DNA of 64,000 nt, from NCBI GenBank assembly GCA_963977015.1, contig CAXBMO010000005.1:292422-356421 (forward strand), given 5' to 3'. Both the position numbers and the translations under genes were made by a program. This document shows, piece after piece, positions 1 through 64,000 of the stretch. Each line of letters opens with the position of its first letter. Within the stretch, counting starts at the first letter, position 1. Under the pieces are notes generated by a model that had not been told where the DNA came from, ran no database searches, and saw nothing but the letters and a program-made list of their open reading frames with translations. Origin of the DNA: an uncultured bacterium. GTDB lineage: Bacteria; Verrucomicrobiota; Verrucomicrobiia; Verrucomicrobiales; DEV007.

Positions 1-1204
1 TTTCCTCAAGAGGAATTCCCATTCCGTAGCCGATCGTAGCGAGGAAGTCTTCAGGTGTGACTTCGTCGCTCACAACCTTCTTACCTTGTTTGTCTGATTC
101 GCCGTAGCGCTGACCACCGACAATTCCCCCACCCGCCAGCATGGTCGAGTAGGTTGCCGGGAAGTGATCCCGCCCTGCGTTCATGTTGATATTCGGCGTA
201 CGACCAAACTCCGTTCCCACCGCAACCATGGTCGTTTCGAGCAAGCCTTTGGATTCGAGATCGCTCAGAAGCGTCGCAAGTGCCTGATCAAGGATTGGGA
301 AAACGCCACTGGAACGCGTTTCGAGATCTTCGTGCATGTCGAAGCCTCCGGTGTGGACTTCAATGACCCGAACACCACGCTCGACGAGGCGACGGGCAAG
401 CAGGCAGCCCAAGCCAACACGGGACTCGCCGTAGTCTGACCGATTAGGTTCTCCGCTAATGTCAAAGGCTTCCAGTTCCGTACTCTGCAGCAACGTCGTG
501 GCCTGGTCGTAATACTCGACGTAAGACTTTGGACCGCTGTATTTGAATTTCTCAACAAACTGCGTTCCCAGCTTCTTCGCAATTTCCATGCGGCGATTGA
601 AGCGTTCGTCATTCGTCAACAACATCGCATTTGGCACTCCTCCATTGGGGTCCGCAATCGGTAATGGGCTCAGTGAAGGATCGAGGTAACCGGAGTTCGA
701 AGTACTTTGGCCGACGATCACACTATCGGGCAGAATCTCCCCCCGCTTACCGAGCAATTCCTGCGCAAACGGCCCAATCCGCGGGTGGACAATCGTCGCC
801 CGCTTATTGTAGCCCGTCAGCATAATATATTTGCCGCCCTCATGCGCACCGTTGATGGAGTGCATGCTGTTGATGATGGCCATCTTGTCAGCATGCTTGG
901 CCAACTTGGTGAAATGCGGTCCAAGTTGAATCCCATCCACGTTGGTCGAAACCGGCTGTTCCTTGTCGAACATGACGTTTCCGCTCTTATTCGTACAATC
1001 AAATGTGTCGAGGTGACTCATTCCCCCCGAACAATAGATGTAGATGAGAGATTTGGCCTTGCCCGCCCCTCCCTGAGCAGCCGCATTGTTCAACATGGAG
1101 GCAAAAGGCGTCGTGAGCCCGACGCCCAGGCTGAGCCTTGCCGTCCGCTCCATGAAGTAACGGCGACTTTCGGAATCTTTTCCGGCTAGTTCTGCAATAT
1201 GCAT
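1..1204 (-). CDS. DUF1501 domain protein (3' end runs off the window)
   Basis: Not in the ORF track. Manual translation from ATG at 1204: MHIAELAGKDSESRRYFMERT... (Tat-like RRxF), then IYIYCSGGMSHLDTFD and, near the edge, TEFGRTP..N..RDHFP; follows a DUF1549/1553 gene. Confidence 0.85.
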   Translation of the reverse strand, partial: MHIAELAGKDSESRRYFMERTARLSLGVGLTTPFASMLNNAAAQGGAGKAKSLIYIYCSGGMSHLDTFDCTNKSGNVMFDKEQPVSTNVDGIQLGPHFTKLAKHADKMAIINSMHSINGAHEGGKYIMLTGYNKRATIVHPRIGPFAQELLGKRGEILPDSVIVGQSTSNSGYLDPSLSPLPIADPNGGVPNAMLLTNDERFNRRMEIAKKLGTQFVEKFKYSGPKSYVEYYDQATTLLQSTELEAFDISGEPNRSDYGESRVGLGCLLARRLVERGVRVIEVHTGGFDMHEDLETRSSGVFPILDQALATLLSDLESKGLLETTMVAVGTEFGRTPNINMNAGRDHFPATYSTMLAGGGIVGGQRYGESDKQGKKVVSDEVTPEDFLATIGYGMGIPLEE

Positions 1205-1239
1205 TTTTTTAGGTAGTGAAGGTTTTTGATTGAGTGGGC

Positions 1240-3333
1240 TTACTGAATAAAGAGGAACTCCGGGCTGTTCATGAGGGCCCATGCCAGATCGCGAATTCCA
1301 TCATCGCCGTATTCATCCAAAATATCGACGCCCATGGCCTGCTCCTCGTCGGAGGGAAACCGCGACAACATGGTGAAATACACGGCCCGGACCTTGTCCT
1401 CCGGAGCATCGAGATCCTCGAGATCTTCAACCACTTTGGAGCCGCTGCCAGTCAGGCGATTGGTAATGGAACCATTCATCAATGCCAAAACCTGAGGGAC
1501 GGAACCATCGTAGATGTGCTCGTCGGTCACCAGGCGATCCGACTGACCAAAGGTATCCAGGAGCGACGCTCCCGGGGCCGGTTGAATCATCTCGGAAGCT
1601 CGAATGAGTTCCAGATTGCCCATTCTCGGAACTTCCGGATCACGGGGTGTCAATTGTCCGGGCTCGTCCACGATACCGGAGCCCAGCTTGCGGAAGTTGC
1701 TCTTCCAGGACTCATAACGCGTGAAGATGTCTTCCATCGACTGCGTATTGAAATCGACGTCCAGAAGCGAGCGCAGGTAGGAACCATCCCGCCCGCGAAC
1801 GGTGTCCACCTCCGGACCGTGCGCCAACAACATGAGAGAGTCCCACGCTTGTTCGGCCCGCATCCGGCGCAAAACCGGTCCCTGGAACGTGTAGGAACGC
1901 GCCTGACTGGGTTCTTCAAACGTGGCAATCGACTGATAGGCCCGGGTGTTGTAAAGCGTCCGCATGAATTGACGCAGGTCGTAGTTCAATCCCTGCATCA
2001 CTCCGGCAACATATTTGGCGACATCCGCCTGAGCGCTCTCCTTCTCCCACTCAACCGGGAAATCGTTAACCGGCTCAACCAACGCGCGACCAAAGGCCCG
2101 GCTCCACATGCGGTTCGCGATCACCAGTGAAAATCGGGGATTTTCCGGGCTGGTCAGCCACTCGGCCAGTGCCTCGCGTCGCGAACGACCACTCATTTTC
2201 GCGGGCTTTCCGACCATCGTCTTCGGGCGAAAGATTTCCCCGCCGACATCTTCAACGTTCATGGGAACGGGCATTTCCGCATCCTCAATATCAGCCAGGT
2301 TCCAGCCGAGGAAGTTGAGATAGTAGCGAAACTGCCGAGCCTGCTGCGGGTTTTTCAGATCAATGCCCTGGCTCGAGGCGTACTGCTCGAAATTCCATTT
2401 CCATTTCTCCGGAGCATTCGGCATTTCACCGGCGCCACTTCCCATCATCATGCTTCCCGACGAGCGGAAGGTGGTGAACGTCCGTTGGGTTTGACCAAAA
2501 AACGCAGCCATTTCATAGAAGTCGTCCATCGTCCAATCATCGAACGGATGGTCGTGGCACTGCGCGCAGGAAATATCGATCCCCAGCATCACCTGCCCAA
2601 AGTTTGAAAACGCATCGAACTCCATTCCGGCATCCCGCAAAATGAACCCAGCTGCAGGATTGTGTCCCAGGTTGCCGTTGGCCGTGATCATCTGAGTGAC
2701 CATCTCATCGTAGTGAACGTTGTTGGCGAGGGACTCTTTCCAATACTGAATGTAAGGCTCGAACCGGACCCCATTCGGAAAATCGGCGTCTCCATGAAGG
2801 CGATACATGTCCGCGAAATAATTGAACATGTGGCTCGCATAACCGGGATGAGTGAGGAGTTCATCGATCAGCGCCTCGCGTTTGTCGCTACGGGGACTTT
2901 CCGCAAATTTCAGGAATTCTTCCCGGGTTGGAATCCTCCCGATGATATCCAAATAAACGCGGCGAACAAACAGGTCGTCGGGAATCGCTTCGTTGAAGCC
3001 TTTGAAGCCTTCTCTCGCCAACGTTTTCGCCAAAAGGCCATCAATCGTTTTGGAAGCCTTCTTCACCTGGATGTCATCCCCCAGAATCGCAAAACGCTCC
3101 GCCGCTTCCTGGTCAGCCTTGGTAAACATTTCCATCGGAACGGGAATCGTTTTTCCATTTGGAAGCTTCAGAAGAATCTTCCCATCCTCAAGCCCGGCAA
3201 ATGCCGCAGTGATTTGCTTCTTGTCACTAGCCCGTGTCCATGTTCGACCGAAGGCTGGACCAACAACAATAAAAGTGAGCGAAGCGAGACAGAAAAGTCG
3301 AGCTAACGCAGTGCTACGAACATTAAATTTCAT
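1240..3333 (-). CDS. DUF1549/DUF1553 (PSD1-type) protein with N-terminal SHD1-like domain
   Basis: Signal peptide; RTWT..IPVPMEMFTKADQ (SHD1-like); FVRRVYLDIIGRIPT; CAQCHDHPFD; WLTSPENPRF..NRMW; DLAWALMNSPEF. Confidence 0.88.
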   Translation of the reverse strand: MKFNVRSTALARLFCLASLTFIVVGPAFGRTWTRASDKKQITAAFAGLEDGKILLKLPNGKTIPVPMEMFTKADQEAAERFAILGDDIQVKKASKTIDGLLAKTLAREGFKGFNEAIPDDLFVRRVYLDIIGRIPTREEFLKFAESPRSDKREALIDELLTHPGYASHMFNYFADMYRLHGDADFPNGVRFEPYIQYWKESLANNVHYDEMVTQMITANGNLGHNPAAGFILRDAGMEFDAFSNFGQVMLGIDISCAQCHDHPFDDWTMDDFYEMAAFFGQTQRTFTTFRSSGSMMMGSGAGEMPNAPEKWKWNFEQYASSQGIDLKNPQQARQFRYYLNFLGWNLADIEDAEMPVPMNVEDVGGEIFRPKTMVGKPAKMSGRSRREALAEWLTSPENPRFSLVIANRMWSRAFGRALVEPVNDFPVEWEKESAQADVAKYVAGVMQGLNYDLRQFMRTLYNTRAYQSIATFEEPSQARSYTFQGPVLRRMRAEQAWDSLMLLAHGPEVDTVRGRDGSYLRSLLDVDFNTQSMEDIFTRYESWKSNFRKLGSGIVDEPGQLTPRDPEVPRMGNLELIRASEMIQPAPGASLLDTFGQSDRLVTDEHIYDGSVPQVLALMNGSITNRLTGSGSKVVEDLEDLDAPEDKVRAVYFTMLSRFPSDEEQAMGVDILDEYGDDGIRDLAWALMNSPEFLFIQ

Positions 3334-3494
3334 GCGAATTTGGGATAGTGGTTTTACCGAGGAGCAACGACCTTTCGGTCGACACTATTCTCATTTTTCA
3401 AAATTCTGATTGGTTTACAAAAGAACTGCAAGACCAAAAGGAGCGAAGAAACGATTAACTTCTTACATCAACAAAATACTTTTCAGCTTCCTGT

Positions 3495-4247
3495 ATGAGC
3501 CTGGATCCACCCCCGAGTTCTCTTCGCAGCAGCTTTCTGGCGGCCATCGATCCAGACCGCCATTTCTATCGGGTTCTCGACCACCTTCCCGGCGTGCTCT
3601 TTTTCGCGAAGGATGAGAAGGGACGACTCCTTGCCGCCAATCGCGCGTTGCTCCGGCGTTATGGCTTTATGCAGGAAGAAGAGATTCTCGGGAAAACCGA
3701 TTTCGACCTGCTTCCCCGAAGTTTGGCCGAGAAGTTCCGCGAAGACGATTTGGAGGTGATGAGCTCCAAGCAACCGATGCTGGAGATCGTGGAATTGTTC
3801 ATCAATCGCGAAGGGATTCCCGACTGGTTTCTCACCAACAAGCGCCCCATTTTCGATCGCGACAACAACGTCATCGGCGTGATGGGCACCATCCAGAACT
3901 ACGAATCGCACCAAGAGTGGCTGCCTCCGGAAGAGGACATCTCAAGAGCCCTCTCCCACATCCGCCGGCACTTCCACGAGGATCTTTCCATCAAGGGCTT
4001 GGCTGAAAGCTGCGAAATGTCGGTTCGCCAATTTGAGCGGAAGTTTAAGCAGTATCTCAAGACGACTCCGCAGCAGTTCATCATGAAAATGCGGGTCCAT
4101 GCCGCATGTGATCTTCTTCGCAAAACCACCCGTCAAATCGCGGAAATTTCCATCGATCTCGGATTCTATGATCAGAGTTCATTCACCCGTCACTTCCGCA
4201 AACACATGGGCATTACGCCACTCCAATATCGGAAGGAATACCGGTAA
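3495..4247 (+). CDS. AraC-family transcriptional regulator with N-terminal PAS domain
   Basis: PAS (FFAKDEKGR..GKTDFDL) plus AraC HTH (LGFYDQSSFTRHFRKHMGITPLQYR). Confidence 0.92.
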   Translation: MSLDPPPSSLRSSFLAAIDPDRHFYRVLDHLPGVLFFAKDEKGRLLAANRALLRRYGFMQEEEILGKTDFDLLPRSLAEKFREDDLEVMSSKQPMLEIVELFINREGIPDWFLTNKRPIFDRDNNVIGVMGTIQNYESHQEWLPPEEDISRALSHIRRHFHEDLSIKGLAESCEMSVRQFERKFKQYLKTTPQQFIMKMRVHAACDLLRKTTRQIAEISIDLGFYDQSSFTRHFRKHMGITPLQYRKEYR

Positions 4248-4292
4248 ACAGCTTGCAAAGCTCGGTTTGGCCCGGAAACTGCGGCTTTTCGC

Positions 4293-6011
4293 ATGAGTTC
4301 TCTCTCTTTCGCCGATCTCGGCCTCGATGCCGGATTGGTCACCACGTTGGATTCCCTCGGAATTCGCCAACCCACCCCGATTCAAGCACAAGCAATTCCT
4401 CTGATTTTGGAGGGAATTGACCTTGTGGGCTTGTCCCAAACCGGTTCCGGCAAGACCGCCGCATTCGGCCTTCCTCTCATTCAAAACCTCGACGCCAAGG
4501 AGCGCTATGCTCAAGGGCTGATTATCTGCCCGACCCGTGAACTGGCGGTGCAAGTGGGGACCGCGCTGACGGACTTTGCCCGCAGCAAACCGGGGTTGCG
4601 TGGAGCAACGCTCTACGGTGGCGCGGCAATGGACAAGCAGGTTCGCGATTTGAGAGGCGGCGCCCAGGTCATCGTCGGAACTCCGGGCCGGGTTCTGGAT
4701 CACTTGAAACGCGGCACCCTGAAACCCGATCAGATCAAGTATGTGGTGCTGGATGAAGCAGACCGCATGCTCGACATGGGATTTCGTGAGGAAATGGAGG
4801 CGATGCTGGAGCAGCTGCCCGAAGAACGCCAGACCCTCTTCTTCTCCGCCACGATGAACAAGCACGTCGAGCGCTTGATCAAAAAATACGGCAAGGAACC
4901 GCAAAAGGTGGAGTTCAAGAGCGAAGTCCGCACTGCCGACACCGTCACCCAAGGCTTTTACGATTTGCGTTGGCCTTCCAAACGCGAAGTGATCTGCCGC
5001 CTGCTCGAACTGGAGACCCCGCGGCTCACCATCGTCTTCTGCAACACCAAGAAGACGGTCGACGAATGCAGCGAAGCGCTTCAGGAACAGGGCTTCCCCG
5101 CGGATCGAATCCATGGCGACATGAATCAACCCATGCGCGAACGCGTCATGAACCGCTTTCGCGACGGCCAGATTTCGATCCTCATTGCCACCGACGTCGC
5201 CGCCCGTGGCCTCGATATCGACAACGTGGATCTGGTGATCAATTTCGATCTTCCCGGCGATCCCGAAGACTATGTCCACCGCATTGGCCGGACCGGACGG
5301 GCCGGTCGATCCGGTCGCGCCGTCAGCCTCGTCGCCCAGAGGGAGCACCAGAAACTGCGAACGATCGAGCGCTATGCCAAAATGCAGATCGAGCAGGTCC
5401 CTGTTCCCGGTCGCAAGGATTTGGAACGCGGTCGCGCCAAAATGATGCTCGAAACGCTTCGCTCGCAGCTGGGCGAAGAGGGCGAGACCGAGGCGCTGCC
5501 AGATTTTGATGCGCTCGGCGAGGAATTCGACTGGAAGAAAGTTGCCAGCACCCTGTTCGGGCTCTGGTGCGATGCCTCCATGCGCGACATCCAACCCATT
5601 CCCGAGGATGGCGGAAAATTCAAAGAACGGCGACGCGATGATACCCGCCGAGAGCGTGAACCACGCGATCGCCGGGAACGGGACCGAGATCGTGGTCCCC
5701 GCCGGGAACGGGATCGCGACCGCGGAGACCGCGACTCCAGGGTCCCCTCCCAAGCCTCACCACCACCACCGGGGAAACGCCGCGTCTTCATTGGCCTCGG
5801 CAAGGTCGAGAAAATCCGGCCCGGCGAACTGATCGGCATGCTCTATAACGAGAGCGGCATTCCCGACGGCGCCATCGGTCAACTCCATCTTTTCCCACGC
5901 CACTCCCTTGTTGATGTGGACGAAGAGTTCGCGGACAAACTCGTCCACGGCAGCAAGAACGCCCGCTTCAGAGGCCGTGCGATCCGAATTCGGTTCGACG
6001 ACCGGAGCTAG
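4293..6011 (+). CDS. deaD: DEAD-box RNA helicase, DeaD/CsdA-like, with C-terminal DbpA-type RNA-binding domain
   Basis: Q motif, QTGSGKT, PTRELA, DEAD, SAT, TDVAARGLD, HRIGRTGR; C-terminal IGLGKVEKIRPGEL. Confidence 0.9.
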   Translation: MSSLSFADLGLDAGLVTTLDSLGIRQPTPIQAQAIPLILEGIDLVGLSQTGSGKTAAFGLPLIQNLDAKERYAQGLIICPTRELAVQVGTALTDFARSKPGLRGATLYGGAAMDKQVRDLRGGAQVIVGTPGRVLDHLKRGTLKPDQIKYVVLDEADRMLDMGFREEMEAMLEQLPEERQTLFFSATMNKHVERLIKKYGKEPQKVEFKSEVRTADTVTQGFYDLRWPSKREVICRLLELETPRLTIVFCNTKKTVDECSEALQEQGFPADRIHGDMNQPMRERVMNRFRDGQISILIATDVAARGLDIDNVDLVINFDLPGDPEDYVHRIGRTGRAGRSGRAVSLVAQREHQKLRTIERYAKMQIEQVPVPGRKDLERGRAKMMLETLRSQLGEEGETEALPDFDALGEEFDWKKVASTLFGLWCDASMRDIQPIPEDGGKFKERRRDDTRREREPRDRRERDRDRGPRRERDRDRGDRDSRVPSQASPPPPGKRRVFIGLGKVEKIRPGELIGMLYNESGIPDGAIGQLHLFPRHSLVDVDEEFADKLVHGSKNARFRGRAIRIRFDDRS

Positions 6012-6197
6012 AGGCGATCTCGGCCAAACCTCAAAGCGGCTCACTCCAGGAAGCGCCTCCGAAGCAACCAAGCGAGGAGGCGCTGAAGCTTCCAGAATGC
6101 CCTTTATCATGGCCAGTAATGACGTTCGGGATCTAACAATGATCTTCACCGAACGCCGTAGCTGAGTTGTATAACAGAGGCACCACGCACTTTGTGA

Positions 6198-6226
6198 TTG
6201 CCATCTACAAGCGTTTTTTGTATCAC
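6198..6226 (+). promoter_or_regulatory. Putative sigma70 promoter of the TonB receptor operon
   Basis: TTGCCA-17 bp-TATCAC; small palindrome GTATC-ACC-GATAC overlaps the -10. Confidence 0.4.
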
Positions 6227-6319
6227 CGATACGAATCGCACTAGGATGCGAACGTTGACGCAAATGGCTCCGCTGAGGCATTCGCGGTAACTTGGGCGCA
6301 CCCCTTAAATCAGTCAGCT

Positions 6320-8563
6320 ATGCAGGCGCAATATCTCTTTTCCACCGGCTTCATCCAACATCGCTGCCTGGCTGGAATGCTCCTGAGTGCGATTTTGACG
6401 GTTCAATTCAGTTGGGGCGAGGACGCTCCGGTTGATCCTGCGTCCCCAACCAGCGAACTGGAGAAACTCAAACAACTCGATTTCGACGAACTGGTTCAGG
6501 TTCGTGTCGCGACCGTAACCACCGCCTCAAAGCGAGCAGAGAAAGCAACGACCGCTCCCGGAACGGTGATTGTCGTGACCCAGCGTGAAATCCAGCTTCG
6601 TGGTTACCGTAATCTGATTGATGTGCTGAAGGATTTACCCGGCTTTGAGGTTTCCGACCACTTTTTTACGGAGTTGGGCGCCCAGGTTTCGATTCGTGGT
6701 ATTCCCAGCAACAACAAAATCGTCGTCCTGGTCAATGACATGCGCGTCAACCCTCCCGGTGGTGAATACGTCCCCTTTCGAAGTGATTTCAGCATTCGTA
6801 CCGCCAAACAAATTGAGATCACCTACGGCCCCGGATCAACCCTCTATGGACAGGATGCGATTAGTGCGGTGATCAATGTGAAAACCGCAGATGCGCCAGA
6901 GCCGGGGGAATCCGATGTTCAAGGCGGCGCGGAAGGCGGATTCCATTCGGAACTCGATGCCTGGTTCTCCTTCGGAAAATCGTTCGACACAGCGAAGCCC
7001 ATTTCCGTGACCGGCTATTTTCAGTATCACGATTCCGATTTATCGCGTCTCGATCGGAAATATCCGCGTTGGTATCAGGATTTCCGGGATATCGCCGGGC
7101 CGAAGGGAGCCGGGTCGGTATTCGATCGGAATGACTACGGAATCAACGCCTTCGCGAAGCTCGAAGTCGGAAACTTTTCGCTGCAAACCTGGTTCCGGGA
7201 ATCGGAACGCAGTAGTTCGGAAGGCTTGGGATCGACCATTCTCTTTTACGTCCCAGAAGCAATCTGGCGGGACCACTCCTGGGTGACGGAAGCGCGACAT
7301 GACTGGGAGATCACTGACAAAATCACCCTGACTTCATCCGGAATTTTCAATTGGTATGAGGTCGATCCCGTAAGCCGATACGTGTTTCCACAGGATGAGG
7401 AGAATTTCTTTCTCGACGACTACAAATATGCAGACGGCACCAGTTTCTCGATCGAGGAATCCCTGCGGGTGGATTTTACGGAGGACTTCACCGCGCTGTT
7501 CGGCGGTATTTATACGAGTTATGACATCCTGCCAAAATCAACGATTCCCGGCGGAGCCCGGCCCGGCAGCCATGCCGACATCTTGAAGCAGGGAGGCAAT
7601 TTTGTATATTACACCGTTCCCGGTGACCCGTCTTCACGTCAGGAAATTTCGCGGGCGGTGGAATCGGAATATGAGCGGTATGGCGGGTACGCCGAATTTG
7701 GTTGGCAGGCATCCCCCAAGTTGAGATTTCAGGTCGGCGCCAGAGTGGATAAGGACAGCCGAATCAACGATCCATCTTTCACTCCGCGCGGAGCCGTCAT
7801 CTACCAGGTAACCGACGAATTGACGGCGAAGTACACCTACTCGGAAGCCTACATTTCTCCAGCGCCGTATTTTGCCTTCTCCACCTACGACCGGGGCGAC
7901 ATTCTCAACACTTCGAATCCTGACGTGCAGCCAGAGACCTCGAAATCGCATGAATTGAGTTTCAACTACAATAAGGAGAAACTGGATTTGGGCTTGAGCC
8001 TTTACTACGGAGAGCAAAGCAACCTGATCCTGATTTCTGATGTTGGCTCCACACCAAACGTGGTGAACCCGCTGGTATTTGTGGATTTGGAGGGAACCAT
8101 GCCGCGCGTGCTGACCCAAACGGTCAACAGTGGCAACAGCCACAATGCCGGGCTGGACTTTTACGGGAAAGCGCATCTGAATGACCACGTCAGCTCCTGG
8201 TTTTCCTATTCCTATACTGACTACGAGCAGGAAACCGCTGGATTTATCTCAGGGCTGCAGGGAATTTCCGCTCACAATTTTCGACTCGGGCTGACTTGGG
8301 AGATTTGCGACAATCTCTATCTGACGCCCAGTCTGGTGGCGCGATCCACTCCGCAAAATATTGACGCAGGGAGCCTGGGCAGCGAACTGAAGAACCCTTG
8401 GGAGATGAATCTCCACCTCCTTTACACCCCAACGGACAATTTCGAAGTTTACGCCGGGATCAGAAACGTAACCAACAACCACAACGCCCTAACGGGGTTC
8501 CTTCCCTTCGCGGTACCCCAGGAGACTTTTGGGGGCGTTGCCGGATTCCGATTTCGCTTCTAA
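6320..8563 (+). CDS. TonB-dependent receptor
   Basis: Signal peptide; plug (TTASKRAE..APGTVIVVT, IEITYGPGSTLYGQDA..VIN); beta-barrel; C-terminal FRFRF. Confidence 0.92.
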   Translation: MQAQYLFSTGFIQHRCLAGMLLSAILTVQFSWGEDAPVDPASPTSELEKLKQLDFDELVQVRVATVTTASKRAEKATTAPGTVIVVTQREIQLRGYRNLIDVLKDLPGFEVSDHFFTELGAQVSIRGIPSNNKIVVLVNDMRVNPPGGEYVPFRSDFSIRTAKQIEITYGPGSTLYGQDAISAVINVKTADAPEPGESDVQGGAEGGFHSELDAWFSFGKSFDTAKPISVTGYFQYHDSDLSRLDRKYPRWYQDFRDIAGPKGAGSVFDRNDYGINAFAKLEVGNFSLQTWFRESERSSSEGLGSTILFYVPEAIWRDHSWVTEARHDWEITDKITLTSSGIFNWYEVDPVSRYVFPQDEENFFLDDYKYADGTSFSIEESLRVDFTEDFTALFGGIYTSYDILPKSTIPGGARPGSHADILKQGGNFVYYTVPGDPSSRQEISRAVESEYERYGGYAEFGWQASPKLRFQVGARVDKDSRINDPSFTPRGAVIYQVTDELTAKYTYSEAYISPAPYFAFSTYDRGDILNTSNPDVQPETSKSHELSFNYNKEKLDLGLSLYYGEQSNLILISDVGSTPNVVNPLVFVDLEGTMPRVLTQTVNSGNSHNAGLDFYGKAHLNDHVSSWFSYSYTDYEQETAGFISGLQGISAHNFRLGLTWEICDNLYLTPSLVARSTPQNIDAGSLGSELKNPWEMNLHLLYTPTDNFEVYAGIRNVTNNHNALTGFLPFAVPQETFGGVAGFRFRF

Positions 8564-8583
8564 CCCCCCAAATTTGCGCATTC

Positions 8584-9168
8584 GTGGAACGAGAGGCCCC
8601 CATCGCTGGTAAGACCACCCCCCCCAAAAAACGTCGAAGACACCATGTCTTGAGCGTCGTTCTCGCGCTGTGTTTGGCCGGAGCCCCGGAAGCCGCGAGA
8701 GCCGCAACGGAGTATGAGCTGAAAGCGATCTATTTGCTCAATTTCGCAAAGAGTTTCGACTGGCCAGAGACAGCGTTTCCCAAAGCAACCACTCCGTTGG
8801 TCGTTGGAGTGCTGGGGAACGACCCATTTGGCAACACGCTTACCCGCGTCTGCCGGGGAGAGACCGCGGGAGGACATGCCCTACAAGTCCGTACAGCGAA
8901 GACCCCGGCAGAGTTGTACGACTGCCACATCGTGTTTGTCAGCAAGTCGGAAGCGAGCCGCACCAACTCCATTGTCTCCAATTTTTCAGGAAGGCCCATT
9001 CTTCTGATTGGAGACTTTTCTCCATTCGCGTCGAAAGGCGGTCATCTCAATTTCATCTTAAAAAGTGGCTCGGTTCGCTATGAGTTCAACGCCCACGCCG
9101 CCCAGCGAAACGGCCTGAGAATCCCATCGAGAATCCAACGCTCCGGAATACCGGTTTCCGGTCGATAG
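8584..9168 (+). CDS. YfiR/DUF4154-family periplasmic protein
   Basis: EYELKAIYLLNFAK..WP, GVLGNDPFG, CHIVFVS, VRYEFN; start uncertain (GTG 8584 chosen). Confidence 0.85.
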   Translation: MEREAPIAGKTTPPKKRRRHHVLSVVLALCLAGAPEAARAATEYELKAIYLLNFAKSFDWPETAFPKATTPLVVGVLGNDPFGNTLTRVCRGETAGGHALQVRTAKTPAELYDCHIVFVSKSEASRTNSIVSNFSGRPILLIGDFSPFASKGGHLNFILKSGSVRYEFNAHAAQRNGLRIPSRIQRSGIPVSGR

Positions 9169-9185
9169 AGCGACTTCAGCCCTCG

Positions 9186-12100
9186 ATGAAACGCCTTCGC
9201 AATACCCCCATTCGAGGAAAACTAACGTTGATCATGCTGATGACCGCCGGGATCGCCATGCTGATCGCGACCGTGACGTCAGCCCTGTTTGAGCGAAGGC
9301 TATTCTTCAACAATCGCGCGAAATCACTCTCTGCGATTGCGGACGTGGTCGCAGCCAACAGCAACTTTGCGCTCTCAGTCCAGGATGCGAATGACGCCGA
9401 AGCCGTACTGGCGACACTCGAAACTGAACCAGATATTCGCGCATCGGCAATCTACGACAAGGAGGACACTCTGCTTGCCTCATTCATCCGCAACAGTGCC
9501 ACGGCGACAGAGCTGCCACCTCAAGCGCCCAAAGATGCGACGCCGCAAATCACCTGGGAGGCGATCGAATTGACCCGCCCGGTATGGCTGGACAATCAGC
9601 GCATCGGAACCATTTACCTGCGCTCTGACACGTTGGGCATCCGCAAAAGGCTCTGGCAACATGGCCAGATTCTCGGGCTGGTCGCCCTCGGTTCACTCGT
9701 CGCCGCATCCATCTTCTCCGCACAACTGCAACGGGTCATTTCCGAACCCATCGTCTCACTGGCCGCCGCGGCGAAACACGTAACCGGAGAAAAAGATTAC
9801 TCAATACGGGTCGATAAACCGGGCGAAGACGAATTGGGCCTGTTAACCGAGGCGTTCAACGAAATGCTCGCCGCGATCGAAACCCAAAACCGCAGCCTCG
9901 AAGATGCGAACGAAAACCTCGAAAACCGGGTCAGGGTCCGCACTGCGGAGCTGAAAAATCGCGAGGAAGAGCTGCGACTTACCGTATCCGGCGCCAAGAT
10001 GGGCACCTGGAATTGGGACGTGAACACCGGTCACCTCGTCTGGTCCAAGCGGTGCCGGGAAATCTATGAGTTTCCAGACGGCGAATCACCCAGCTTTGAG
10101 AAATTCATCGCAATCGTTCATCCCGATGACCGGGCAGCCACCAACAAGGCCCTGAACGCCGCGCTCGAAAGCAAAACCACGTTTGAAAGTCAATATCGGG
10201 TAAGGTGTTCAGATGACGGCTGCCGATGGGTCGAGGCGCTCGGATTGGCAACGTACGACTCGAACGGTCACCCGAAAGTCATGCGCGGAGTCGTCCTCGA
10301 TATAACCGAGCGAAAGCATGCAGAAGAAGCGTTGCGCGAAGCTCGAAATGCCGCGGAAGCCGCCAGCAAAGCCAAGAGTGAGTTCCTCGCCAACATGAGT
10401 CACGAAATTCGCACCCCGATGAATGGCGTCATTGGGATGACCGAATTGCTTCTCAAATCCGACCTTAACACGGCCCAACGGGAAAACGCCGAAGTCGTCA
10501 AGGATTCCGCCCATTCGCTGCTTCGTGTCCTGAACGACATCCTGGATTTTTCCAAGATCGAAGCCGGCAAATTGGAATTGGATCCGCATGAGTTCCGACT
10601 GCGCGACTCAATCGGCGACACTCTGCAACTGCTGGCGATCCAGGCTTCCGAAAAAAGCCTGGAACTGGCCTATCGAATTTCAGATGAGGTTCCCGACGTT
10701 CTTCACGGCGATCCCGCCCGGTTGCGCCAAATTCTAATCAACCTGGTCGGCAACGCGATCAAGTTTACTGAAACCGGCGAAGTGGTGGTTCGGGTGAAGC
10801 TGGCCGAACAATCCCCGCCCACCAACCCGGTTTTACATTTCAGCGTTCGCGATACCGGGATCGGAGTTCCCCCGGACAAGCGGGAACATATCTTCGAGTC
10901 CTTCACCCAGGCCGATGCATCGACAACCCGGACCCACGGCGGAACCGGTCTGGGCTTGGCGATCTCCCATCAGTTGGTGAAAATGATGGGTGGGAAAATG
11001 TGGATCGAAAGTGAGGAAGGCAAAGGGTCTACGTTCCACTTCACCGCCCGCTTCGCCGCAAAATTGATCGGGGTTCCGACAGAGAGGGATCCCGACGAAT
11101 TGCGAGGACTGCCGGTTCTCGTCGTGGATGACAACGCGACCAATCGCCACATCCTGGAGGAGACGCTCTCCAGTTGGAAGATGGTTCCCAAAAGCGCTTC
11201 CAATGGTTCGGACGCCCTGAAGATGCTGCAGAACAACGGCGAAATCCCCTTGGCCATTCTCGACGTGATGATGCCGGAGATGGATGGGCTGGAACTTGGA
11301 CGCCGGATATTGGAAAATCCCCCTGAACAGAGGCCCAAGTTGGTCTTTCTCTCTTCCGCCGGCCACCTCCCCACCCCGGAAGCCCTCAAAGATTTTGGCC
11401 CGGCGCGTTGTCTGGCCAAACCAGCAAAAGACTCCGATCTGCTCGACGCCATTCTTCAGGCACTTTTTCCGGCCGGGACCAGTATTGAACGAAAAGTCTC
11501 TCCTTCCCTAGCCTCCCGGAAATTGGAAGTACTTCTGGTAGAGGACGGCCGGGTCAACCAAATGGTGGCCACCCAAATGCTGGAGGATCGCGGCCATAGT
11601 GTGACCTTGGCGAACAACGGAAACCAGGCGGTCCATGCCGTCGAAACCCAGAGATTCGACGCAGTGTTGATGGACATCCAAATGCCGGAGCTCAATGGCT
11701 ACGAAGCGACTGCCGCGATTCGTGAGCTTGAAGAAAAGAGCGGCGAACATCTTCCCATCATCGCCATGACTGCTCACGCAATGGCCGGCGACCGGGAAAA
11801 ATGTCTCGCAGCCGGGATGGACGATTATCTCTCGAAGCCAATCCAGTCGGCAGATCTCTACCGCGTTTTGGAAGGGCAGTTCGGCCTCGACGACACCGAA
11901 TCCATCCCCCCCTCACAAGCCCCCATCTTCGACGCGACCAAGTTTCGCGCGACGCTCAAAAACCCCGACCTGATGCGAGAGGTTATCGATCTGTTTTTTG
12001 AGGATGCCACGGCTTTCCTCGATGCCATTCAAAGCGGTTTGAACCAAGACGACTCGAAAGCGGTTCACGCCGCAGCGCACTCATTGAAAGGCCTGGTGGG

Positions 12101-12263
12101 GAACTACGCCGCCTCTCCGGCCTACAACAAAGCTCTGGCCCTCGATGAACCGGCTCGAGCCGGAAATCTGGAACAAACCGAGCAACACCTGGCTGAGCTG
12201 CGGGTTGAGATCGACCGGCTGGGAACAGAACTTCGGGAATTCCGAAAAGAGCTCGCCAGCTGA
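9186..12263 (+). CDS. Hybrid sensor histidine kinase (periplasmic sensor-HAMP-PAS-HisKA-HATPase-REC-REC-Hpt)
   Basis: Two TMs, HAMP, PAS (HPDD), FLANMSHEIRTPMNG, NAIKFT, GGTGLGL, two receivers (LDVMMP, MDIQMP), Hpt AAHSLKG. Confidence 0.95.
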   Translation: MKRLRNTPIRGKLTLIMLMTAGIAMLIATVTSALFERRLFFNNRAKSLSAIADVVAANSNFALSVQDANDAEAVLATLETEPDIRASAIYDKEDTLLASFIRNSATATELPPQAPKDATPQITWEAIELTRPVWLDNQRIGTIYLRSDTLGIRKRLWQHGQILGLVALGSLVAASIFSAQLQRVISEPIVSLAAAAKHVTGEKDYSIRVDKPGEDELGLLTEAFNEMLAAIETQNRSLEDANENLENRVRVRTAELKNREEELRLTVSGAKMGTWNWDVNTGHLVWSKRCREIYEFPDGESPSFEKFIAIVHPDDRAATNKALNAALESKTTFESQYRVRCSDDGCRWVEALGLATYDSNGHPKVMRGVVLDITERKHAEEALREARNAAEAASKAKSEFLANMSHEIRTPMNGVIGMTELLLKSDLNTAQRENAEVVKDSAHSLLRVLNDILDFSKIEAGKLELDPHEFRLRDSIGDTLQLLAIQASEKSLELAYRISDEVPDVLHGDPARLRQILINLVGNAIKFTETGEVVVRVKLAEQSPPTNPVLHFSVRDTGIGVPPDKREHIFESFTQADASTTRTHGGTGLGLAISHQLVKMMGGKMWIESEEGKGSTFHFTARFAAKLIGVPTERDPDELRGLPVLVVDDNATNRHILEETLSSWKMVPKSASNGSDALKMLQNNGEIPLAILDVMMPEMDGLELGRRILENPPEQRPKLVFLSSAGHLPTPEALKDFGPARCLAKPAKDSDLLDAILQALFPAGTSIERKVSPSLASRKLEVLLVEDGRVNQMVATQMLEDRGHSVTLANNGNQAVHAVETQRFDAVLMDIQMPELNGYEATAAIRELEEKSGEHLPIIAMTAHAMAGDREKCLAAGMDDYLSKPIQSADLYRVLEGQFGLDDTESIPPSQAPIFDATKFRATLKNPDLMREVIDLFFEDATAFLDAIQSGLNQDDSKAVHAAAHSLKGLVGNYAASPAYNKALALDEPARAGNLEQTEQHLAELRVEIDRLGTELREFRKELAS

Positions 12264-12321
12264 ATTTCGGCTCGCGACAGTCAAGCAGGCGATCTGTGGT
12301 TTGGAAAATTCGGGGAGTCTG

Positions 12322-13701
12322 TCAGGCCAGAATTTCGCGCACCACCCGGGCGGGTTCCACGCCGGTCAACCGCGTATCCAATCCCTGAAACTTCACACTG
12401 AAGCGTTGGTGATCGATTCCGAGTAGGTGAAGCATGGTGGCGTGGAGATCGCGCACGTTGACGACGTTCTCGACTGCGTTGTAGCCAAAGTCATCGGTCG
12501 CGCCATGGCTGACGCCACCTTTGACGCCGCCTCCGGCGAGGAACATGCTGAAGCCCTTGATGTGGTGATCGCGCCCGGTGCCCTGAGCCATCGGGGTGCG
12601 CCCGAATTCGCCCCCAAAGATGACAAGGGTATCGTCAAGCATACCACGCTGCTTTAAATCGGTGATGAGGGCGTAGGTTCCCTGATCGACCAGCTTGGAG
12701 ACGGTTTCGATGCCACCTTTGACGTTGCCGTGGTGATCCCATCCCCGGTGGTAGAGCTGAATGAAGCGAACGCCTCGCTCGGCCATTCGTCGCGCCAACA
12801 GGCAGTTGCTGGCAAAGGTTCCGTCGCCCGGCGTTGCTCCGTACAGGTCGAGGATCTGCTTGGGTTCACTCGAAATGTCGGTGAGTTCCGGAACGGAAGC
12901 CTGCATTTTGAAGGCCAGCTCATACTGGCTGATTTTCGTCGCGATTTCAGGATCCCTGACCTTCGCGTAGCGCTCCCGGTTCAGGGCATTGACGGCATCC
13001 ACCACCGCTTTCTGCTCGGCCCGCGCCACTCCCTTGGGATTACTGACATAGAGCACGGGATCACCCTTGGAATGAAATTGGACGCCCTGGTATTTGCTGG
13101 GGAGAAAGCCGCTATGCCACTGTCGGCTCGCGATGGGCTGGGATTGGCCACCGCCCACGGAGGTAAGGACGACAAAGCCCGGCAGGTCCCGGGTCGAAGA
13201 ACCGAGGCCATAGAGCACCCAGCTGCCCATGCAGGGGCGACCGGATATCTGGGTGCCGCAATTCATGAACGTATGGGCGGGATCGTGATTGATTTGCTCG
13301 GTTTTGAGGGAGCGGACGATGGCGATCTCATCCGCGACTTTGCCGATGAAGGGGAACTTGTCGGCCATCATCTGGCCAGACTTGCCATAGCGAACGAATT
13401 CGTGCTGTGGTCCCATGCAGGTAAGTTGCTTGCCCTGCAATTGCGCGATCGGCTGCCCTTTGGTGATCGATTCGGGCATCGGTTTCCCATCCATTTTGGC
13501 CAACATCGGCTTGTGATCGAACGTCTCCAGGTGCGATGGGCCACCCGCCATGCAGAGGAAAATGACGCGTTTGGCGCGCTGAGCATGATGTAGAATGCGG
13601 GCATCAGAATCGGCCAGGAGTTGCTGCCCGACGGCGAGGGATCCAATCCCGACCGAAGCATGATTGAGAAACGAGCGTCGATTGATCGCGAAAGGATTCA
13701 T
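12322..13701 (-). CDS. DUF1501 domain protein
   Basis: NRRSFL Tat-like leader, MAGGPSHLETFD, GWDHH, GEFGRTP, GRDHH. Confidence 0.92.
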   Translation of the reverse strand: MNPFAINRRSFLNHASVGIGSLAVGQQLLADSDARILHHAQRAKRVIFLCMAGGPSHLETFDHKPMLAKMDGKPMPESITKGQPIAQLQGKQLTCMGPQHEFVRYGKSGQMMADKFPFIGKVADEIAIVRSLKTEQINHDPAHTFMNCGTQISGRPCMGSWVLYGLGSSTRDLPGFVVLTSVGGGQSQPIASRQWHSGFLPSKYQGVQFHSKGDPVLYVSNPKGVARAEQKAVVDAVNALNRERYAKVRDPEIATKISQYELAFKMQASVPELTDISSEPKQILDLYGATPGDGTFASNCLLARRMAERGVRFIQLYHRGWDHHGNVKGGIETVSKLVDQGTYALITDLKQRGMLDDTLVIFGGEFGRTPMAQGTGRDHHIKGFSMFLAGGGVKGGVSHGATDDFGYNAVENVVNVRDLHATMLHLLGIDHQRFSVKFQGLDTRLTGVEPARVVREILA

Positions 13702-13704
13702 GGA

Positions 13705-16700
13705 TCAGTTTCTGGAGGTTGTTTCGTAAGCGTTGAGGATCGTTCGCGCGACCTGGGTCCACGCGGCAAGCTCACCGGGATCAATTCCGGAAGGAACGGG
13801 AGCCGCACCCACCTGCAGAAGTTCGGTCGCGGAACCTTTCTCGGAATCGTAAGCGACACGCTGCGACTCGTAGACTCCGGCTAGAATCTCAAGTTCCTGA
13901 TCCGTGATTTTGCGGGACATGGCCTCCAGCCAGGCCCAACGGAGTTTCGCCTGCAGATCGCCCGTTTGATTCGCGATCCGCTGGGCAAAAACCCGCGATG
14001 CCTCCACAAAAACCGGATCGTTGAGCAGAACCAACGCCTGTTGCGGAATGTTGGATCGCGCCCTCTCGGTGGTGCATTCCTCCCGGCTCGGTGCGTCGAA
14101 GGCCAACATTGCCGGATGGAGAAAGCTCCGGCACCAGAATGTGTAAAGCCCCTTCCGGTAGAGGGATGCACCTTCGTCGGGCTTCCACTCCCTACGCGGA
14201 AAATTCAGATGCTGCCAGTAGCCCGCCGGTTGGAAGGGTTTCACGCTCGGCCCGCCCTTTTCGTGGACAAGCAGGCCACTTAATTCAAGAGCGACATCCC
14301 GAACAAACTCGGCCTCCAGTCTCCAACGCCGTTGCCGGGTCAACCATTGATTGCCCGGATCCGCTTTCGCCATTGCTGCCGTCTCGACCGACGTTTGCTG
14401 ATACGCAGCGGAAGTCAGGAGCAACCGAACCATGTGTTTGACGTCCCAACCGCTCTCTAGGAATTCCACGGCGAGCCAGTCGAGCAATTCGGGATGACTG
14501 GGAGGCACGCCCTGACCACCGAGATCATCCAGATTCTTCGAGATTCCGGCGCCGAAAAACAATTTCCAAAGCCGGTTCACAAAGGTTCTCGCGGTGAGCG
14601 GGTTGGTGTCGGCTACGATCCAGTTCGCCAAATCCAGTCGGTTGGCGCGGCGATCGTTGACAGGTTCATGCGGCAGAAAAACGGGCACGGCCGGCTCCAC
14701 CATTTCGCCCGAATCATCCAACCAATTCCCGCGGGGCAAAACCCGCATGACTCGTGGGTTGGGAAGTGGCTCGCTTGCCAGCATCGTTCGGATTCCCTTT
14801 TCGGTCGCCTCCAGCTGCTTCTTCCAGGTCTCGAGATTGCTGCGCGTCTCGGCAAGAGACGGAGAGATCGAGTTGAAGTGGCGGATGAGCGATGGCTCGT
14901 CGGGGTTGAATTGGGACTGCGCCAAAACGTTGAAGATGACGGGCGGGAATTCGAGGCCGCCGGAGGGAGATGGGTCTTCCTTCGTGGTGTAGGAGATTCG
15001 AAAGCGGCCAAAGCTGTGCCTGGGAAATTGGGAGGTATGGTGCAGGACCACGCTCAGTTGTTGGGCCTCGTCCAACGTGACGGCTTGCTCAAAGGCAAAG
15101 ACGGCCGTGAGCGGTTGATGATCGCCTTTCACATGACCGTTGCCTGCCCAGCCTGCCGTTTTGGGATCGCCGTCAATGGAATGGGCGAGGGGGTAGCCAT
15201 TCTGGGGTTCATCCCCCTCGGCCTTCGCGATCGTGATCTTTTCCGCACCGGCCTGCGCTTCAACATGGGTGAGCACGAAGTTCCCGTCCCGGCCAAAAGC
15301 TTTGTTGGGGAAACTGGGATCGGTCAGAACCTCCAGCCGGAATCCCGTGATGGCACCGGTGGGAGCCGCCGCAACGGTGTAGACTTCCTGGTTGGGCGGG
15401 TTCTTCTCGATCAAGATCAGGCCGGAGTCTTCGATCTTGAACTTGCTGCCGTTTTTCGCCGTGAACTTGGCCGGTTTTGGCGTTTGCCAGGTTTCCTTCT
15501 CGGTGAGCACTTTGGCTCGGGTTTCGGCGATCCAGGCCTCGCGCTCGGTCCGGACTTTGGCAGCAAGGGCGGGATCCCGAGCGAGGACTTTCTCAAGCGT
15601 GTTTTCGGCAAGCTTTTTGCGAAGTTCGGCAATTCGGGTCTCCTCCTCTGGCGTGGGCAATTTGAGATTCGGCTGGCGTTTCCCAATCGGCTTTTCCTTC
15701 ACATCGGCAAAGAACGCCGCCAAGCTGTAGAAGTCTTTTGTGCTGAACGGGTCATACTTGTGATCGTGACACTGGGCGCAACCAATCGTCGTCCCCAGCC
15801 AAACTCCGGAAACGTTGCGAACGCGATCCGCCGCGTGAATCGCCATGTATTCCTTCGCCTGTGCCCCACCCTCTTCGGTCGTTTGAAGCAATCGGTTGTA
15901 GCCGCTGGCAACCCGCTGCTGAATCGTTGGATTGGGTAGAAGATCTCCCGCGAGTTGCTCGATGGTGAACTGGTCATACGGAAGGTTCTGATTGAACGCA
16001 TCAATGACGTAATCGCGATACGCGCTCACCTCCATGGAGTTGTCGCTGTGATACCCAATCGTGTCGGCGTAGCGCACCAAGTCGAGCCAATAGACCGCCA
16101 TTCGTTCGCCGAAACCGGGATCCTCAAGCAAGCGATCGATCATCGCGCGATAGTTTTGCGGAGTCGGGTCGTTGGCAAATTCGGCGACCGCCTCCGGACT
16201 TGGAGAAAGGCCCAGCAGGTCAAAATGAACACGCCGTGCCAAGGTGATGGGATCAGCTTTCGCGGCAGGCTTCAGTCCGCGTTTCTTTTGAGCCGCGAGA
16301 ATAAAATGATCAATCTCGTTGGCAGCCCACTCTTTCGCCTCGGGCACGCCTGGTCGCTCCAGTGCCTTGAAGGACCAATGCAGATCGAATTCGGCCCCGC
16401 CTTCAATCCACTGTTTGAGAATGGTTCTTTCCTCAGACGTCAGATCCTTGTGCGCTTTGGGCGGTGGCATGACCTCATCTGCATCTTCGGAGATGATTCG
16501 CAGCCAGGCTTCCGATTCGTCCAACTTGCCGGGAACGATCGCGGCATAGCCTCCCAAATCACCGAACGCGCCTTCCGCCGTATCCAGGCGGAGATCCGCT
16601 TTTCGATCGTGCTCGTCCGGGCCGTGACAGGCAAAGCATTTGTCCGAAAGTATCGGTCGAACTTCCCGATTGAAATCCGCAGCCTCCATCGGGACGAGGC

Positions 16701-16740
16701 AAAAGAGGGGCAATACCAGGGATAGGGACCGAAAATTCAT
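13705..16740 (-). CDS. PSD1 (DUF1549/DUF1553) and planctomycete cytochrome c domain protein
   Basis: FNREVRPILSDKCFACHGPD, CAQCHDHKYDP, NPLTARTFVNRLW, PQQALVLLN. Confidence 0.92.
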   Translation of the reverse strand: MNFRSLSLVLPLFCLVPMEAADFNREVRPILSDKCFACHGPDEHDRKADLRLDTAEGAFGDLGGYAAIVPGKLDESEAWLRIISEDADEVMPPPKAHKDLTSEERTILKQWIEGGAEFDLHWSFKALERPGVPEAKEWAANEIDHFILAAQKKRGLKPAAKADPITLARRVHFDLLGLSPSPEAVAEFANDPTPQNYRAMIDRLLEDPGFGERMAVYWLDLVRYADTIGYHSDNSMEVSAYRDYVIDAFNQNLPYDQFTIEQLAGDLLPNPTIQQRVASGYNRLLQTTEEGGAQAKEYMAIHAADRVRNVSGVWLGTTIGCAQCHDHKYDPFSTKDFYSLAAFFADVKEKPIGKRQPNLKLPTPEEETRIAELRKKLAENTLEKVLARDPALAAKVRTEREAWIAETRAKVLTEKETWQTPKPAKFTAKNGSKFKIEDSGLILIEKNPPNQEVYTVAAAPTGAITGFRLEVLTDPSFPNKAFGRDGNFVLTHVEAQAGAEKITIAKAEGDEPQNGYPLAHSIDGDPKTAGWAGNGHVKGDHQPLTAVFAFEQAVTLDEAQQLSVVLHHTSQFPRHSFGRFRISYTTKEDPSPSGGLEFPPVIFNVLAQSQFNPDEPSLIRHFNSISPSLAETRSNLETWKKQLEATEKGIRTMLASEPLPNPRVMRVLPRGNWLDDSGEMVEPAVPVFLPHEPVNDRRANRLDLANWIVADTNPLTARTFVNRLWKLFFGAGISKNLDDLGGQGVPPSHPELLDWLAVEFLESGWDVKHMVRLLLTSAAYQQTSVETAAMAKADPGNQWLTRQRRWRLEAEFVRDVALELSGLLVHEKGGPSVKPFQPAGYWQHLNFPRREWKPDEGASLYRKGLYTFWCRSFLHPAMLAFDAPSREECTTERARSNIPQQALVLLNDPVFVEASRVFAQRIANQTGDLQAKLRWAWLEAMSRKITDQELEILAGVYESQRVAYDSEKGSATELLQVGAAPVPSGIDPGELAAWTQVARTILNAYETTSRN

Positions 16741-16894
16741 GGGAGGGCGTTCACGCTATGTCCCCAAACACCCAAATCTTACGAATCTTTTTCCGAAAAC
16801 TGAAATATAACCGCCGATCCTAACAATCGCCAAAACTTAAGCTTTCGACTTGCTCTCTGCCTTTTTGAGCGTTTTGCTCGGAACCAATTTTCCA

Positions 16895-17776
16895 ATGAAT
16901 CTTCTCGAAGCAATCATCCTCGGAATCGTGCAGGGACTTACCGAATTCCTGCCCATTTCATCTTCAGGTCATTTGGTCCTGGTCGGAGAACTCCTTGGGA
17001 TCGAAGCGGAGGCTGGAGAAAACGCGGACGAGATGGCAAAAGCCGCGAAAATCATGTTTGCAGTGGCGGTTCACGTCGGAACGCTGCTTTCCGTGCTGGT
17101 CTACTTTCGGCACCGAATCATCGAGCTCATCGTCGGATTTTTCAAAAGCCCGGTAACTCCGGAACAGCGGAGCGTTCTTTTTCTCGTCCTCGCGACGATT
17201 CCTGCGGTGATCGCGGGCCTGACGCTCAAGCCGTGGTTTGAGAAGGCGTTCCACAGCCCGGTCTTCACGTCCTGCATGCTGATCGTGACCGGAGGACTGC
17301 TCGTGTTGCCAATACTGGTGACCCGCCTGCGCGGGAGTGAGCCAACTGGAGAAGTCACCACAAAATCCGCCTTGATGATGGGATTGGGCCAGGCGTTTGC
17401 GATTCTACCGGGGATTTCCCGCTCGGGCTCGACGATCGCGACGGGAATGATGTCGGGCGTTAATCCACGCCAGGCCGCCGAGTTTTCCTTCTTGATGGCG
17501 ATTCCGGCAATCCTGGGAGGGGCGGTGTTCGAGTTTAAGGATCTGGAAGCTGTTCCCGAGGGAATGATGACCAATTGCATCGTGGGAGCCTTGGTTGCTT
17601 TCGTCACGGGGCTCGCCGCTGTTTACTGGGTGCTCGACAGCATCAGGAAGGGCAAATTCCAATATTTTGCGATCTATTGCGCAGTTGCGGGGATTTTTGG
17701 TATTGTTTACTTTGGATTTCTGTCCGATTCAGAGCCTGAGCTACCAAACGATCCCGTCCCGGAACTGACGCAGTGA
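16895..17776 (+). CDS. uppP: Undecaprenyl-diphosphate phosphatase
   Basis: GIVQGLTEFLPISSSGHL and PGISRSGSTI motifs; multi-TM. Confidence 0.95.
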   Translation: MNLLEAIILGIVQGLTEFLPISSSGHLVLVGELLGIEAEAGENADEMAKAAKIMFAVAVHVGTLLSVLVYFRHRIIELIVGFFKSPVTPEQRSVLFLVLATIPAVIAGLTLKPWFEKAFHSPVFTSCMLIVTGGLLVLPILVTRLRGSEPTGEVTTKSALMMGLGQAFAILPGISRSGSTIATGMMSGVNPRQAAEFSFLMAIPAILGGAVFEFKDLEAVPEGMMTNCIVGALVAFVTGLAAVYWVLDSIRKGKFQYFAIYCAVAGIFGIVYFGFLSDSEPELPNDPVPELTQ

Positions 17777-18642
17777 CGCTACGCGCCCTCAAACCGCTAC
17801 ATTTTGTTCTCGCCAATTTGGCTTTGGTGGCGGCTCCGATGTTCGCGGTTCCCGGGGTGGAACAGGAAACCAGAACCGGTGAACTCGCCGACGGTTTCGA
17901 CTTCCCGGTCGGGAAACCGGATGCATTTGGCTACTACAAGGCAAGAGGGTTTCGCTCCTGGCATCACCTGGGTGAAGACTGGAACGCGCTGGGTGATCCC
18001 AATGGCGATTTGGGCAAACCCATTCACTCCATTGCCCATGGCATCGTCGTCTACTCCGACGACTACGGTTCCAGTTGGGGAAACGTGATCATCGTCCGTC
18101 ACGCCTACCGGCACCGCGACGGGCGAATTTACTACCTCGACTCTCTCTACGCTCACCTCAAGGAGCGCAGCGTCAAACTCTACGACCGCGTGATGCGCGG
18201 CCAATTGCTCGGAACGATTGGTTCCAATCGCGGCATGTATGCCCCTCATCTCCATTTCGAGCTGCGCAAAAACATCAACGTGGGTTTGATTCATAGCCGC
18301 TATGCCAGGGACCTCTCAAACTACTACAGTCCCACCACATTCATCGAGCAGAACCGCACGCTTCGGAAGGAATACCGGAGCCACCCCATCCCGGTGAATA
18401 GCTTTGACACAGGAATCAGCAATCGCCATTCCGGCCCAAGATTGAAAAAGCTGCCGGAGCTTCCCACTCCCAATTCAGACCCGGAGAATCCCACCGTGGA
18501 CAAGAGTTTGCACGACATCCTCATCCGAAATAGACTGATCGATGAGGGAACCGATGAGCCGCCTGAAGTCACTGAACAGCGCGACAAGGTTCGAGCGTTC
18601 TGGTCAGATTTTCGACCTCAGCTGAAAGATGAATCTCAATGA
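17773..18642 (+). CDS. M23-family peptidase
   Basis: HLGEDWN (HxxxD), YAHL, HLHFE; signal peptide; GTGA overlap with uppP. Confidence 0.88.
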   Translation: MTLRALKPLHFVLANLALVAAPMFAVPGVEQETRTGELADGFDFPVGKPDAFGYYKARGFRSWHHLGEDWNALGDPNGDLGKPIHSIAHGIVVYSDDYGSSWGNVIIVRHAYRHRDGRIYYLDSLYAHLKERSVKLYDRVMRGQLLGTIGSNRGMYAPHLHFELRKNINVGLIHSRYARDLSNYYSPTTFIEQNRTLRKEYRSHPIPVNSFDTGISNRHSGPRLKKLPELPTPNSDPENPTVDKSLHDILIRNRLIDEGTDEPPEVTEQRDKVRAFWSDFRPQLKDESQ

Positions 18643-18699
18643 AATTCGACAAAAACCGTCCAAGACGGTAGAAAAATCGCCAAAGTTTGCGATGACTAC

Positions 18700-18737
18700 T
18701 TGTCTAATGTTAGTTAGTTAAGTATGCTGAACTAACT
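18700..18737 (+). promoter_or_regulatory. Putative sigma70 promoter with overlapping inverted repeat
   Basis: TTGTCT(18700)-17 bp-TATGCT(18723); AGTTAGTT-N10-AACTAACT at 18712-18737. Confidence 0.5.
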
Positions 18738-18830
18738 TTGCTCCTACTTTAAACCACATCCCCTGCAAAACCATTACTGGGTTGGCCCTCAACACACCAA
18801 CTCCCAACCCAGACCGATCTACTCAAACAA

Positions 18831-19823
18831 ATGATTTCTTCAAAACCTGATAAGGGTCAGAAGTTGGTTCTACGCTTTTACGCGTTGATAGTCTACATGG
18901 GTTTTGGCTTGCTTGGCTCTCACTCGCTCGCCAGCAATTCCATCATGACTCCGATGTCTGACGGATTTGATTTTCCAGTCGGTTTTCCGGATGCCTACGG
19001 TTACTACAAGGCGCGCGGCTTCCGCCCCAACGGTCACCTCGGCGAGGACTGGAACGGGCGCGGAGGCGGAAATACCGACCTCGGAGATCCTGTCTACTCC
19101 ATCAGTCACGGTGTCGTGGTCTACTCCGATGACTTCAAGACCGGTTGGGGAAACGTCGTCATCGTTCGCCATGCCTATCGATCGACGGACGGTCGTGTCC
19201 ACTACATTGATTCGCTCTATGGCCATTTGGACAAGCGCTACGTCAAACTTCACGAACAAGTCAGGCGAGGCCAAAAAGTTGGGACGATTGGAACAAATCG
19301 CGGGATGTACCTCGCCCACCTTCATTTTGAGATTCGCAAAAATCTCAACATCGGCATGAGTCGCTCCCGCTATAAGGGGGATTTCTCCAATTTTTATAGC
19401 CCATCCAACTTCATTGAAGACCACCGGACCCTGCGCAAGGAGTTCCGCCCCCACCGAATCGCGGTCGACAATTTCAACAGCGGAGCCAAGAACTATCAAC
19501 AAGGTGAACCTCTCAAAAAGCTACCGGAATTGCCAACGGCAGACCGGATGGCCTCGCTCGACATTGACGACAGCCTGAAATCCATTCTCGAGCGCCACCA
19601 ATTGATGCGGGCACCGGCAGATGCAGATGCGAAGGACAATCAACCTCCGCGAACCATGTTTGGAGGCGCCGTTCGACCAGAACGGCAGGAAGATCCCCCC
19701 GAAGATCGTGCTGAGCGCGACAAGATCCGTTCGTTCTGGACGGATTTCCGGGAAACCCTGATTGAGGATGAGGAGGACGCCCCCGTCGCACCTGAGTCCG
19801 ATCCCAAGCAGGAAGACGCCTGA
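18831..19823 (+). CDS. M23-family peptidase (paralog of upstream gene)
   Basis: HLGEDWN, YGHL, HLHFE; long stretches match the upstream M23 protein. Confidence 0.88.
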   Translation: MISSKPDKGQKLVLRFYALIVYMGFGLLGSHSLASNSIMTPMSDGFDFPVGFPDAYGYYKARGFRPNGHLGEDWNGRGGGNTDLGDPVYSISHGVVVYSDDFKTGWGNVVIVRHAYRSTDGRVHYIDSLYGHLDKRYVKLHEQVRRGQKVGTIGTNRGMYLAHLHFEIRKNLNIGMSRSRYKGDFSNFYSPSNFIEDHRTLRKEFRPHRIAVDNFNSGAKNYQQGEPLKKLPELPTADRMASLDIDDSLKSILERHQLMRAPADADAKDNQPPRTMFGGAVRPERQEDPPEDRAERDKIRSFWTDFRETLIEDEEDAPVAPESDPKQEDA

Positions 19824-19854
19824 TCCACCGATCCTCGCCGTGACTTGTTGAGGA

Positions 19855-22194
19855 TTACTGAAAATCCAGCGGGATGGTCAGTGCATCCCAACGCCTGAGA
19901 AATCCGGGCAAATCCTGCAATTCCTCAGAAAGTCGTTCCGCGTAGCGCTTGTCACCGACGAGCCACGCATAAAATGCGGCCGCCTCTCTGCCCTCATCCG
20001 GAAGATCGGGGATCACCGTCTCCTTCCCGATATCCAACAAGCTGGTCGGCTCAATCGTTGCAAGCTTGAGCGTCGTATCTCCGAAGCCAAGATCGACAAC
20101 CAGCGTTTGGCGGTCGGCGCTCACTATCCTTGCTGTAAACGGGCTGCCCTGTTTCCGGCGGATTTCCCCTTCGTAACGATACATGCCGATCCGGGCAGCG
20201 AAGGAGGGAAAGAATTTTCCGGCGGATTCCCAGCTTTCCGCATTGCTCAAGCAAATCCGTTTACCGAGCGCCGTTTCCACCTTCACGTTCCGCCAGATTT
20301 CTGCGCCTTCAGAGAATTTGAGCTCGGCAGGCAGTCCACTCGTTGCATCGAAGGCTTCCTGAACCTTCACTCGGTCGCGATCCTCGGCCTCTTTCTTGGC
20401 CATCGCAGTGAGTTCCTCCAGTCGCGTCTGCGCATTAGACAACCGCCGATCAATGACTCCGCCGCCCCGCTCCCCTCCAAGCTGCTCCTTCGCCTTCTTC
20501 AGCTCAGCAATCAGTTTCCGGAGCTGGGCAGGAGTCATCTCATCAGACGGCCTGGGAAGACTGACCAACAGCGTCGCATCCTCCAAATAGGGCTTCGCAC
20601 TGGATTTATAGCTACCCATCCAGCTGAAATTGCCGGGAAACGTAGCCTCGGAATAAGCCGTCAGAAAACGGTGCGCTGGCTGAAATTCGTCATGAAGCCA
20701 ATTCTTGATTCCAAAGGGAAGATGAAGCAACGCCAATCCTTCGCCCTCCGATTGCTCGAGTAAGTCGACACCAACCGGCCCTTCATTCGAACACAGCTTG
20801 GCGGCGGCGGCGAGAATAGCCTGGTCACTTTTCGCCAAGCCTGAGGAAAGCTCTCCACAGGCTTTGAAATGGGCAATGGAAGCCGCTTCGTCATCATCAA
20901 GGAGGTCCAATAACCCCAAGTGGAATTCAGACCAGGCTTTCAGATCCTTCCGGGCTTTCTCGGATTCCACCACTTCCGCAAACAGTTCTCGAGCTTGCTC
21001 TCGTTCTCCGGCAGCCAGCGCCTTGCGGGCCGTCGCCAACTGACGAATCAACCTCGTTTGCTCTGCACTGACGATCACCTCGCCAACTCCCGGGCCGATT
21101 GCCGCAGAGCTATTCGATATCTCGACATGCTCAACCTTCTCGCGCCCAACAAAGAGCAGGGCACTGATCCCGCCAACAAAGCCAATTGCAACCAGAACCC
21201 CTCCCAGCTTGAGCCAAAGTGGAACACCGCCGGTTCCAGTCGATTCCACTTCAAAACCGGGATCAATTTTTTGGCGGATTTTCGCGATGTCCTGACTCAA
21301 ATCGGCATAGGAGGATTGCCGCATTTCGGGATTGTTGGCCATCATCCGGTGAACCAGCGCCGCCGTTTCACTCCCCACATGAGGAGCCGTTGACTTCAAG
21401 TTCACCGGTTGCGCTTTCAGAGCAATCAACTCGTCAATCGAGTTGGTGTTGGCTTCAAATGGAGGCGTTCCAGCAAGCATGTGGAAGAGCGTCGCTCCCA
21501 AACTGTAGATATCGCTGCGAAAGTCTTCCGGACGGCCGACAAGCTTCTCCGGCGGAACGTAAAATGGGGTCGCCCACAGTTCCGCGGCCTGCTCTTCCTC
21601 CCCTTGCACCAGGGCCAATCCAAAATCGACCAACTTGGCCGTGCCTTCACGGTCGACGAGGATGTTTCCAGGCTTGATATCCCGGTGAATCAGTCCTCGC
21701 TCCTGCGCAGCGGCCAATCCGTGTGTCACGTCATGAATGATGCGCAGCGAGTTGATTTCGTCGATCTTGCCCTGCTCAATGATCTGCTGGTCCAAACTCG
21801 CCGTCTCCAGCAGCTCCATCGCGATGAAGAAGTAGCCCTGATCAGCCCCCACAGAATAAACTTTCACCACGTTGGGATGATTAATCGAAGCCGTAACCTT
21901 TGCCTCACGTTCGAATTGTGACTGAAGCCCCGGATTGTCGCCAAAATGCGTGTGCAGAATTTTAAGCGCGACCTCACGCCCCAACGTGTTATCCTGTGCC
22001 CGAAATACCCGGCTCATTCCGCCCTCACCCAACTCCCCCAGAATCGTGAAGTGATTGAAAGCGTTCCTCACTCGAATCGCTTCTTCACAATGGGGACAAA
22101 TGATCTTTTCATACGGCCGAACTTGGGTCACATCGATGACCTGCTCACATTCGGGACAAGAATTGAGAATTTGGGATTGGTTGGGTTCGGACAT
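19855..22194 (-). CDS. Membrane Ser/Thr (Hanks-type) protein kinase with N-terminal zinc ribbon
   Basis: CPEC/CPHC, GEGGMS, VALK, HRDIKPGN, DFG, SDIYSLG, one TM, helical C-terminal region; start set at MSEPN to avoid overlapping the divergent gene. Confidence 0.9.
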   Translation of the reverse strand: MSEPNQSQILNSCPECEQVIDVTQVRPYEKIICPHCEEAIRVRNAFNHFTILGELGEGGMSRVFRAQDNTLGREVALKILHTHFGDNPGLQSQFEREAKVTASINHPNVVKVYSVGADQGYFFIAMELLETASLDQQIIEQGKIDEINSLRIIHDVTHGLAAAQERGLIHRDIKPGNILVDREGTAKLVDFGLALVQGEEEQAAELWATPFYVPPEKLVGRPEDFRSDIYSLGATLFHMLAGTPPFEANTNSIDELIALKAQPVNLKSTAPHVGSETAALVHRMMANNPEMRQSSYADLSQDIAKIRQKIDPGFEVESTGTGGVPLWLKLGGVLVAIGFVGGISALLFVGREKVEHVEISNSSAAIGPGVGEVIVSAEQTRLIRQLATARKALAAGEREQARELFAEVVESEKARKDLKAWSEFHLGLLDLLDDDEAASIAHFKACGELSSGLAKSDQAILAAAAKLCSNEGPVGVDLLEQSEGEGLALLHLPFGIKNWLHDEFQPAHRFLTAYSEATFPGNFSWMGSYKSSAKPYLEDATLLVSLPRPSDEMTPAQLRKLIAELKKAKEQLGGERGGGVIDRRLSNAQTRLEELTAMAKKEAEDRDRVKVQEAFDATSGLPAELKFSEGAEIWRNVKVETALGKRICLSNAESWESAGKFFPSFAARIGMYRYEGEIRRKQGSPFTARIVSADRQTLVVDLGFGDTTLKLATIEPTSLLDIGKETVIPDLPDEGREAAAFYAWLVGDKRYAERLSEELQDLPGFLRRWDALTIPLDFQ

Positions 22195-22216
22195 GCGCCA
22201 CCTTTGAGAAATCAGG

Positions 22217-23149
22217 ATGGCCGAAGAAATGCAAGAACTGATTGTCCTGCAAGTCGAAGAACTCGACCATTGTAGAGACCGTTTAGACCAATACCTTGTC
22301 AAAAAATTGCCCGAAATTTCACGCTCGCGACTGCAGAGCTTGATTCGGGGCGGACATGTTTTGGTCAACGATCAGGCTGTGAAGCCGAAGCTAAGCGTGG
22401 AACCGGGCGATCGCATCGAAATTTCCTTCCCTCCTCCCGAAAATTCCGGCATTACGCCGGAAGAGATTCCCCTCGATATTCTGTTCGAGGACGATGACCT
22501 CATCGCAATCAACAAAGCGGAAGGAATGGTGGTTCATCCTGCGGCCGGGAACCCGGGTGGAACCCTGGTCAACGCGCTGCTTCATCATTGTAAGGGGAAC
22601 CTTTCCGGAATCGGCGGTGTCGAGCGACCGGGAATCGTCCATCGCCTCGACAAGGACACCAGCGGATGCATCATCGTCGCGAAGAATGACATCGCCCACA
22701 ATTCATTGTCTTCATCGTTCGCCGAACGAACGGTGAAAAAGCAATATATCTGCGTTGTTACCGGAAAAGTCCGCAAGCCGTCCGGCAGAATTGAGAATTT
22801 CATCGGGAGAAACCCCGGCAATCGCCAAAAGATGGCAATTGTTGATGAGCGGCATGGGCGGGTTGCAATCACCGAATGGACCACCATCCACGAAGGAGAG
22901 GACTTCAGCACGATTCGCTGTCACATCCTCACGGGGCGGACCCATCAGATCCGTGTCCACATGGCTTATGAACTTGGTCATGCAATCCTCGGTGATCCCA
23001 TCTACGGGAAACGCACCCTGCAGCGAGAGGACTCCACCCGATTGATGCTTCACGCCTGGCAACTAACAATACAACATCCGATCTCCGGCCAGCCCCTGGA
23101 ACTGGAAGCCCCTCTTCCCGCCGACTTTGCACGGTTCCTGCCTACCTAG
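22217..23149 (+). CDS. RluA/RluD-family pseudouridine synthase with S4 domain
   Basis: RLDQYL S4, GIVHRLDKDTSG, TGRTHQIRVH, LHAWQL. Confidence 0.95.
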   Translation: MAEEMQELIVLQVEELDHCRDRLDQYLVKKLPEISRSRLQSLIRGGHVLVNDQAVKPKLSVEPGDRIEISFPPPENSGITPEEIPLDILFEDDDLIAINKAEGMVVHPAAGNPGGTLVNALLHHCKGNLSGIGGVERPGIVHRLDKDTSGCIIVAKNDIAHNSLSSSFAERTVKKQYICVVTGKVRKPSGRIENFIGRNPGNRQKMAIVDERHGRVAITEWTTIHEGEDFSTIRCHILTGRTHQIRVHMAYELGHAILGDPIYGKRTLQREDSTRLMLHAWQLTIQHPISGQPLELEAPLPADFARFLPT

Positions 23150-23212
23150 AGCGACTGAGAGGGCTTAATTTAAAGATTAACCGACTTTCCAATCGTGCTG
23201 ATCTGTTTTTCT

Positions 23213-23241
23213 TTGCCAAATCCTAGGAGGTTGGCTAGCGT
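23213..23241 (+). promoter_or_regulatory. Putative sigma70 promoter with imperfect palindrome
   Basis: TTGCCA-17 bp-TAGCGT; spacer forms GCCAA-A-TCCTAGGA-GG-TTGGC. Confidence 0.45.
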
Positions 23242-23363
23242 GAGAGTCGCACAATATTACTGCCCCCGTCTTGAGCTAAGAAAATTCAACCCTTCACAGC
23301 TCTCGCCTAACCCGTGCGATAGCCTTTGAGAAGAGGCTACTCAACCAAAACCAACCAAGTAAA

Positions 23364-24140
23364 GTGGCCACAAAAACAAAAAAGAAGGCGGCAAAAACCC
23401 CGCCCTCAAGGAAAAGAAACGATCAGTCGGTCAAGAACATCAAGCGCATTGATTCGACCAAAACCCACGGCTGGCAGGTTCATGTCCGGCGTGGAGGAGT
23501 GCTGAAGACCAAGCTCTTCAGTGATCGTGTTCACGGAGGAAAACGCAAAGCCCTCGTCGCCGCCAAAGAGTATCGCGACGAGTTGTTGGATGACATGGCT
23601 CATCTCGCGAAGCCTCTTTGGAAAATCGACCGCAAACCCAAAACCAATACCGGCGAGCTTGGCGCTTCGAAAACCGAATACACCAACCGCTCCGGCAAGA
23701 AGCGCACCGTCATTACAGTTACGGTTCGTGAAGCACTGGGTAAGCCTGTGAATCGCAAGTTCTCAGTAGACAAACTTGGCTACAAAGAAGCCCTGAAACA
23801 GGCGGTTGCATGGCGCAACGAAGTTCTCGCCGCACGCGAAGCTGCTGAAGAAGGCGGATCACCAATCCCTCCAAAACCCAAAGCTGCACCAAAGCCCAAG
23901 GCAAAAGCAGCTGCCAAACCCAAGGCAAAAACCGCAGCGAAGCCGAAAGCCAAGACGGCACCAAAGCCAAAAGCCAAAACAGCTGCGAAGCCCAAAACAA
24001 AGGCTGCCGCAAAACCCAAAGCCAAGGCAGCTTCCAAGCCTAAGCCAAAACCGAAAGCAAAGGTTGCCGCAAAGTCCAAAGCGAAACCCAAAACCAAACC
24101 GAAGGCGAAAGCCAAGGTAAAGAAAGCGAAGAAGAAGTAG
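23364..24140 (+). CDS. AP2-like DNA-binding protein with histone H1-like K/A/P-rich tail
   Basis: Two AP2-like units (GWQVHVRRGG..KLFS..GGKRKALVAAKEYRD; RKFSVDKLGYKEALKQAVAWR) and about 90 aa of PKAKxAAK repeats. Confidence 0.7.
   Translation: MATKTKKKAAKTPPSRKRNDQSVKNIKRIDSTKTHGWQVHVRRGGVLKTKLFSDRVHGGKRKALVAAKEYRDELLDDMAHLAKPLWKIDRKPKTNTGELGASKTEYTNRSGKKRTVITVTVREALGKPVNRKFSVDKLGYKEALKQAVAWRNEVLAAREAAEEGGSPIPPKPKAAPKPKAKAAAKPKAKTAAKPKAKTAPKPKAKTAAKPKTKAAAKPKAKAASKPKPKPKAKVAAKSKAKPKTKPKAKAKVKKAKKK
23870..24137 (+). repeat. Degenerate 24-bp (8-aa) coding tandem repeat
   Basis: PKAKAAAK / PKAKTAAK / PKAKTAPK / PKTKAAAK / PKAKAASK units. Confidence 0.85.
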
Positions 24141-24189
24141 TCGCAGAGACTCACCCCAGAGTCTTCCCCCTGAGGTGAGACTTTTCAGG

Positions 24190-24234
24190 CCTGGCGTCTT
24201 CAATCCGGCTTAGTCCGGATGCGCCAGGTTTTTT
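24190..24234 (+). terminator. Rho-independent terminator
   Basis: CCTGGCG...CGCCAGG stem with inner ATCCGG/CCGGAT, followed by T6; lies between convergent genes. Confidence 0.75.
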
Positions 24235-24254
24235 GATGTCCAGGATTGGAGCCT

Positions 24255-25292
24255 CTAGAGCTTGATTGCCGTCATGTAGCCGCGATCCGCTGCGGTCATT
24301 TCAGACCGAACCTGACCGAACCCCACTTTCTCAAGAATACTTTGGTATTCTGAAATCGCATAGCACTTCCCTTGGGTCACATTCATGAGCAACGCGGAAT
24401 ATTCGGCCACCTCAATCGGCCCGGATTTATCTTCATTCAGCAATGCTTCATGAATGACGATCAGTCCTCCGGCGGGAAGGAATTCCGCCGAACGCTGTAG
24501 TAAGGCCTCCACCTCCGGCTCCTCCCAGTCGTGGAGAACATTGGAGAACAAGTGGACGTCCGCAGCGGGCCACGGACCGGTAAACATGTCGCCCTCGGCA
24601 ACGGAGACTTGATCCCCGCATTTCCTTTCTGCGATCGCTTCCCGAGCAATCGCGTCAACCGGCGCCTTTTCCAGAACCGTCGCCTTGAGCCCCGGATTCA
24701 ATTTTGCCAACACGCAGGCATAGATTCCGGATCCACCTCCGATGTCGAGGACGTGAGTTCTTCCTTCCACATCCAATCGCTTCGCAAAATGCTGCCCCAG
24801 ATACAGCCCCCGGCAATCCATCGCAGCGGTGAACATCTTGGCGAAGTCTTCGCGCTCCATCGCGGCATGCCAATCCTCTTTTTCGCGTTCGCTACTCCCC
24901 CAACTGGTCGGCTTTCCGCTTTTCAGCACCTTGATCATGTCCTTGAGAACCGGCCGGTCGCTCAATGAACCGTAATAGGGCCCCATAAACCATGGCGAGC
25001 CTTTGACCAGAAACTCCCGAGCCTGATCCGTGTTCTGGACCTGTTCCCCTACCCGCTTGAGATATCCATTGGCAACAAACAAGGTAACCATCACGTCAAC
25101 CGGTCGAGACGCGAACCCGAAATGCCGGCAGATGTCGGCTTCCGAAACTGACTCCTGCGAATCCAACCACGTGAAAAAATCAAATTCAACGATGGCCGCC
25201 CCCAGGAGATCGACCGCATAGAGCCGGTCTCGATAACGGAAAACGGAACTGGGGTCGGAGACGGGAAACTGATTGGGATTGAAGTCCGGCAT
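24255..25292 (-). CDS. SAM-dependent O-methyltransferase (family 2, with dimerisation domain)
   Basis: VLDIGGGSG, GDMF, SNVLHDW. Confidence 0.88.
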   Translation of the reverse strand: MPDFNPNQFPVSDPSSVFRYRDRLYAVDLLGAAIVEFDFFTWLDSQESVSEADICRHFGFASRPVDVMVTLFVANGYLKRVGEQVQNTDQAREFLVKGSPWFMGPYYGSLSDRPVLKDMIKVLKSGKPTSWGSSEREKEDWHAAMEREDFAKMFTAAMDCRGLYLGQHFAKRLDVEGRTHVLDIGGGSGIYACVLAKLNPGLKATVLEKAPVDAIAREAIAERKCGDQVSVAEGDMFTGPWPAADVHLFSNVLHDWEEPEVEALLQRSAEFLPAGGLIVIHEALLNEDKSGPIEVAEYSALLMNVTQGKCYAISEYQSILEKVGFGQVRSEMTAADRGYMTAIKL

Positions 25293-25309
25293 GGCGGAAC
25301 TTCAACCGC

Positions 25310-25762
25310 TCAAGCCACTTCGCAATCCGGACATACGCCAAAAAATTCGAGCTCGTGATAGAGCTTGCGAAACCCTGATTTCTCCGAGATTTCGCGTTCC
25401 AACGCTTCCACGGGACAGGAAATTTCCAGCGCATCAATGCTGCCGCACTCTGTGCAGATCAGGTAATCATCGTGGCGATCAGGATAGCGCATCGTAAAAT
25501 AGGCCGAGCGCTCGTGAAGTCCGAGCCTCCGAATAATGCCGTGCTCTTCCAAGCGAATCAACAGGCGATAAACCGTTGCCTTGTCGCACTGGTCCTCCAT
25601 GGCGGCACCAAGGTCGTTCAGCGTCATCGGGCGTGACTTTGCGACCAGAGACTCGAGCAGCATTTCCATCGCCTTGGTTCTCCGCAAACCACGATCACGA
25701 CACTGCTGTACAGCCCATGCCACAATTTCCTCCGGACTCTGATCTGTTTTCGAACAACTCAT
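25310..25762 (-). CDS. Fur-family transcriptional regulator
   Basis: GLRRTK, DKATVYRLL..L...GII, LICTECG, FFGVCPDC; start MSCSK overlaps the upstream stop. Confidence 0.88.
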   Translation of the reverse strand: MSCSKTDQSPEEIVAWAVQQCRDRGLRRTKAMEMLLESLVAKSRPMTLNDLGAAMEDQCDKATVYRLLIRLEEHGIIRRLGLHERSAYFTMRYPDRHDDYLICTECGSIDALEISCPVEALEREISEKSGFRKLYHELEFFGVCPDCEVA

Positions 25763-26676
25763 CTGTTTACTTGAACCGGAAGATAGCCCTTCTCTTCCAA
25801 CATTTCGATCACACTCTGATCGCCCACCAAATGTCCGGCTCCGACAATAAACATCGCGTTCCCTGGTGTCTTCAATTCGTCTTCGATCGGCTGGATCCAA
25901 CTCGCATTGCGATCGTGAAGCAAAATCTTGGTTAACGTGGCATTCTCCTCATCATCAAAATACTTGTTGAGAAGTTGATCCAAACCTTCCGCATCTCCGC
26001 TTTTCCAAGTGTTGATCATATCGCCCAACATCTTTGGCGTTTCCTCGACCTGTTGAAGCGTCATCTTCAACAAGTTGTCCTGTTCCTCCTTTGAGAGCCG
26101 GTTAAAGAGGCCGATTTGGAACTCGGTCGTCTCCAATCCTTTGACGGGCTTTCCATCTTTTCGCGCCTTCGCATCAAAGACTTTCTCGACGCCCAGATCC
26201 GGGATGGCTCCAATTTTCATCGCTTCCAGAGAAGTGATCGTCATGGCCAACATTCCGGGCGTAAGCCGCTCAAACATGGCCGCCATGGCTCCCATTTCCT
26301 CGCCGGCCTCATCAAGATAGGCCTGGAGTTCCGCATAGGTTTCTTCCGAAATGAGATCCTTAATCATCCCGCCATCGGGAATCATGCTCATGGTCATGAC
26401 CTTCATTTTCGTGGCCATTGAATCCATTTCGGCCATATCGACTTCAAAGTAGACGCGATCAGAATCCTTGTAGACCCGGTCATACGCCTTCGGAAGCGGG
26501 TGATCCTGCTCCCTCAACAGGTGAACCGACCCCGCTAGATAAACCGTCGACTCATCTCTCTTCAGCTTCCAGATCGTCGCTTTCTCTTCGGCCTGAGAAG
26601 AAGCCACCATTCCCAAAAAGGAAGTGACAAACGCGAAGGAGAGAAGCAGGAATTTGGGACGAGGAGACGACATCAT
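25759..26676 (-). CDS. TraB/GumN-family protein
   Basis: Signal peptide, YLAGSVHL, GLET..Q, RNASW, IVGAGHL. Confidence 0.9.
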   Translation of the reverse strand: MMSSPRPKFLLLSFAFVTSFLGMVASSQAEEKATIWKLKRDESTVYLAGSVHLLREQDHPLPKAYDRVYKDSDRVYFEVDMAEMDSMATKMKVMTMSMIPDGGMIKDLISEETYAELQAYLDEAGEEMGAMAAMFERLTPGMLAMTITSLEAMKIGAIPDLGVEKVFDAKARKDGKPVKGLETTEFQIGLFNRLSKEEQDNLLKMTLQQVEETPKMLGDMINTWKSGDAEGLDQLLNKYFDDEENATLTKILLHDRNASWIQPIEDELKTPGNAMFIVGAGHLVGDQSVIEMLEEKGYLPVQVNR

Positions 26677-26769
26677 GAACGGGAGGGGTTTGGGAACTTA
26701 GACTTCGCCTTGGTCCGGATCGTGGTCAAAGAAATTTGCTTCCGTCGCAGAATCCCGTTTGCTGCCGAG

Positions 26770-27384
26770 ATGAAAGCCCCATTTTTTTTCGCCTCTTTAA
26801 TGTTTCCAGCGCTGATCGCGGCTGAAGAAGCGAAGTGGATCCCGTTGTTTGACGGGGAATCAACGACAGGCTGGACTCCACGCGCTGAGGTCGTCCGTTT
26901 TGAGGCGAAAGATGGTGAACTTCAGGTTTACTCAAAAAAGAACGTCTGGGTGGTTACCAAACAGGAATTTGGCAACTTTATTCTGGAGGCGGAGGTGCGC
27001 GTGCCGGACGACGCAGCAGGATCTGGATTCAATTCAGGATTGGCGTTTCGTTGCACCGGCGACGGGAAACCCAAGGGATACCAGTTGGAGATCGATCATC
27101 GGAAGCCCGGAGGTGTTTACGGAATTGGCCTGGGCGGCTGGCTTTATCCCACGGCCGAAACCACCGCTGAATACGCCAAACGCTCAGCAGGAGCTTTCAA
27201 GCCCAGGGAGTGGAACCTTCTCCGCGTCGTTTGCTCGGGCCCACGAATCCAGACCTTCGTCAATGACGTGCTGATTACTGACATCGAAGATTCCCAGTCC
27301 CTGAAGGGATTTTTCGGAATTCAGCACCACGGCAAAGGCGATGTGGTGAGATTTCGCAATTTGCGGGTTCGAAAAACCGATTGA
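26770..27384 (+). CDS. DUF1080 (3-keto-disaccharide hydrolase-like) protein
   Basis: WIPLFDGES..GW, NSGLAFR, GYQLEI, WN, GFFGIQHHG..VRFRNLRV. Confidence 0.9.
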   Translation: MKAPFFFASLMFPALIAAEEAKWIPLFDGESTTGWTPRAEVVRFEAKDGELQVYSKKNVWVVTKQEFGNFILEAEVRVPDDAAGSGFNSGLAFRCTGDGKPKGYQLEIDHRKPGGVYGIGLGGWLYPTAETTAEYAKRSAGAFKPREWNLLRVVCSGPRIQTFVNDVLITDIEDSQSLKGFFGIQHHGKGDVVRFRNLRVRKTD

Positions 27385-27438
27385 ATCTCGCCAACAGATG
27401 GTGGATTCCACCACCAAACGCCTGCTTTGTAGTTACCG

Positions 27439-28473
27439 ATGCACAAACCCAAGATCGCCATCACCATGGGAGACCCGGCTGGAGTCGGGCCAGAAATCTG
27501 CCTTCTCGCTTTAACCAATCCAGACATTTACTCTGTCTGCACGCCAATCGTGTTTGGTGATGCTCGAATTCTGGAACGTGCGGCTGAAGAGATTGGTCTC
27601 GAACCACCCGAGCACGTGATTCCTGCCGATGAATGGGAGAAAAGCCATGAACTCTATGAAAAGCCTGCGGTTCTGGATGTGAATTCCATGAACGCGGAGG
27701 AGCTGATCCCGGGTCAAGTCAGCGCCCAGACGGGCCAAGCTGGTTACGACTACATTCTTCGGGCAATTCAAGCAGCCAAGGCTGGTCATGTTGACGCGGT
27801 CACCACGGCCCCGATCAACAAAGAGGCCCTCCGCGCTGCGGGAATCGATTATCCGGGTCATACCGAGATTTTCGCCGCGGAGACTGACACAACCCGCTCC
27901 TGCATGATGTTGACGAGCGAACCCCTGACCTGCTCCTTCGTCACGGTTCATGTCGGCTATTACGAAGTTCCAAGCCTCATCAACACCCAACGCATCCTGG
28001 AAGTGATTGAACTCAGTCACGACGCCCTTCGCAAGATCAAGGAAACGGATCCCAAACTGGTTGTCTGTGGCTTGAACCCTCACGCCGGTGAACACGGGCT
28101 TTTCGGAAACCAGGAGGAGGAAAAGTTCATCATCCCAGCCATCGAGGCAGCCCGCGACAAGGGAATCCAGATTGAAGGCCCACTTCCCCCCGACACCGCA
28201 TTTTTGAATTGGCGACGGGATCAGACCGACGGATTCATCTGCATGTATCATGATCAGGGCCATATCCCTCTCAAAGCCCTGGCTTTTGACGAAGCGATCA
28301 ACATTACCTTGGGGCTGCCGATCGTTCGCACGTCCGTCGATCACGGCACCGCGATCGATATCGCCTGGCAAGGGAAAGCCAATCCGAACAGCCTGTTCGA
28401 GGCGATTTTCCTGGCCACAAAGCTGGCCCCCAAGCCAGAGACTGAACCCGTGAGCGCTCCTGCGAACGCATGA
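27439..28473 (+). CDS. pdxA: PdxA-family dehydrogenase (probably PdxA2 type)
   Basis: ITMGDPAGVGPE, PGHTE, GLNPHAGE, MYHDQG, RTSVDHGTA. Confidence 0.92.
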   Translation: MHKPKIAITMGDPAGVGPEICLLALTNPDIYSVCTPIVFGDARILERAAEEIGLEPPEHVIPADEWEKSHELYEKPAVLDVNSMNAEELIPGQVSAQTGQAGYDYILRAIQAAKAGHVDAVTTAPINKEALRAAGIDYPGHTEIFAAETDTTRSCMMLTSEPLTCSFVTVHVGYYEVPSLINTQRILEVIELSHDALRKIKETDPKLVVCGLNPHAGEHGLFGNQEEEKFIIPAIEAARDKGIQIEGPLPPDTAFLNWRRDQTDGFICMYHDQGHIPLKALAFDEAINITLGLPIVRTSVDHGTAIDIAWQGKANPNSLFEAIFLATKLAPKPETEPVSAPANA

Positions 28474-29621
28474 TCGTCGTCATTGCTGACGATTTGTCTG
28501 GCGCGACAGAGTTGGCCAGCGCGGCAGTGGAAGCGGGATTAACTGCCGAAGTCCAAACCGGAAATTTCGAGAAGGAAACGACGGCTGACCTCGTTGCCAT
28601 CAGCACCGAAAGTCGTCAGCCGACACAACAATTGGCCCAGGTTGAGGCCATTGCCCTCCAAATATCCCTCGCCAAACCCAATTGGATCTACAAGAAAACG
28701 GATTCAGTCCTCCGCGGCCACGTCGCACCAGAGATTGCCACGATTCTGGATGCCTTGGGATACACGAATTCTCTTCTCATCCCGGCAAATCCCAAGAAAG
28801 GCCGAACGATTTCGGACGGGGCGTATTTCATCGCGGGAACGCCGCTCCATTTGACGGCGTTCGCAAACGACCCGGATTTTCCGCGAAACAGCTGCGATGT
28901 GGTTGAACTCGCGCGAGGCGGCGGTCGCGACGATGAAGCGAAGTTTCCCGTCTATTGGCTTGGCAACGCACCCGTGCCGGACGCGAAGGGAATTTTTCTG
29001 CCCGAAATGAAGAATTCGGACGCCATGATGGAACGGGCCAAGCAAGTCGATCGTTCGCAGACCCTGCCCGCCGGCGGCGTGGAATTCTTCGAAGCGCTGC
29101 TTGGAAAGGCCGGAAATCCCCACGCGTTCCCATCATCCCGGCAACACCTGCCAACGCTCTTTGTCTGTGGAAGCGCGGCCGCATGGGAAATGGGACGATC
29201 CGAGCAGTTCGGAACAGAAGGGATCCCGGTTGCCGCAATGCCTCTCAAGTACTTCGAGTCCCCGGACGAAGAATTCGACCTCTGGCTCCAGCGGACCACC
29301 CGGCTGTTGGAGCAATCAATAGTCGCAGCAATCGCAATTGGCGATTTTCGAGGCGACGCCACTCCGGCTCAGCTGCTTGAGCCGCTTTCGCGTCTCACCC
29401 AGGCAATTGTGGAACAAGGCGCCGCGACACGGCTTTTCGTGGAAGGGGGAGCCACCGCAGCAGCCATCATCAACAAACTGGGTTGGTCCAGACTGCAGGT
29501 CAAAACGCCATTGGCCTCGGGAATTGCCGAATTGAGCCCTCTTGAAGGCCCCTCGTGCTCAATCGCGATCAAGCCCGGCAGCTATCCGTGGCCATTTTCA
29601 GAAATCCAGATGGCTCCGTGA
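28470..29621 (+). CDS. Four-carbon acid sugar kinase family (DUF1537)
   Basis: IADDLSGA, YKKTDSVLRG, EGGATA, KPGS; overlaps pdxA stop. Confidence 0.88.
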   Translation: MIVVIADDLSGATELASAAVEAGLTAEVQTGNFEKETTADLVAISTESRQPTQQLAQVEAIALQISLAKPNWIYKKTDSVLRGHVAPEIATILDALGYTNSLLIPANPKKGRTISDGAYFIAGTPLHLTAFANDPDFPRNSCDVVELARGGGRDDEAKFPVYWLGNAPVPDAKGIFLPEMKNSDAMMERAKQVDRSQTLPAGGVEFFEALLGKAGNPHAFPSSRQHLPTLFVCGSAAAWEMGRSEQFGTEGIPVAAMPLKYFESPDEEFDLWLQRTTRLLEQSIVAAIAIGDFRGDATPAQLLEPLSRLTQAIVEQGAATRLFVEGGATAAAIINKLGWSRLQVKTPLASGIAELSPLEGPSCSIAIKPGSYPWPFSEIQMAP

Positions 29622-30256
29622 GCGGGAATAGGGAATCCGGAGGACCAGAGTAGGTAAGTTTCTTAAAAAACGGATCGCAAAGTAAGCTCGCCATCAATCT
29701 CACGATCTAACAGATGCGACCACCCCCATCAAGTGGAACAAATTGACAGCAGGACAGCCGCGCAGATCGAGACGAATTCCATTTTAGTAAATTTTTTCGC
29801 TCGATTGAGTTGCATTTTTGTTGGAATCCTCAACAATCAAATCCTATCACCCCTCCCGAAATTATCAGATTAACCATTAAGTCTTTACTGCGTATTCCTG
29901 AAAATTGTAATTGAACGGCAGATGCCGCACTCATTGATCGACTTTCGATAGACGAGTTCTCCCGCCAGGAGATTGTTAAAACAGCCGCTGGGCAAGAGGT
30001 AATGGAGGCTCACCAAACCTCTTTAGGGCAACCACATTAAGATGAGAAAAATTGGAGACCGACTCCCCCGGCAGCTCATCAACCTTCGACTGCAAAAGTT
30101 CTTGCAAATGAGAGTCATATCCGCTTAATTTCTTGAATACCATAAAAACCATTAAATTCCATTAATTGCAGAGACCTGGTGAGCCCGACCAAATGAACTC
30201 TATCAGCAATTACTAATCACATATTTTCCCCGGAGGATTTACACCACCCAACTGCA

Positions 30257-30817
30257 ATGGCCGACGCACCACCAGAACTCATGACCGTGAAGGAGACCGC
30301 GGAATACCTTAGGATTCCTCTCCCCACTGTTTATTACCTCGTACAACGAGGCCAACTCCCTGCTATCCAAATTGGAGGGCGATGGCGCATTAAGCGAAGC
30401 CTTTTGGATCGCGACATCCTCCGCAAGGAAGAATCCGGCCAGCCTACGGTGTTGGTGGTTGATGATGACCCCGCCCTTCAAACGCTGTTCAAGCAGTTCC
30501 TGAAAAAGGCCGGTTTCGGCAGGATCGTCGTTGGCACTGGTGCTGAAGCCATTTCCTACGCAGAGAAACAGGAATTCGATTTGGTCTTCCTTGACCTCAA
30601 GCTTCCCGATATCCCGGGTGACGAACTTTACGCCAAGCTGAAAAAGATCCACCCGGACCTCCCGATCGTGATCATCACCGGCTACCCGGACAGCGAAACT
30701 CTTACCAAAATCCTTTCAAGTGGTCCAGTAACGGTCATCAAGAAGCCGATCGAATTCGATCAGCTCAATCAGACTGTCCGGCAGCTTGGCCACAAAGGAA
30801 CCGATATGGTTGCTTAG
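30257..30817 (+). CDS. Excisionase-type HTH / response-regulator receiver fusion
   Basis: MTVKETAEYLRI...TVY..G.LPA.QIGGRWRI followed by VLVVDDD, FLDLKLP, IITGY, KKP. Confidence 0.9.
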   Translation: MADAPPELMTVKETAEYLRIPLPTVYYLVQRGQLPAIQIGGRWRIKRSLLDRDILRKEESGQPTVLVVDDDPALQTLFKQFLKKAGFGRIVVGTGAEAISYAEKQEFDLVFLDLKLPDIPGDELYAKLKKIHPDLPIVIITGYPDSETLTKILSSGPVTVIKKPIEFDQLNQTVRQLGHKGTDMVA

Positions 30818-30936
30818 ATCTTTGGAAAGCACGACTGCTCTCCAAACCTGTTTACACCTTCGTTCCAATCAAGAATTGGAGACCTCCGTTCGGAGCAAAC
30901 GAAGGAGGAAATCCCAAAGGCTAGATTGTTTGCATA

Positions 30937-30992
30937 GCCTTAATTTAAGCCATTGAGCTTAAATTAGGCATTTCTTATATAATTATTATAAT
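30937..30992 (+). promoter_or_regulatory. AT-rich regulatory region upstream of the polysaccharide cluster
   Basis: Perfect inverted repeat TAATTTAAGC-N6-GCTTAAATTA (30941-30966); TATAAT at 30978 and 30987. Confidence 0.5.
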
Positions 30993-31036
30993 TTTTAGGC
31001 TAGATTACCCGCTGTAGAAATCAGATTTCTCCATCG

Positions 31037-32428
31037 GTGATCAAAGCAAAGTTATCAGCCCTCCAAAGAGGTCTCTTCTTTTGGCGTCACGACGCCCTTA
31101 GCCAGCGCATTCTGTCTGGCATTTTCACTGTTGGTGCCCTGACGGCCTGCGTGAAGGCCGTCGCATTCGGCAAAGAGCTCATCGTTGCGAGCCGGTTCGG
31201 CACGTCTGACGCGATGGATGCATTCACCAGCGCATTCGTCATCTGGACTTTTGTCGTGACTCTGGTTGCCGGAGCGATGCCCGATGCCGTCGTCCCCATC
31301 TACGCCAAGGCAAAAAAGGAATCGATCAACCGAGCTGAAGATCTCGTGATCTCCTCGATCTGGATCTACCTCGGCCAGATCATTCTTTGCTCATTGCTGG
31401 TCCTTCTTCTCGGGCAGCAAATCATCCCTTTGTTTACCAAAGAATATTCGCCGGAGAAACAGGAGCTCACTCTTCGCCTCTTTCACCACCTCGCTCCGTT
31501 CGCCCTTCTCTGGGGCATGTCTCAATTCTTTGCGGCGCTGCTCCAGGCGAGAAAGCAATTCAAACTCGCTTCGCTCGCCCCGATCACGATCCCAGTCGTC
31601 ACCGTCATCGCCTTGTTCGGCTTTGATCGATACGGCATCATCGCCCTCATCTATGGCATCCTCGCTGGAGCAGCCCTTCATTTGAGTCTCCTCGTTTTTG
31701 GCTATTTCAAAGACTCGTCCGTACTTGCGCTCTTTCGTCCTCGAAAAATGTGGACCCCCGATATCCGCCTCGCCCTGAACACCTCCTGGCCCTATCTACT
31801 TTCAGGCCTCGTGATGGGCAGCGTTGCCTTGGTTGACATCGGGATGGCAGCATGGCTGGAGCCCGGAAGCGTATCAGCCCTGGCCTATGCTGAACGAATT
31901 TGCGCAATCGGCCTGACCCTGGCCGCAACCGCTACCACCGAAGCATTTTTCCCCTATTTGTCTGAACTCGTCGCCTCCGAACAATGGGCCAGACTCCGCA
32001 AAACCGTCATCCAGTTCACCAAACTGATTCTCCTGGTTTCTTTTGGGATCGTCGCGATTCTTTACCTTACTTCTGATTGGCTCGTTGCAACTCTCTTCCA
32101 ACGTCAGGAATTTACACAGCAAGATTCCATTCGCGTCGCGAGCATTCTTCGTTGGCTCAGTTTTCAGGTTCCGTTCTATATCATCGCGGTTCTTTCCGCA
32201 CGCGTGGTCTGCGCGATGCTGGCGTCAAAAATCATCTTTGTGACGTCCTGCATCAATATGGTTTTGAACGTTACCTGTAACTACTACTTCTCCAGACTTC
32301 TTGGCGTTGAAGGAATCGCCCTCTCCACCGCCATCGTCTACGCCATTTCAGCAACGATGCTGTTTTCCTATTTCGTGCTCGCTTCCCGACGTCAGGAGCA
32401 GCCGCCAAAAACTCCCCCTTCCCAATAA
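31037..32428 (+). CDS. MurJ/MviN-like (MOP superfamily) flippase
   Basis: KELIVASRFGTSDAMDAF, GSVSALAYAER, many TMs, first gene of glycan cluster. Confidence 0.85.
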   Translation: MIKAKLSALQRGLFFWRHDALSQRILSGIFTVGALTACVKAVAFGKELIVASRFGTSDAMDAFTSAFVIWTFVVTLVAGAMPDAVVPIYAKAKKESINRAEDLVISSIWIYLGQIILCSLLVLLLGQQIIPLFTKEYSPEKQELTLRLFHHLAPFALLWGMSQFFAALLQARKQFKLASLAPITIPVVTVIALFGFDRYGIIALIYGILAGAALHLSLLVFGYFKDSSVLALFRPRKMWTPDIRLALNTSWPYLLSGLVMGSVALVDIGMAAWLEPGSVSALAYAERICAIGLTLAATATTEAFFPYLSELVASEQWARLRKTVIQFTKLILLVSFGIVAILYLTSDWLVATLFQRQEFTQQDSIRVASILRWLSFQVPFYIIAVLSARVVCAMLASKIIFVTSCINMVLNVTCNYYFSRLLGVEGIALSTAIVYAISATMLFSYFVLASRRQEQPPKTPPSQ

Positions 32429-33834
32429 TGTCCGCACGACTCATCCGAACAACGAGTGATTCTGCGGGAGATATCCCTCTCAATCTCCCCCGCTCCCCAG
32501 ATTCCGCCTCCCAACTTCTCAACTCCATTGCCAGATCCCTTCCTAACAACTGGGTTGTGATGGATCTCTTATCGGCGTTTTTGGTCACAGCCCTTTCGAT
32601 CACCTTTTTGTATCCAAGCAGCCCACAGTTTCTGTCCCCTTTCTGGGTATTGGTAATATCCTCATCTCTGTTTCTGGCCTTTTCTCAGTGCCTTGGTCTT
32701 CATGAAAACGAGGTAATTCGGAATCCCGGAACCTTGCTGCCAAAGTCCTTCTATGCAGCAGCCCTCACGGGGGCCAGCTTGGGCGCGATCTCCGTCATGG
32801 TTTTCTTTCTCAAGATCCCCTTCCTTTTTCTCTCTGGCCAGGTGTTGGCACTTTTTGCCGCCCAAGCTGCCATCAAGACCTTCATATGGCATCACCTCAA
32901 GAAGGCCCCCCCAACCATCCTGATTCTCGGGCCGAATGATTTCTGCAGGCTTGCCAGCCAAAAATTGCAGTCACATTTCCTTCCCTTGCAAATTCGAAGC
33001 CGCCCTCAGGATTTCGATCGATCCAAGCAAAGCAACCTATCCGATTCTGTCGCCCACAAACGAGCAGACGCTGATGAATTAGTGATTCCTGACTCGGACA
33101 TTGCCCACTACGCGCCCCAGCTTTCTCAGGCGATAGAATCAGGGGTTCCGGTCACGAAATATAGCCGGTTTATCGAGAAGAATTTTCGATATATTCCAGT
33201 TCGGGATATTGATATCGATTGGTTTCTATCCAGCAATCCGGGTTACTCCAACCGCAGTTATCTTCACATCAAAAGAGCGCTCGACATTGCCATCGGCCTT
33301 GTCGGAATTACCCTATCCCTCCCCCTGATCACCCTGGCCGGGATTGGGATTTATCTTACGGATGGTGGTGGCATTTTTTACTCTCAAACACGGCTTGGCT
33401 TGAGAAAGAAGCCGTTCAAAATCTACAAACTGCGCACCATGATCCAAAACGCGGAGCGCTCCGGTCCCAAGTGGGCCGCAAAACAAGACTCACGAATTAC
33501 CTTTGTTGGCAAGATCCTTCGCAGGAGCCGAATCGATGAGTTGCCCCAGTTCTGGAATATTCTGAAAGGCGACATGTCCTTCATTGGCCCTCGTCCAGAG
33601 AGACCCGAATTCACCCTCCAACTCGAAGAGACAATTCCTCACTTCAGCAAGCGTCACCTCATCAAGCCAGGCCTGACGGGATGGGCGCAGATCAACTATC
33701 CGTATGGCGCATCGGAAGAGGATGCCTACGAGAAGCTAACCCTTGATCTCTATTACATCAAAAACGCGTCACTTTGGTTGGACCTCAAAATCGCTTTCCG
33801 GACGATTGGCGCAGCAATGCAGGGAGCCAGATAA
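32428..33834 (+). CDS. Priming polyprenyl glycosylphosphotransferase (bacterial sugar transferase)
   Basis: KRALDI, YKLRTM, DSRIT.VG.ILR.SRIDELPQ, GPRPE, KPGLTGWAQ, DLYYI. Confidence 0.93.
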   Translation: MSARLIRTTSDSAGDIPLNLPRSPDSASQLLNSIARSLPNNWVVMDLLSAFLVTALSITFLYPSSPQFLSPFWVLVISSSLFLAFSQCLGLHENEVIRNPGTLLPKSFYAAALTGASLGAISVMVFFLKIPFLFLSGQVLALFAAQAAIKTFIWHHLKKAPPTILILGPNDFCRLASQKLQSHFLPLQIRSRPQDFDRSKQSNLSDSVAHKRADADELVIPDSDIAHYAPQLSQAIESGVPVTKYSRFIEKNFRYIPVRDIDIDWFLSSNPGYSNRSYLHIKRALDIAIGLVGITLSLPLITLAGIGIYLTDGGGIFYSQTRLGLRKKPFKIYKLRTMIQNAERSGPKWAAKQDSRITFVGKILRRSRIDELPQFWNILKGDMSFIGPRPERPEFTLQLEETIPHFSKRHLIKPGLTGWAQINYPYGASEEDAYEKLTLDLYYIKNASLWLDLKIAFRTIGAAMQGAR

Positions 33835-33839
33835 CAGGA

Positions 33840-35120
33840 ATGAAGTTCGGAAGCAAAGGACCAACCGGCCCACAGAGGCACCCCGTTTCGAAGATTCCGA
33901 CTTCGAAGAACTGGGTTATTGTGCTCTGCATCCTCCAAGCATTGCTGGTTGTCCCCTACTGCAGCAATGCCTTGCCATGGGCTTACGGACAAGGCCACTT
34001 CCCGATCCGCCCTGCGCTTTACCTGCTCTTTGTGGGGTCACTCAACTTTCTTTGGGTCATCGGAAAGTCACCCGATTGGACAAAGACATCCTTGTTGGTG
34101 GTCTTGCTATTGGTTCTAAGGGCAGTTGACGCCGCGGTCCTGCAACGATTCACGTATCCGGATGGGCACAGCACAGCGGTATTCGGCCTGTTTGCTGCGG
34201 TTTTCATGGCTGTCATCCTTTTCACATCAGCAGGGGTGATGCACAGAACGTCCTATCTTCCTGCCTTGGTGACATCCGCTTCTACCATCGTCATCTGTGT
34301 GGTTTCGCTGATCGCAGAATGGCTCGGCTTTTTCGACTTTACCATTGTGGACGGCCGATTCTCTGGCTTTGCCGGGGATCCCAACCGTGCCTGCGTGGTC
34401 ATGAACTTGATGCTGGGTATCTTTCTCGTCCTCAACAAGCGTTTCTGGCCAAACATGGGGATGATCGCGCTGACGGCGATTGGCGTTTTCCCGACATTGA
34501 GCAGAGGAGGTCTCATGATCCTGACCCTCATTGCGATTTCCTACATCGTTCTCAATTTTCATCGGCACCCGGGTAAAATTCTTCTGGCGGCAGCGGCTGC
34601 CGTACCCGCGATTCTTATCGGAGTCGGCCTGTTGGCGGCCAAGGGCGCCGCCAACGGAAAGAAGGACAGCAACGTCGAAGAACGAATTGGAGCGATTTTT
34701 GGAGGGGAAGTCTCCGGGCTTCAATCCAATGATCGTATGAAGGATCTCACCGATGGCCTGGAAGCCGTATCCAGCGCTCCCGTTACCGGATTGGGAACGG
34801 GCGCGGGGACCAACCTCTATCAACCTCACAATCAAATCATCAGCCTTTGGATCGATCTAGGGCTGATAGGCCCAGCCATCTACTGCACGATTCTTGCTCT
34901 ACTATGCTGGAAAACCATTTCGTCCCAACTCCGTTCGATCTATCTCACGATCCCTCTCGTTCTCTATTTCCCATTGAGTCAGGCCCTGGTTGAGAATCAT
35001 GCCTATTTCTATGCTTTTGCGATCGCGCTCGTTGTATCTTCACGATCATTTCTAAGTGTAAGATTGGCTCAACCCGCCCAACAAATTTGGCAATCCCGGT
35101 CCCTCTCCAATCGTGTCTAA
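33840..35120 (+). CDS. O-antigen ligase/polymerase (WaaL/Wzy-like)
   Basis: GRFSG..DPN, TLSRGG, PHN..W.DLG.IG; about 10-12 TMs. Confidence 0.8.
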   Translation: MKFGSKGPTGPQRHPVSKIPTSKNWVIVLCILQALLVVPYCSNALPWAYGQGHFPIRPALYLLFVGSLNFLWVIGKSPDWTKTSLLVVLLLVLRAVDAAVLQRFTYPDGHSTAVFGLFAAVFMAVILFTSAGVMHRTSYLPALVTSASTIVICVVSLIAEWLGFFDFTIVDGRFSGFAGDPNRACVVMNLMLGIFLVLNKRFWPNMGMIALTAIGVFPTLSRGGLMILTLIAISYIVLNFHRHPGKILLAAAAAVPAILIGVGLLAAKGAANGKKDSNVEERIGAIFGGEVSGLQSNDRMKDLTDGLEAVSSAPVTGLGTGAGTNLYQPHNQIISLWIDLGLIGPAIYCTILALLCWKTISSQLRSIYLTIPLVLYFPLSQALVENHAYFYAFAIALVVSSRSFLSVRLAQPAQQIWQSRSLSNRV

Positions 35121-36213
35121 ATTTGCTCATATCAGCTATAGCGGAATTGGAGGAATGTCGGAAGCCGTTCTTTCGCTTCTTGATGCCGTGAATTCTTCCA
35201 AGGAACACCATCAAATTGGTTTCTATGGGAAGGACGAGCTTCCTGAACGGTACATCAACAGATGCCGGGAACTTGAGATCAAACACCAGGTCTTCAAGAA
35301 AGCCTCTGGAGTGGGAGCCTCCTCCTGGATGAGCATGCTCGCATGGCTCAGGGACTACCGTCCGGACGTTGTCATCAGTCACATGACACAGCCTCTACCG
35401 GCTCTTCTCGCCTATCGCCTCTTCAACAGAAAGGCAACTCTCGTGATTGTTGAACACCACTCCAATGATCTGAAATCGTTCAAGGATTGGTTTTTGACCC
35501 TGACAAACCACTGGTTCTGCGATCGAACCGTTTACCTGACGGCAGAGTACGAGAACCAGGTGTCGCGCAAACTCGGCCTGCTCTATCGCAAGGCGAAAGT
35601 CTCGGTCATCGGCAATGCGATTAATACGGATCTATTCTCTCCGGCCACCACTACAGACAACGGCAGTTTCACCATCGGAATGCAGGCTCGAATGGTCGAA
35701 GGAAAGGATTTTGAAACACTTTTCAAGGCCTTTGAAATTCTCCGTCATGAATCGCCCGGTCTCAGTCTGGAAATAGCCGGAGACGGCCCCGATCGCCCCA
35801 GACTGGAACGACTCGTGAGCGAACTGGGGATTGAGAAGGATGTTGTTTTTCTCGGAATGATGGAGCAATCCGATCTGGCCGAACGAATGAAATCCTGGCA
35901 CGTTCTGGTTCTCGCAACTTCTGGAGAGACGATGAGCCGAGCCGTGATGGAAGGACAAGCTCTTGGTCTCGTCGTCGTGGCAACTGATGTCGGTGGAACC
36001 AAGGCCACCATCAGGGACAACGTAAACGGAATGTTGGTCCCCCCAAAGGCCCCAAAACAGTTGGCGGAAAAGCTTCTCTTCCTACGCAGGACCCCGGAAC
36101 TCCGCGCCACAATTTCCAGAAATGCCCGTGAAATGGCACTTAGCGAGTTTTCACCCATCTCACGATGGGAACAATTCTCACTATTAATTTCTCAAACTTT
36201 AGCTCGAAAATAA
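35113..36213 (+). CDS. GT4-family glycosyltransferase
   Basis: NAINTD.F, KDFETL, ETMSRAVMEG..G..VVATDVGG. Confidence 0.88.
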   Translation: MSKFAHISYSGIGGMSEAVLSLLDAVNSSKEHHQIGFYGKDELPERYINRCRELEIKHQVFKKASGVGASSWMSMLAWLRDYRPDVVISHMTQPLPALLAYRLFNRKATLVIVEHHSNDLKSFKDWFLTLTNHWFCDRTVYLTAEYENQVSRKLGLLYRKAKVSVIGNAINTDLFSPATTTDNGSFTIGMQARMVEGKDFETLFKAFEILRHESPGLSLEIAGDGPDRPRLERLVSELGIEKDVVFLGMMEQSDLAERMKSWHVLVLATSGETMSRAVMEGQALGLVVVATDVGGTKATIRDNVNGMLVPPKAPKQLAEKLLFLRRTPELRATISRNAREMALSEFSPISRWEQFSLLISQTLARK

Positions 36214-36262
36214 TTAACAAACCTGTAATGTCAACCAAATTTAATTCTTTCACTACCGCAGA

Positions 36263-37339
36263 ATGAACGCCAAACGAAAATTTGTAGACTCAGTGGTGAC
36301 CTGCCTTTCCTGGTCCGGCCTTCCCAGTTTGCTACGCCAATTTCAACATGAGGAATTCTGCATTCTCATGCTTCACGGGATCACGAAATTGAAACCAAGC
36401 GAGCAGTCCGGCATCGGAAACGCAGAGGGAATTCACATGCATGTCAGGGATTTTGAAGCCATCTGCAAGCTGCTATCAGCCCATTATCGCGTCATCTCGC
36501 TGCGTGAAGCCGTGCAAAAACTGGAACGCAAAGAAGCTCTTCCAACCGGATCGGTCGTCCTCACTTTTGATGACGGATATCGATCAAACAAGGAATTGGC
36601 CCTTCCGCTTCTTGAGGAGTATAACCTCCCGGCAACGGTCTTTCTGGCGACGGACTTTGTGGAGAATGGAAGCTGGCAGTGGTGGGATCGTGTGGAATAC
36701 GCACTCGGTCATACCGAGCAGGAGGGCCTGGAACTTTCGATCGGAGGAACACTGGTGGATCAGAAACTCGAAACAAGAGCCATGCGACGGGAGGCGTTTT
36801 TCAGTTTGCTACCGCTGATCAAGGCGCTGCCCCAGGAAGACGTAAACGACGTTGTTGGGCATTTGGAGAAAAGGCTCGGTTGTTCGCTCAATACGGCGGC
36901 CAAAATTCCGGAAATGTATCTTCCGCTCAGCTGGGAAATGGTCCGCGAAATGCAGGCTGGTGGTCTTGTTGAATTCGGCGCTCACACTCATACCCATAAA
37001 ATCCTCGGCCGGTGCAAACTTCCCACCGTGCGTGAAGAACTCGTAACTTCGCGAGATCTTTTGTCGGAGCGAGCAGGTATTGAAGAACCGTTGTTCTCTT
37101 ATCCAAACGGCCACATCGGAGATCACACTCGAGAAACACGGCGCGAAGTCATTGACCTGGGATTCAGTTGCGCACTCACGACCGAGACAGGCTTCAATAA
37201 TATTCATTCCGATGTCTATACACTGAAGCGCTTTAGTACAGGCAACAGCTCCAATTACGTGGACGTCACCGCTTCCGGCACCATGCGAATGCTCATCGCG
37301 ATGAACAATGCAATCCGCGGAAACGAGCGAGTCGCTTAA
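36263..37339 (+). CDS. Polysaccharide deacetylase (NodB/CE4)
   Basis: LTFDDGY, GAHTHTH, FSYPNG. Confidence 0.9.
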   Translation: MNAKRKFVDSVVTCLSWSGLPSLLRQFQHEEFCILMLHGITKLKPSEQSGIGNAEGIHMHVRDFEAICKLLSAHYRVISLREAVQKLERKEALPTGSVVLTFDDGYRSNKELALPLLEEYNLPATVFLATDFVENGSWQWWDRVEYALGHTEQEGLELSIGGTLVDQKLETRAMRREAFFSLLPLIKALPQEDVNDVVGHLEKRLGCSLNTAAKIPEMYLPLSWEMVREMQAGGLVEFGAHTHTHKILGRCKLPTVREELVTSRDLLSERAGIEEPLFSYPNGHIGDHTRETRREVIDLGFSCALTTETGFNNIHSDVYTLKRFSTGNSSNYVDVTASGTMRMLIAMNNAIRGNERVA

Positions 37340-37356
37340 TCCGTCTGCGTTCTGGT

Positions 37357-38499
37357 ATGAAGGTGCTGCATTTTACAACAACGGTCGGAGGTGGTGGTGC
37401 CGAAACAATGCTCTGTAATGTCACAGAGCAACTCTCGAGTTTAGGAGCGGAAAACGTCGTGGTTTCGACGACATCTTCCATCGGCGACAATTCGCTCAAA
37501 GACCGAATCGAAGAAACTTCCGTCTTCTACGATCTGGAGGTAACTTCTCTGCTGTCCGGAAAATTCTGCCGACGATTTCTTGCGATCTTAAAGAAAGAGA
37601 AACCCGACATCGTGCAAACCTGGATGCACACATCAGGGGCCGTGGCCGGCGCGTTAGCCGTTTTGACAGGGATCAGGCATGTTGTCTGGGGAGTTCACTC
37701 CAAGGAGCTCCTTGTTTCCCCCTCGATGTCGAAGTTGAAGCAAGGAGCACTCAAGACCGCGCTACGACTTTCCTCAAAACTGGTTCCTGAGAAAATCATC
37801 TCCTGCTCGATGGAGGGCATTGCGATTCACAACCGTGATTTGGGCTATCCAAATGACAAGATGCTCTGGATCGGAAATGGAATCGATACCAATCGTTTTA
37901 CCCCGGATCATTCGGCGAGAGATTTCTGGCGCAACGAGCTCTCCATTTCTGAGGACGAGAAAGTTTTCGGAATGGTGACGCGAATGAACCCGGTGAAAGA
38001 TGTTCCCACCTTCTTGAGGGCAATTCGCGAATTCCAAACCAATGGAGGCAATGCCCACTTCGTCATCTGCGGCGAGGGATTGGATCAGGCCTATCCCGAA
38101 ATCCACGAATGTGCTGCGGATCTCCCGGACGCCACAAAACTTCATTGGATTGATTTCCAGGAAAAAATTGAGTCGGTTTACCCCCTGTTTGACTGGCTTA
38201 CCCTAACTTCCATATCCGAGGCCTCTCCAATGGCCTTGATCGAAGCAATGGCATGTGGGGTTCCGTGTATATCAACAGACGTCGGAGATGCCAGGTTTAT
38301 CGTTGATGAAGCAGGGTTTGTGATTCCACCAAGCTCTCCAACGATCCTGGCAGAGACGTGGCAGAATGCGATTGCTGTTTCTGAATTGCAATATGCAGGC
38401 TTAAGCGCCAACGCACGGCAACTGAGCGAAGACCGCTTCAAGCTACAAGACTGCGCATCACGATATTTCCAGGTCTATTCTGATCTGTTGGCTGCTTAG
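37357..38499 (+). CDS. GT4-family glycosyltransferase
   Basis: GGAETML, PDIVQTW, NGIDT..F, SEASPMALIEAMACGVP.ISTDVGD. Confidence 0.9.
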   Translation: MKVLHFTTTVGGGGAETMLCNVTEQLSSLGAENVVVSTTSSIGDNSLKDRIEETSVFYDLEVTSLLSGKFCRRFLAILKKEKPDIVQTWMHTSGAVAGALAVLTGIRHVVWGVHSKELLVSPSMSKLKQGALKTALRLSSKLVPEKIISCSMEGIAIHNRDLGYPNDKMLWIGNGIDTNRFTPDHSARDFWRNELSISEDEKVFGMVTRMNPVKDVPTFLRAIREFQTNGGNAHFVICGEGLDQAYPEIHECAADLPDATKLHWIDFQEKIESVYPLFDWLTLTSISEASPMALIEAMACGVPCISTDVGDARFIVDEAGFVIPPSSPTILAETWQNAIAVSELQYAGLSANARQLSEDRFKLQDCASRYFQVYSDLLAA

Positions 38500-38502
38500 A
38501 AA

Positions 38503-39717
38503 ATGGAGGAGCAAAAAACATCTCTCATCCATATCATCACGGGACTCGAAGTTGGAGGAGCTGAGATGATGCTCTGCCGCTTTCTCGAGCATGCAGATCA
38601 ATCCCGGTTCCATCATACGGTTGTTAGTCTCAAAGGAGAAGGGAAACTGGGTGCGCAACTCACCAAGTCCGGCATTCCCCTCATTTCCTTGGGATTGAAT
38701 CATCCGCTTCGCGCGATTCCGGGCATGGCCAGGCTCGTCAAAATCTTACGCCAGCAGCAACCAGACCTCGTGCAAATGTGGCTAACTCATGCCTCTCTCC
38801 TTGGTTCGTTGGCATGCCTCCTGGCGGGCATTCGCTCCATCGTTTGGACCATCCACACGGGCAATCAGGACGAATCCCGCGTCAAACCGTCCATTCGATG
38901 GATGACCAAACTCCTCGCGAAGGCCTCTCACTGGCTACCACGCATCATCGTTTCCTGCTCGGAAACCGCCAAAGCGCGTCATGAGTCCCTGGGCTATCGT
39001 TCCGAAAAGATTATCGTTATCCCCAATGGAACGGATCCTGTGGCATATCAGCCCTATCGAGAAGAGGCCGCTCAGTTGCTTAACGAATTGGGTATCCCCA
39101 ATGGAGAACCCGCCATCGGTATCGTTGGGCGATGGACTCCGGAAAAAGATCACCAGACATTTTTTGAAGCCGCACTCAAGATCCAGGAACGTCTACCCGA
39201 AGTTCATTTTCTGATTTGTGGTCCTGAAATGGAGCCAACCGACGAAAGAGTGGCTGGATTCCTGTCACGCTCTCAACTCCCCGAGCATTTTCACTTTCTG
39301 GGTTCGCGAAGTGATATGCCTCTTCTCTATGCAGGAATGAAGTTGCTCGCACTCACGTCCGTTAGTGAAGGCTTCCCTTTGGTTCTGGGCGAAGCGATGG
39401 CCTGCGAAACTCCTTGTGTCGCAACTCGCGTTGGCGATTGCGAACAGATCGTTGGGGATACCGGCGTCATTACGGAGATCGAAGATCCGAGCGCAATCTC
39501 TCTGGCGTGGGAAAAAATACTTACCCTGAATTCCGCAGACTACCAAAAGCTTTCGGAACAAGCACGACGTCGCATTATCGATCACTTCAGCATTCAGGAA
39601 TGCGTAACCAGTTACGAACGCCTCTACCGGGAACTCGCAACCGCGCCCTCCAGGAATTGCGAGCCCTCCCCCCTTGTACCTAATGAAACACCCGTCACTC
39701 ATATCCACAGACATTGA
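38503..39717 (+). CDS. GT4-family glycosyltransferase (similar to preceding gene)
   Basis: GGAEMML, PDLVQMW, KDH, SEGFPLVLGEAMAC..PCVAT.VGD. Confidence 0.9.
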   Translation: MEEQKTSLIHIITGLEVGGAEMMLCRFLEHADQSRFHHTVVSLKGEGKLGAQLTKSGIPLISLGLNHPLRAIPGMARLVKILRQQQPDLVQMWLTHASLLGSLACLLAGIRSIVWTIHTGNQDESRVKPSIRWMTKLLAKASHWLPRIIVSCSETAKARHESLGYRSEKIIVIPNGTDPVAYQPYREEAAQLLNELGIPNGEPAIGIVGRWTPEKDHQTFFEAALKIQERLPEVHFLICGPEMEPTDERVAGFLSRSQLPEHFHFLGSRSDMPLLYAGMKLLALTSVSEGFPLVLGEAMACETPCVATRVGDCEQIVGDTGVITEIEDPSAISLAWEKILTLNSADYQKLSEQARRRIIDHFSIQECVTSYERLYRELATAPSRNCEPSPLVPNETPVTHIHRH

Positions 39718-40813
39718 AGTCGTAAGCGACGAAGACCGCTTCTTCGAGCTTGGCGATGATTGGAATTCGTTCCTTCAGCAATGTTCCTGTTCCAGCATCT
39801 TCATGACCTGGGAATACCTGTCGAACTGGTGGAAGGCCTATGGCAAGAGTTTCCAACTCTATACGGTCTTACTAAGAGATTCAGAGAGTGGCGAACTCAT
39901 CGGAATGGCCCCTTTGATGATTGGAAGGGGTCACACCTATCCCCGCAAAGCATTCCGCCACCTCACCTTTTTGGGTGGGCTTGGAGACTCCCTCGCCGAG
40001 TATCAAGACTTCGTGATTCGCCCTGATTACGAAGATCAGTTTTTCACGGCCTTGATGGATCACCTCTTTGCCGAACAAAAGAAATGGGATGTCATTAGTT
40101 TCCCCCTGATTGATGAGTCATCGTCAACCTTGATTCATCTGGTCGAGGAGTTCCCCAAACTGGGTACTCATGTCGTTCAATTGTCTTCACGTCCCTCGCC
40201 GCACATCACGCTCCCTGAAAGTTGGCAAGAGTTTCTCAGCTTGAAGTCCAAGAACTTCAAAAAGCAGTTCAACAATCATTGGAACCGGCTCCACAAAAAG
40301 CATGAAGTCGAATGGTTGGATGCGGGCAAGGATATCGAAGTTCAAGAGGCACTTCAGATCGTCAGTGATCTCAATAAAGAACGCTGGGGAGAAAAGGGAG
40401 ACACGTTCAAATCAGAGGAATTCAACGCGTTCCACAAGTCCCTGGCAGATAGCTTTGCGGCAAAAGGTTGGCTCTATCTCAGACTCCTTAAGGTCGATGG
40501 AAAGTTTGCCGCAGCACGCTACGACTTCCTCTACGATAACAAGCTCTGGAACTATCAAAACGGATGGCTACCGGAACTCGCCCATCTCTCCCTCGGGAAA
40601 ATGATGATCGGAGATTGTGTCAAGTGGTGCATTGAACAGGGAATTCGGGAGTATGACTTCCTTGCAGGAGATACCGACTACAAAAAGTCATGGGCAACGA
40701 GTTCCAGACAATTGATGACGATCGAAGTCACCAATCCTTCGAGCCGCAAGGCGCTTGCCTTTCAGCAGCTTCGCCGCATCAAGAACTACATGGATCGACG
40801 AGCGGCTTCCTGA
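39683..40813 (+). CDS. GNAT acetyltransferase, CelD/BcsL-like
   Basis: FMTWEYL.NWW, LIGMAPL, S.GK, GIREYDFL.GD..YK..W. Confidence 0.82.
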   Translation: MKHPSLISTDIEVVSDEDRFFELGDDWNSFLQQCSCSSIFMTWEYLSNWWKAYGKSFQLYTVLLRDSESGELIGMAPLMIGRGHTYPRKAFRHLTFLGGLGDSLAEYQDFVIRPDYEDQFFTALMDHLFAEQKKWDVISFPLIDESSSTLIHLVEEFPKLGTHVVQLSSRPSPHITLPESWQEFLSLKSKNFKKQFNNHWNRLHKKHEVEWLDAGKDIEVQEALQIVSDLNKERWGEKGDTFKSEEFNAFHKSLADSFAAKGWLYLRLLKVDGKFAAARYDFLYDNKLWNYQNGWLPELAHLSLGKMMIGDCVKWCIEQGIREYDFLAGDTDYKKSWATSSRQLMTIEVTNPSSRKALAFQQLRRIKNYMDRRAAS

Positions 40814-40816
40814 TTC

Positions 40817-43066
40817 TCAGATGGCGGGTTCCCCAATCCCGAGACTTTTCAGTTCCTGAGCGACCAGTTTGCCGACGATATCTGCAGGCAAGGCAAAGGT
40901 TTTAATGCGTCCGGCGCGCGCGATATTGATTCCGATCACATTACCTTCCAGATCGACGACCGGACCACCACACTCCTGCGGTTTGATCGGTAGATCCGTC
41001 TGCAGGGCTTTGGGGTATTCCGTGCGACGTTCGCTCAGCTTCGTTCCCATCTGATTCATCTTTTGATTTCGCTCTGTCATCCCCCGGTCCACCAAGCTAC
41101 GATCCCCAAGCGTCACATCCAGGGTTCGGCGTTTCTGATTCCGGAGGAACGTGATTTCAACAGCTTCCCCGGGCTCCGATTCGCTGATCGCCCGAATAAG
41201 CTTCTCCGGCGTGTCACAGACCTCCGAGTCCACCTTGGTGATAATGTCTCCCGGACGAATCCCGGCTTTTCCTGCGTTTCCTTCTGACAATACCTGGGTC
41301 ACGCGAACTCCGTCTGAGTGGGGCGCCGTGCCAATTCCCAAAAACCCCTTGTTCTTGCTCGACATGCTCCGGGGATGGACACTCACGACGCCGATCGCAA
41401 CGGGATCCGGACCGGAGCCGGCCGCCGCCAATAACGAGCCCAGAGGCAGGCTGGCACGTTGATCCCAATCCACCGCGACCAGTCGGGAGTCCGTTCTTAT
41501 CTTGATGAGCGCCAAGTCGTAGTTTGGGAACGTTTTCACGACGTTTGCAGGCGCTTGTTCGTCTTTGCTTAACATCACCGTCAACGCCTGATTGTTCTTC
41601 GTCTCAATCTCGCTGGCCTTCGTCAAGGCATAACCATCTTCATGAACAACCGTGCACAGACTCTTCCATTCCTGCCCGCGAAACACGAGGTGGGTTGCAT
41701 CCGAAGCGGAGACAACGGACGGGCGAAACGCATTCATCACTTCCCGGAAGAATCCTTCGCCAACGAAAATCGGCTTGTCAGGATTAAACTTCCCGGGTTC
41801 CACCGTATCTTCGCCAAACATCTCAACGAGTTTTGCCTGATCCTTCTCGTTGAGCGTTCGACCAAAACGCATCATGAATCCAGCCAGTTCATCGGTTCCA
41901 CCGTATTTTTCGACCATTTCGCGACTGATCTGAAAGTCACCCTCCTTCAGGAATCCCCGCATCAGTTTGTTGAATTCAGGCTGAAGGACACGTCGTTCGC
42001 GATTCGTCAGCGATTTTCGCTCTGCATCTCTTGGGGCTCTACGCATTTGGGGAGATTCTTCCAGGTCCGGCAAGCCGGGAATCTTCTTTGCGGAGATCAA
42101 CTCGATCTCGACATCCTGCTCGACCATGCCCGAACGAATCCGCACCTGAAGCGTGTTTCCCGCACGATAGCGACCAACCTCTTCGATTAAACCCCGCGTA
42201 TCTTCGATGGTCACATTGCCGATCTGCAGCACCACATTCCCAGGTTCCAGCCCAGCTTTTTCAGCGGGAGAACCAGGCATTACCCCACGAATCGCAGCTC
42301 CACCTGACGGGGTGTCTTCCAAAACGACTCCCAGCATCGGGCGCTCCGGGTTATCGAGAAATCCTCCCAAATGGGCGCCACCAAACCGATCCCCGCTGAT
42401 CAGCTTCCCCCAATTGTCGAGAAAGGTCGAAATCGGAACATGATTGTTCTGCGAAAGACTGAATCCGATATTGGAATGTATGCCGACCAAACGGCCATCA
42501 AGATCAAAAAGCGGTCCCCCTGAGTCGCCGCCGATCAAGGCACAGTCGGACATCACAAAGGTCTCTTCGTCGTTGCCGATCACTCGCCCAAGCCTCACGG
42601 GCGGGGTCCGATCTGCCTGAAAACCGCTGGCATGTCCCAACGCGATACACCAATCGTTCCGTTCCAGATCTTTGGAATCCCCCATCTCGACAAAGGGATA
42701 CTCACCATCGTCCGTGATTTGAACCATTGCCGCGTCGCGCGAAAAATCCATTCCCAGCACTTTCGCCTCAGCCCGATCGCCATTGGGAAAGATCACGGTA
42801 ACCTTTTCATTCATCTCAACCGCGACGTGCGCAGCCGTGAGAATCAATCCCCCCTTCGTCACGATGACTCCGCTTCCCGTTCCAAAACGGCGAGCATCAC
42901 CACCGGGGATGAGCGAAACCGTCGCAGGCAAGGCCCTTTCCGTTAGTTCTTGTATCCTTGTCTCGGTGTCTCGCAGGCTCTGAGGAGTAACCGGCGCAGC
43001 ACAAACGTTCGCCAAGAAACCGACAGTCCCCAGCAGTATCGAAAATTTCACTAGATAGGACTTCAT
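40817..43066 (-). CDS. Trypsin-like (HtrA/S1C) serine protease with PDZ domains, duplicated module
   Basis: LTAAHV, DAAMV, GGDSGGP, PDZ (PGSPAEKAGL); second module with LTKASE and PQECGGP; start MKSYL chosen. Confidence 0.88.
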   Translation of the reverse strand: MKSYLVKFSILLGTVGFLANVCAAPVTPQSLRDTETRIQELTERALPATVSLIPGGDARRFGTGSGVIVTKGGLILTAAHVAVEMNEKVTVIFPNGDRAEAKVLGMDFSRDAAMVQITDDGEYPFVEMGDSKDLERNDWCIALGHASGFQADRTPPVRLGRVIGNDEETFVMSDCALIGGDSGGPLFDLDGRLVGIHSNIGFSLSQNNHVPISTFLDNWGKLISGDRFGGAHLGGFLDNPERPMLGVVLEDTPSGGAAIRGVMPGSPAEKAGLEPGNVVLQIGNVTIEDTRGLIEEVGRYRAGNTLQVRIRSGMVEQDVEIELISAKKIPGLPDLEESPQMRRAPRDAERKSLTNRERRVLQPEFNKLMRGFLKEGDFQISREMVEKYGGTDELAGFMMRFGRTLNEKDQAKLVEMFGEDTVEPGKFNPDKPIFVGEGFFREVMNAFRPSVVSASDATHLVFRGQEWKSLCTVVHEDGYALTKASEIETKNNQALTVMLSKDEQAPANVVKTFPNYDLALIKIRTDSRLVAVDWDQRASLPLGSLLAAAGSGPDPVAIGVVSVHPRSMSSKNKGFLGIGTAPHSDGVRVTQVLSEGNAGKAGIRPGDIITKVDSEVCDTPEKLIRAISESEPGEAVEITFLRNQKRRTLDVTLGDRSLVDRGMTERNQKMNQMGTKLSERRTEYPKALQTDLPIKPQECGGPVVDLEGNVIGINIARAGRIKTFALPADIVGKLVAQELKSLGIGEPAI

Positions 43067-43173
43067 GCTCTTTTTGACGAAGTTTAGGTCAAAAAGCTCA
43101 CATTGGGCAATGCTGGAAGTTCCAGGAACCACCAAAAGGCCCACAAATCGTCCTATATTACCGATCTTCGCGC

Positions 43174-44493
43174 TTAAACCAGCTCTCGCATCGGTTTAAG
43201 AGAGGGATCCACCAAACTAAGTGGGCGCCCGGAAAGATCGGTCGAAACCAACTTCGCCGGATTCAACCCGCAATTCTGATAGAGGGTCGCAAAGATCTCT
43301 CCAACGCGAACCGGACGGGACGACGCCTCGCCACCATCCCGGTCGGTCGAACCTATCACCTGCCCGGTCTTCATTCCCCCTCCGGCAAGAAGCGCACTCA
43401 TCACCCGGGGCCAATGATCGCGACCGCCTTTGCCGTTCACTTTGGGGGTGCGACCAAATTCACCCCAAACCACGACACTCACATCGCGATCCAATCCCAA
43501 GTAATGGAGATCTTCAACCAAGGTCGCAACTCCACGGTCCAGAACCGGCAAATTGGCTTCCCTAAGACGCTTGAAGTTGTCGTTGTGAGTGTCCCAACCT
43601 CCGGTGCTCAGTGTCACATACCGCGCCCCGGCTTCAACCAGACGCCTCGCAGTCAGGAATTGGTCGAGATTGCGATGATAGCGCGCATTGACACCCTGCA
43701 GATAGCGGGCGCGTTCGCTTGCATCGGCCTTGTTGGGATCGAGCGCATCGATCAGCCGCGATGAAGTCACCACCTCGAACGCCAACTGGTTGAACTCGTC
43801 CATCCCTTCCATCAACCCACCGGAATCCGCATCACGACGCAGTTGATCAAAACTCGCGAGCAGGTCTTTGCGATCGTCGAGACGTTCTGCATCCAGCCCA
43901 CGTTTTTGAATCATATCGCCCTTCCCCTTGCCATTGGGAAGAAACGGCTGGTGCGCCGCGCCCAAAAAGCCGCCACCACTGCGAGGCGTGTTCATCGAAA
44001 CTCCTGAAGGCATTCCGACGCTGCTTTGGCCGGAGAACTTGCCGAGAACCGCCCCCATCGAAGGCCAACCACCGGCTGGCTCGTTTTTGTTCGTGTGCCC
44101 GGTCTCACATTGATAGGAACTGTGTTGGCCAAAGCTGTCCACGATGGAACGAACCGGCGCAAACTTCTCCATGTTGCGCGCGATTTGCGGAAGATGCTCA
44201 CAAACGCGAATGCCGGGCACGCTTGTGGCCATCGCATTGAATTCCCCGCGAATGTTGCTGGGGGCGTTCTCCTTGATGTCGTAGAGATCCAGATGGGAAG
44301 GGCCTCCTCCCAAATAAATCATGATCACGGATTTCGTCGATGAACCGAGCTCCGCCTGGGATTCCGCTCGCAACAGTTGAGGGAGAGTCATGCCTCCCAT
44401 TCCGCTCATTCCGAGTGCGCCGACTCGCAAAAAATTCCGCCTTGAGGTTCCATCGCAAAAACGAGACTTCTCCTGACTGGATACTGTGATCAT
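43174..44493 (-). CDS. DUF1501 domain protein
   Basis: SRRNFL, LGGGPSHLDLYD, GGWDTH, WGEFGRTP, GRDHW. Confidence 0.92.
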   Translation of the reverse strand: MITVSSQEKSRFCDGTSRRNFLRVGALGMSGMGGMTLPQLLRAESQAELGSSTKSVIMIYLGGGPSHLDLYDIKENAPSNIRGEFNAMATSVPGIRVCEHLPQIARNMEKFAPVRSIVDSFGQHSSYQCETGHTNKNEPAGGWPSMGAVLGKFSGQSSVGMPSGVSMNTPRSGGGFLGAAHQPFLPNGKGKGDMIQKRGLDAERLDDRKDLLASFDQLRRDADSGGLMEGMDEFNQLAFEVVTSSRLIDALDPNKADASERARYLQGVNARYHRNLDQFLTARRLVEAGARYVTLSTGGWDTHNDNFKRLREANLPVLDRGVATLVEDLHYLGLDRDVSVVVWGEFGRTPKVNGKGGRDHWPRVMSALLAGGGMKTGQVIGSTDRDGGEASSRPVRVGEIFATLYQNCGLNPAKLVSTDLSGRPLSLVDPSLKPMRELV

Positions 44494-44591
44494 AGGTAGG
44501 GGTTTTGGGGTTTGCTTAAGAACACGTTCTCAACACGAACCGCCTTTCGAGAAGTCTTCGTCGCCAACACTCGGGACCAACCGAACGCAGC

Positions 44592-45482
44592 TCAACCCCG
44601 GTGCCCCATGACGTCTCCCATCTTCGCGTACACCTCCCGATTCTCAGCTCCGTGTTTCACGAGATCCTCCGCGAGCTGGATTCGTCCCGGCTCAAAAAAC
44701 ATCGCGACCATCGATCCCCCAAATTCAAACCACCCCTTCTCGTCCCCCTTGTGAACCTTCTCGTTCGGCTGGAAATTCTGCCGAATGCTGCCGACATTTG
44801 TCGCCCCAATCTCAAAGATCAAAACCTGCCCAAAGCTCTCCGTCTCGAGTTTCGTCAGCACGCGTTTGTTCTCCACGAGATAGCGGAGGTTCCTTCGAAG
44901 CGCGATCGGGCTCACCGAATACAGCGGTCCGTTGATCAGCTGCGGCGTTCCGGGCACCCCGGAAAGCCCAAAGTGGAAGCGATGATAGTCGACCGGGCAA
45001 AGGCGCGAAAACACCGCCGTGCCTGTTTGATAGCGCTCTGCCAATGCCACATCTCCCAGAAATGACGGAAGATCGAAACGCTGCCCTTTCGCGTAAAATC
45101 CGGATTCCGCCGACAAATCCAGAATCGCGAGATGCCGGCCATCGGCAGGAAACACCGCGGAATCGGCGGCGACATCAATGGGTCGGGCGCCCGGATTCAG
45201 CTGGCGGCTAAAAAACTCGTTGAAGCTGGAGAACGAATCCGCATCGGCAAACTCAGCCGGATCCAATCCGTAGTTCCTGATGAATTCCGCGATTTTGGGG
45301 CGCGTCTTTTCCGAATCCATTTGCCGCCCATACCAACGCGAAAACCAGGCTCGCTTGACAAATGTCTCCAATCCAACCCGGCCGACCGCCGTCTCATAAG
45401 CCCAGCGCAGCCATTTCTCGCCATACACCTGTTCCGTTTCAATCGTGTTGTGCTCGCGGTGATAGAACTGAATTGGCTGCAT
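44592..45482 (-). CDS. psd: Phosphatidylserine decarboxylase
   Basis: FNEFF.R, PADG, RLCPVDYHRFH, GATNVGSI, FEFGGS self-cleavage motif. Confidence 0.92.
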   Translation of the reverse strand: MQPIQFYHREHNTIETEQVYGEKWLRWAYETAVGRVGLETFVKRAWFSRWYGRQMDSEKTRPKIAEFIRNYGLDPAEFADADSFSSFNEFFSRQLNPGARPIDVAADSAVFPADGRHLAILDLSAESGFYAKGQRFDLPSFLGDVALAERYQTGTAVFSRLCPVDYHRFHFGLSGVPGTPQLINGPLYSVSPIALRRNLRYLVENKRVLTKLETESFGQVLIFEIGATNVGSIRQNFQPNEKVHKGDEKGWFEFGGSMVAMFFEPGRIQLAEDLVKHGAENREVYAKMGDVMGHRG

Positions 45483-45581
45483 GGAAATCGTGAAACTCCG
45501 GAATTAGAGGCGTTGCCATCCTATGGCCGAAAACGCTGGAATCGAAAAGATTTTCAGGCTTCGTTGTTCCACCCTAACTCC

Positions 45582-47795
45582 ATGAGATTTTTCCAAGCCC
45601 TGGTAGCGAGTGGTATCGCCATTTTCGCGTTGCCGTTAAGCGCTCAAGATCCTTCGCCCAGTGCGGACATCGATGCGCTGCAGGCGCTTTGGAAGAATTT
45701 GGAGGAGCAACAAACCCAGGTCTCCAAGCTCCGAAAGCAACTCACGGAAAATCAGGCCAAGGTCGACCGGATGATGACGGACCTGCAATCCGTCGCCATC
45801 GGACTTGAACGCGCCGAGTCCACCTTGGCGGTGCGCGGACAAATCAGTCAACTGGTTCAGAAACAACTGAGCAAAAAGGTCGATGCCTGGAAGCCGGCGT
45901 CAGCAACCTCTCCTCCCCTCAAAAAGCGGATCGAGACCTATCAGCTTCACATCGATCAAGCTGAAAAAACCTACGATCGCTCAACCGAAGTCAAGAGCCT
46001 CGTCGCCACGCAAGCCAAACTGCTGCAAACGCGAAGAGTGATCAATCAAGCGATTCAGCAACCCCTGGAAGCTTTCCGTCAAACACGAGCGGAGCTGGAT
46101 CAAGCCAACCTCACACTGGCGGAACTTCGCCGCGACTTCGCCGTTCTCAAACTGCAAACCGTCGAGCAGGCGGATCAAACCGCGCCCCCGTTCCTGCAAA
46201 AGGTCGAGGTTCTTTCCTCGCGAAAACGCCCCGTCTATCAAGCCGAGTGGAAGGCGGTGGGCGTTCGACGTCAGCCTCAGGTTGAGAGGCTGAATGCCCT
46301 GATTGACGCCCAATTTGAACTCCTGACCGTGCGCGAAACCCAGCTCGCGCGGTGGGCTGAAATCGTGCGAATGCGCAACGCCGAGTGCGAACAATTGATC
46401 GCCGAAAGTGAGGACGCAGTTTGGCGCCAATACTGGCAAATTCCGGTGGCGGAGATGAGCCGAGACTCCCAATCCAGTGCCCTGCCGGATGCGGCCAACC
46501 GGGACGTCTCCACCATTCTTCACGAAACGGGCGACCGCCTTCTTCTCCTCGCGACCGGTCAAGCGGCCTGGAGTTACGAGAATGCGGGTTCACTCGCTTC
46601 CCAGGGATTGCTTCCGCTTCCGACCATGGAACAATTGGCGGCCATGGACTGGAGCGAGACGCTGCAAATGGTCCGCGCGGCAGTGAGAGATGAGCCGACC
46701 CGCCAGATTTACGGTGATTCCGGGTTGGTTGATTTGGCCAATATCTGGACAACGGCCGCCCGGGTTCCCTCGGTTGTCGCAACTCGTTCCTTGATCGAGG
46801 ACGTCATCGGTTTCGATGTCAATGAATCTTGGCTTACCATGGTGAACACCGTCGATCGGCAAATCATTGATGCGGCTCCCAAACGCCTGCCCGACTTTGA
46901 ACTGGCGGACGAAACCCGCCAGGCTTGGAAAGACTTCGCCAAGCTGGATGCCCGCCGCATGGTCGCCCTTGCCCACTTCAAATCGACCGCCGTCCTTCAC
47001 TGGATCGATCGGCATGTGCTCAATCTTCTGCTCGATGAACTGGATCGCGTGACGGACGGAACGCCATCAGAATCACTCGACCGAATTCTGATTCGCGCCA
47101 AGGATGAAGCGTTGCAGCGAAAGCGCGATTACCTCGTCAAACTCCAGTTTTCCCGGCCGGGAGTAGCCGTCGCAAAGGTCACGTTGGGCGGCGTTGAGGT
47201 TGCGGTGGATGAAAGCGAGTTGACCGATTCCCGCAGTCCGAACTGGAATGGCAAGATCCGCTTCGACAACATTCCACCAAACGGCCAGTTGGTCGTCGAA
47301 GTTGAAGATCTGGATGATCCCGTCTCAGCCATTACCCTGGATCCAATGGGGGAAAACTGGCTGGGCTATGAACCCGGGCCGGATCTCAATCACCGATTGC
47401 GGGTCGATCGCAGTCCAGAGCGCAGTTTTGTTCTCGTTCTGAATCCGGGAACGGATCCCGCCCAAACTCAATCCACCGTCGCCGCAATTTTTAACGAGGA
47501 AGAGTTCGGGGCGGGAGACGAAATCGCCCTCTATCTCTCGACCGACTCGGGTATTGTCCGCGCCTCATCCTTCACTCAAAACCACGCTCAGGTTTGGACC
47601 GCGATTGAGGCCGCCACAGCCCAGGAAACCCCGCTGCCTCCGTGGGCCGTCGTCACCGCAGGGCGCTATCTCTATAACCAGGGTCGTGGCGACGAGAAGC
47701 GGCTGATCCTCATCGAAGCTCAACCGGCTGAAAAACTGAACGAAGCGCTGTTGGCCGTGCGCGAAATGCGAACCCTGGCAACCACCAAACCGTGA
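45582..47795 (+). CDS. Secreted coiled-coil protein with C-terminal partial vWA-like region
   Basis: Signal peptide MRFFQ..LPLSA, heptad-rich N-terminal part, alternating beta/alpha C-terminus; the ORF extension to 45132 is antisense to psd. Confidence 0.7.
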   Translation: MRFFQALVASGIAIFALPLSAQDPSPSADIDALQALWKNLEEQQTQVSKLRKQLTENQAKVDRMMTDLQSVAIGLERAESTLAVRGQISQLVQKQLSKKVDAWKPASATSPPLKKRIETYQLHIDQAEKTYDRSTEVKSLVATQAKLLQTRRVINQAIQQPLEAFRQTRAELDQANLTLAELRRDFAVLKLQTVEQADQTAPPFLQKVEVLSSRKRPVYQAEWKAVGVRRQPQVERLNALIDAQFELLTVRETQLARWAEIVRMRNAECEQLIAESEDAVWRQYWQIPVAEMSRDSQSSALPDAANRDVSTILHETGDRLLLLATGQAAWSYENAGSLASQGLLPLPTMEQLAAMDWSETLQMVRAAVRDEPTRQIYGDSGLVDLANIWTTAARVPSVVATRSLIEDVIGFDVNESWLTMVNTVDRQIIDAAPKRLPDFELADETRQAWKDFAKLDARRMVALAHFKSTAVLHWIDRHVLNLLLDELDRVTDGTPSESLDRILIRAKDEALQRKRDYLVKLQFSRPGVAVAKVTLGGVEVAVDESELTDSRSPNWNGKIRFDNIPPNGQLVVEVEDLDDPVSAITLDPMGENWLGYEPGPDLNHRLRVDRSPERSFVLVLNPGTDPAQTQSTVAAIFNEEEFGAGDEIALYLSTDSGIVRASSFTQNHAQVWTAIEAATAQETPLPPWAVVTAGRYLYNQGRGDEKRLILIEAQPAEKLNEALLAVREMRTLATTKP

Positions 47796-49789
47796 CCGCG
47801 CTTTCTCTCCGATTCAGGCTTTGCCACAGGTTTGCCATTCTCGCGTGTTCGCTCGCCACCCTTGGCATTGCGTCCGCTCAACAAAGCTCTCTGCAACTCG
47901 ATTGGGAGTTCGAGATCTCCGACGGGGAGGCAACTCGGGACGTTGAAATCCCGAAAGATGGTCTCATCTGGATTCGCCCACTTCAGGTCCCGGAAGGTTT
48001 GGAGTTCTTCGCAGAAGTCCTCAACGCCGAATCGCGCGACCGGAAGCGGATGGAGTTTCGCGTGCCCAAGGGCACTCACGAACTCAAAATCTGGGAGCGG
48101 TCCGGCGGGGCCACGCCCGGCAAGGCCAAATTCCGTGTCTACTTCGTCGCTGAAACGGACTCCAGCGAACCGGAGAACGACAAAAGCTCCCGTCCTCGCG
48201 AAGTGAGGGTGAGCGACTCAATTCCGGTGCGCCTTTACCCCACTGGCGAGGTCGATTTCCTGCGCGTGAATCCCGGCAAACGCGGCTACATCTCGGTGGA
48301 CGCGCCCAACCCGCCCGAAGGTCTGAGTCTGTGGCCGGAGCTCGCCGACGCATCGGGAAACAGCCTCGGCCTTGGCTCCGGACATACGCCCATTGGCGGC
48401 CCCGTCACGATTCGCGTCGCGGATCGCTGGGGCGCCTACGGATCTCTGGAGCCCTTTCAACTTCGGGTGCGATTCGTGCCGGAAATGGACTTTGCCGAAC
48501 CCAACAACTCGCCTCAGGAAGCCGTCGAAACGCGATTTGGAGCGTGGCACGAGGCTGCAATCATGCCTCAGGGCGACGTCGACTTTTTTCGGATCAAAGC
48601 CAGCGAACCGGGTTACCTGCAAATTCGTGCCTACGACCCTCCGGATTTTAACCTGAAATGGGAGATGTTCGATGCGAACTCGAATCTCAGCATCGCCGAC
48701 GGTTGGATCATGCCAATTCCGGAAGGCGAGTTTTACCTCCGACTCAATGCGGAGGACGAAACCCGGTTCTCCGAAAAGCCATTTCGCTTCCAGATCGTCT
48801 GGCGAGCCACCGAGCGAATTTCTCCCCGGCGCAGCAAGGTTGACGAAGCCACCGAAGTCGCCGCCGGCAAATCCATGCGCGTCCGCATTGCCGCCTCCGG
48901 CGAAGTCGACCACTTGGCCGTGCGGGTCGATCGCCCCTCCATTGTCTGGTTTCACGGCAAGCTCCCTCCAGGTCTCAACGCCCTTTTCCGAACCAAGGGA
49001 GGTCGCGAGGGCAATCCGCTCTGGTTGCGCGACGATCGCGGCCTCATCTCCACCTCGTTCCTGGAGCAGAATAACAAGTATACCGTCGATGCCGCGACCG
49101 TCTGGACCGACGTCGAGCCCGATCTCGATTCCAACGAGCCGAACGATTCCCGCGACGTGCGTAAAACGCTCGAAGTCGGCCGTCCCGAGCCCCTCTACCT
49201 CTATCCCGGCAACGACATCGACTGGTTCGCCTTTCGGGTCCGCAAATCAGGTTCGATCCGCTTTCGCATCCTGTCGCCGGAAGGCCGGCTCGACGATTTC
49301 GAGCAGGGAATCGAATTCGGAGTGACCGATGACAAGGGCCAACCCATTGCCCAGCGCATCGCGGTCAAAACCAGTGGTTACACCTGGGTTGCCGAACCGA
49401 TCGACCTGCCGAAAGGGAAATTCGGAATCTGGCTCAAGGGGCGTTGGGGAGGGTTTTCACCTCACCCGCTGCGCCTTCTCGCCTCCCCTTTCGACGAAGT
49501 GCCCGAATCCGTTCAACAAGTGGGAATCCAGGTTGTCAGCGTCGGCAGCGGTGACGATCTCATGGCCCTGCGCAACATCACCGAAGCCGCCGGAGCCGAA
49601 TTTATCGCCCCCGTGACAACGGACGCCGAACCTCAAGTCATCGCCAGTCTCAACACGAGTTCCGCTCCGCAGAAATCACAATCGCATTGGTGGATTTGGA
49701 TCCTCGTCATTCTCCTGGTCATCTGGCTGTTTCGAAAAATGTCAGGCCCCGGCAAACGACGCCCGAAATTCAGCTCTCTCACCGGTTAG
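47792..49789 (+). CDS. Secreted protein with repeated PPC-like beta domains and C-terminal membrane anchor
   Basis: Signal peptide; repeated DxxEPN(N/D)...G(D/E)VDxF motif; WWIWILVILLVIWLF followed by a basic tail; GTGA overlap with upstream gene. Confidence 0.72.
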   Translation: MTALSLRFRLCHRFAILACSLATLGIASAQQSSLQLDWEFEISDGEATRDVEIPKDGLIWIRPLQVPEGLEFFAEVLNAESRDRKRMEFRVPKGTHELKIWERSGGATPGKAKFRVYFVAETDSSEPENDKSSRPREVRVSDSIPVRLYPTGEVDFLRVNPGKRGYISVDAPNPPEGLSLWPELADASGNSLGLGSGHTPIGGPVTIRVADRWGAYGSLEPFQLRVRFVPEMDFAEPNNSPQEAVETRFGAWHEAAIMPQGDVDFFRIKASEPGYLQIRAYDPPDFNLKWEMFDANSNLSIADGWIMPIPEGEFYLRLNAEDETRFSEKPFRFQIVWRATERISPRRSKVDEATEVAAGKSMRVRIAASGEVDHLAVRVDRPSIVWFHGKLPPGLNALFRTKGGREGNPLWLRDDRGLISTSFLEQNNKYTVDAATVWTDVEPDLDSNEPNDSRDVRKTLEVGRPEPLYLYPGNDIDWFAFRVRKSGSIRFRILSPEGRLDDFEQGIEFGVTDDKGQPIAQRIAVKTSGYTWVAEPIDLPKGKFGIWLKGRWGGFSPHPLRLLASPFDEVPESVQQVGIQVVSVGSGDDLMALRNITEAAGAEFIAPVTTDAEPQVIASLNTSSAPQKSQSHWWIWILVILLVIWLFRKMSGPGKRRPKFSSLTG

Positions 49790-49810
49790 AAACGCCAACT
49801 GCAACCAAGC

Positions 49811-50272
49811 ATGTTCCGCTCCAAACCGGTTCAGTTTCTGCTCGTCGCTGCCGGGTGGTTCGTCGGCTTCGAGCTCGCGCTTTTCCTCATCGTCATCGGC
49901 TTCATGATGCTCTTTACGATTCCGGTGATTTTTTCGCTGGGAATTGAGGAATACCTCCAAGACATCAAGGTCAACATCATATCCTTGGTGACGGCGAATC
50001 CTGAAACGGTCTTTTTCTGGAGGGTCGCTGGCGTTCTGGCTCTCTTTCAGAGCTTGGTCCTTCTCGGGTGGAAGCCGCTGCAACAACTCTCCAAGGCGGT
50101 CATCTTTTCAGGAATGACGACCGGATTGGTGGCAGGACTTGCGAGCTGGCTTCCCCATCGAGACATCACCGGAGCATTGTTCGGATTCTTCCTTATGGGT
50201 GGAGCGGGAGCGTTGGCAACCTGGGCGGTTTTCTACCTCAAAGCGTTCTTCCGCAGAAGCACCGCCCGGTGA
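49811..50272 (+). CDS. Small membrane protein (about 4 TMs), unknown function
   Basis: Hydrophobic segments; co-oriented 21 bp after previous gene. Confidence 0.65.
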   Translation: MFRSKPVQFLLVAAGWFVGFELALFLIVIGFMMLFTIPVIFSLGIEEYLQDIKVNIISLVTANPETVFFWRVAGVLALFQSLVLLGWKPLQQLSKAVIFSGMTTGLVAGLASWLPHRDITGALFGFFLMGGAGALATWAVFYLKAFFRRSTAR

Positions 50273-50276
50273 GCCG

Positions 50277-51509
50277 CTACCCCAACTCTTCACCGATCCG
50301 GCGACAAACTTCCTCCGCGTTTTCGCGGCTGTTGAACGCGGAAATGCGGAAGTAGCCTTCCCCAGCGGCTCCGAATCCGGCCCCGGGCGTGATGACGACG
50401 TTCACCTTCTCGAGCATGCGATCAAACATGCCCCAGCTATCGACACCTTCCGGGCACTGCACCCAGATATAAGGCGCGTTAACGCCGCCAAAAACCTTGA
50501 GCCCGGCCGCTTCGCAGGCTTCACGCAACAGCTTGGCATTGCCGAGATAGTGTTCGATCAACGCGGAAACCTGTTCCTTGCCTTCGGGGCTGAAAACGGC
50601 GGCGGCACCTTTCTGCACAATGTAGCTGGCGCCATTGAATTTGGTGCTTTGGCGACGATTCCAAAGCGGGTGAATCGCTTGGTCGGTGCCATCAGCCGTC
50701 TTGCCGGTCAATTCCTTTGGAACCACGGTGTAGGCGCAGCGAACGCCGGTGAAACCACCGTTTTTGGAGAAGCTCCGGAACTCGATCGCGCAATCGCGGG
50801 CGCCCTCAATCTCATAAATGGAGCGCGGCACGTCCGGATCAGTCACAAAGGCCTCGTAAGCGGCGTCGTAGAAAAGAATCGCATCATTCTTCTTCGCATA
50901 ATCCACCCAGGCCTTGAGCTGCTCTTTGGTCGCGGTTGCTCCCGTCGGATTGTTCGGGTAGCAAAGGTAAACGAGATCGACTTTCTCCTCGGGAATGGCG
51001 GGAACGAAGTCGTTCTCGGCGGTGCACGGCATGTAAACCAGCCCCTCATAACTTCCGGATTCATCGGCATCGCCCGTATTGCCAACCATCACATTGGTAT
51101 CGACGTAAACCGGATACACGGGATCGGTGATCGCAATGGTGTTTCCCGGTCCAAAAATGTCCAGGATGTTGCCGGAATCGCACTTCGAACCATCGGAGAC
51201 AAAGATCTCGTCGGCACTCACATTCAACCCCGCATAGGCATTGTCGGCAATCGCTTCGCGCAGGAACGCGTAGCCCTGCTCCGGACCATACCCCTTGAAG
51301 GTGTCGCGATTTCCCTGCTCATCGACCGCCTCGTGCATCGCCTTGCGGCAGGCCTCGGGCAATGGCTCCGTCACGTCACCAATGCCGCAACGAATCAACT
51401 TCTTCGCAGCCTCAGGATTGGCTTCGGTGAAGGCGTTGACCCGGCGGGCGATTTCGGGGAAAAGGTAACCGGCTTTGAGCTTGAGGTAATTGTCGTTAAT
51501 TCTGGCCAT
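50277..51509 (-). CDS. dapL: LL-diaminopimelate aminotransferase
   Basis: [58 protein letters not shown]. Confidence 0.95.
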
Positions 51510-51694
51510 GATGTTGCCGCAGACAAAGCGCGTTTGCTTCGCGATGTCAAGAAAACGGGCATTCAGTCGCGAAAGCCGGGGATTGGGAGAAAGTTCGACG
51601 ACGTGTCTACAAATTCGGAAAACGCGGCGCCTTAAAGGAAGGAAAGCGACCCGCTTTTCCCATTCCGTTCTTCTTCCCTCCGAACTTCCCGACC

Positions 51695-52123
51695 ATGCCT
51701 CCTTCCCCGCACTCTCACTCTGATCCCAAACACGATCCCAAGCGAACGCGAGCGCACCCACCAAAGTCAACGCAGTCACCGGGCTTCCGCGCGAATGTCT
51801 ACTTTGACTTCACCAACCGCAAAGCGTCCTCGCGGCAACCGTTTACGGAATACTATTCGCTGAACTGGGATGAGACGAACCAGAAGTGGTCATTGTGGGC
51901 CGAGGTCGAGCTTTGGGAACCTGTCACCAAGAACGCAAATCGAAAAGGCGGTCGCACCGAAGTTCCCGACGTTTTTCAGTTGCTGAGTGCAGTTTGGAAG
52001 GAGCGCGCCGAGGCCGCTCATTTGCGGCTTGATCGCTTTGAGACCAGTGAGGATTTCCCCATCGACCCCAGCCTGGAAGCAAAGCTGGATTCGCTCGAAG
52101 ACGAGATGCCGAATCCACGCTAA
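51695..52123 (+). CDS. Hypothetical protein
   Basis: 142-aa ORF fills the gap between dapL and the sigma gene; Trp-rich core; start uncertain. Confidence 0.5.
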
Positions 52124-52281
52124 ACGATGGTTCCGCAGAGGAATTGTTCTATCGCTACAAAAAACCGGGGATTTTTGTACACACACTTCGGCCGGGTTTC
52201 GCCCTATACTTATAGTGGAGTTCTCGATAAACTCCCTTCCACCCCCATTCTCCTCCCTCAATTCCTCAACGACTCCCTGGC

Positions 52282-54327
52282 ATGGACCCAAAGCTCCCCA
52301 CTCTGGACGACTACCTCGAAGAATATGGCACAATGCTATGGAACTACTGTCTCGCAGAGACTTCGCATCGCCAAGATGCGGAAGACTTGATGCAGATGGT
52401 TCTTCTTCGTCTCCGCCGCAGCATCGAACGCGCCGAAAAAGAACCCATCACTTCTCCGCGAGCGCTGGTTTTGTCGATGCTGCGCTACGCGATTCTGGAT
52501 TTTCGACGCAAGGCGATCCGCTCTCGAATCCTGGAGCAAATCATCGCCGAGGAATTGCTTGGGCAGGGAGGCGTGTTGGACCTCGTTGCCGAATATCACT
52601 CGCAGTTAAATCTGCGAGTGTCTTCGGAATTTGAAGCGGCTCGCGCGTTGATCGCGAAACTGCGGAAAGGGAGAAATGTTGCCGGTTTAAGTGAGCGCCA
52701 ACACCAGGTCGTCTGGGGGTGTATTCTGCAGGAGCGGACTCAGGAAGACGTGGCCAACGAATTGGGGATCGCGAGAGGAACGGTCGCCATTACCCTGGCA
52801 AGGGCAAAAACAAAGCTCCAAGCCTGGTTGGAGGAGAAGATCCGAAATCTGAATGATGAGGATGATTCAAGGGACGACGAGGGGGGGGACGACTGGTTCT
52901 TCAACCATGGTGACGGCGACCTTCCGTTGTCGCCGACGGATCCGTTCCAATCCGGTCCCCAGGGACTCGCCCTTCCCGAAGACAGTTCCGAGTCCGGTGC
53001 CTTGTCCGCCGCGGAAGAAGCTCTCTACGCCGATCTGGCCGAGAAAGATCGCCCGGACCAAACGGATCAATCCAGCTTCCTTGATGAACTTCTCCACTTC
53101 TGGCTCCCGTTCGAAACGCTGGCCCTGCAGCACAGCCCATCACTGAGATTGGCGCCACGTCAGGCAGATCGTGTTCTTCGGCTCGTGTTCGAACACGCAC
53201 TGGAAGACTGGAGAGACGAGATTCCAGCCAGCAAGGAAAATTGGATCGTCGCGTCGCTTCGTGAAGCCAGAGTTTTGATCTGGATAAGGGAAAAAGGATC
53301 GAACCTGTCCAATCCTGAACCAGCCCATCTTGGAAGTTCTTGCGCGAGATTTTCCGGAGGTCCCCGTGTTTCGGTCTTTGTCAGTTATTGCCGCGCTGAT
53401 CGAGAATTGAAGCGGATCAGACAATTGGTCGAGGATATTTCGAATCAATTTGCACGAATAAAATGGAGAGAAGAGAGAATTCTCGAATCCAAAAGGGTCC
53501 GGTGGTATACGCGAACGGTTAGCCCTGACTCAGGATCCTACGCTCGCATTTTGGATCAATCTTCCTATGCCTGCATGTCCAGATTACGAAGGCTATCAAG
53601 AGAGTCTATACGACACGTTCAGGAACCTATCCTTCCAGTTTATCCCTCGTTGTTCTTTCCACTAACTTCTCATCATCATTTCCTCGAACGAAACCGGATT
53701 GTCATCGAGCATCCCCAATTCTGGGACGAGTCGCGGCGATCGTTGAATCGATGTTGCTTCCTTATTCTCATCGTGAGTCGCCAATCCATTCCCGGCTACA
53801 TTGACAGCAGCGAGCTGTCAGCCTGTTCCCCGTTCCCAATAATCTGGAACGTGGTTTCCCCCATCGAATCTGAGAACCTTGATTGGGTTCTCCCTAAGGC
53901 CATTCCGCAATCGGAATCCTTGACCCTTCATCCAAACCCACAAAACCCAACTCCCCGCCTAAACGGCCTCTCCCCCTCCATTCGAGTCACTGCCCACGAA
54001 CCTGGTTACTGGTTCACCCATCCCGAAAGAGATCACGCCATGAACCGTAAGCAATGCCTCGAACTCAGTCTGAAATATCTTCAAGCGCGAGCGGACCGAT
54101 TTGAGATCGAACAACTGGAAGACGGCGTCACGGAATGCCCGGAAATCGCGGAATGGTTCCGCTTCACCTGCCGCCACTTCTACGCGCAGGAAATGATCAA
54201 TTCGTGTGGGAAAGACCAGCCTCACGCCCTCCCATCACTCTGGCCGGAAGGACTTGAGTTCGACTCGACAGAACCGGACCTGATGCTTCCCGAAAACTCA
54301 GACGAGCCCTTCGATGATGACTTCTAG
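52282..54327 (+). CDS. ECF sigma-70 factor with long C-terminal extension containing a TIR-like domain
   Basis: Region 2 (DAEDLMQMV), region 4 (LSERQ..TQEDVANELGI.RGTV...LARA); later VFVSYCRAD and FLILIVS..SI. Confidence 0.72.
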   Translation: MDPKLPTLDDYLEEYGTMLWNYCLAETSHRQDAEDLMQMVLLRLRRSIERAEKEPITSPRALVLSMLRYAILDFRRKAIRSRILEQIIAEELLGQGGVLDLVAEYHSQLNLRVSSEFEAARALIAKLRKGRNVAGLSERQHQVVWGCILQERTQEDVANELGIARGTVAITLARAKTKLQAWLEEKIRNLNDEDDSRDDEGGDDWFFNHGDGDLPLSPTDPFQSGPQGLALPEDSSESGALSAAEEALYADLAEKDRPDQTDQSSFLDELLHFWLPFETLALQHSPSLRLAPRQADRVLRLVFEHALEDWRDEIPASKENWIVASLREARVLIWIREKGSNLSNPEPAHLGSSCARFSGGPRVSVFVSYCRADRELKRIRQLVEDISNQFARIKWREERILESKRVRWYTRTVSPDSGSYARILDQSSYACMSRLRRLSRESIRHVQEPILPVYPSLFFPLTSHHHFLERNRIVIEHPQFWDESRRSLNRCCFLILIVSRQSIPGYIDSSELSACSPFPIIWNVVSPIESENLDWVLPKAIPQSESLTLHPNPQNPTPRLNGLSPSIRVTAHEPGYWFTHPERDHAMNRKQCLELSLKYLQARADRFEIEQLEDGVTECPEIAEWFRFTCRHFYAQEMINSCGKDQPHALPSLWPEGLEFDSTEPDLMLPENSDEPFDDDF

Positions 54328-54539
54328 CCTGGGTGCAAGGTGTCGCGATTCAATTCCCTCATAAACCTTTCGACGGTTGATATGGATTCCGCGATGATCG
54401 ACGCCCCGACTTCGACCTGTACTTGAACGAATCTGTTGATGAGGGGATTGGGGAAAGGATTTGCGTTCCTTCGACTTTCAGAAACAGAGCGCCCTTCTCC
54501 ATTCCGTCCTGATATTCTCCACGCACGTCTGCCAAACCG

Positions 54540-55718
54540 TCACGGTGCCTTCTTCGCCTTGGACTGGGCGGAAATGTAGGTCTTCACGACCGGGGCCGGA
54601 ATCGTATACAGGCACGATTTCTCAATCCCACGATTCACAATCGTTTCCATGAGATGCGTCTGAAGAAGTTTTGCCTTCTCAAGAGGAAGGATCATGGCCA
54701 GGTTTCCGATCTCTCGGTTGATTCGGAGCCCGCCCGTTGTCTGCTTCGCTTCAGCTTCCGCGAATCGCCAATTGCTGACGCTGGCCCCGGGCGTTCCAAA
54801 CTGCAGCGCGGCCTGAAGCAACTCATCGGTGTCCTTGCGCCGGCAGTTCACGTTGAGAACCACGCGATCGTTGACCACTCCCCGCGAGTTTTGCCGAAAC
54901 TCACTCGCGTTCGGATCATGAATCAAGAGCTGGTTGGCGCGCCAATCGGTGCCGCCATTCATTTCGTCAATGGCGCGGACGATTTGCTGGATGCTTGCCG
55001 AATGCTTCTGGGCATGAAAGACGCTCGCAAGATTGGTGAGCCCTTTTGAGATCGGGATCTGATAAATGATTCCCCTTCCGGGCTGATCAACCCGGCCCTC
55101 TTCCGCCATCGCTTGAAAAACCGCATCGACATCGCACCGGTCGACCACGGCCGTGACGAGCTCCTTGTCATGCGTCTTCGTAATCCGCAGCAACCCCAGC
55201 CGATCGCGAAGACCATAACCACGAACATAGGAAATCGTGGGCCCGGGCGCTCCCGCCTTGATCGCCGCCCGCGCCACGCCATCCGCACTGTCCTTCTCCG
55301 TAATCAGGACCAGAGCGACGAGCTCCTTGCGAAACTTGATATCGAACGAGACGGACTCGAACGTGTATTTCCCCGGTTCCCAACGGGGATAATCCTCGGC
55401 ACAGACCAGCTCCTCGCACGGCGTCGCAAAAATCGATCCCGCGCCATAGAGTTGCAGTTTCCCAACCATCACGATCTCTTCCATCAACGTATCCGCCTCC
55501 GCATTGGGAACCAGAAAAGTGATGATCTCCTGCTCGGGCGACAACGCGGGAAGAAAGGATTGATACCAGCGCTCGTTCATCAAACTCCCTCGCGCGCTCG
55601 TCGTCAGCGCATAGTGGGCGCCCGAAGCCAAAACCGCCTCCAGCACCTGATGCGTGCTGTGGCGGGGCAAAATCGCCGTTACCAGCGAGTAATCCGAATG
55701 GCGACTAAACGGCTCCAT
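54540..55718 (-). CDS. Protein with three tandem P-II-like domains
   Basis: Three ~95-aa units with P-II-type pattern (RG motif, E.I..V, GxGxI(F/Y)xxP). Confidence 0.75.
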   Translation of the reverse strand: MEPFSRHSDYSLVTAILPRHSTHQVLEAVLASGAHYALTTSARGSLMNERWYQSFLPALSPEQEIITFLVPNAEADTLMEEIVMVGKLQLYGAGSIFATPCEELVCAEDYPRWEPGKYTFESVSFDIKFRKELVALVLITEKDSADGVARAAIKAGAPGPTISYVRGYGLRDRLGLLRITKTHDKELVTAVVDRCDVDAVFQAMAEEGRVDQPGRGIIYQIPISKGLTNLASVFHAQKHSASIQQIVRAIDEMNGGTDWRANQLLIHDPNASEFRQNSRGVVNDRVVLNVNCRRKDTDELLQAALQFGTPGASVSNWRFAEAEAKQTTGGLRINREIGNLAMILPLEKAKLLQTHLMETIVNRGIEKSCLYTIPAPVVKTYISAQSKAKKAP

Positions 55719-57645
55719 CGATTGCAGGCACGGTTTCTTGTTTACTCGTTCGATTCACAATCAATCCAACTGTCAGCACCGTAATCACCGGACCAACCGA
55801 TGCCAGGGCCAGAATTCCAAACCCATTGGTCACGCCCGGGATGTTCGCACCAATTCCCAATCCCATCGCCAGGACCAGGGGAACGGTGATCGGCCCGGTG
55901 GTCACCCCGGCACTATCCCACCCGAAATTGACGAATTCCTCGGAAGAAATGATGGTGAGAAAGACGAGCAACAGATAGGGAGGAATCAACAGCATGGTGA
56001 GTTCAATCGCGGGAAACGCCATCTGGGTAACTCCGGCCGCAATCCCGAGGCCAACGCCAATCGCGACCGTTTGCATCAATACCTTTTTCTTGAACACCCC
56101 GACGGTCGTCGTCTCAACCGTCTGTCCGAGAGCATTCAACGCCGGTTCGGCGAGCGTGGCTCCATATCCCAAAAAGTACGCAAACAGGATCGCGATGACC
56201 TTGCCCGTCATCGCATTTTCATAAATGGCAGGAACGGAGCCCTCCATGCCCCATGGTTTGATGGAGGCAAAGGTTGAAGGGATGTTGCTTCCCAACTGGG
56301 TTCCCAACGGGGTCAGCCCCAGTGTCAGCCCCAATCCGAACAGCCCCATTCCAACCACGGCAAAAAGAACGCCGATCGCGATTTCATCCGCCCGGCGCAA
56401 GCGCTCGCGCAAAACGACCAGCAAGGTCAAAAACAGAAACAGACAGAGAGGCAGAATCGCCTGGGCCGCCATCACGGAAGAAATTCGAAGCTCTCGAAAA
56501 AGCTTGAGTTGGTGATCCCAGGGCTGCTGAGTCTGCTCGACAATGAACGTTTCCAGCAGGTTTTTGGAGTCCTTCTTTTCCAACAGGATTTCGGCTCCGC
56601 GATGCACAATGCGTCCATCTTCCAGGGTGACCGTTCCTCCACGATAAACCGTCCGATACTCGCTCTCCGCACCGTCCAGTTCTCCGGATTCCAAGTATTC
56701 CTGAAACTCTTCTTCCGTAAATTGAGGCATTTCCTTTGCCTTCGTTGGAGTCGCTTCGGACTTTTCGTCCAGCTCAGGATTCACAACTGCAACGATCAAC
56801 TCCTTCTTGTAGTTTGCCGCGCCGTAATAGTCTTCTGCAGTATAGTGATAGAACGACAACGACAAGACCGCGATCACCGGGAACAGCGAGGCGAGTGTCA
56901 CAATACCAAACCCCGCGCCACGATCATCATCATCGCCAATGATCCGACAAACCCCGATTCCCAGCGCCAGCACCAAGGGAACCGTCACTGGGCCCGTTGT
57001 CACAGCCCCGCAATCCCAGGCCAGGCCGATGATCGGTCTTAGCAACGGGGTATAATAGGCCACCAGGGTCAACGTCGACAGGATCAGAACGATCGGGATA
57101 ATCAGAAGCTTGAGCGACCAACCGAAGAAGAAGCGGAGAATGCCCAACATCACCGCCAAGCCAACCCCGATCCCGACGCACATCACCAGTTGGGTCGAAA
57201 AGTCATTCAACAGGCTGTAGAGAAGCGGCGCATCGCTCGGCATCACTCCACTTCCAGCCTTCTTGAGCACAGAAATCGCGGGCTCCGCGAACGTCGCCCC
57301 CACCCCCAACACAAACGAAAAGCCCATAATCATCGGGAGCTTGGAGTTGCGTGGCAGGATCGCCCCGATGGTCTCCCCAAATGGCATCAGCCCCAACCGC
57401 AACCCTTCCATGAAGAACGTCAGCCCGATCACGACGATTGCGATCCCAAGAGTGATCGTGGCACCATAAACCACCGGCAAATCCAGAAACAGAATCTGAA
57501 ACACCACCAAATAGGCGATGATGAACCAAATGCTTTTGACCTGCTCAAGCGCCTTGTCCTTGAAATACCGCCACACAATCGACACCACCCCGCCCAACCC
57601 AAGTTGGGCAATCGCGCTCTGTTTGTGGGGCGGAGATTCCGGCAT
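55705..57645 (-). CDS. DUF1538 membrane protein (two fused repeats)
   Basis: Twice: GAT.AEPA, WD...VTTGP.TVPLVLA.G.G, GFGI..LAS..PV. Confidence 0.88.
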   Translation of the reverse strand: MPESPPHKQSAIAQLGLGGVVSIVWRYFKDKALEQVKSIWFIIAYLVVFQILFLDLPVVYGATITLGIAIVVIGLTFFMEGLRLGLMPFGETIGAILPRNSKLPMIMGFSFVLGVGATFAEPAISVLKKAGSGVMPSDAPLLYSLLNDFSTQLVMCVGIGVGLAVMLGILRFFFGWSLKLLIIPIVLILSTLTLVAYYTPLLRPIIGLAWDCGAVTTGPVTVPLVLALGIGVCRIIGDDDDRGAGFGIVTLASLFPVIAVLSLSFYHYTAEDYYGAANYKKELIVAVVNPELDEKSEATPTKAKEMPQFTEEEFQEYLESGELDGAESEYRTVYRGGTVTLEDGRIVHRGAEILLEKKDSKNLLETFIVEQTQQPWDHQLKLFRELRISSVMAAQAILPLCLFLFLTLLVVLRERLRRADEIAIGVLFAVVGMGLFGLGLTLGLTPLGTQLGSNIPSTFASIKPWGMEGSVPAIYENAMTGKVIAILFAYFLGYGATLAEPALNALGQTVETTTVGVFKKKVLMQTVAIGVGLGIAAGVTQMAFPAIELTMLLIPPYLLLVFLTIISSEEFVNFGWDSAGVTTGPITVPLVLAMGLGIGANIPGVTNGFGILALASVGPVITVLTVGLIVNRTSKQETVPAIDGAV

Positions 57646-58129
57646 CGGCGCGAACCAAAGCTAGATCCGTGCCATCAGTGGCGCTTGCTGCCCCAAATGA
57701 TCGCAACGTTGCCGAAATTTCCCCTGAGGATTCCGATCTCGACATTGCAGAAAGGGAGCCTGCGGTTGCGATCACTAGTCATTCACGCAATCTGGATCAG
57801 GCTGCGTTCGGCATGACGAACGGAGGGCACAGCTATGGAGGTAAACTTTTCTTCTCAATTCCCTTTCCCAAATAATGGTTCGAACCCGACTCGGCTGACA
57901 GAAGTGTCTCATTTTGCTCAAACCGTCAACCTAACTTGATCACCTGTGATACCAAAAAATTCCCTCATTAGGTATTCGATCCGGTTTTCGAAGGATGAAT
58001 CCGGCACAAGTTTCACCTGCGCAAAAAGGCATGAAAAGAAACACGGAATGTTTGTCCGAGGAACACCTCCCTTTGGAAAGGTAAGGAAATTCCTGAGAAT
58101 TCCAATCAATGCGCTCCCCTTGGCCCAAC

Positions 58130-59227
58130 ATGTTGCCTTACCTCCCTCCTCATCTGCGATTACCGATCGTTTTCGTGCTTTTGGTCGCGAATTCAGGATG
58201 CACGAAGAGCGACGAGGCCGCGAAAGAGGCTTCAACCCAATCGCCTCCTGCGAAAGTCGAAACCACGAAGGTGGTGGATCGCTGGTTTGCGGATGAGTTT
58301 GAAGCTCTCGGAACCGTGCGGGCTCTGGAGGCAATTGACCTGTCTTCCAACGTTACTGAACGGGTCGCTTCCATCCATTTCGAAGATGGTGATGCCGTCG
58401 AGAAAGGTAAGCTCCTGGTGCAGTTGGAGAATTCGGAGGAAATGGCGATCCTCCGAGGCGCTGAAGCGCAGGAGGCTGAGCAAGAGCGGGAAATCAAGCG
58501 TTTGGAAGGCCTCGTTCAGGGCGGGGCGGTCTCCGAGGTGAGGCTGGAGGAACACCTGACGAGACGGGACATCGCCCGGCAGGCGGTTGAGGAAGCAAGA
58601 GCGCAGATTCAAGACCGCCAGATCAAGGCGCCCTTTGATGGAGTGTTGGGATTTCGCCGCGTCAGTGCCGGAGCCCTCGTCGAGCCCGGTGATTTGATTG
58701 CGACGCTCGATATTCTCGATCCCGTGAAGCTGGACTTTACCGTGCCGGAGACGTTTTTGAGCGACTTGAAGTCGGGGCTCGAACTCCAGGCGGAAACGGA
58801 GGCGTTTCCGGGTGAACTGTTTTCTGGAAAAGTAACCCAGATTGATACGCGGGTGAATCCGGTAACGCGCTCGGCCACCGTTCGCGCCGAAGTTCCCAAT
58901 CCAAACAACCGGCTGCGTCCAGGCATGTTAATGACGACGACGCTGGTGAAGCGCCGCAAACAATCGCTCAGCGTGCCGGAACGCTCCCTGGTCTCGGTCC
59001 TTTCCGATCATTTTGTGTTTGTGCTAAACGGAGAAGAGACGGTAAAGCGCGTTAAAATCACGATCGGAAGGCGGGTCCCCGGTTTTGTGGAAGTACTCGC
59101 GGGACTGACGAAGGGCGACACCATTGTGACCGATGGGTTGATCGGCCTGGTGGATGGACGCTCCGTCGAAATCACCGGAACTTTTGATGGTCCCTCTGAA
59201 CCCTATCAACCCTCGAGCTCCCTTTAA
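58130..59227 (+). CDS. RND efflux periplasmic adaptor (MFP)
   Basis: Lipobox-like NSGC, V.KG.LL, IKAPFDG, LRPGM. Confidence 0.92.
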   Translation: MLPYLPPHLRLPIVFVLLVANSGCTKSDEAAKEASTQSPPAKVETTKVVDRWFADEFEALGTVRALEAIDLSSNVTERVASIHFEDGDAVEKGKLLVQLENSEEMAILRGAEAQEAEQEREIKRLEGLVQGGAVSEVRLEEHLTRRDIARQAVEEARAQIQDRQIKAPFDGVLGFRRVSAGALVEPGDLIATLDILDPVKLDFTVPETFLSDLKSGLELQAETEAFPGELFSGKVTQIDTRVNPVTRSATVRAEVPNPNNRLRPGMLMTTTLVKRRKQSLSVPERSLVSVLSDHFVFVLNGEETVKRVKITIGRRVPGFVEVLAGLTKGDTIVTDGLIGLVDGRSVEITGTFDGPSEPYQPSSSL

Positions 59228-59257
59228 TCACCCGGTTTAGCTGCCACGCCCGCACTC

Positions 59258-62200
59258 ATGGTTCTTTCGGATGTTTCCATACGTCGCCCAGTTCTCGCGA
59301 CGGTCCTGAATCTGCTACTGGTCACCTTTGGGATCGTATCGTTCACGCAACTCCAGGTTCGCGAGTTTCCAGATATCGACCCTCCGATCGTGACGATCGA
59401 AACCTCCTACACGGGCGCCTCCGCACCCGTGGTGGAGCGGAGGATCACCCAGTTGATCGAGGATCGAATCAGTATCGTTGAAGCGATCAAGTCGATTGAG
59501 TCTTCAAGCGAAGACGGGCGTTCGATCGTCACGGTGGAGTTCAACATCGAGCGGGATATCGACAATGCGGCGAACGATCTCCGGGAAGCGGTCTCAGGCC
59601 TGCTCGACGAACTGCCGGAAGAAGCCGATCCGCCGGAAATCACGAAGGAAGACGCCGCCACGGAGGTCATGATGTGGCTGAGCCTCACCAGCGAGGTGAT
59701 GTCGCCGGTGGAACTGGCCGATTACGGGGAGCGTTACCTCGTGGATAGTTTTTCCGTGCTCCCCGGTGTGGCGCGAGTGCGCATTTCCGGAGCGTCGAGC
59801 TATGCGATGCGGGTGTGGGTGGACCGAAGAGCGTTGGCTGCCCGAAACCTCACCGTGACCGATGTGGAGAATGCGCTCCAACGCCAGAACATCGAACTTC
59901 CGGCGGGCACCATTCAATCGCTCGACCGTCAATTCACGGTTCGGATCAAACGCGAGTTTTTGTCGGAGGAAGATTTCCGCAACCTGGTGGTTTTTCGCGG
60001 TGAGGACGGCTTCCTGGTTCGCTTGGGCGAAGTCGCTCGCATCGAATTGGGCGCGGAGGAATCGCGGCGCATGTTTCGCGGCAACGGAGCGCCCCGAGTC
60101 GGTTTGGGCATCATCAAGCAAAGCCAGGCCAATACCCTCGACGTCTCCCGCGCAGCGAAGAAGGAGATGGAACGGGTTCGTGCGCAGCTGCCGGACGGAA
60201 TGGACCTTCTGCCCAGCTACGACACCTCCGTTTTCATCGAGGAATCGCTGAAACAGGTCGGCATGACCCTGTTCGTGGCGGTGTTGCTGGTTGTGGCCGT
60301 GATTTACCTGTTCTTGGGCAACGTTCGCGCCATGCTGATCCCGGCGGTTACCGTTCCGGTCTCGCTCATCAGCACGTTCATCGTGATCAACATGTTGGGA
60401 TTTTCTGTGAACCTCCTGACGCTCCTCGCGTTGATCCTCGCGATCGGCTTGGTGGTGGATGATGCGATCGTCGTGCTGGAGAACGTCTATCACCGCATTG
60501 AGCTCGGCGAGCATCCCCTGGCCGCCGCGTTTCGCGGAACCCGGCAAGTCGCCTTCGCGGTCATCGCCACCACCCTGGTGTTGGTGGCGGTGTTCGTCCC
60601 GATCTCGTTTCTGGAAGGAGACATCGGCAAGTTGTTTACGGAGTTCGCCATCACGCTCGCCGTTGCCGTGTGTTTTTCCAGTCTCGTGGCGCTGACGTTG
60701 TCTCCCATGATTGCGTCGAAAGTGCTGAAAGCGGAAACGGCACGGGGCAACTGGCTGACTCGATTCGTGGACTGGTTATTCCGTGGGTTTGAATCCGTGT
60801 ATCGCCGCATTCTGGGCGCGATGCTGAAAATCCCCATCCTTGCCATCGTCATTGTCGGGGGATTCTTTGCCGCGGCCTGGTTCCTCTACAAAACGCTGCC
60901 CCAGGAGTTCACCCCAAAGGAAGATCGCGGCGTTTTCTTTGTCGTCACCTCGGCTCCGGAAGGAACCAGCTACGGTTCGATCATTGAAACAATGGACGAA
61001 GTGGAGGAGCAACTGATGTATCTGAACGAGGAAACCAAGGAAGCTTCCTGGGTTCTGGTGCGAGCACCACGTGGATTTGGCAACATCGCAGATTTCAACC
61101 AAGGCGTCACCATCGTGGTCCTTTCGGATTGGGCGGAGCGACGATCCGGCTGGGAAATCATGGATGAAGTCCGGGGACGACTCGGCGGGATTCCCGGCGT
61201 GAAGAATTTCCTGGTGATGCGGCAGGGCCTGACCCGCGGTCTCCAAAAGCCCGTTCAATTCGTGATCGGTGGTCCGGAGTATGGATTGATTGCCGAATGG
61301 CGCGACGCGCTCCTCGCAGAGATCAAAAAGAATCCCAAAATCATCGGCGTCGACTACGACTACAAGGAAACGAAGCCGCAACTGCGGGTGAACATCAATC
61401 GCAACCGCGCCGGCGATCTCGGCGTCTCGATTCAAAACATCGGCCGCACCCTGGAAAGCCTGTTGGGGTCACGCTCCGTCACCACGTTTATCGAACGCGG
61501 GGAAGAGTACGACGTGATCGTGGAAAGTGATTATGATCGAAAACGCACGCCAGCGGACCTTACCAATATTTACGTCAGGTCCGAGCAGACCGGAGAATTG
61601 GTCCCGCTTTCGAATCTGGTGACGATTGAAGAGGTGGCCGACTCCGGCGCGTTGAACCGCTACAACCGCATTCGCGCGATCACGATTGAAGCGAGCCTTG
61701 CCGAAGGCTACCGGCTCAGTGAAGCCCTGGACTTCTTTGACGAAGCAGCGGCTCGCGTCATCCCGAAAGAGGCGATCATCAGTTACAAGGGCGAGTCGCT
61801 AAACTACAAGGAGTCCGGAAGTTCCGCGATTTTCGTGTTCGTTCTCGCCCTGCTGGTCGTGTTTCTCGTCCTCGCCGCCCAATTCGAAAGTTTTGTCCAG
61901 CCGGTGACGATCATGCTCGCGGTGCCCGTGGCCGTCGTCGGTGGCTTGTTCGGACTTTGGGTCACCGGCTTGGCCCAAAACATTTACACACAAATCGGCA
62001 CCATCATGCTGATTGGTTTGGCGGCGAAGAACGGAATCCTGATTGTGGAGTTCATCAATCAACTCCGCGATGAAGGATTGAAGTTCAACCAGGCCGTTCT
62101 CGATGGTTCGGTCAGGCGTTTGCGCCCGATCGTGATGACCGGACTGACCACGTTGATGGGCTCGGTGCCGCTCGTCATCACTTCCGGAGCAGGAGCGGAA

Positions 62201-62374
62201 ACCCGCGTGGTGATTGGGGTTGTGATTCTTTTTGGAGTTGCATTTGCCGCAGTTTTCACCTTGGTCGTGGTGCCGCTCGGCTATCAACTGATTGCCCGCC
62301 GAACGAAAAGCCCGGAAGAGCACATTCGAAAGCTGAATGCCGCCTTGGCAGAGCCCGAGCCTGAGTCCAAGTGA
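59258..62374 (+). CDS. RND efflux permease (AcrB/MdtC-like)
   Basis: IRRPV, AIGLVVDDAIVVLEN, GLAAKNGILIVEF, RLRPIVMT. Confidence 0.95.
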   Translation: MVLSDVSIRRPVLATVLNLLLVTFGIVSFTQLQVREFPDIDPPIVTIETSYTGASAPVVERRITQLIEDRISIVEAIKSIESSSEDGRSIVTVEFNIERDIDNAANDLREAVSGLLDELPEEADPPEITKEDAATEVMMWLSLTSEVMSPVELADYGERYLVDSFSVLPGVARVRISGASSYAMRVWVDRRALAARNLTVTDVENALQRQNIELPAGTIQSLDRQFTVRIKREFLSEEDFRNLVVFRGEDGFLVRLGEVARIELGAEESRRMFRGNGAPRVGLGIIKQSQANTLDVSRAAKKEMERVRAQLPDGMDLLPSYDTSVFIEESLKQVGMTLFVAVLLVVAVIYLFLGNVRAMLIPAVTVPVSLISTFIVINMLGFSVNLLTLLALILAIGLVVDDAIVVLENVYHRIELGEHPLAAAFRGTRQVAFAVIATTLVLVAVFVPISFLEGDIGKLFTEFAITLAVAVCFSSLVALTLSPMIASKVLKAETARGNWLTRFVDWLFRGFESVYRRILGAMLKIPILAIVIVGGFFAAAWFLYKTLPQEFTPKEDRGVFFVVTSAPEGTSYGSIIETMDEVEEQLMYLNEETKEASWVLVRAPRGFGNIADFNQGVTIVVLSDWAERRSGWEIMDEVRGRLGGIPGVKNFLVMRQGLTRGLQKPVQFVIGGPEYGLIAEWRDALLAEIKKNPKIIGVDYDYKETKPQLRVNINRNRAGDLGVSIQNIGRTLESLLGSRSVTTFIERGEEYDVIVESDYDRKRTPADLTNIYVRSEQTGELVPLSNLVTIEEVADSGALNRYNRIRAITIEASLAEGYRLSEALDFFDEAAARVIPKEAIISYKGESLNYKESGSSAIFVFVLALLVVFLVLAAQFESFVQPVTIMLAVPVAVVGGLFGLWVTGLAQNIYTQIGTIMLIGLAAKNGILIVEFINQLRDEGLKFNQAVLDGSVRRLRPIVMTGLTTLMGSVPLVITSGAGAETRVVIGVVILFGVAFAAVFTLVVVPLGYQLIARRTKSPEEHIRKLNAALAEPEPESK

Positions 62375-63825
62375 ACATTTTTTCCCTGACAGATTTCAAG
62401 TCGTCCCCCCTTCGCCACCTCACCGTTTTCTCAACGGTGGGGTTCGTGTTGTTGGGGCTGGTTGGTTGTACGGTAGGCCCTGACTACCGTCGTCCGCTCG
62501 TCAATGGCCAGTTGCCAACAGCCTTTGATGCGCCACCTGGCTGGAAGCTTGCCACGCCCGCCGACAAAGAGAAACTCGCCACATGGTGGGACTGCTTTGG
62601 CGACAAGCGTCTCGATGATCTCATGAAGCGTGTGGAGGCGGAAAATCAGGAAATGATCGCCGCACTGCATCGAGTGGAGCAGGCCCGCGCCATCTCCCAA
62701 GCCGCCAATTCCGCCGCGTTTCCCGGCATCAGTTTCGATCCTTCCGCAACCCGCGGCCGACGCTCCGGCACGGTCAGCGACACCTCGAGCAATTTGACGG
62801 GCCGGACGACCACCAATCTGACGCTCCCGCTGAATCTGGGTTACGAAATCGACTTTTGGGGCAAGATCCGCCGCGGAACCGAGGCCGCCAAGGCGGAAAC
62901 TGAGGCTGACGAAGCGCTTCGTCGCCAGTTGCAACTAACCCTGCAAAGTGAACTCGCCGTTCAATATTTTGGCATGCGTTCCCTCGATGCAGAGATCGAG
63001 CTCTTTGAGGCCGAGGTGGAGTTGCGCCGGAAAGCGCTCGAGTTGAACCAAAAACGCTTCGAAGCCGGCGACACCGACGAGGTCGATGTCTCTCGCGCCG
63101 AAACGGAGATGTCTGCCACGGAAACCGAGTTGATCGGGCTTCGCCAAAATCGTTCGGAATTCGAAAACGCCATCGCGGTTCTGATCGGGAAACCTTCTTC
63201 CGGCTTTCGAATTGCGCCATCTCCGCTCGGTTTCGCCCCTCCACGCATCCCAGTTTCGGTTCCCTCCGAGCTCTTGGAACGACGCCCTGACATCGCCGCG
63301 GCCGAGCGAATCATGATCGCGGAAAACGCGCGAATCGGTGTCGCCAAAGCCGCGTTTTTCCCTTCGGTAAGCTTTAATGGAAGCATTGGGCTGGAGAGCG
63401 GCAGCACCTCGCAACTGTTCGATTACGCGAGCCGGACTTGGGGACTGGGGCCCGAAATCAGTTTCCCCGTCTTCGAAGGAGGCCTGAACAAGGCAGAGCT
63501 GGCGCGCAGTGAGGCGCGCTACGACGAAACGGTCGCGAATTACCGGCAGACGATCCTTCAGGCCGTGCGCGAAGTCGATGATGCACTCGTCGCTGTCGAT
63601 CGCTTGTCGCAACGGTTCGCCTCACAGCAACGCACCGTCTCCGCCGCCGCTCGAACCGTCGAACTGTCGCAGCAACGCTACGATGCCGGGGTTGTGGCCT
63701 ATTTTGAGGTGGTGGATGCCCAGCGCACCGAACTCTCCGCGCGCCAAGCCGCGGTTCGCCTGCGCGCCGCCCAATATCTCGCTTCGATCGCGCTGGTGAA
63801 AGCGCTGGGCGGCGGTTGGGAGTAG
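62371..63825 (+). CDS. Outer-membrane efflux lipoprotein (NodT/OprM family)
   Basis: LVGCTVGPDY, YEIDFWG, SELLERRPDI..AE, KALGGGW. Confidence 0.94.
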   Translation: MNIFSLTDFKSSPLRHLTVFSTVGFVLLGLVGCTVGPDYRRPLVNGQLPTAFDAPPGWKLATPADKEKLATWWDCFGDKRLDDLMKRVEAENQEMIAALHRVEQARAISQAANSAAFPGISFDPSATRGRRSGTVSDTSSNLTGRTTTNLTLPLNLGYEIDFWGKIRRGTEAAKAETEADEALRRQLQLTLQSELAVQYFGMRSLDAEIELFEAEVELRRKALELNQKRFEAGDTDEVDVSRAETEMSATETELIGLRQNRSEFENAIAVLIGKPSSGFRIAPSPLGFAPPRIPVSVPSELLERRPDIAAAERIMIAENARIGVAKAAFFPSVSFNGSIGLESGSTSQLFDYASRTWGLGPEISFPVFEGGLNKAELARSEARYDETVANYRQTILQAVREVDDALVAVDRLSQRFASQQRTVSAAARTVELSQQRYDAGVVAYFEVVDAQRTELSARQAAVRLRAAQYLASIALVKALGGGWE

Positions 63826-63906
63826 CATTGCCTTCCTGAACGTAAGATCGGGCTCCCAAAAGATGGAGAGGCGCGCAATGGGACCTTCGGCTCGATATTG
63901 AGGAAG

Positions 63907-64000
63907 TGTAGTGCCCCCTTACTTTTTGGACAGCCAATAGTGTTGTTTAGGCTGCAATTTTGCATAGGTCTTGGTTTCGTTGATTGGGTGTGCGGAAGTT
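63907..64000 (-). mobile_element. Probable right end of an IS3-family insertion sequence
   Basis: TGTAGTGCCCCCTTACTTTTTGGACA (63907-63932) resembles IS3-family terminal IRs; minus-strand ORF end NFRTPNQRNQDLCKIAA* (stop 63947-63949) resembles OrfB C-termini. Confidence 0.65.

Follow-up and report, generated by a model that had tools for sequence, protein, structure and literature searches.

A two-gene module on the minus strand of the window (the whole 64,000-nucleotide stretch of DNA that was analysed) encodes three P-II-fold units in a single chain, directly behind a fused double-DUF1538 membrane protein, and would constitute a secondary transporter together with a dedicated P-II-like regulator. 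We hypothesize, with a probability of roughly 0.58, that an asymmetric P-II-like regulator with one ligand site docks on an antiparallel cation/proton transporter of 7 + 7 helices. The gene for the 646-amino-acid (aa) membrane protein (55705-57645) precedes that for the 392-aa triple P-II-like protein (54540-55718), whose start codon lies inside the upstream gene; the two open reading frames and their 14-nt overlap, first noticed in a sequence-only reading of this DNA, were both recovered at these coordinates, and the genes are probably translationally coupled. Promoter and terminator scans of the locus stayed at chance level (1 vs 1.5; 5 vs 5.0). A literature search returned no published work on a triple P-II/DUF1538 pair, which is apparently unstudied.

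The downstream protein consists of three homologous P-II-fold units, as had been claimed, with hhalign, the AlphaFold2 model and structure alignment all in agreement. The units are unit 1 (aa 10-107, 55398-55691), recognized also by the conservation of its cleft residues, unit 2 (aa 133-230, 55029-55322), the most conserved of the three, and unit 3 (aa 281-382, 54573-54878), delimited by structure alignment and conservation. Unit profiles sliced from an alignment of 61 sequences gave pairwise hhalign probabilities of 99.2% for units 1 and 2, 99.2% for units 2 and 3 and 97.7% for units 1 and 3, over 94-100 columns. Pfam alone detects only two P-II stretches in the 392-aa protein (PF00543, 44.8 bits vs a cut-off of 25; best stretch 136-225), and one triple P-II from the distant clade yields nothing in Pfam at E 0.01. 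The AlphaFold2 monomer (pLDDT 82.5, pTM 0.81) contains the beta-alpha-beta-beta-alpha-beta core that marks the P-II superfamily in every one of the three units. Unit 3 (about 280-382) aligns with SbtB (6mm2; Z 6.2, rmsd 3.0, 92 residues aligned), with the DUF3240 protein 3ce8 (Z 6.1, rmsd 2.4, 89 aligned) and with CPII (5d4l; Z 5.5, rmsd 2.7, 89 aligned); as these Z values are below 8, they support a P-II fold only jointly with the hhalign comparison of the units. Units 2 and 3 are joined by a conserved linker helix (aa 239-261, 54936-55004; defined by the model, conservation and co-variation), which is helical at 243-253 and 259-262 in the model and in which D251, W259 and R260 are 100% conserved in both clades of a 246-protein set. 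With 392 aa and three units, the protein departs from the canonical P-II protein, a homotrimer of single domains of ~112 aa. Neither fold search found a solved chain spanning all three units, and none of 8000 candidates of 687-2000 aa had a triple P-II fused to a longer protein, a blank that carries little weight.

The triple P-II frame is not a chance product: scoring of 7999 candidates gave 215 homologues, and of 541 pattern matches in GTDB genomes, 191 proved to be relatives. Organisms in culture that have the gene include Cerasicoccus species and Sinimarinibacterium flocculans. The proposed linkage to DUF1538 is conserved, the membrane protein gene lying directly upstream at 78/79 loci from GTDB and 70/80 from metagenomes; all 11 loci without it are contig ends with fewer than 300 bases of upstream contig. 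The two-gene unit is widespread and its order does not vary, the fused DUF1538 gene coming first. The distant clade takes its taxonomy from ESM Atlas labels (commonest Spirochaetota) and from loci of the phylum Verrucomicrobiota. DUF1538-linked single and double P-II proteins, known from database annotation only, share this gene order but have one or two domains per chain or come as two separate genes, and the transporters beside them are either split or some 500-590 aa in length. DUF1538 was present in 59 of 201 Gammaproteobacteria sampled, and a single P-II gene follows at 26 of 30 gammaproteobacterial DUF1538 loci, the other four stopping at a contig edge. Of 19 further Verrucomicrobiota genomes in which DUF1538 was matched, 16 have a P-II neighbour and three were not assessable. 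A single chain carries both domains in a 712-aa ESM Atlas cluster (98 members, commonest Bacillota), with DUF1538 in 98% of members and P-II in 86%. Once shadow frames overlapping the pair are set aside, none of the 40 largest neighbourhood clusters listed adds a third gene family that recurs at over 10 of the 79 loci. A canonical P-II gene is separately present on another contig of the same genome.

The units are each of one ancient origin. Units 1 and 2 have their highest scores with the single 'type A' P-II encoded behind a 590-aa fused DUF1538 protein, and unit 3 scores about equally against type A and the second domains of double P-II proteins. A frozen A2B heterotrimer, with unit 1 derived from a divergent gene B, is not supported, unit 1 being closer to type A (score 90) than to type B (49; three sequences each); judged by these scores, triplication of an A-like gene would fit better. 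A quick tree, in whose group table the triple units of one locus (L132) were mislabelled as singles, did not separate the deep order of the units.

The membrane protein matches PF07556 in two stretches (353.6 bits vs a cut-off of 22.6), consistent with the claim of two DUF1538 repeats separated by a ~120-aa insert. Half 1 (aa about 30-270, 56836-57558; predicted N-in/C-out) and half 2 (aa about 382-634, 55744-56502; predicted N-out/C-in) flank a soluble insert of about 110-120 aa (aa about 271-381, 56503-56835), which forms a small beta-sheet in the model and whose sidedness is inferred; since it is predicted on the outer (periplasmic) side, it would not be the P-II docking site. The two halves are probably of opposite orientation. 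The bias of Lys plus Arg is opposite in split proteins (9.9 vs 4.0 for 26 first genes, 4.8 vs 11.5 for 26 second genes) and weak in half 2 of the fused family (9.2 vs 7.3). The 14 hydrophobic peaks, read as 14 membrane helices in two halves, reproduce in fused form the paired seven-helix halves of UmpA/UmpB. No PDB sequence match was found at E 1, no Foldseek match to the 646-residue model at E 0.001 and no VIA match at Z of at least 8 among 48161 chains (best Z 6.3), so that no solved transporter, of the SbtA or Amt fold or otherwise, stood out in the structure searches; a long helical model can miss matches in both structure searches, and these blanks do not establish a new fold.

The transporter had been described as uncharacterised and of unknown substrate, a view that has to be revised, as the DUF1538 pair UmpAB of Halomonas zhaodongensis, though a distant relative, has been reported as a Na+(Li+,K+)/H+ antiporter (PMC5484666). 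In both systems, two homologous DUF1538 halves are each predicted to have seven membrane helices, whereas here the halves are joined by the insert and followed by the triple P-II gene. The motifs T-x-A-E-P and D-x-G-x-V-T-T are common to the 646-aa protein and split gammaproteobacterial pairs. UmpAB itself (NF041627, NF041628) was compared only through NCBIfam models, with equivalog scores of 210.9 vs a cut-off of 490 and 157.8 vs 500, both below cut-off; the identity figures, 28-33% for the halves, refer to split UmpA/UmpB-like proteins, which carry TTST in place of TTGP. It is about an even bet that the protein is a monovalent-cation/H+ antiporter like UmpAB, in which the two motifs of each half would form the ion site. 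The strongest competing account, somewhat less probable, keeps regulator and transporter and assigns them another ion or small solute (e.g. ammonium, bicarbonate or a divalent cation), the activity of UmpAB not being transferable. The low identity, the TTGP/TTST change and the sub-cut-off scores would fit this, as would the fact that UmpAB antiport was described in one heterologous study and that, for the two P-II-regulated transporters that have been studied, the cargo is ammonium and bicarbonate (bioRxiv 10.1101/2023.08.10.552651). Against it, all 141 fused proteins and 26/26 split proteins of each kind keep the membrane acids E121/E500 and D211/D577, UmpAB homologues have been reported from cable bacteria of marine or brackish habitats (PMC10030654), and the 40 largest neighbourhood clusters listed for the 79 loci include no conserved nitrogen- or carbon-related gene. 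The invariant residues comprise T118, A120, E121, P122, R171, D211, T217 and S253 in half 1 and A499, E500, P501 and D577 in half 2.

The P-II cleft is formed by residues 38, 39, 87 and 90 of one subunit and 29, 64, 101 and 103 of its neighbour (PMC8395244). Across the 246 proteins (158 near-clade and 88 distant-clade, percentages given as near/distant), residue conservation is unit-specific, which bears out the claimed asymmetry. Unit 2 has G35 (100/100%), G37 (100/97%), K58 (94/100%), G87 (98/96%) and G89 (100/100%), its residues G167, G169, R171, K185, E186, G214 and G216 corresponding to canonical positions 35, 37, 39, 58, 59, 87 and 89. Unit 3 has G27 (89/98%) and S/T29 (87/98%), is without G35, G37 and G87, and retains G308, G311, S/T313 and T380 at canonical 24, 27, 29 and 101. 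Unit 1 has G87 (92/94%) and G89 (100/100%) and is without G27 and T29; its B-loop glycines G92/G94 and R43 are retained and the G37 equivalent is lost. Unit 2 retains the phosphate-side residues and unit 3 only the adenine-side residues, and these complementary faces, together with the co-variation pairing, suggest that cleft 2/3 is intact, 1/2 partial and 3/1 dead.

The co-variation analysis (428 sequences, 355 columns) is underpowered, as its Neff of 276 is below the number of columns, and its top list includes many implausible pairs. D76-K225 ranks 1, D211-G311 6, D184-T380 7 and A205-K379 12. With narrow, literature-based residue sets, the top face of unit 2 and the bottom face of unit 3 formed the only one of six pairings below 0.05 (p 0.005), and top-top and bottom-bottom controls gave no p < 0.05 in 12 rows; wide sets, picked after viewing the co-variation list, gave p 0.0024 and 0.0002. 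The 1/2 pairing was not significant with narrow sets (p 0.19) and the 3/1 pairing had no signal (p 0.13-0.26). Top partners of the linker helix include P160 in unit 2 and S95/I96 in unit 1, a faint hint that the linker may cover the 1/2 cleft.

The protein resembles canonical P-II (GlnB/GlnK, PF00543; GlnK1 is its best PDB sequence match, E 0.0012) in fold and in the unit-2 and unit-3 residues named above, but lacks Q39, R38, K90, R101 and R103 in all units, unit 2 included, and its shorter T-loop has no Tyr51 motif. The B-loop signature TGxxGDGKI with C-loop Arg101/Arg103 is likewise absent, G87/G89 occurring in units 1 and 2 only. With these side chains missing, nucleotide binding may fail even in the 'intact' cleft, and the triple P-II could be a ligand-blind constitutive accessory subunit (a scaffold or assembly factor) whose unit-2 face binds protein; the bulky F, L or I at position 90 of unit 2 and its hydrophobic, well-conserved T-loop would suit this. 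We consider such a subunit improbable, because the residues that are kept are the backbone-type phosphate glycines 35, 37, 87 and 89, K58 and an Arg at 39, and because the partner face keeps G27 and S/T29, with T29, G87, G89 and K58 being described as nucleotide contacts in PMC7919409 and PMC8395244. Moreover, UmpAB works without any such subunit: just the two membrane genes were enough for antiport activity in E. coli, so that a P-II is dispensable for transport there, and 'P-II', 'PII' and 'nitrogen regul' do not occur in the main text of that paper (PMC5484666).

Based on the same residue patterns, it is fairly likely that a small effector is bound in the 2/3 cleft alone, with the 1/2 cleft partial or linker-covered and the 3/1 cleft dead. 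An adenine nucleotide would be the likeliest effector, ahead of 2-oxoglutarate and c-di-AMP. The combination of Gln39 and Lys58 for 2-oxoglutarate sensing is absent, position 39 of unit 2 being Arg (98-100%) and K58 occurring in unit 2 only. The c-di-AMP-binding protein PstA/DarA (PMC4316997) shares the P-II-like fold (3m05; Z 5.4, rmsd 2.5, 88 aligned), whereas its motif TKLxxxGGFLxxGNTT is absent from both sequence and consensus, GGFL occurring in none of the three units. As a general ligand, c-di-AMP was rejected on the absence of this motif and of a DAC domain in 3/3 gammaproteobacterial carriers searched. The genome studied here, in which c-di-AMP may yet be a ligand, has two DAC matches, and a planctomycete also has a DAC domain.

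The sequence-only reading had foreseen three ligand sites that are not equivalent; judged by conservation and co-variation, one cleft seems intact, one partial and one degenerate, and three working sites are unlikely. That all three clefts bind effectors with differing specificity or affinity and integrate three signals would be a long shot: unit 1 keeps both B-loop glycines and R43, unit 3 has R58 in 75% of the distant clade, and the 1/2 cleft may still work in the near clade, where unit 2 keeps G27 (95%) and T29 (74%), but the 3/1 cleft is degenerate on both faces and without co-variation signal, distant-clade proteins carry V27 (86%) and P28 (100%) in unit 2, and unit 1 is without G37. Least probable of all is that three chains assemble into three stacked conventional rings, each unit forming its own homotrimer, since the monomer pTM of 0.81, the complementary loss of cleft faces and the top co-variation between different units fit mixed interfaces, and the B-loop face would be missing from a ring of unit 3 and the adenine face from a ring of unit 1, even though P-II folds are homotrimeric as a rule (PMC4316997) and double-domain relatives are unable to form an intrachain trimer.

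Returning to the asymmetric one-site regulator, the chain very probably folds as a cyclic pseudo-trimer with units 1-2, 2-3 and 3-1 in contact, in which the B-loop/T-loop-base face of unit 1 would meet the beta2/C-arm face of unit 2, and likewise for 2/3 and 3/1; the pTM score of the monomer and the co-variation are compatible with such a trimeric arrangement with inter-unit clefts. Docking at the cytoplasmic side of the transporter is likely, and the conserved hydrophobic T-loops of units 2 and 1 would probably make the contact, with the effector moving the unit-2 T-loop. By analogy with SbtB and GlnK, this shift might open or plug the transport path, as in the valve-plug model for P-II on a transporter (bioRxiv 10.1101/2023.08.10.552651). 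As in SbtA-SbtB and AmtB-GlnK, a P-II-fold gene adjoins a membrane transporter gene; the difference lies in a one-chain trimer with unequal clefts and a transporter chain of two half-repeats, and fusion of the units would lock in an asymmetric regulator for a target whose chain has no internal three-fold axis.

P-II proteins are homotrimers, with three equal sites and a three-fold symmetry that suit trimeric targets; SbtB and GlnK act on homotrimeric transporters. A natural single chain with unequal, separately mutable clefts allows the role of each site and each T-loop to be asked. A bolder, rather doubtful extension is that the pair represents a third class of P-II-gated transporter, an adenine-nucleotide-controlled monovalent-cation/H+ antiporter with a single-chain P-II docking 1:1. 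The transporter fold would then possibly be unsolved, the P-II would keep one cleft, have a second covered by the linker helix and have lost the third, and a living series would lead from the homotrimer (one gene) through two-gene or two-domain forms to the single chain. If true, P-II signalling would be tied to ion and pH balance, for which a literature search found no P-II target. The pair also gives a handle on DUF1538, a common transporter family with one functional study found and no PDB sequence match. In the window, the flanking sigma factor and RND operon appear to be local neighbours.

The gene pair consists of a fused double-DUF1538 membrane protein (646-aa ORF, 55705-57645, minus strand) and a single-chain triple P-II-like protein (392-aa ORF, 54540-55718, minus strand). 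It is real, conserved and apparently undescribed, and it is a variant of the known P-II-plus-transporter theme. The two ORFs overlap by 14 nt, exactly where the sequence-only reading had placed them. Pfam finds DUF1538 in two stretches of the 646-aa protein (353.6 bits), as that reading had proposed, and P-II in two stretches of the 392-aa protein (44.8 bits), which has no match in NCBIfam. The NCBIfam models for UmpA and UmpB, the DUF1538 pair of Halomonas zhaodongensis, match the 646-aa protein below their cut-offs (211 of 490 and 158 of 500, respectively), so that it is not an equivalog of UmpAB. Likewise, the triple P-II protein is not a canonical P-II; the host genome (6.9 Mb, 95% complete) encodes the pair once and a separate canonical P-II once. 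The closest matches in the word search and GTDB bear a Verrucomicrobiota label.

A word search identified 215 homologues of the 392-aa protein among 7999 scored candidates, and 1330 of the 50% representatives match its profile at E 0.001, 213 of them at 1e-30; among the 150 profile matches listed, lengths are mostly 360-410 aa. In GTDB, 191 of 541 pattern matches are relatives, and 79 loci were retrieved from Verrucomicrobiota, Pirellulaceae and many Gammaproteobacteria. The triple P-II gene is directly preceded by DUF1538 in 78 of the 79, the sole miss being at a contig end, with both DUF1538 halves in one ORF in 75 loci and cut by the contig end in three. For the more distant of the two clades of the family, metagenome loci were retrieved for 80 of 250 relatives, and DUF1538 lies upstream in 70 (49 whole, 19 cut, 2 broken or split), the other ten having fewer than 300 upstream bases. 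The proposed conserved linkage is thus borne out, and no third gene is conserved in the 79 GTDB loci among the 40 largest neighbour clusters listed. The distribution is patchy, with the pair matched in 5/24 same-family and 0/16 other same-order genomes.

Other arrangements also occur. Among 19 other Verrucomicrobiota genomes that match DUF1538, a P-II neighbour is present in 16 (11 triple, one of them cut by a contig end, 2 double, 1 as two single genes and 2 single); the remaining three could not be judged. DUF1538 is found in 59 of 201 gammaproteobacterial genomes, where split halves are followed by a single P-II gene in 26 of 30 loci and a contig edge intervenes in four. Two clostridial plasmid records encode a fused 500-aa DUF1538 protein followed by a 222-aa double P-II, and a 712-aa DUF1538 + P-II fusion forms one cluster in the ESM Atlas. 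One metagenome contig (L132) has a split DUF1538 with a single P-II (205-2128) next to a fused DUF1538 with a triple P-II (2878-6125), and this co-occurrence suggests that the two forms are not redundant. Three loci (L241, L242 and L243, regions of genomes G363, G364 and G337) encode a 590-aa fused DUF1538 protein close to that of the window and then two separate P-II genes, one unit-2-like and the other divergent, with G27/T29 lost; their products possibly form a heterotrimer. The distant-clade transporter (L113:2866-4992 and others) has ~700 aa and an additional ~55-aa insert within half 2, and its inter-half stretch is unmatched by the near-clade insert profile. In a few assemblies (L258, on G266:C44, L147, L152 and L046), the DUF1538 genes look frameshifted or broken.

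The model of the 646-aa protein, built from 141 sequences, has a pLDDT of 87.1 and a pTM of 0.86, and 14 hydrophobic peaks are present. Lys plus Arg counts favour an N-in orientation for half 1 (11.1 against 4.6) and weakly N-out for half 2 (7.3 against 9.2), and in split relatives the halves are clearly opposite. With opposite halves, the insert would lie outside; the C-terminus would be inside, in keeping with the C-terminal place that a fused P-II domain would be expected to take. In both halves, T-x-A-E-P contains an invariant Glu and D-x-G-x-V-T-T an invariant Asp, common to 26/26 split proteins of each kind. The accessible text of PMC5484666 describes UmpAB, the only studied DUF1538 member found in our literature search, as a heterodimer that complements E. 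coli lacking its antiporters and performs Na+, K+ and Li+/H+ antiport with a K0.5 of 0.26-0.46 mM. Hence, of the uncharacterised two-repeat transporter proposed earlier, the two repeats stand, while a relative has been studied as a cation/H+ antiporter. Since the halves are only 28-33% identical to split relatives, the odds of an UmpAB-like substrate are about even, and a different substrate is among the rival readings. PDB sequence search, Foldseek and VIA gave no clear structural relative; the Na+/Ca2+ exchanger 3v5s, 14th in the VIA ranking (Z 5.0, rmsd 5.3, with 156 residues aligned across the two halves), ties with unrelated helical bundles and is no more than a lead.

The proposal of three P-II units, including unit 3, is upheld: profiles of the three thirds of the 392-aa protein align with each other at 97.7-99.2% probability, and its AlphaFold2 model (from 112 sequences; pLDDT 82.5, pTM 0.81) has three ferredoxin-like units. 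Canonical P-II chains match this model over ~90-110 columns in Foldseek, and in the VIA fold search unit 2 aligns with P-II and CutA and unit 3 with SbtB, DUF3240, CPII and PEPE_1480 at Z 5.4-6.2. The structural scores of the triple P-II alone are middling, because the two best VIA rows are RND efflux pumps (Z 7.1-7.2), which also have repeated ferredoxin-like folds. A quick tree of 116 domains gathers each of units 1, 2 and 3 into a single 26-row group (SH-aLRT 98, 97 and 98), and every group divides into the same two subclades; a single old triplication would fit this pattern.

The P-II effector site spans two subunits, with residues 38, 39, 58 and 87-90 from one and 29, 64, 101 and 103 from the other, according to the accessible text of PMC8395244 and PMC7919409. 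Across 246 proteins, with unit registers from profile-profile alignment, the first face survives in unit 2, where position 39 is Arg and position 90 hydrophobic. The second face survives in unit 3 (G27, S/T29, Thr at 101), from which G35, G37 and G87 are gone. Unit 1 still has G87 and G89 but no longer G27, T29 or G37. For G89 in the distant clade's unit 3, the two alignments give different answers. A cyclic order exists that would bring the full faces together (the first of unit 2, the second of unit 3) and likewise the dead ones (the first of unit 3, the second of unit 1).

Mean-field co-variation of 428 sequences, which is underpowered and handles relatedness by weighting alone, places D76-K225, D211-G311, D184-T380 and A205-K379 at ranks 1, 6, 7 and 12 and supports the cyclic order 1-on-2, 2-on-3. 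D76-K225 corresponds to canonical 71-98, presumably an inter-subunit salt bridge,; counting its ten commonest residue combinations, 227 of the 428 rows have an acid-base pair there (DK, EK, DR or ER). Of the six pairings, two reach significance with wide residue sets, picked after seeing the ranked list: 1-on-2 (p 0.0024) and 2-on-3 (p 0.0002). Narrow sets drawn from published residues leave one of the six significant, 2-on-3 (p 0.005). For the linker helix, P160, S95 and I96 are co-variation partners, but so are residues of unit 3 and further unit-2 residues, which leaves no more than a hint that the helix covers the 1/2 cleft.

The triple P-II is most likely monomeric, a pseudo-trimer that would dock at the transporter's cytoplasmic side and sense in its 2/3 cleft a single putative effector, for which an adenine nucleotide is the probable candidate. 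This would most likely move the unit-2 T-loop from an open to a plugging position or back, the mechanism put forward for SbtB and GlnK (accessible text of bioRxiv 10.1101/2023.08.10.552651). The replacement of Q39 and the absence of K90 and of the C-loop arginines make 2-oxoglutarate an unlikely ligand, and c-di-AMP is unlikely as a general ligand. One rival reading is a ligand-blind accessory subunit, and another is that triple P-II chains form stacked homotrimeric rings. A third, with three active effector sites, is unlikely: conservation supports the asymmetry of the sequence-only reading and not its three non-equivalent sites, both faces of the 3/1 cleft being degenerate. Many family members already carry the database label 'P-II family nitrogen regulator'. 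The accessible text of the UmpAB (PMC5484666), cable-bacteria (PMC10030654) and growth-pH (PMC13255231) papers does not mention a P-II partner of DUF1538/UmpAB, and a mostly open-access literature search covering P-II subgroups and P-II proteins of tandem, triple or single-chain form returned no such protein; the pairing may be in print. New here are the assignment of cleft faces to individual units and the test of that assignment by co-variation.

Convergent with the pair lies an ECF-type sigma factor (52282-54327, plus strand; Pfam, NCBIfam) with regions 2 and 4 in aa 13-180 and a C-terminal ~500-aa extension that has no Pfam match. Divergent from it is an RND efflux operon (58109-63825, plus strand; Pfam) for a membrane-fusion protein, an AcrB-type pump and an outer-membrane factor, which is absent from the recurring neighbour clusters of the pair's loci. 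Two large ORFs of 887 and 665 aa overlap at 45132-49789 (plus strand), and Pfam matches neither at E 0.01. The 665-aa product starts with what resembles a signal peptide, contains repeated EPND/EPNN-type motifs and has a membrane anchor at its C-terminus. A class I/II aminotransferase (50277-51779, minus strand; Pfam) resembles LL-diaminopimelate aminotransferase.
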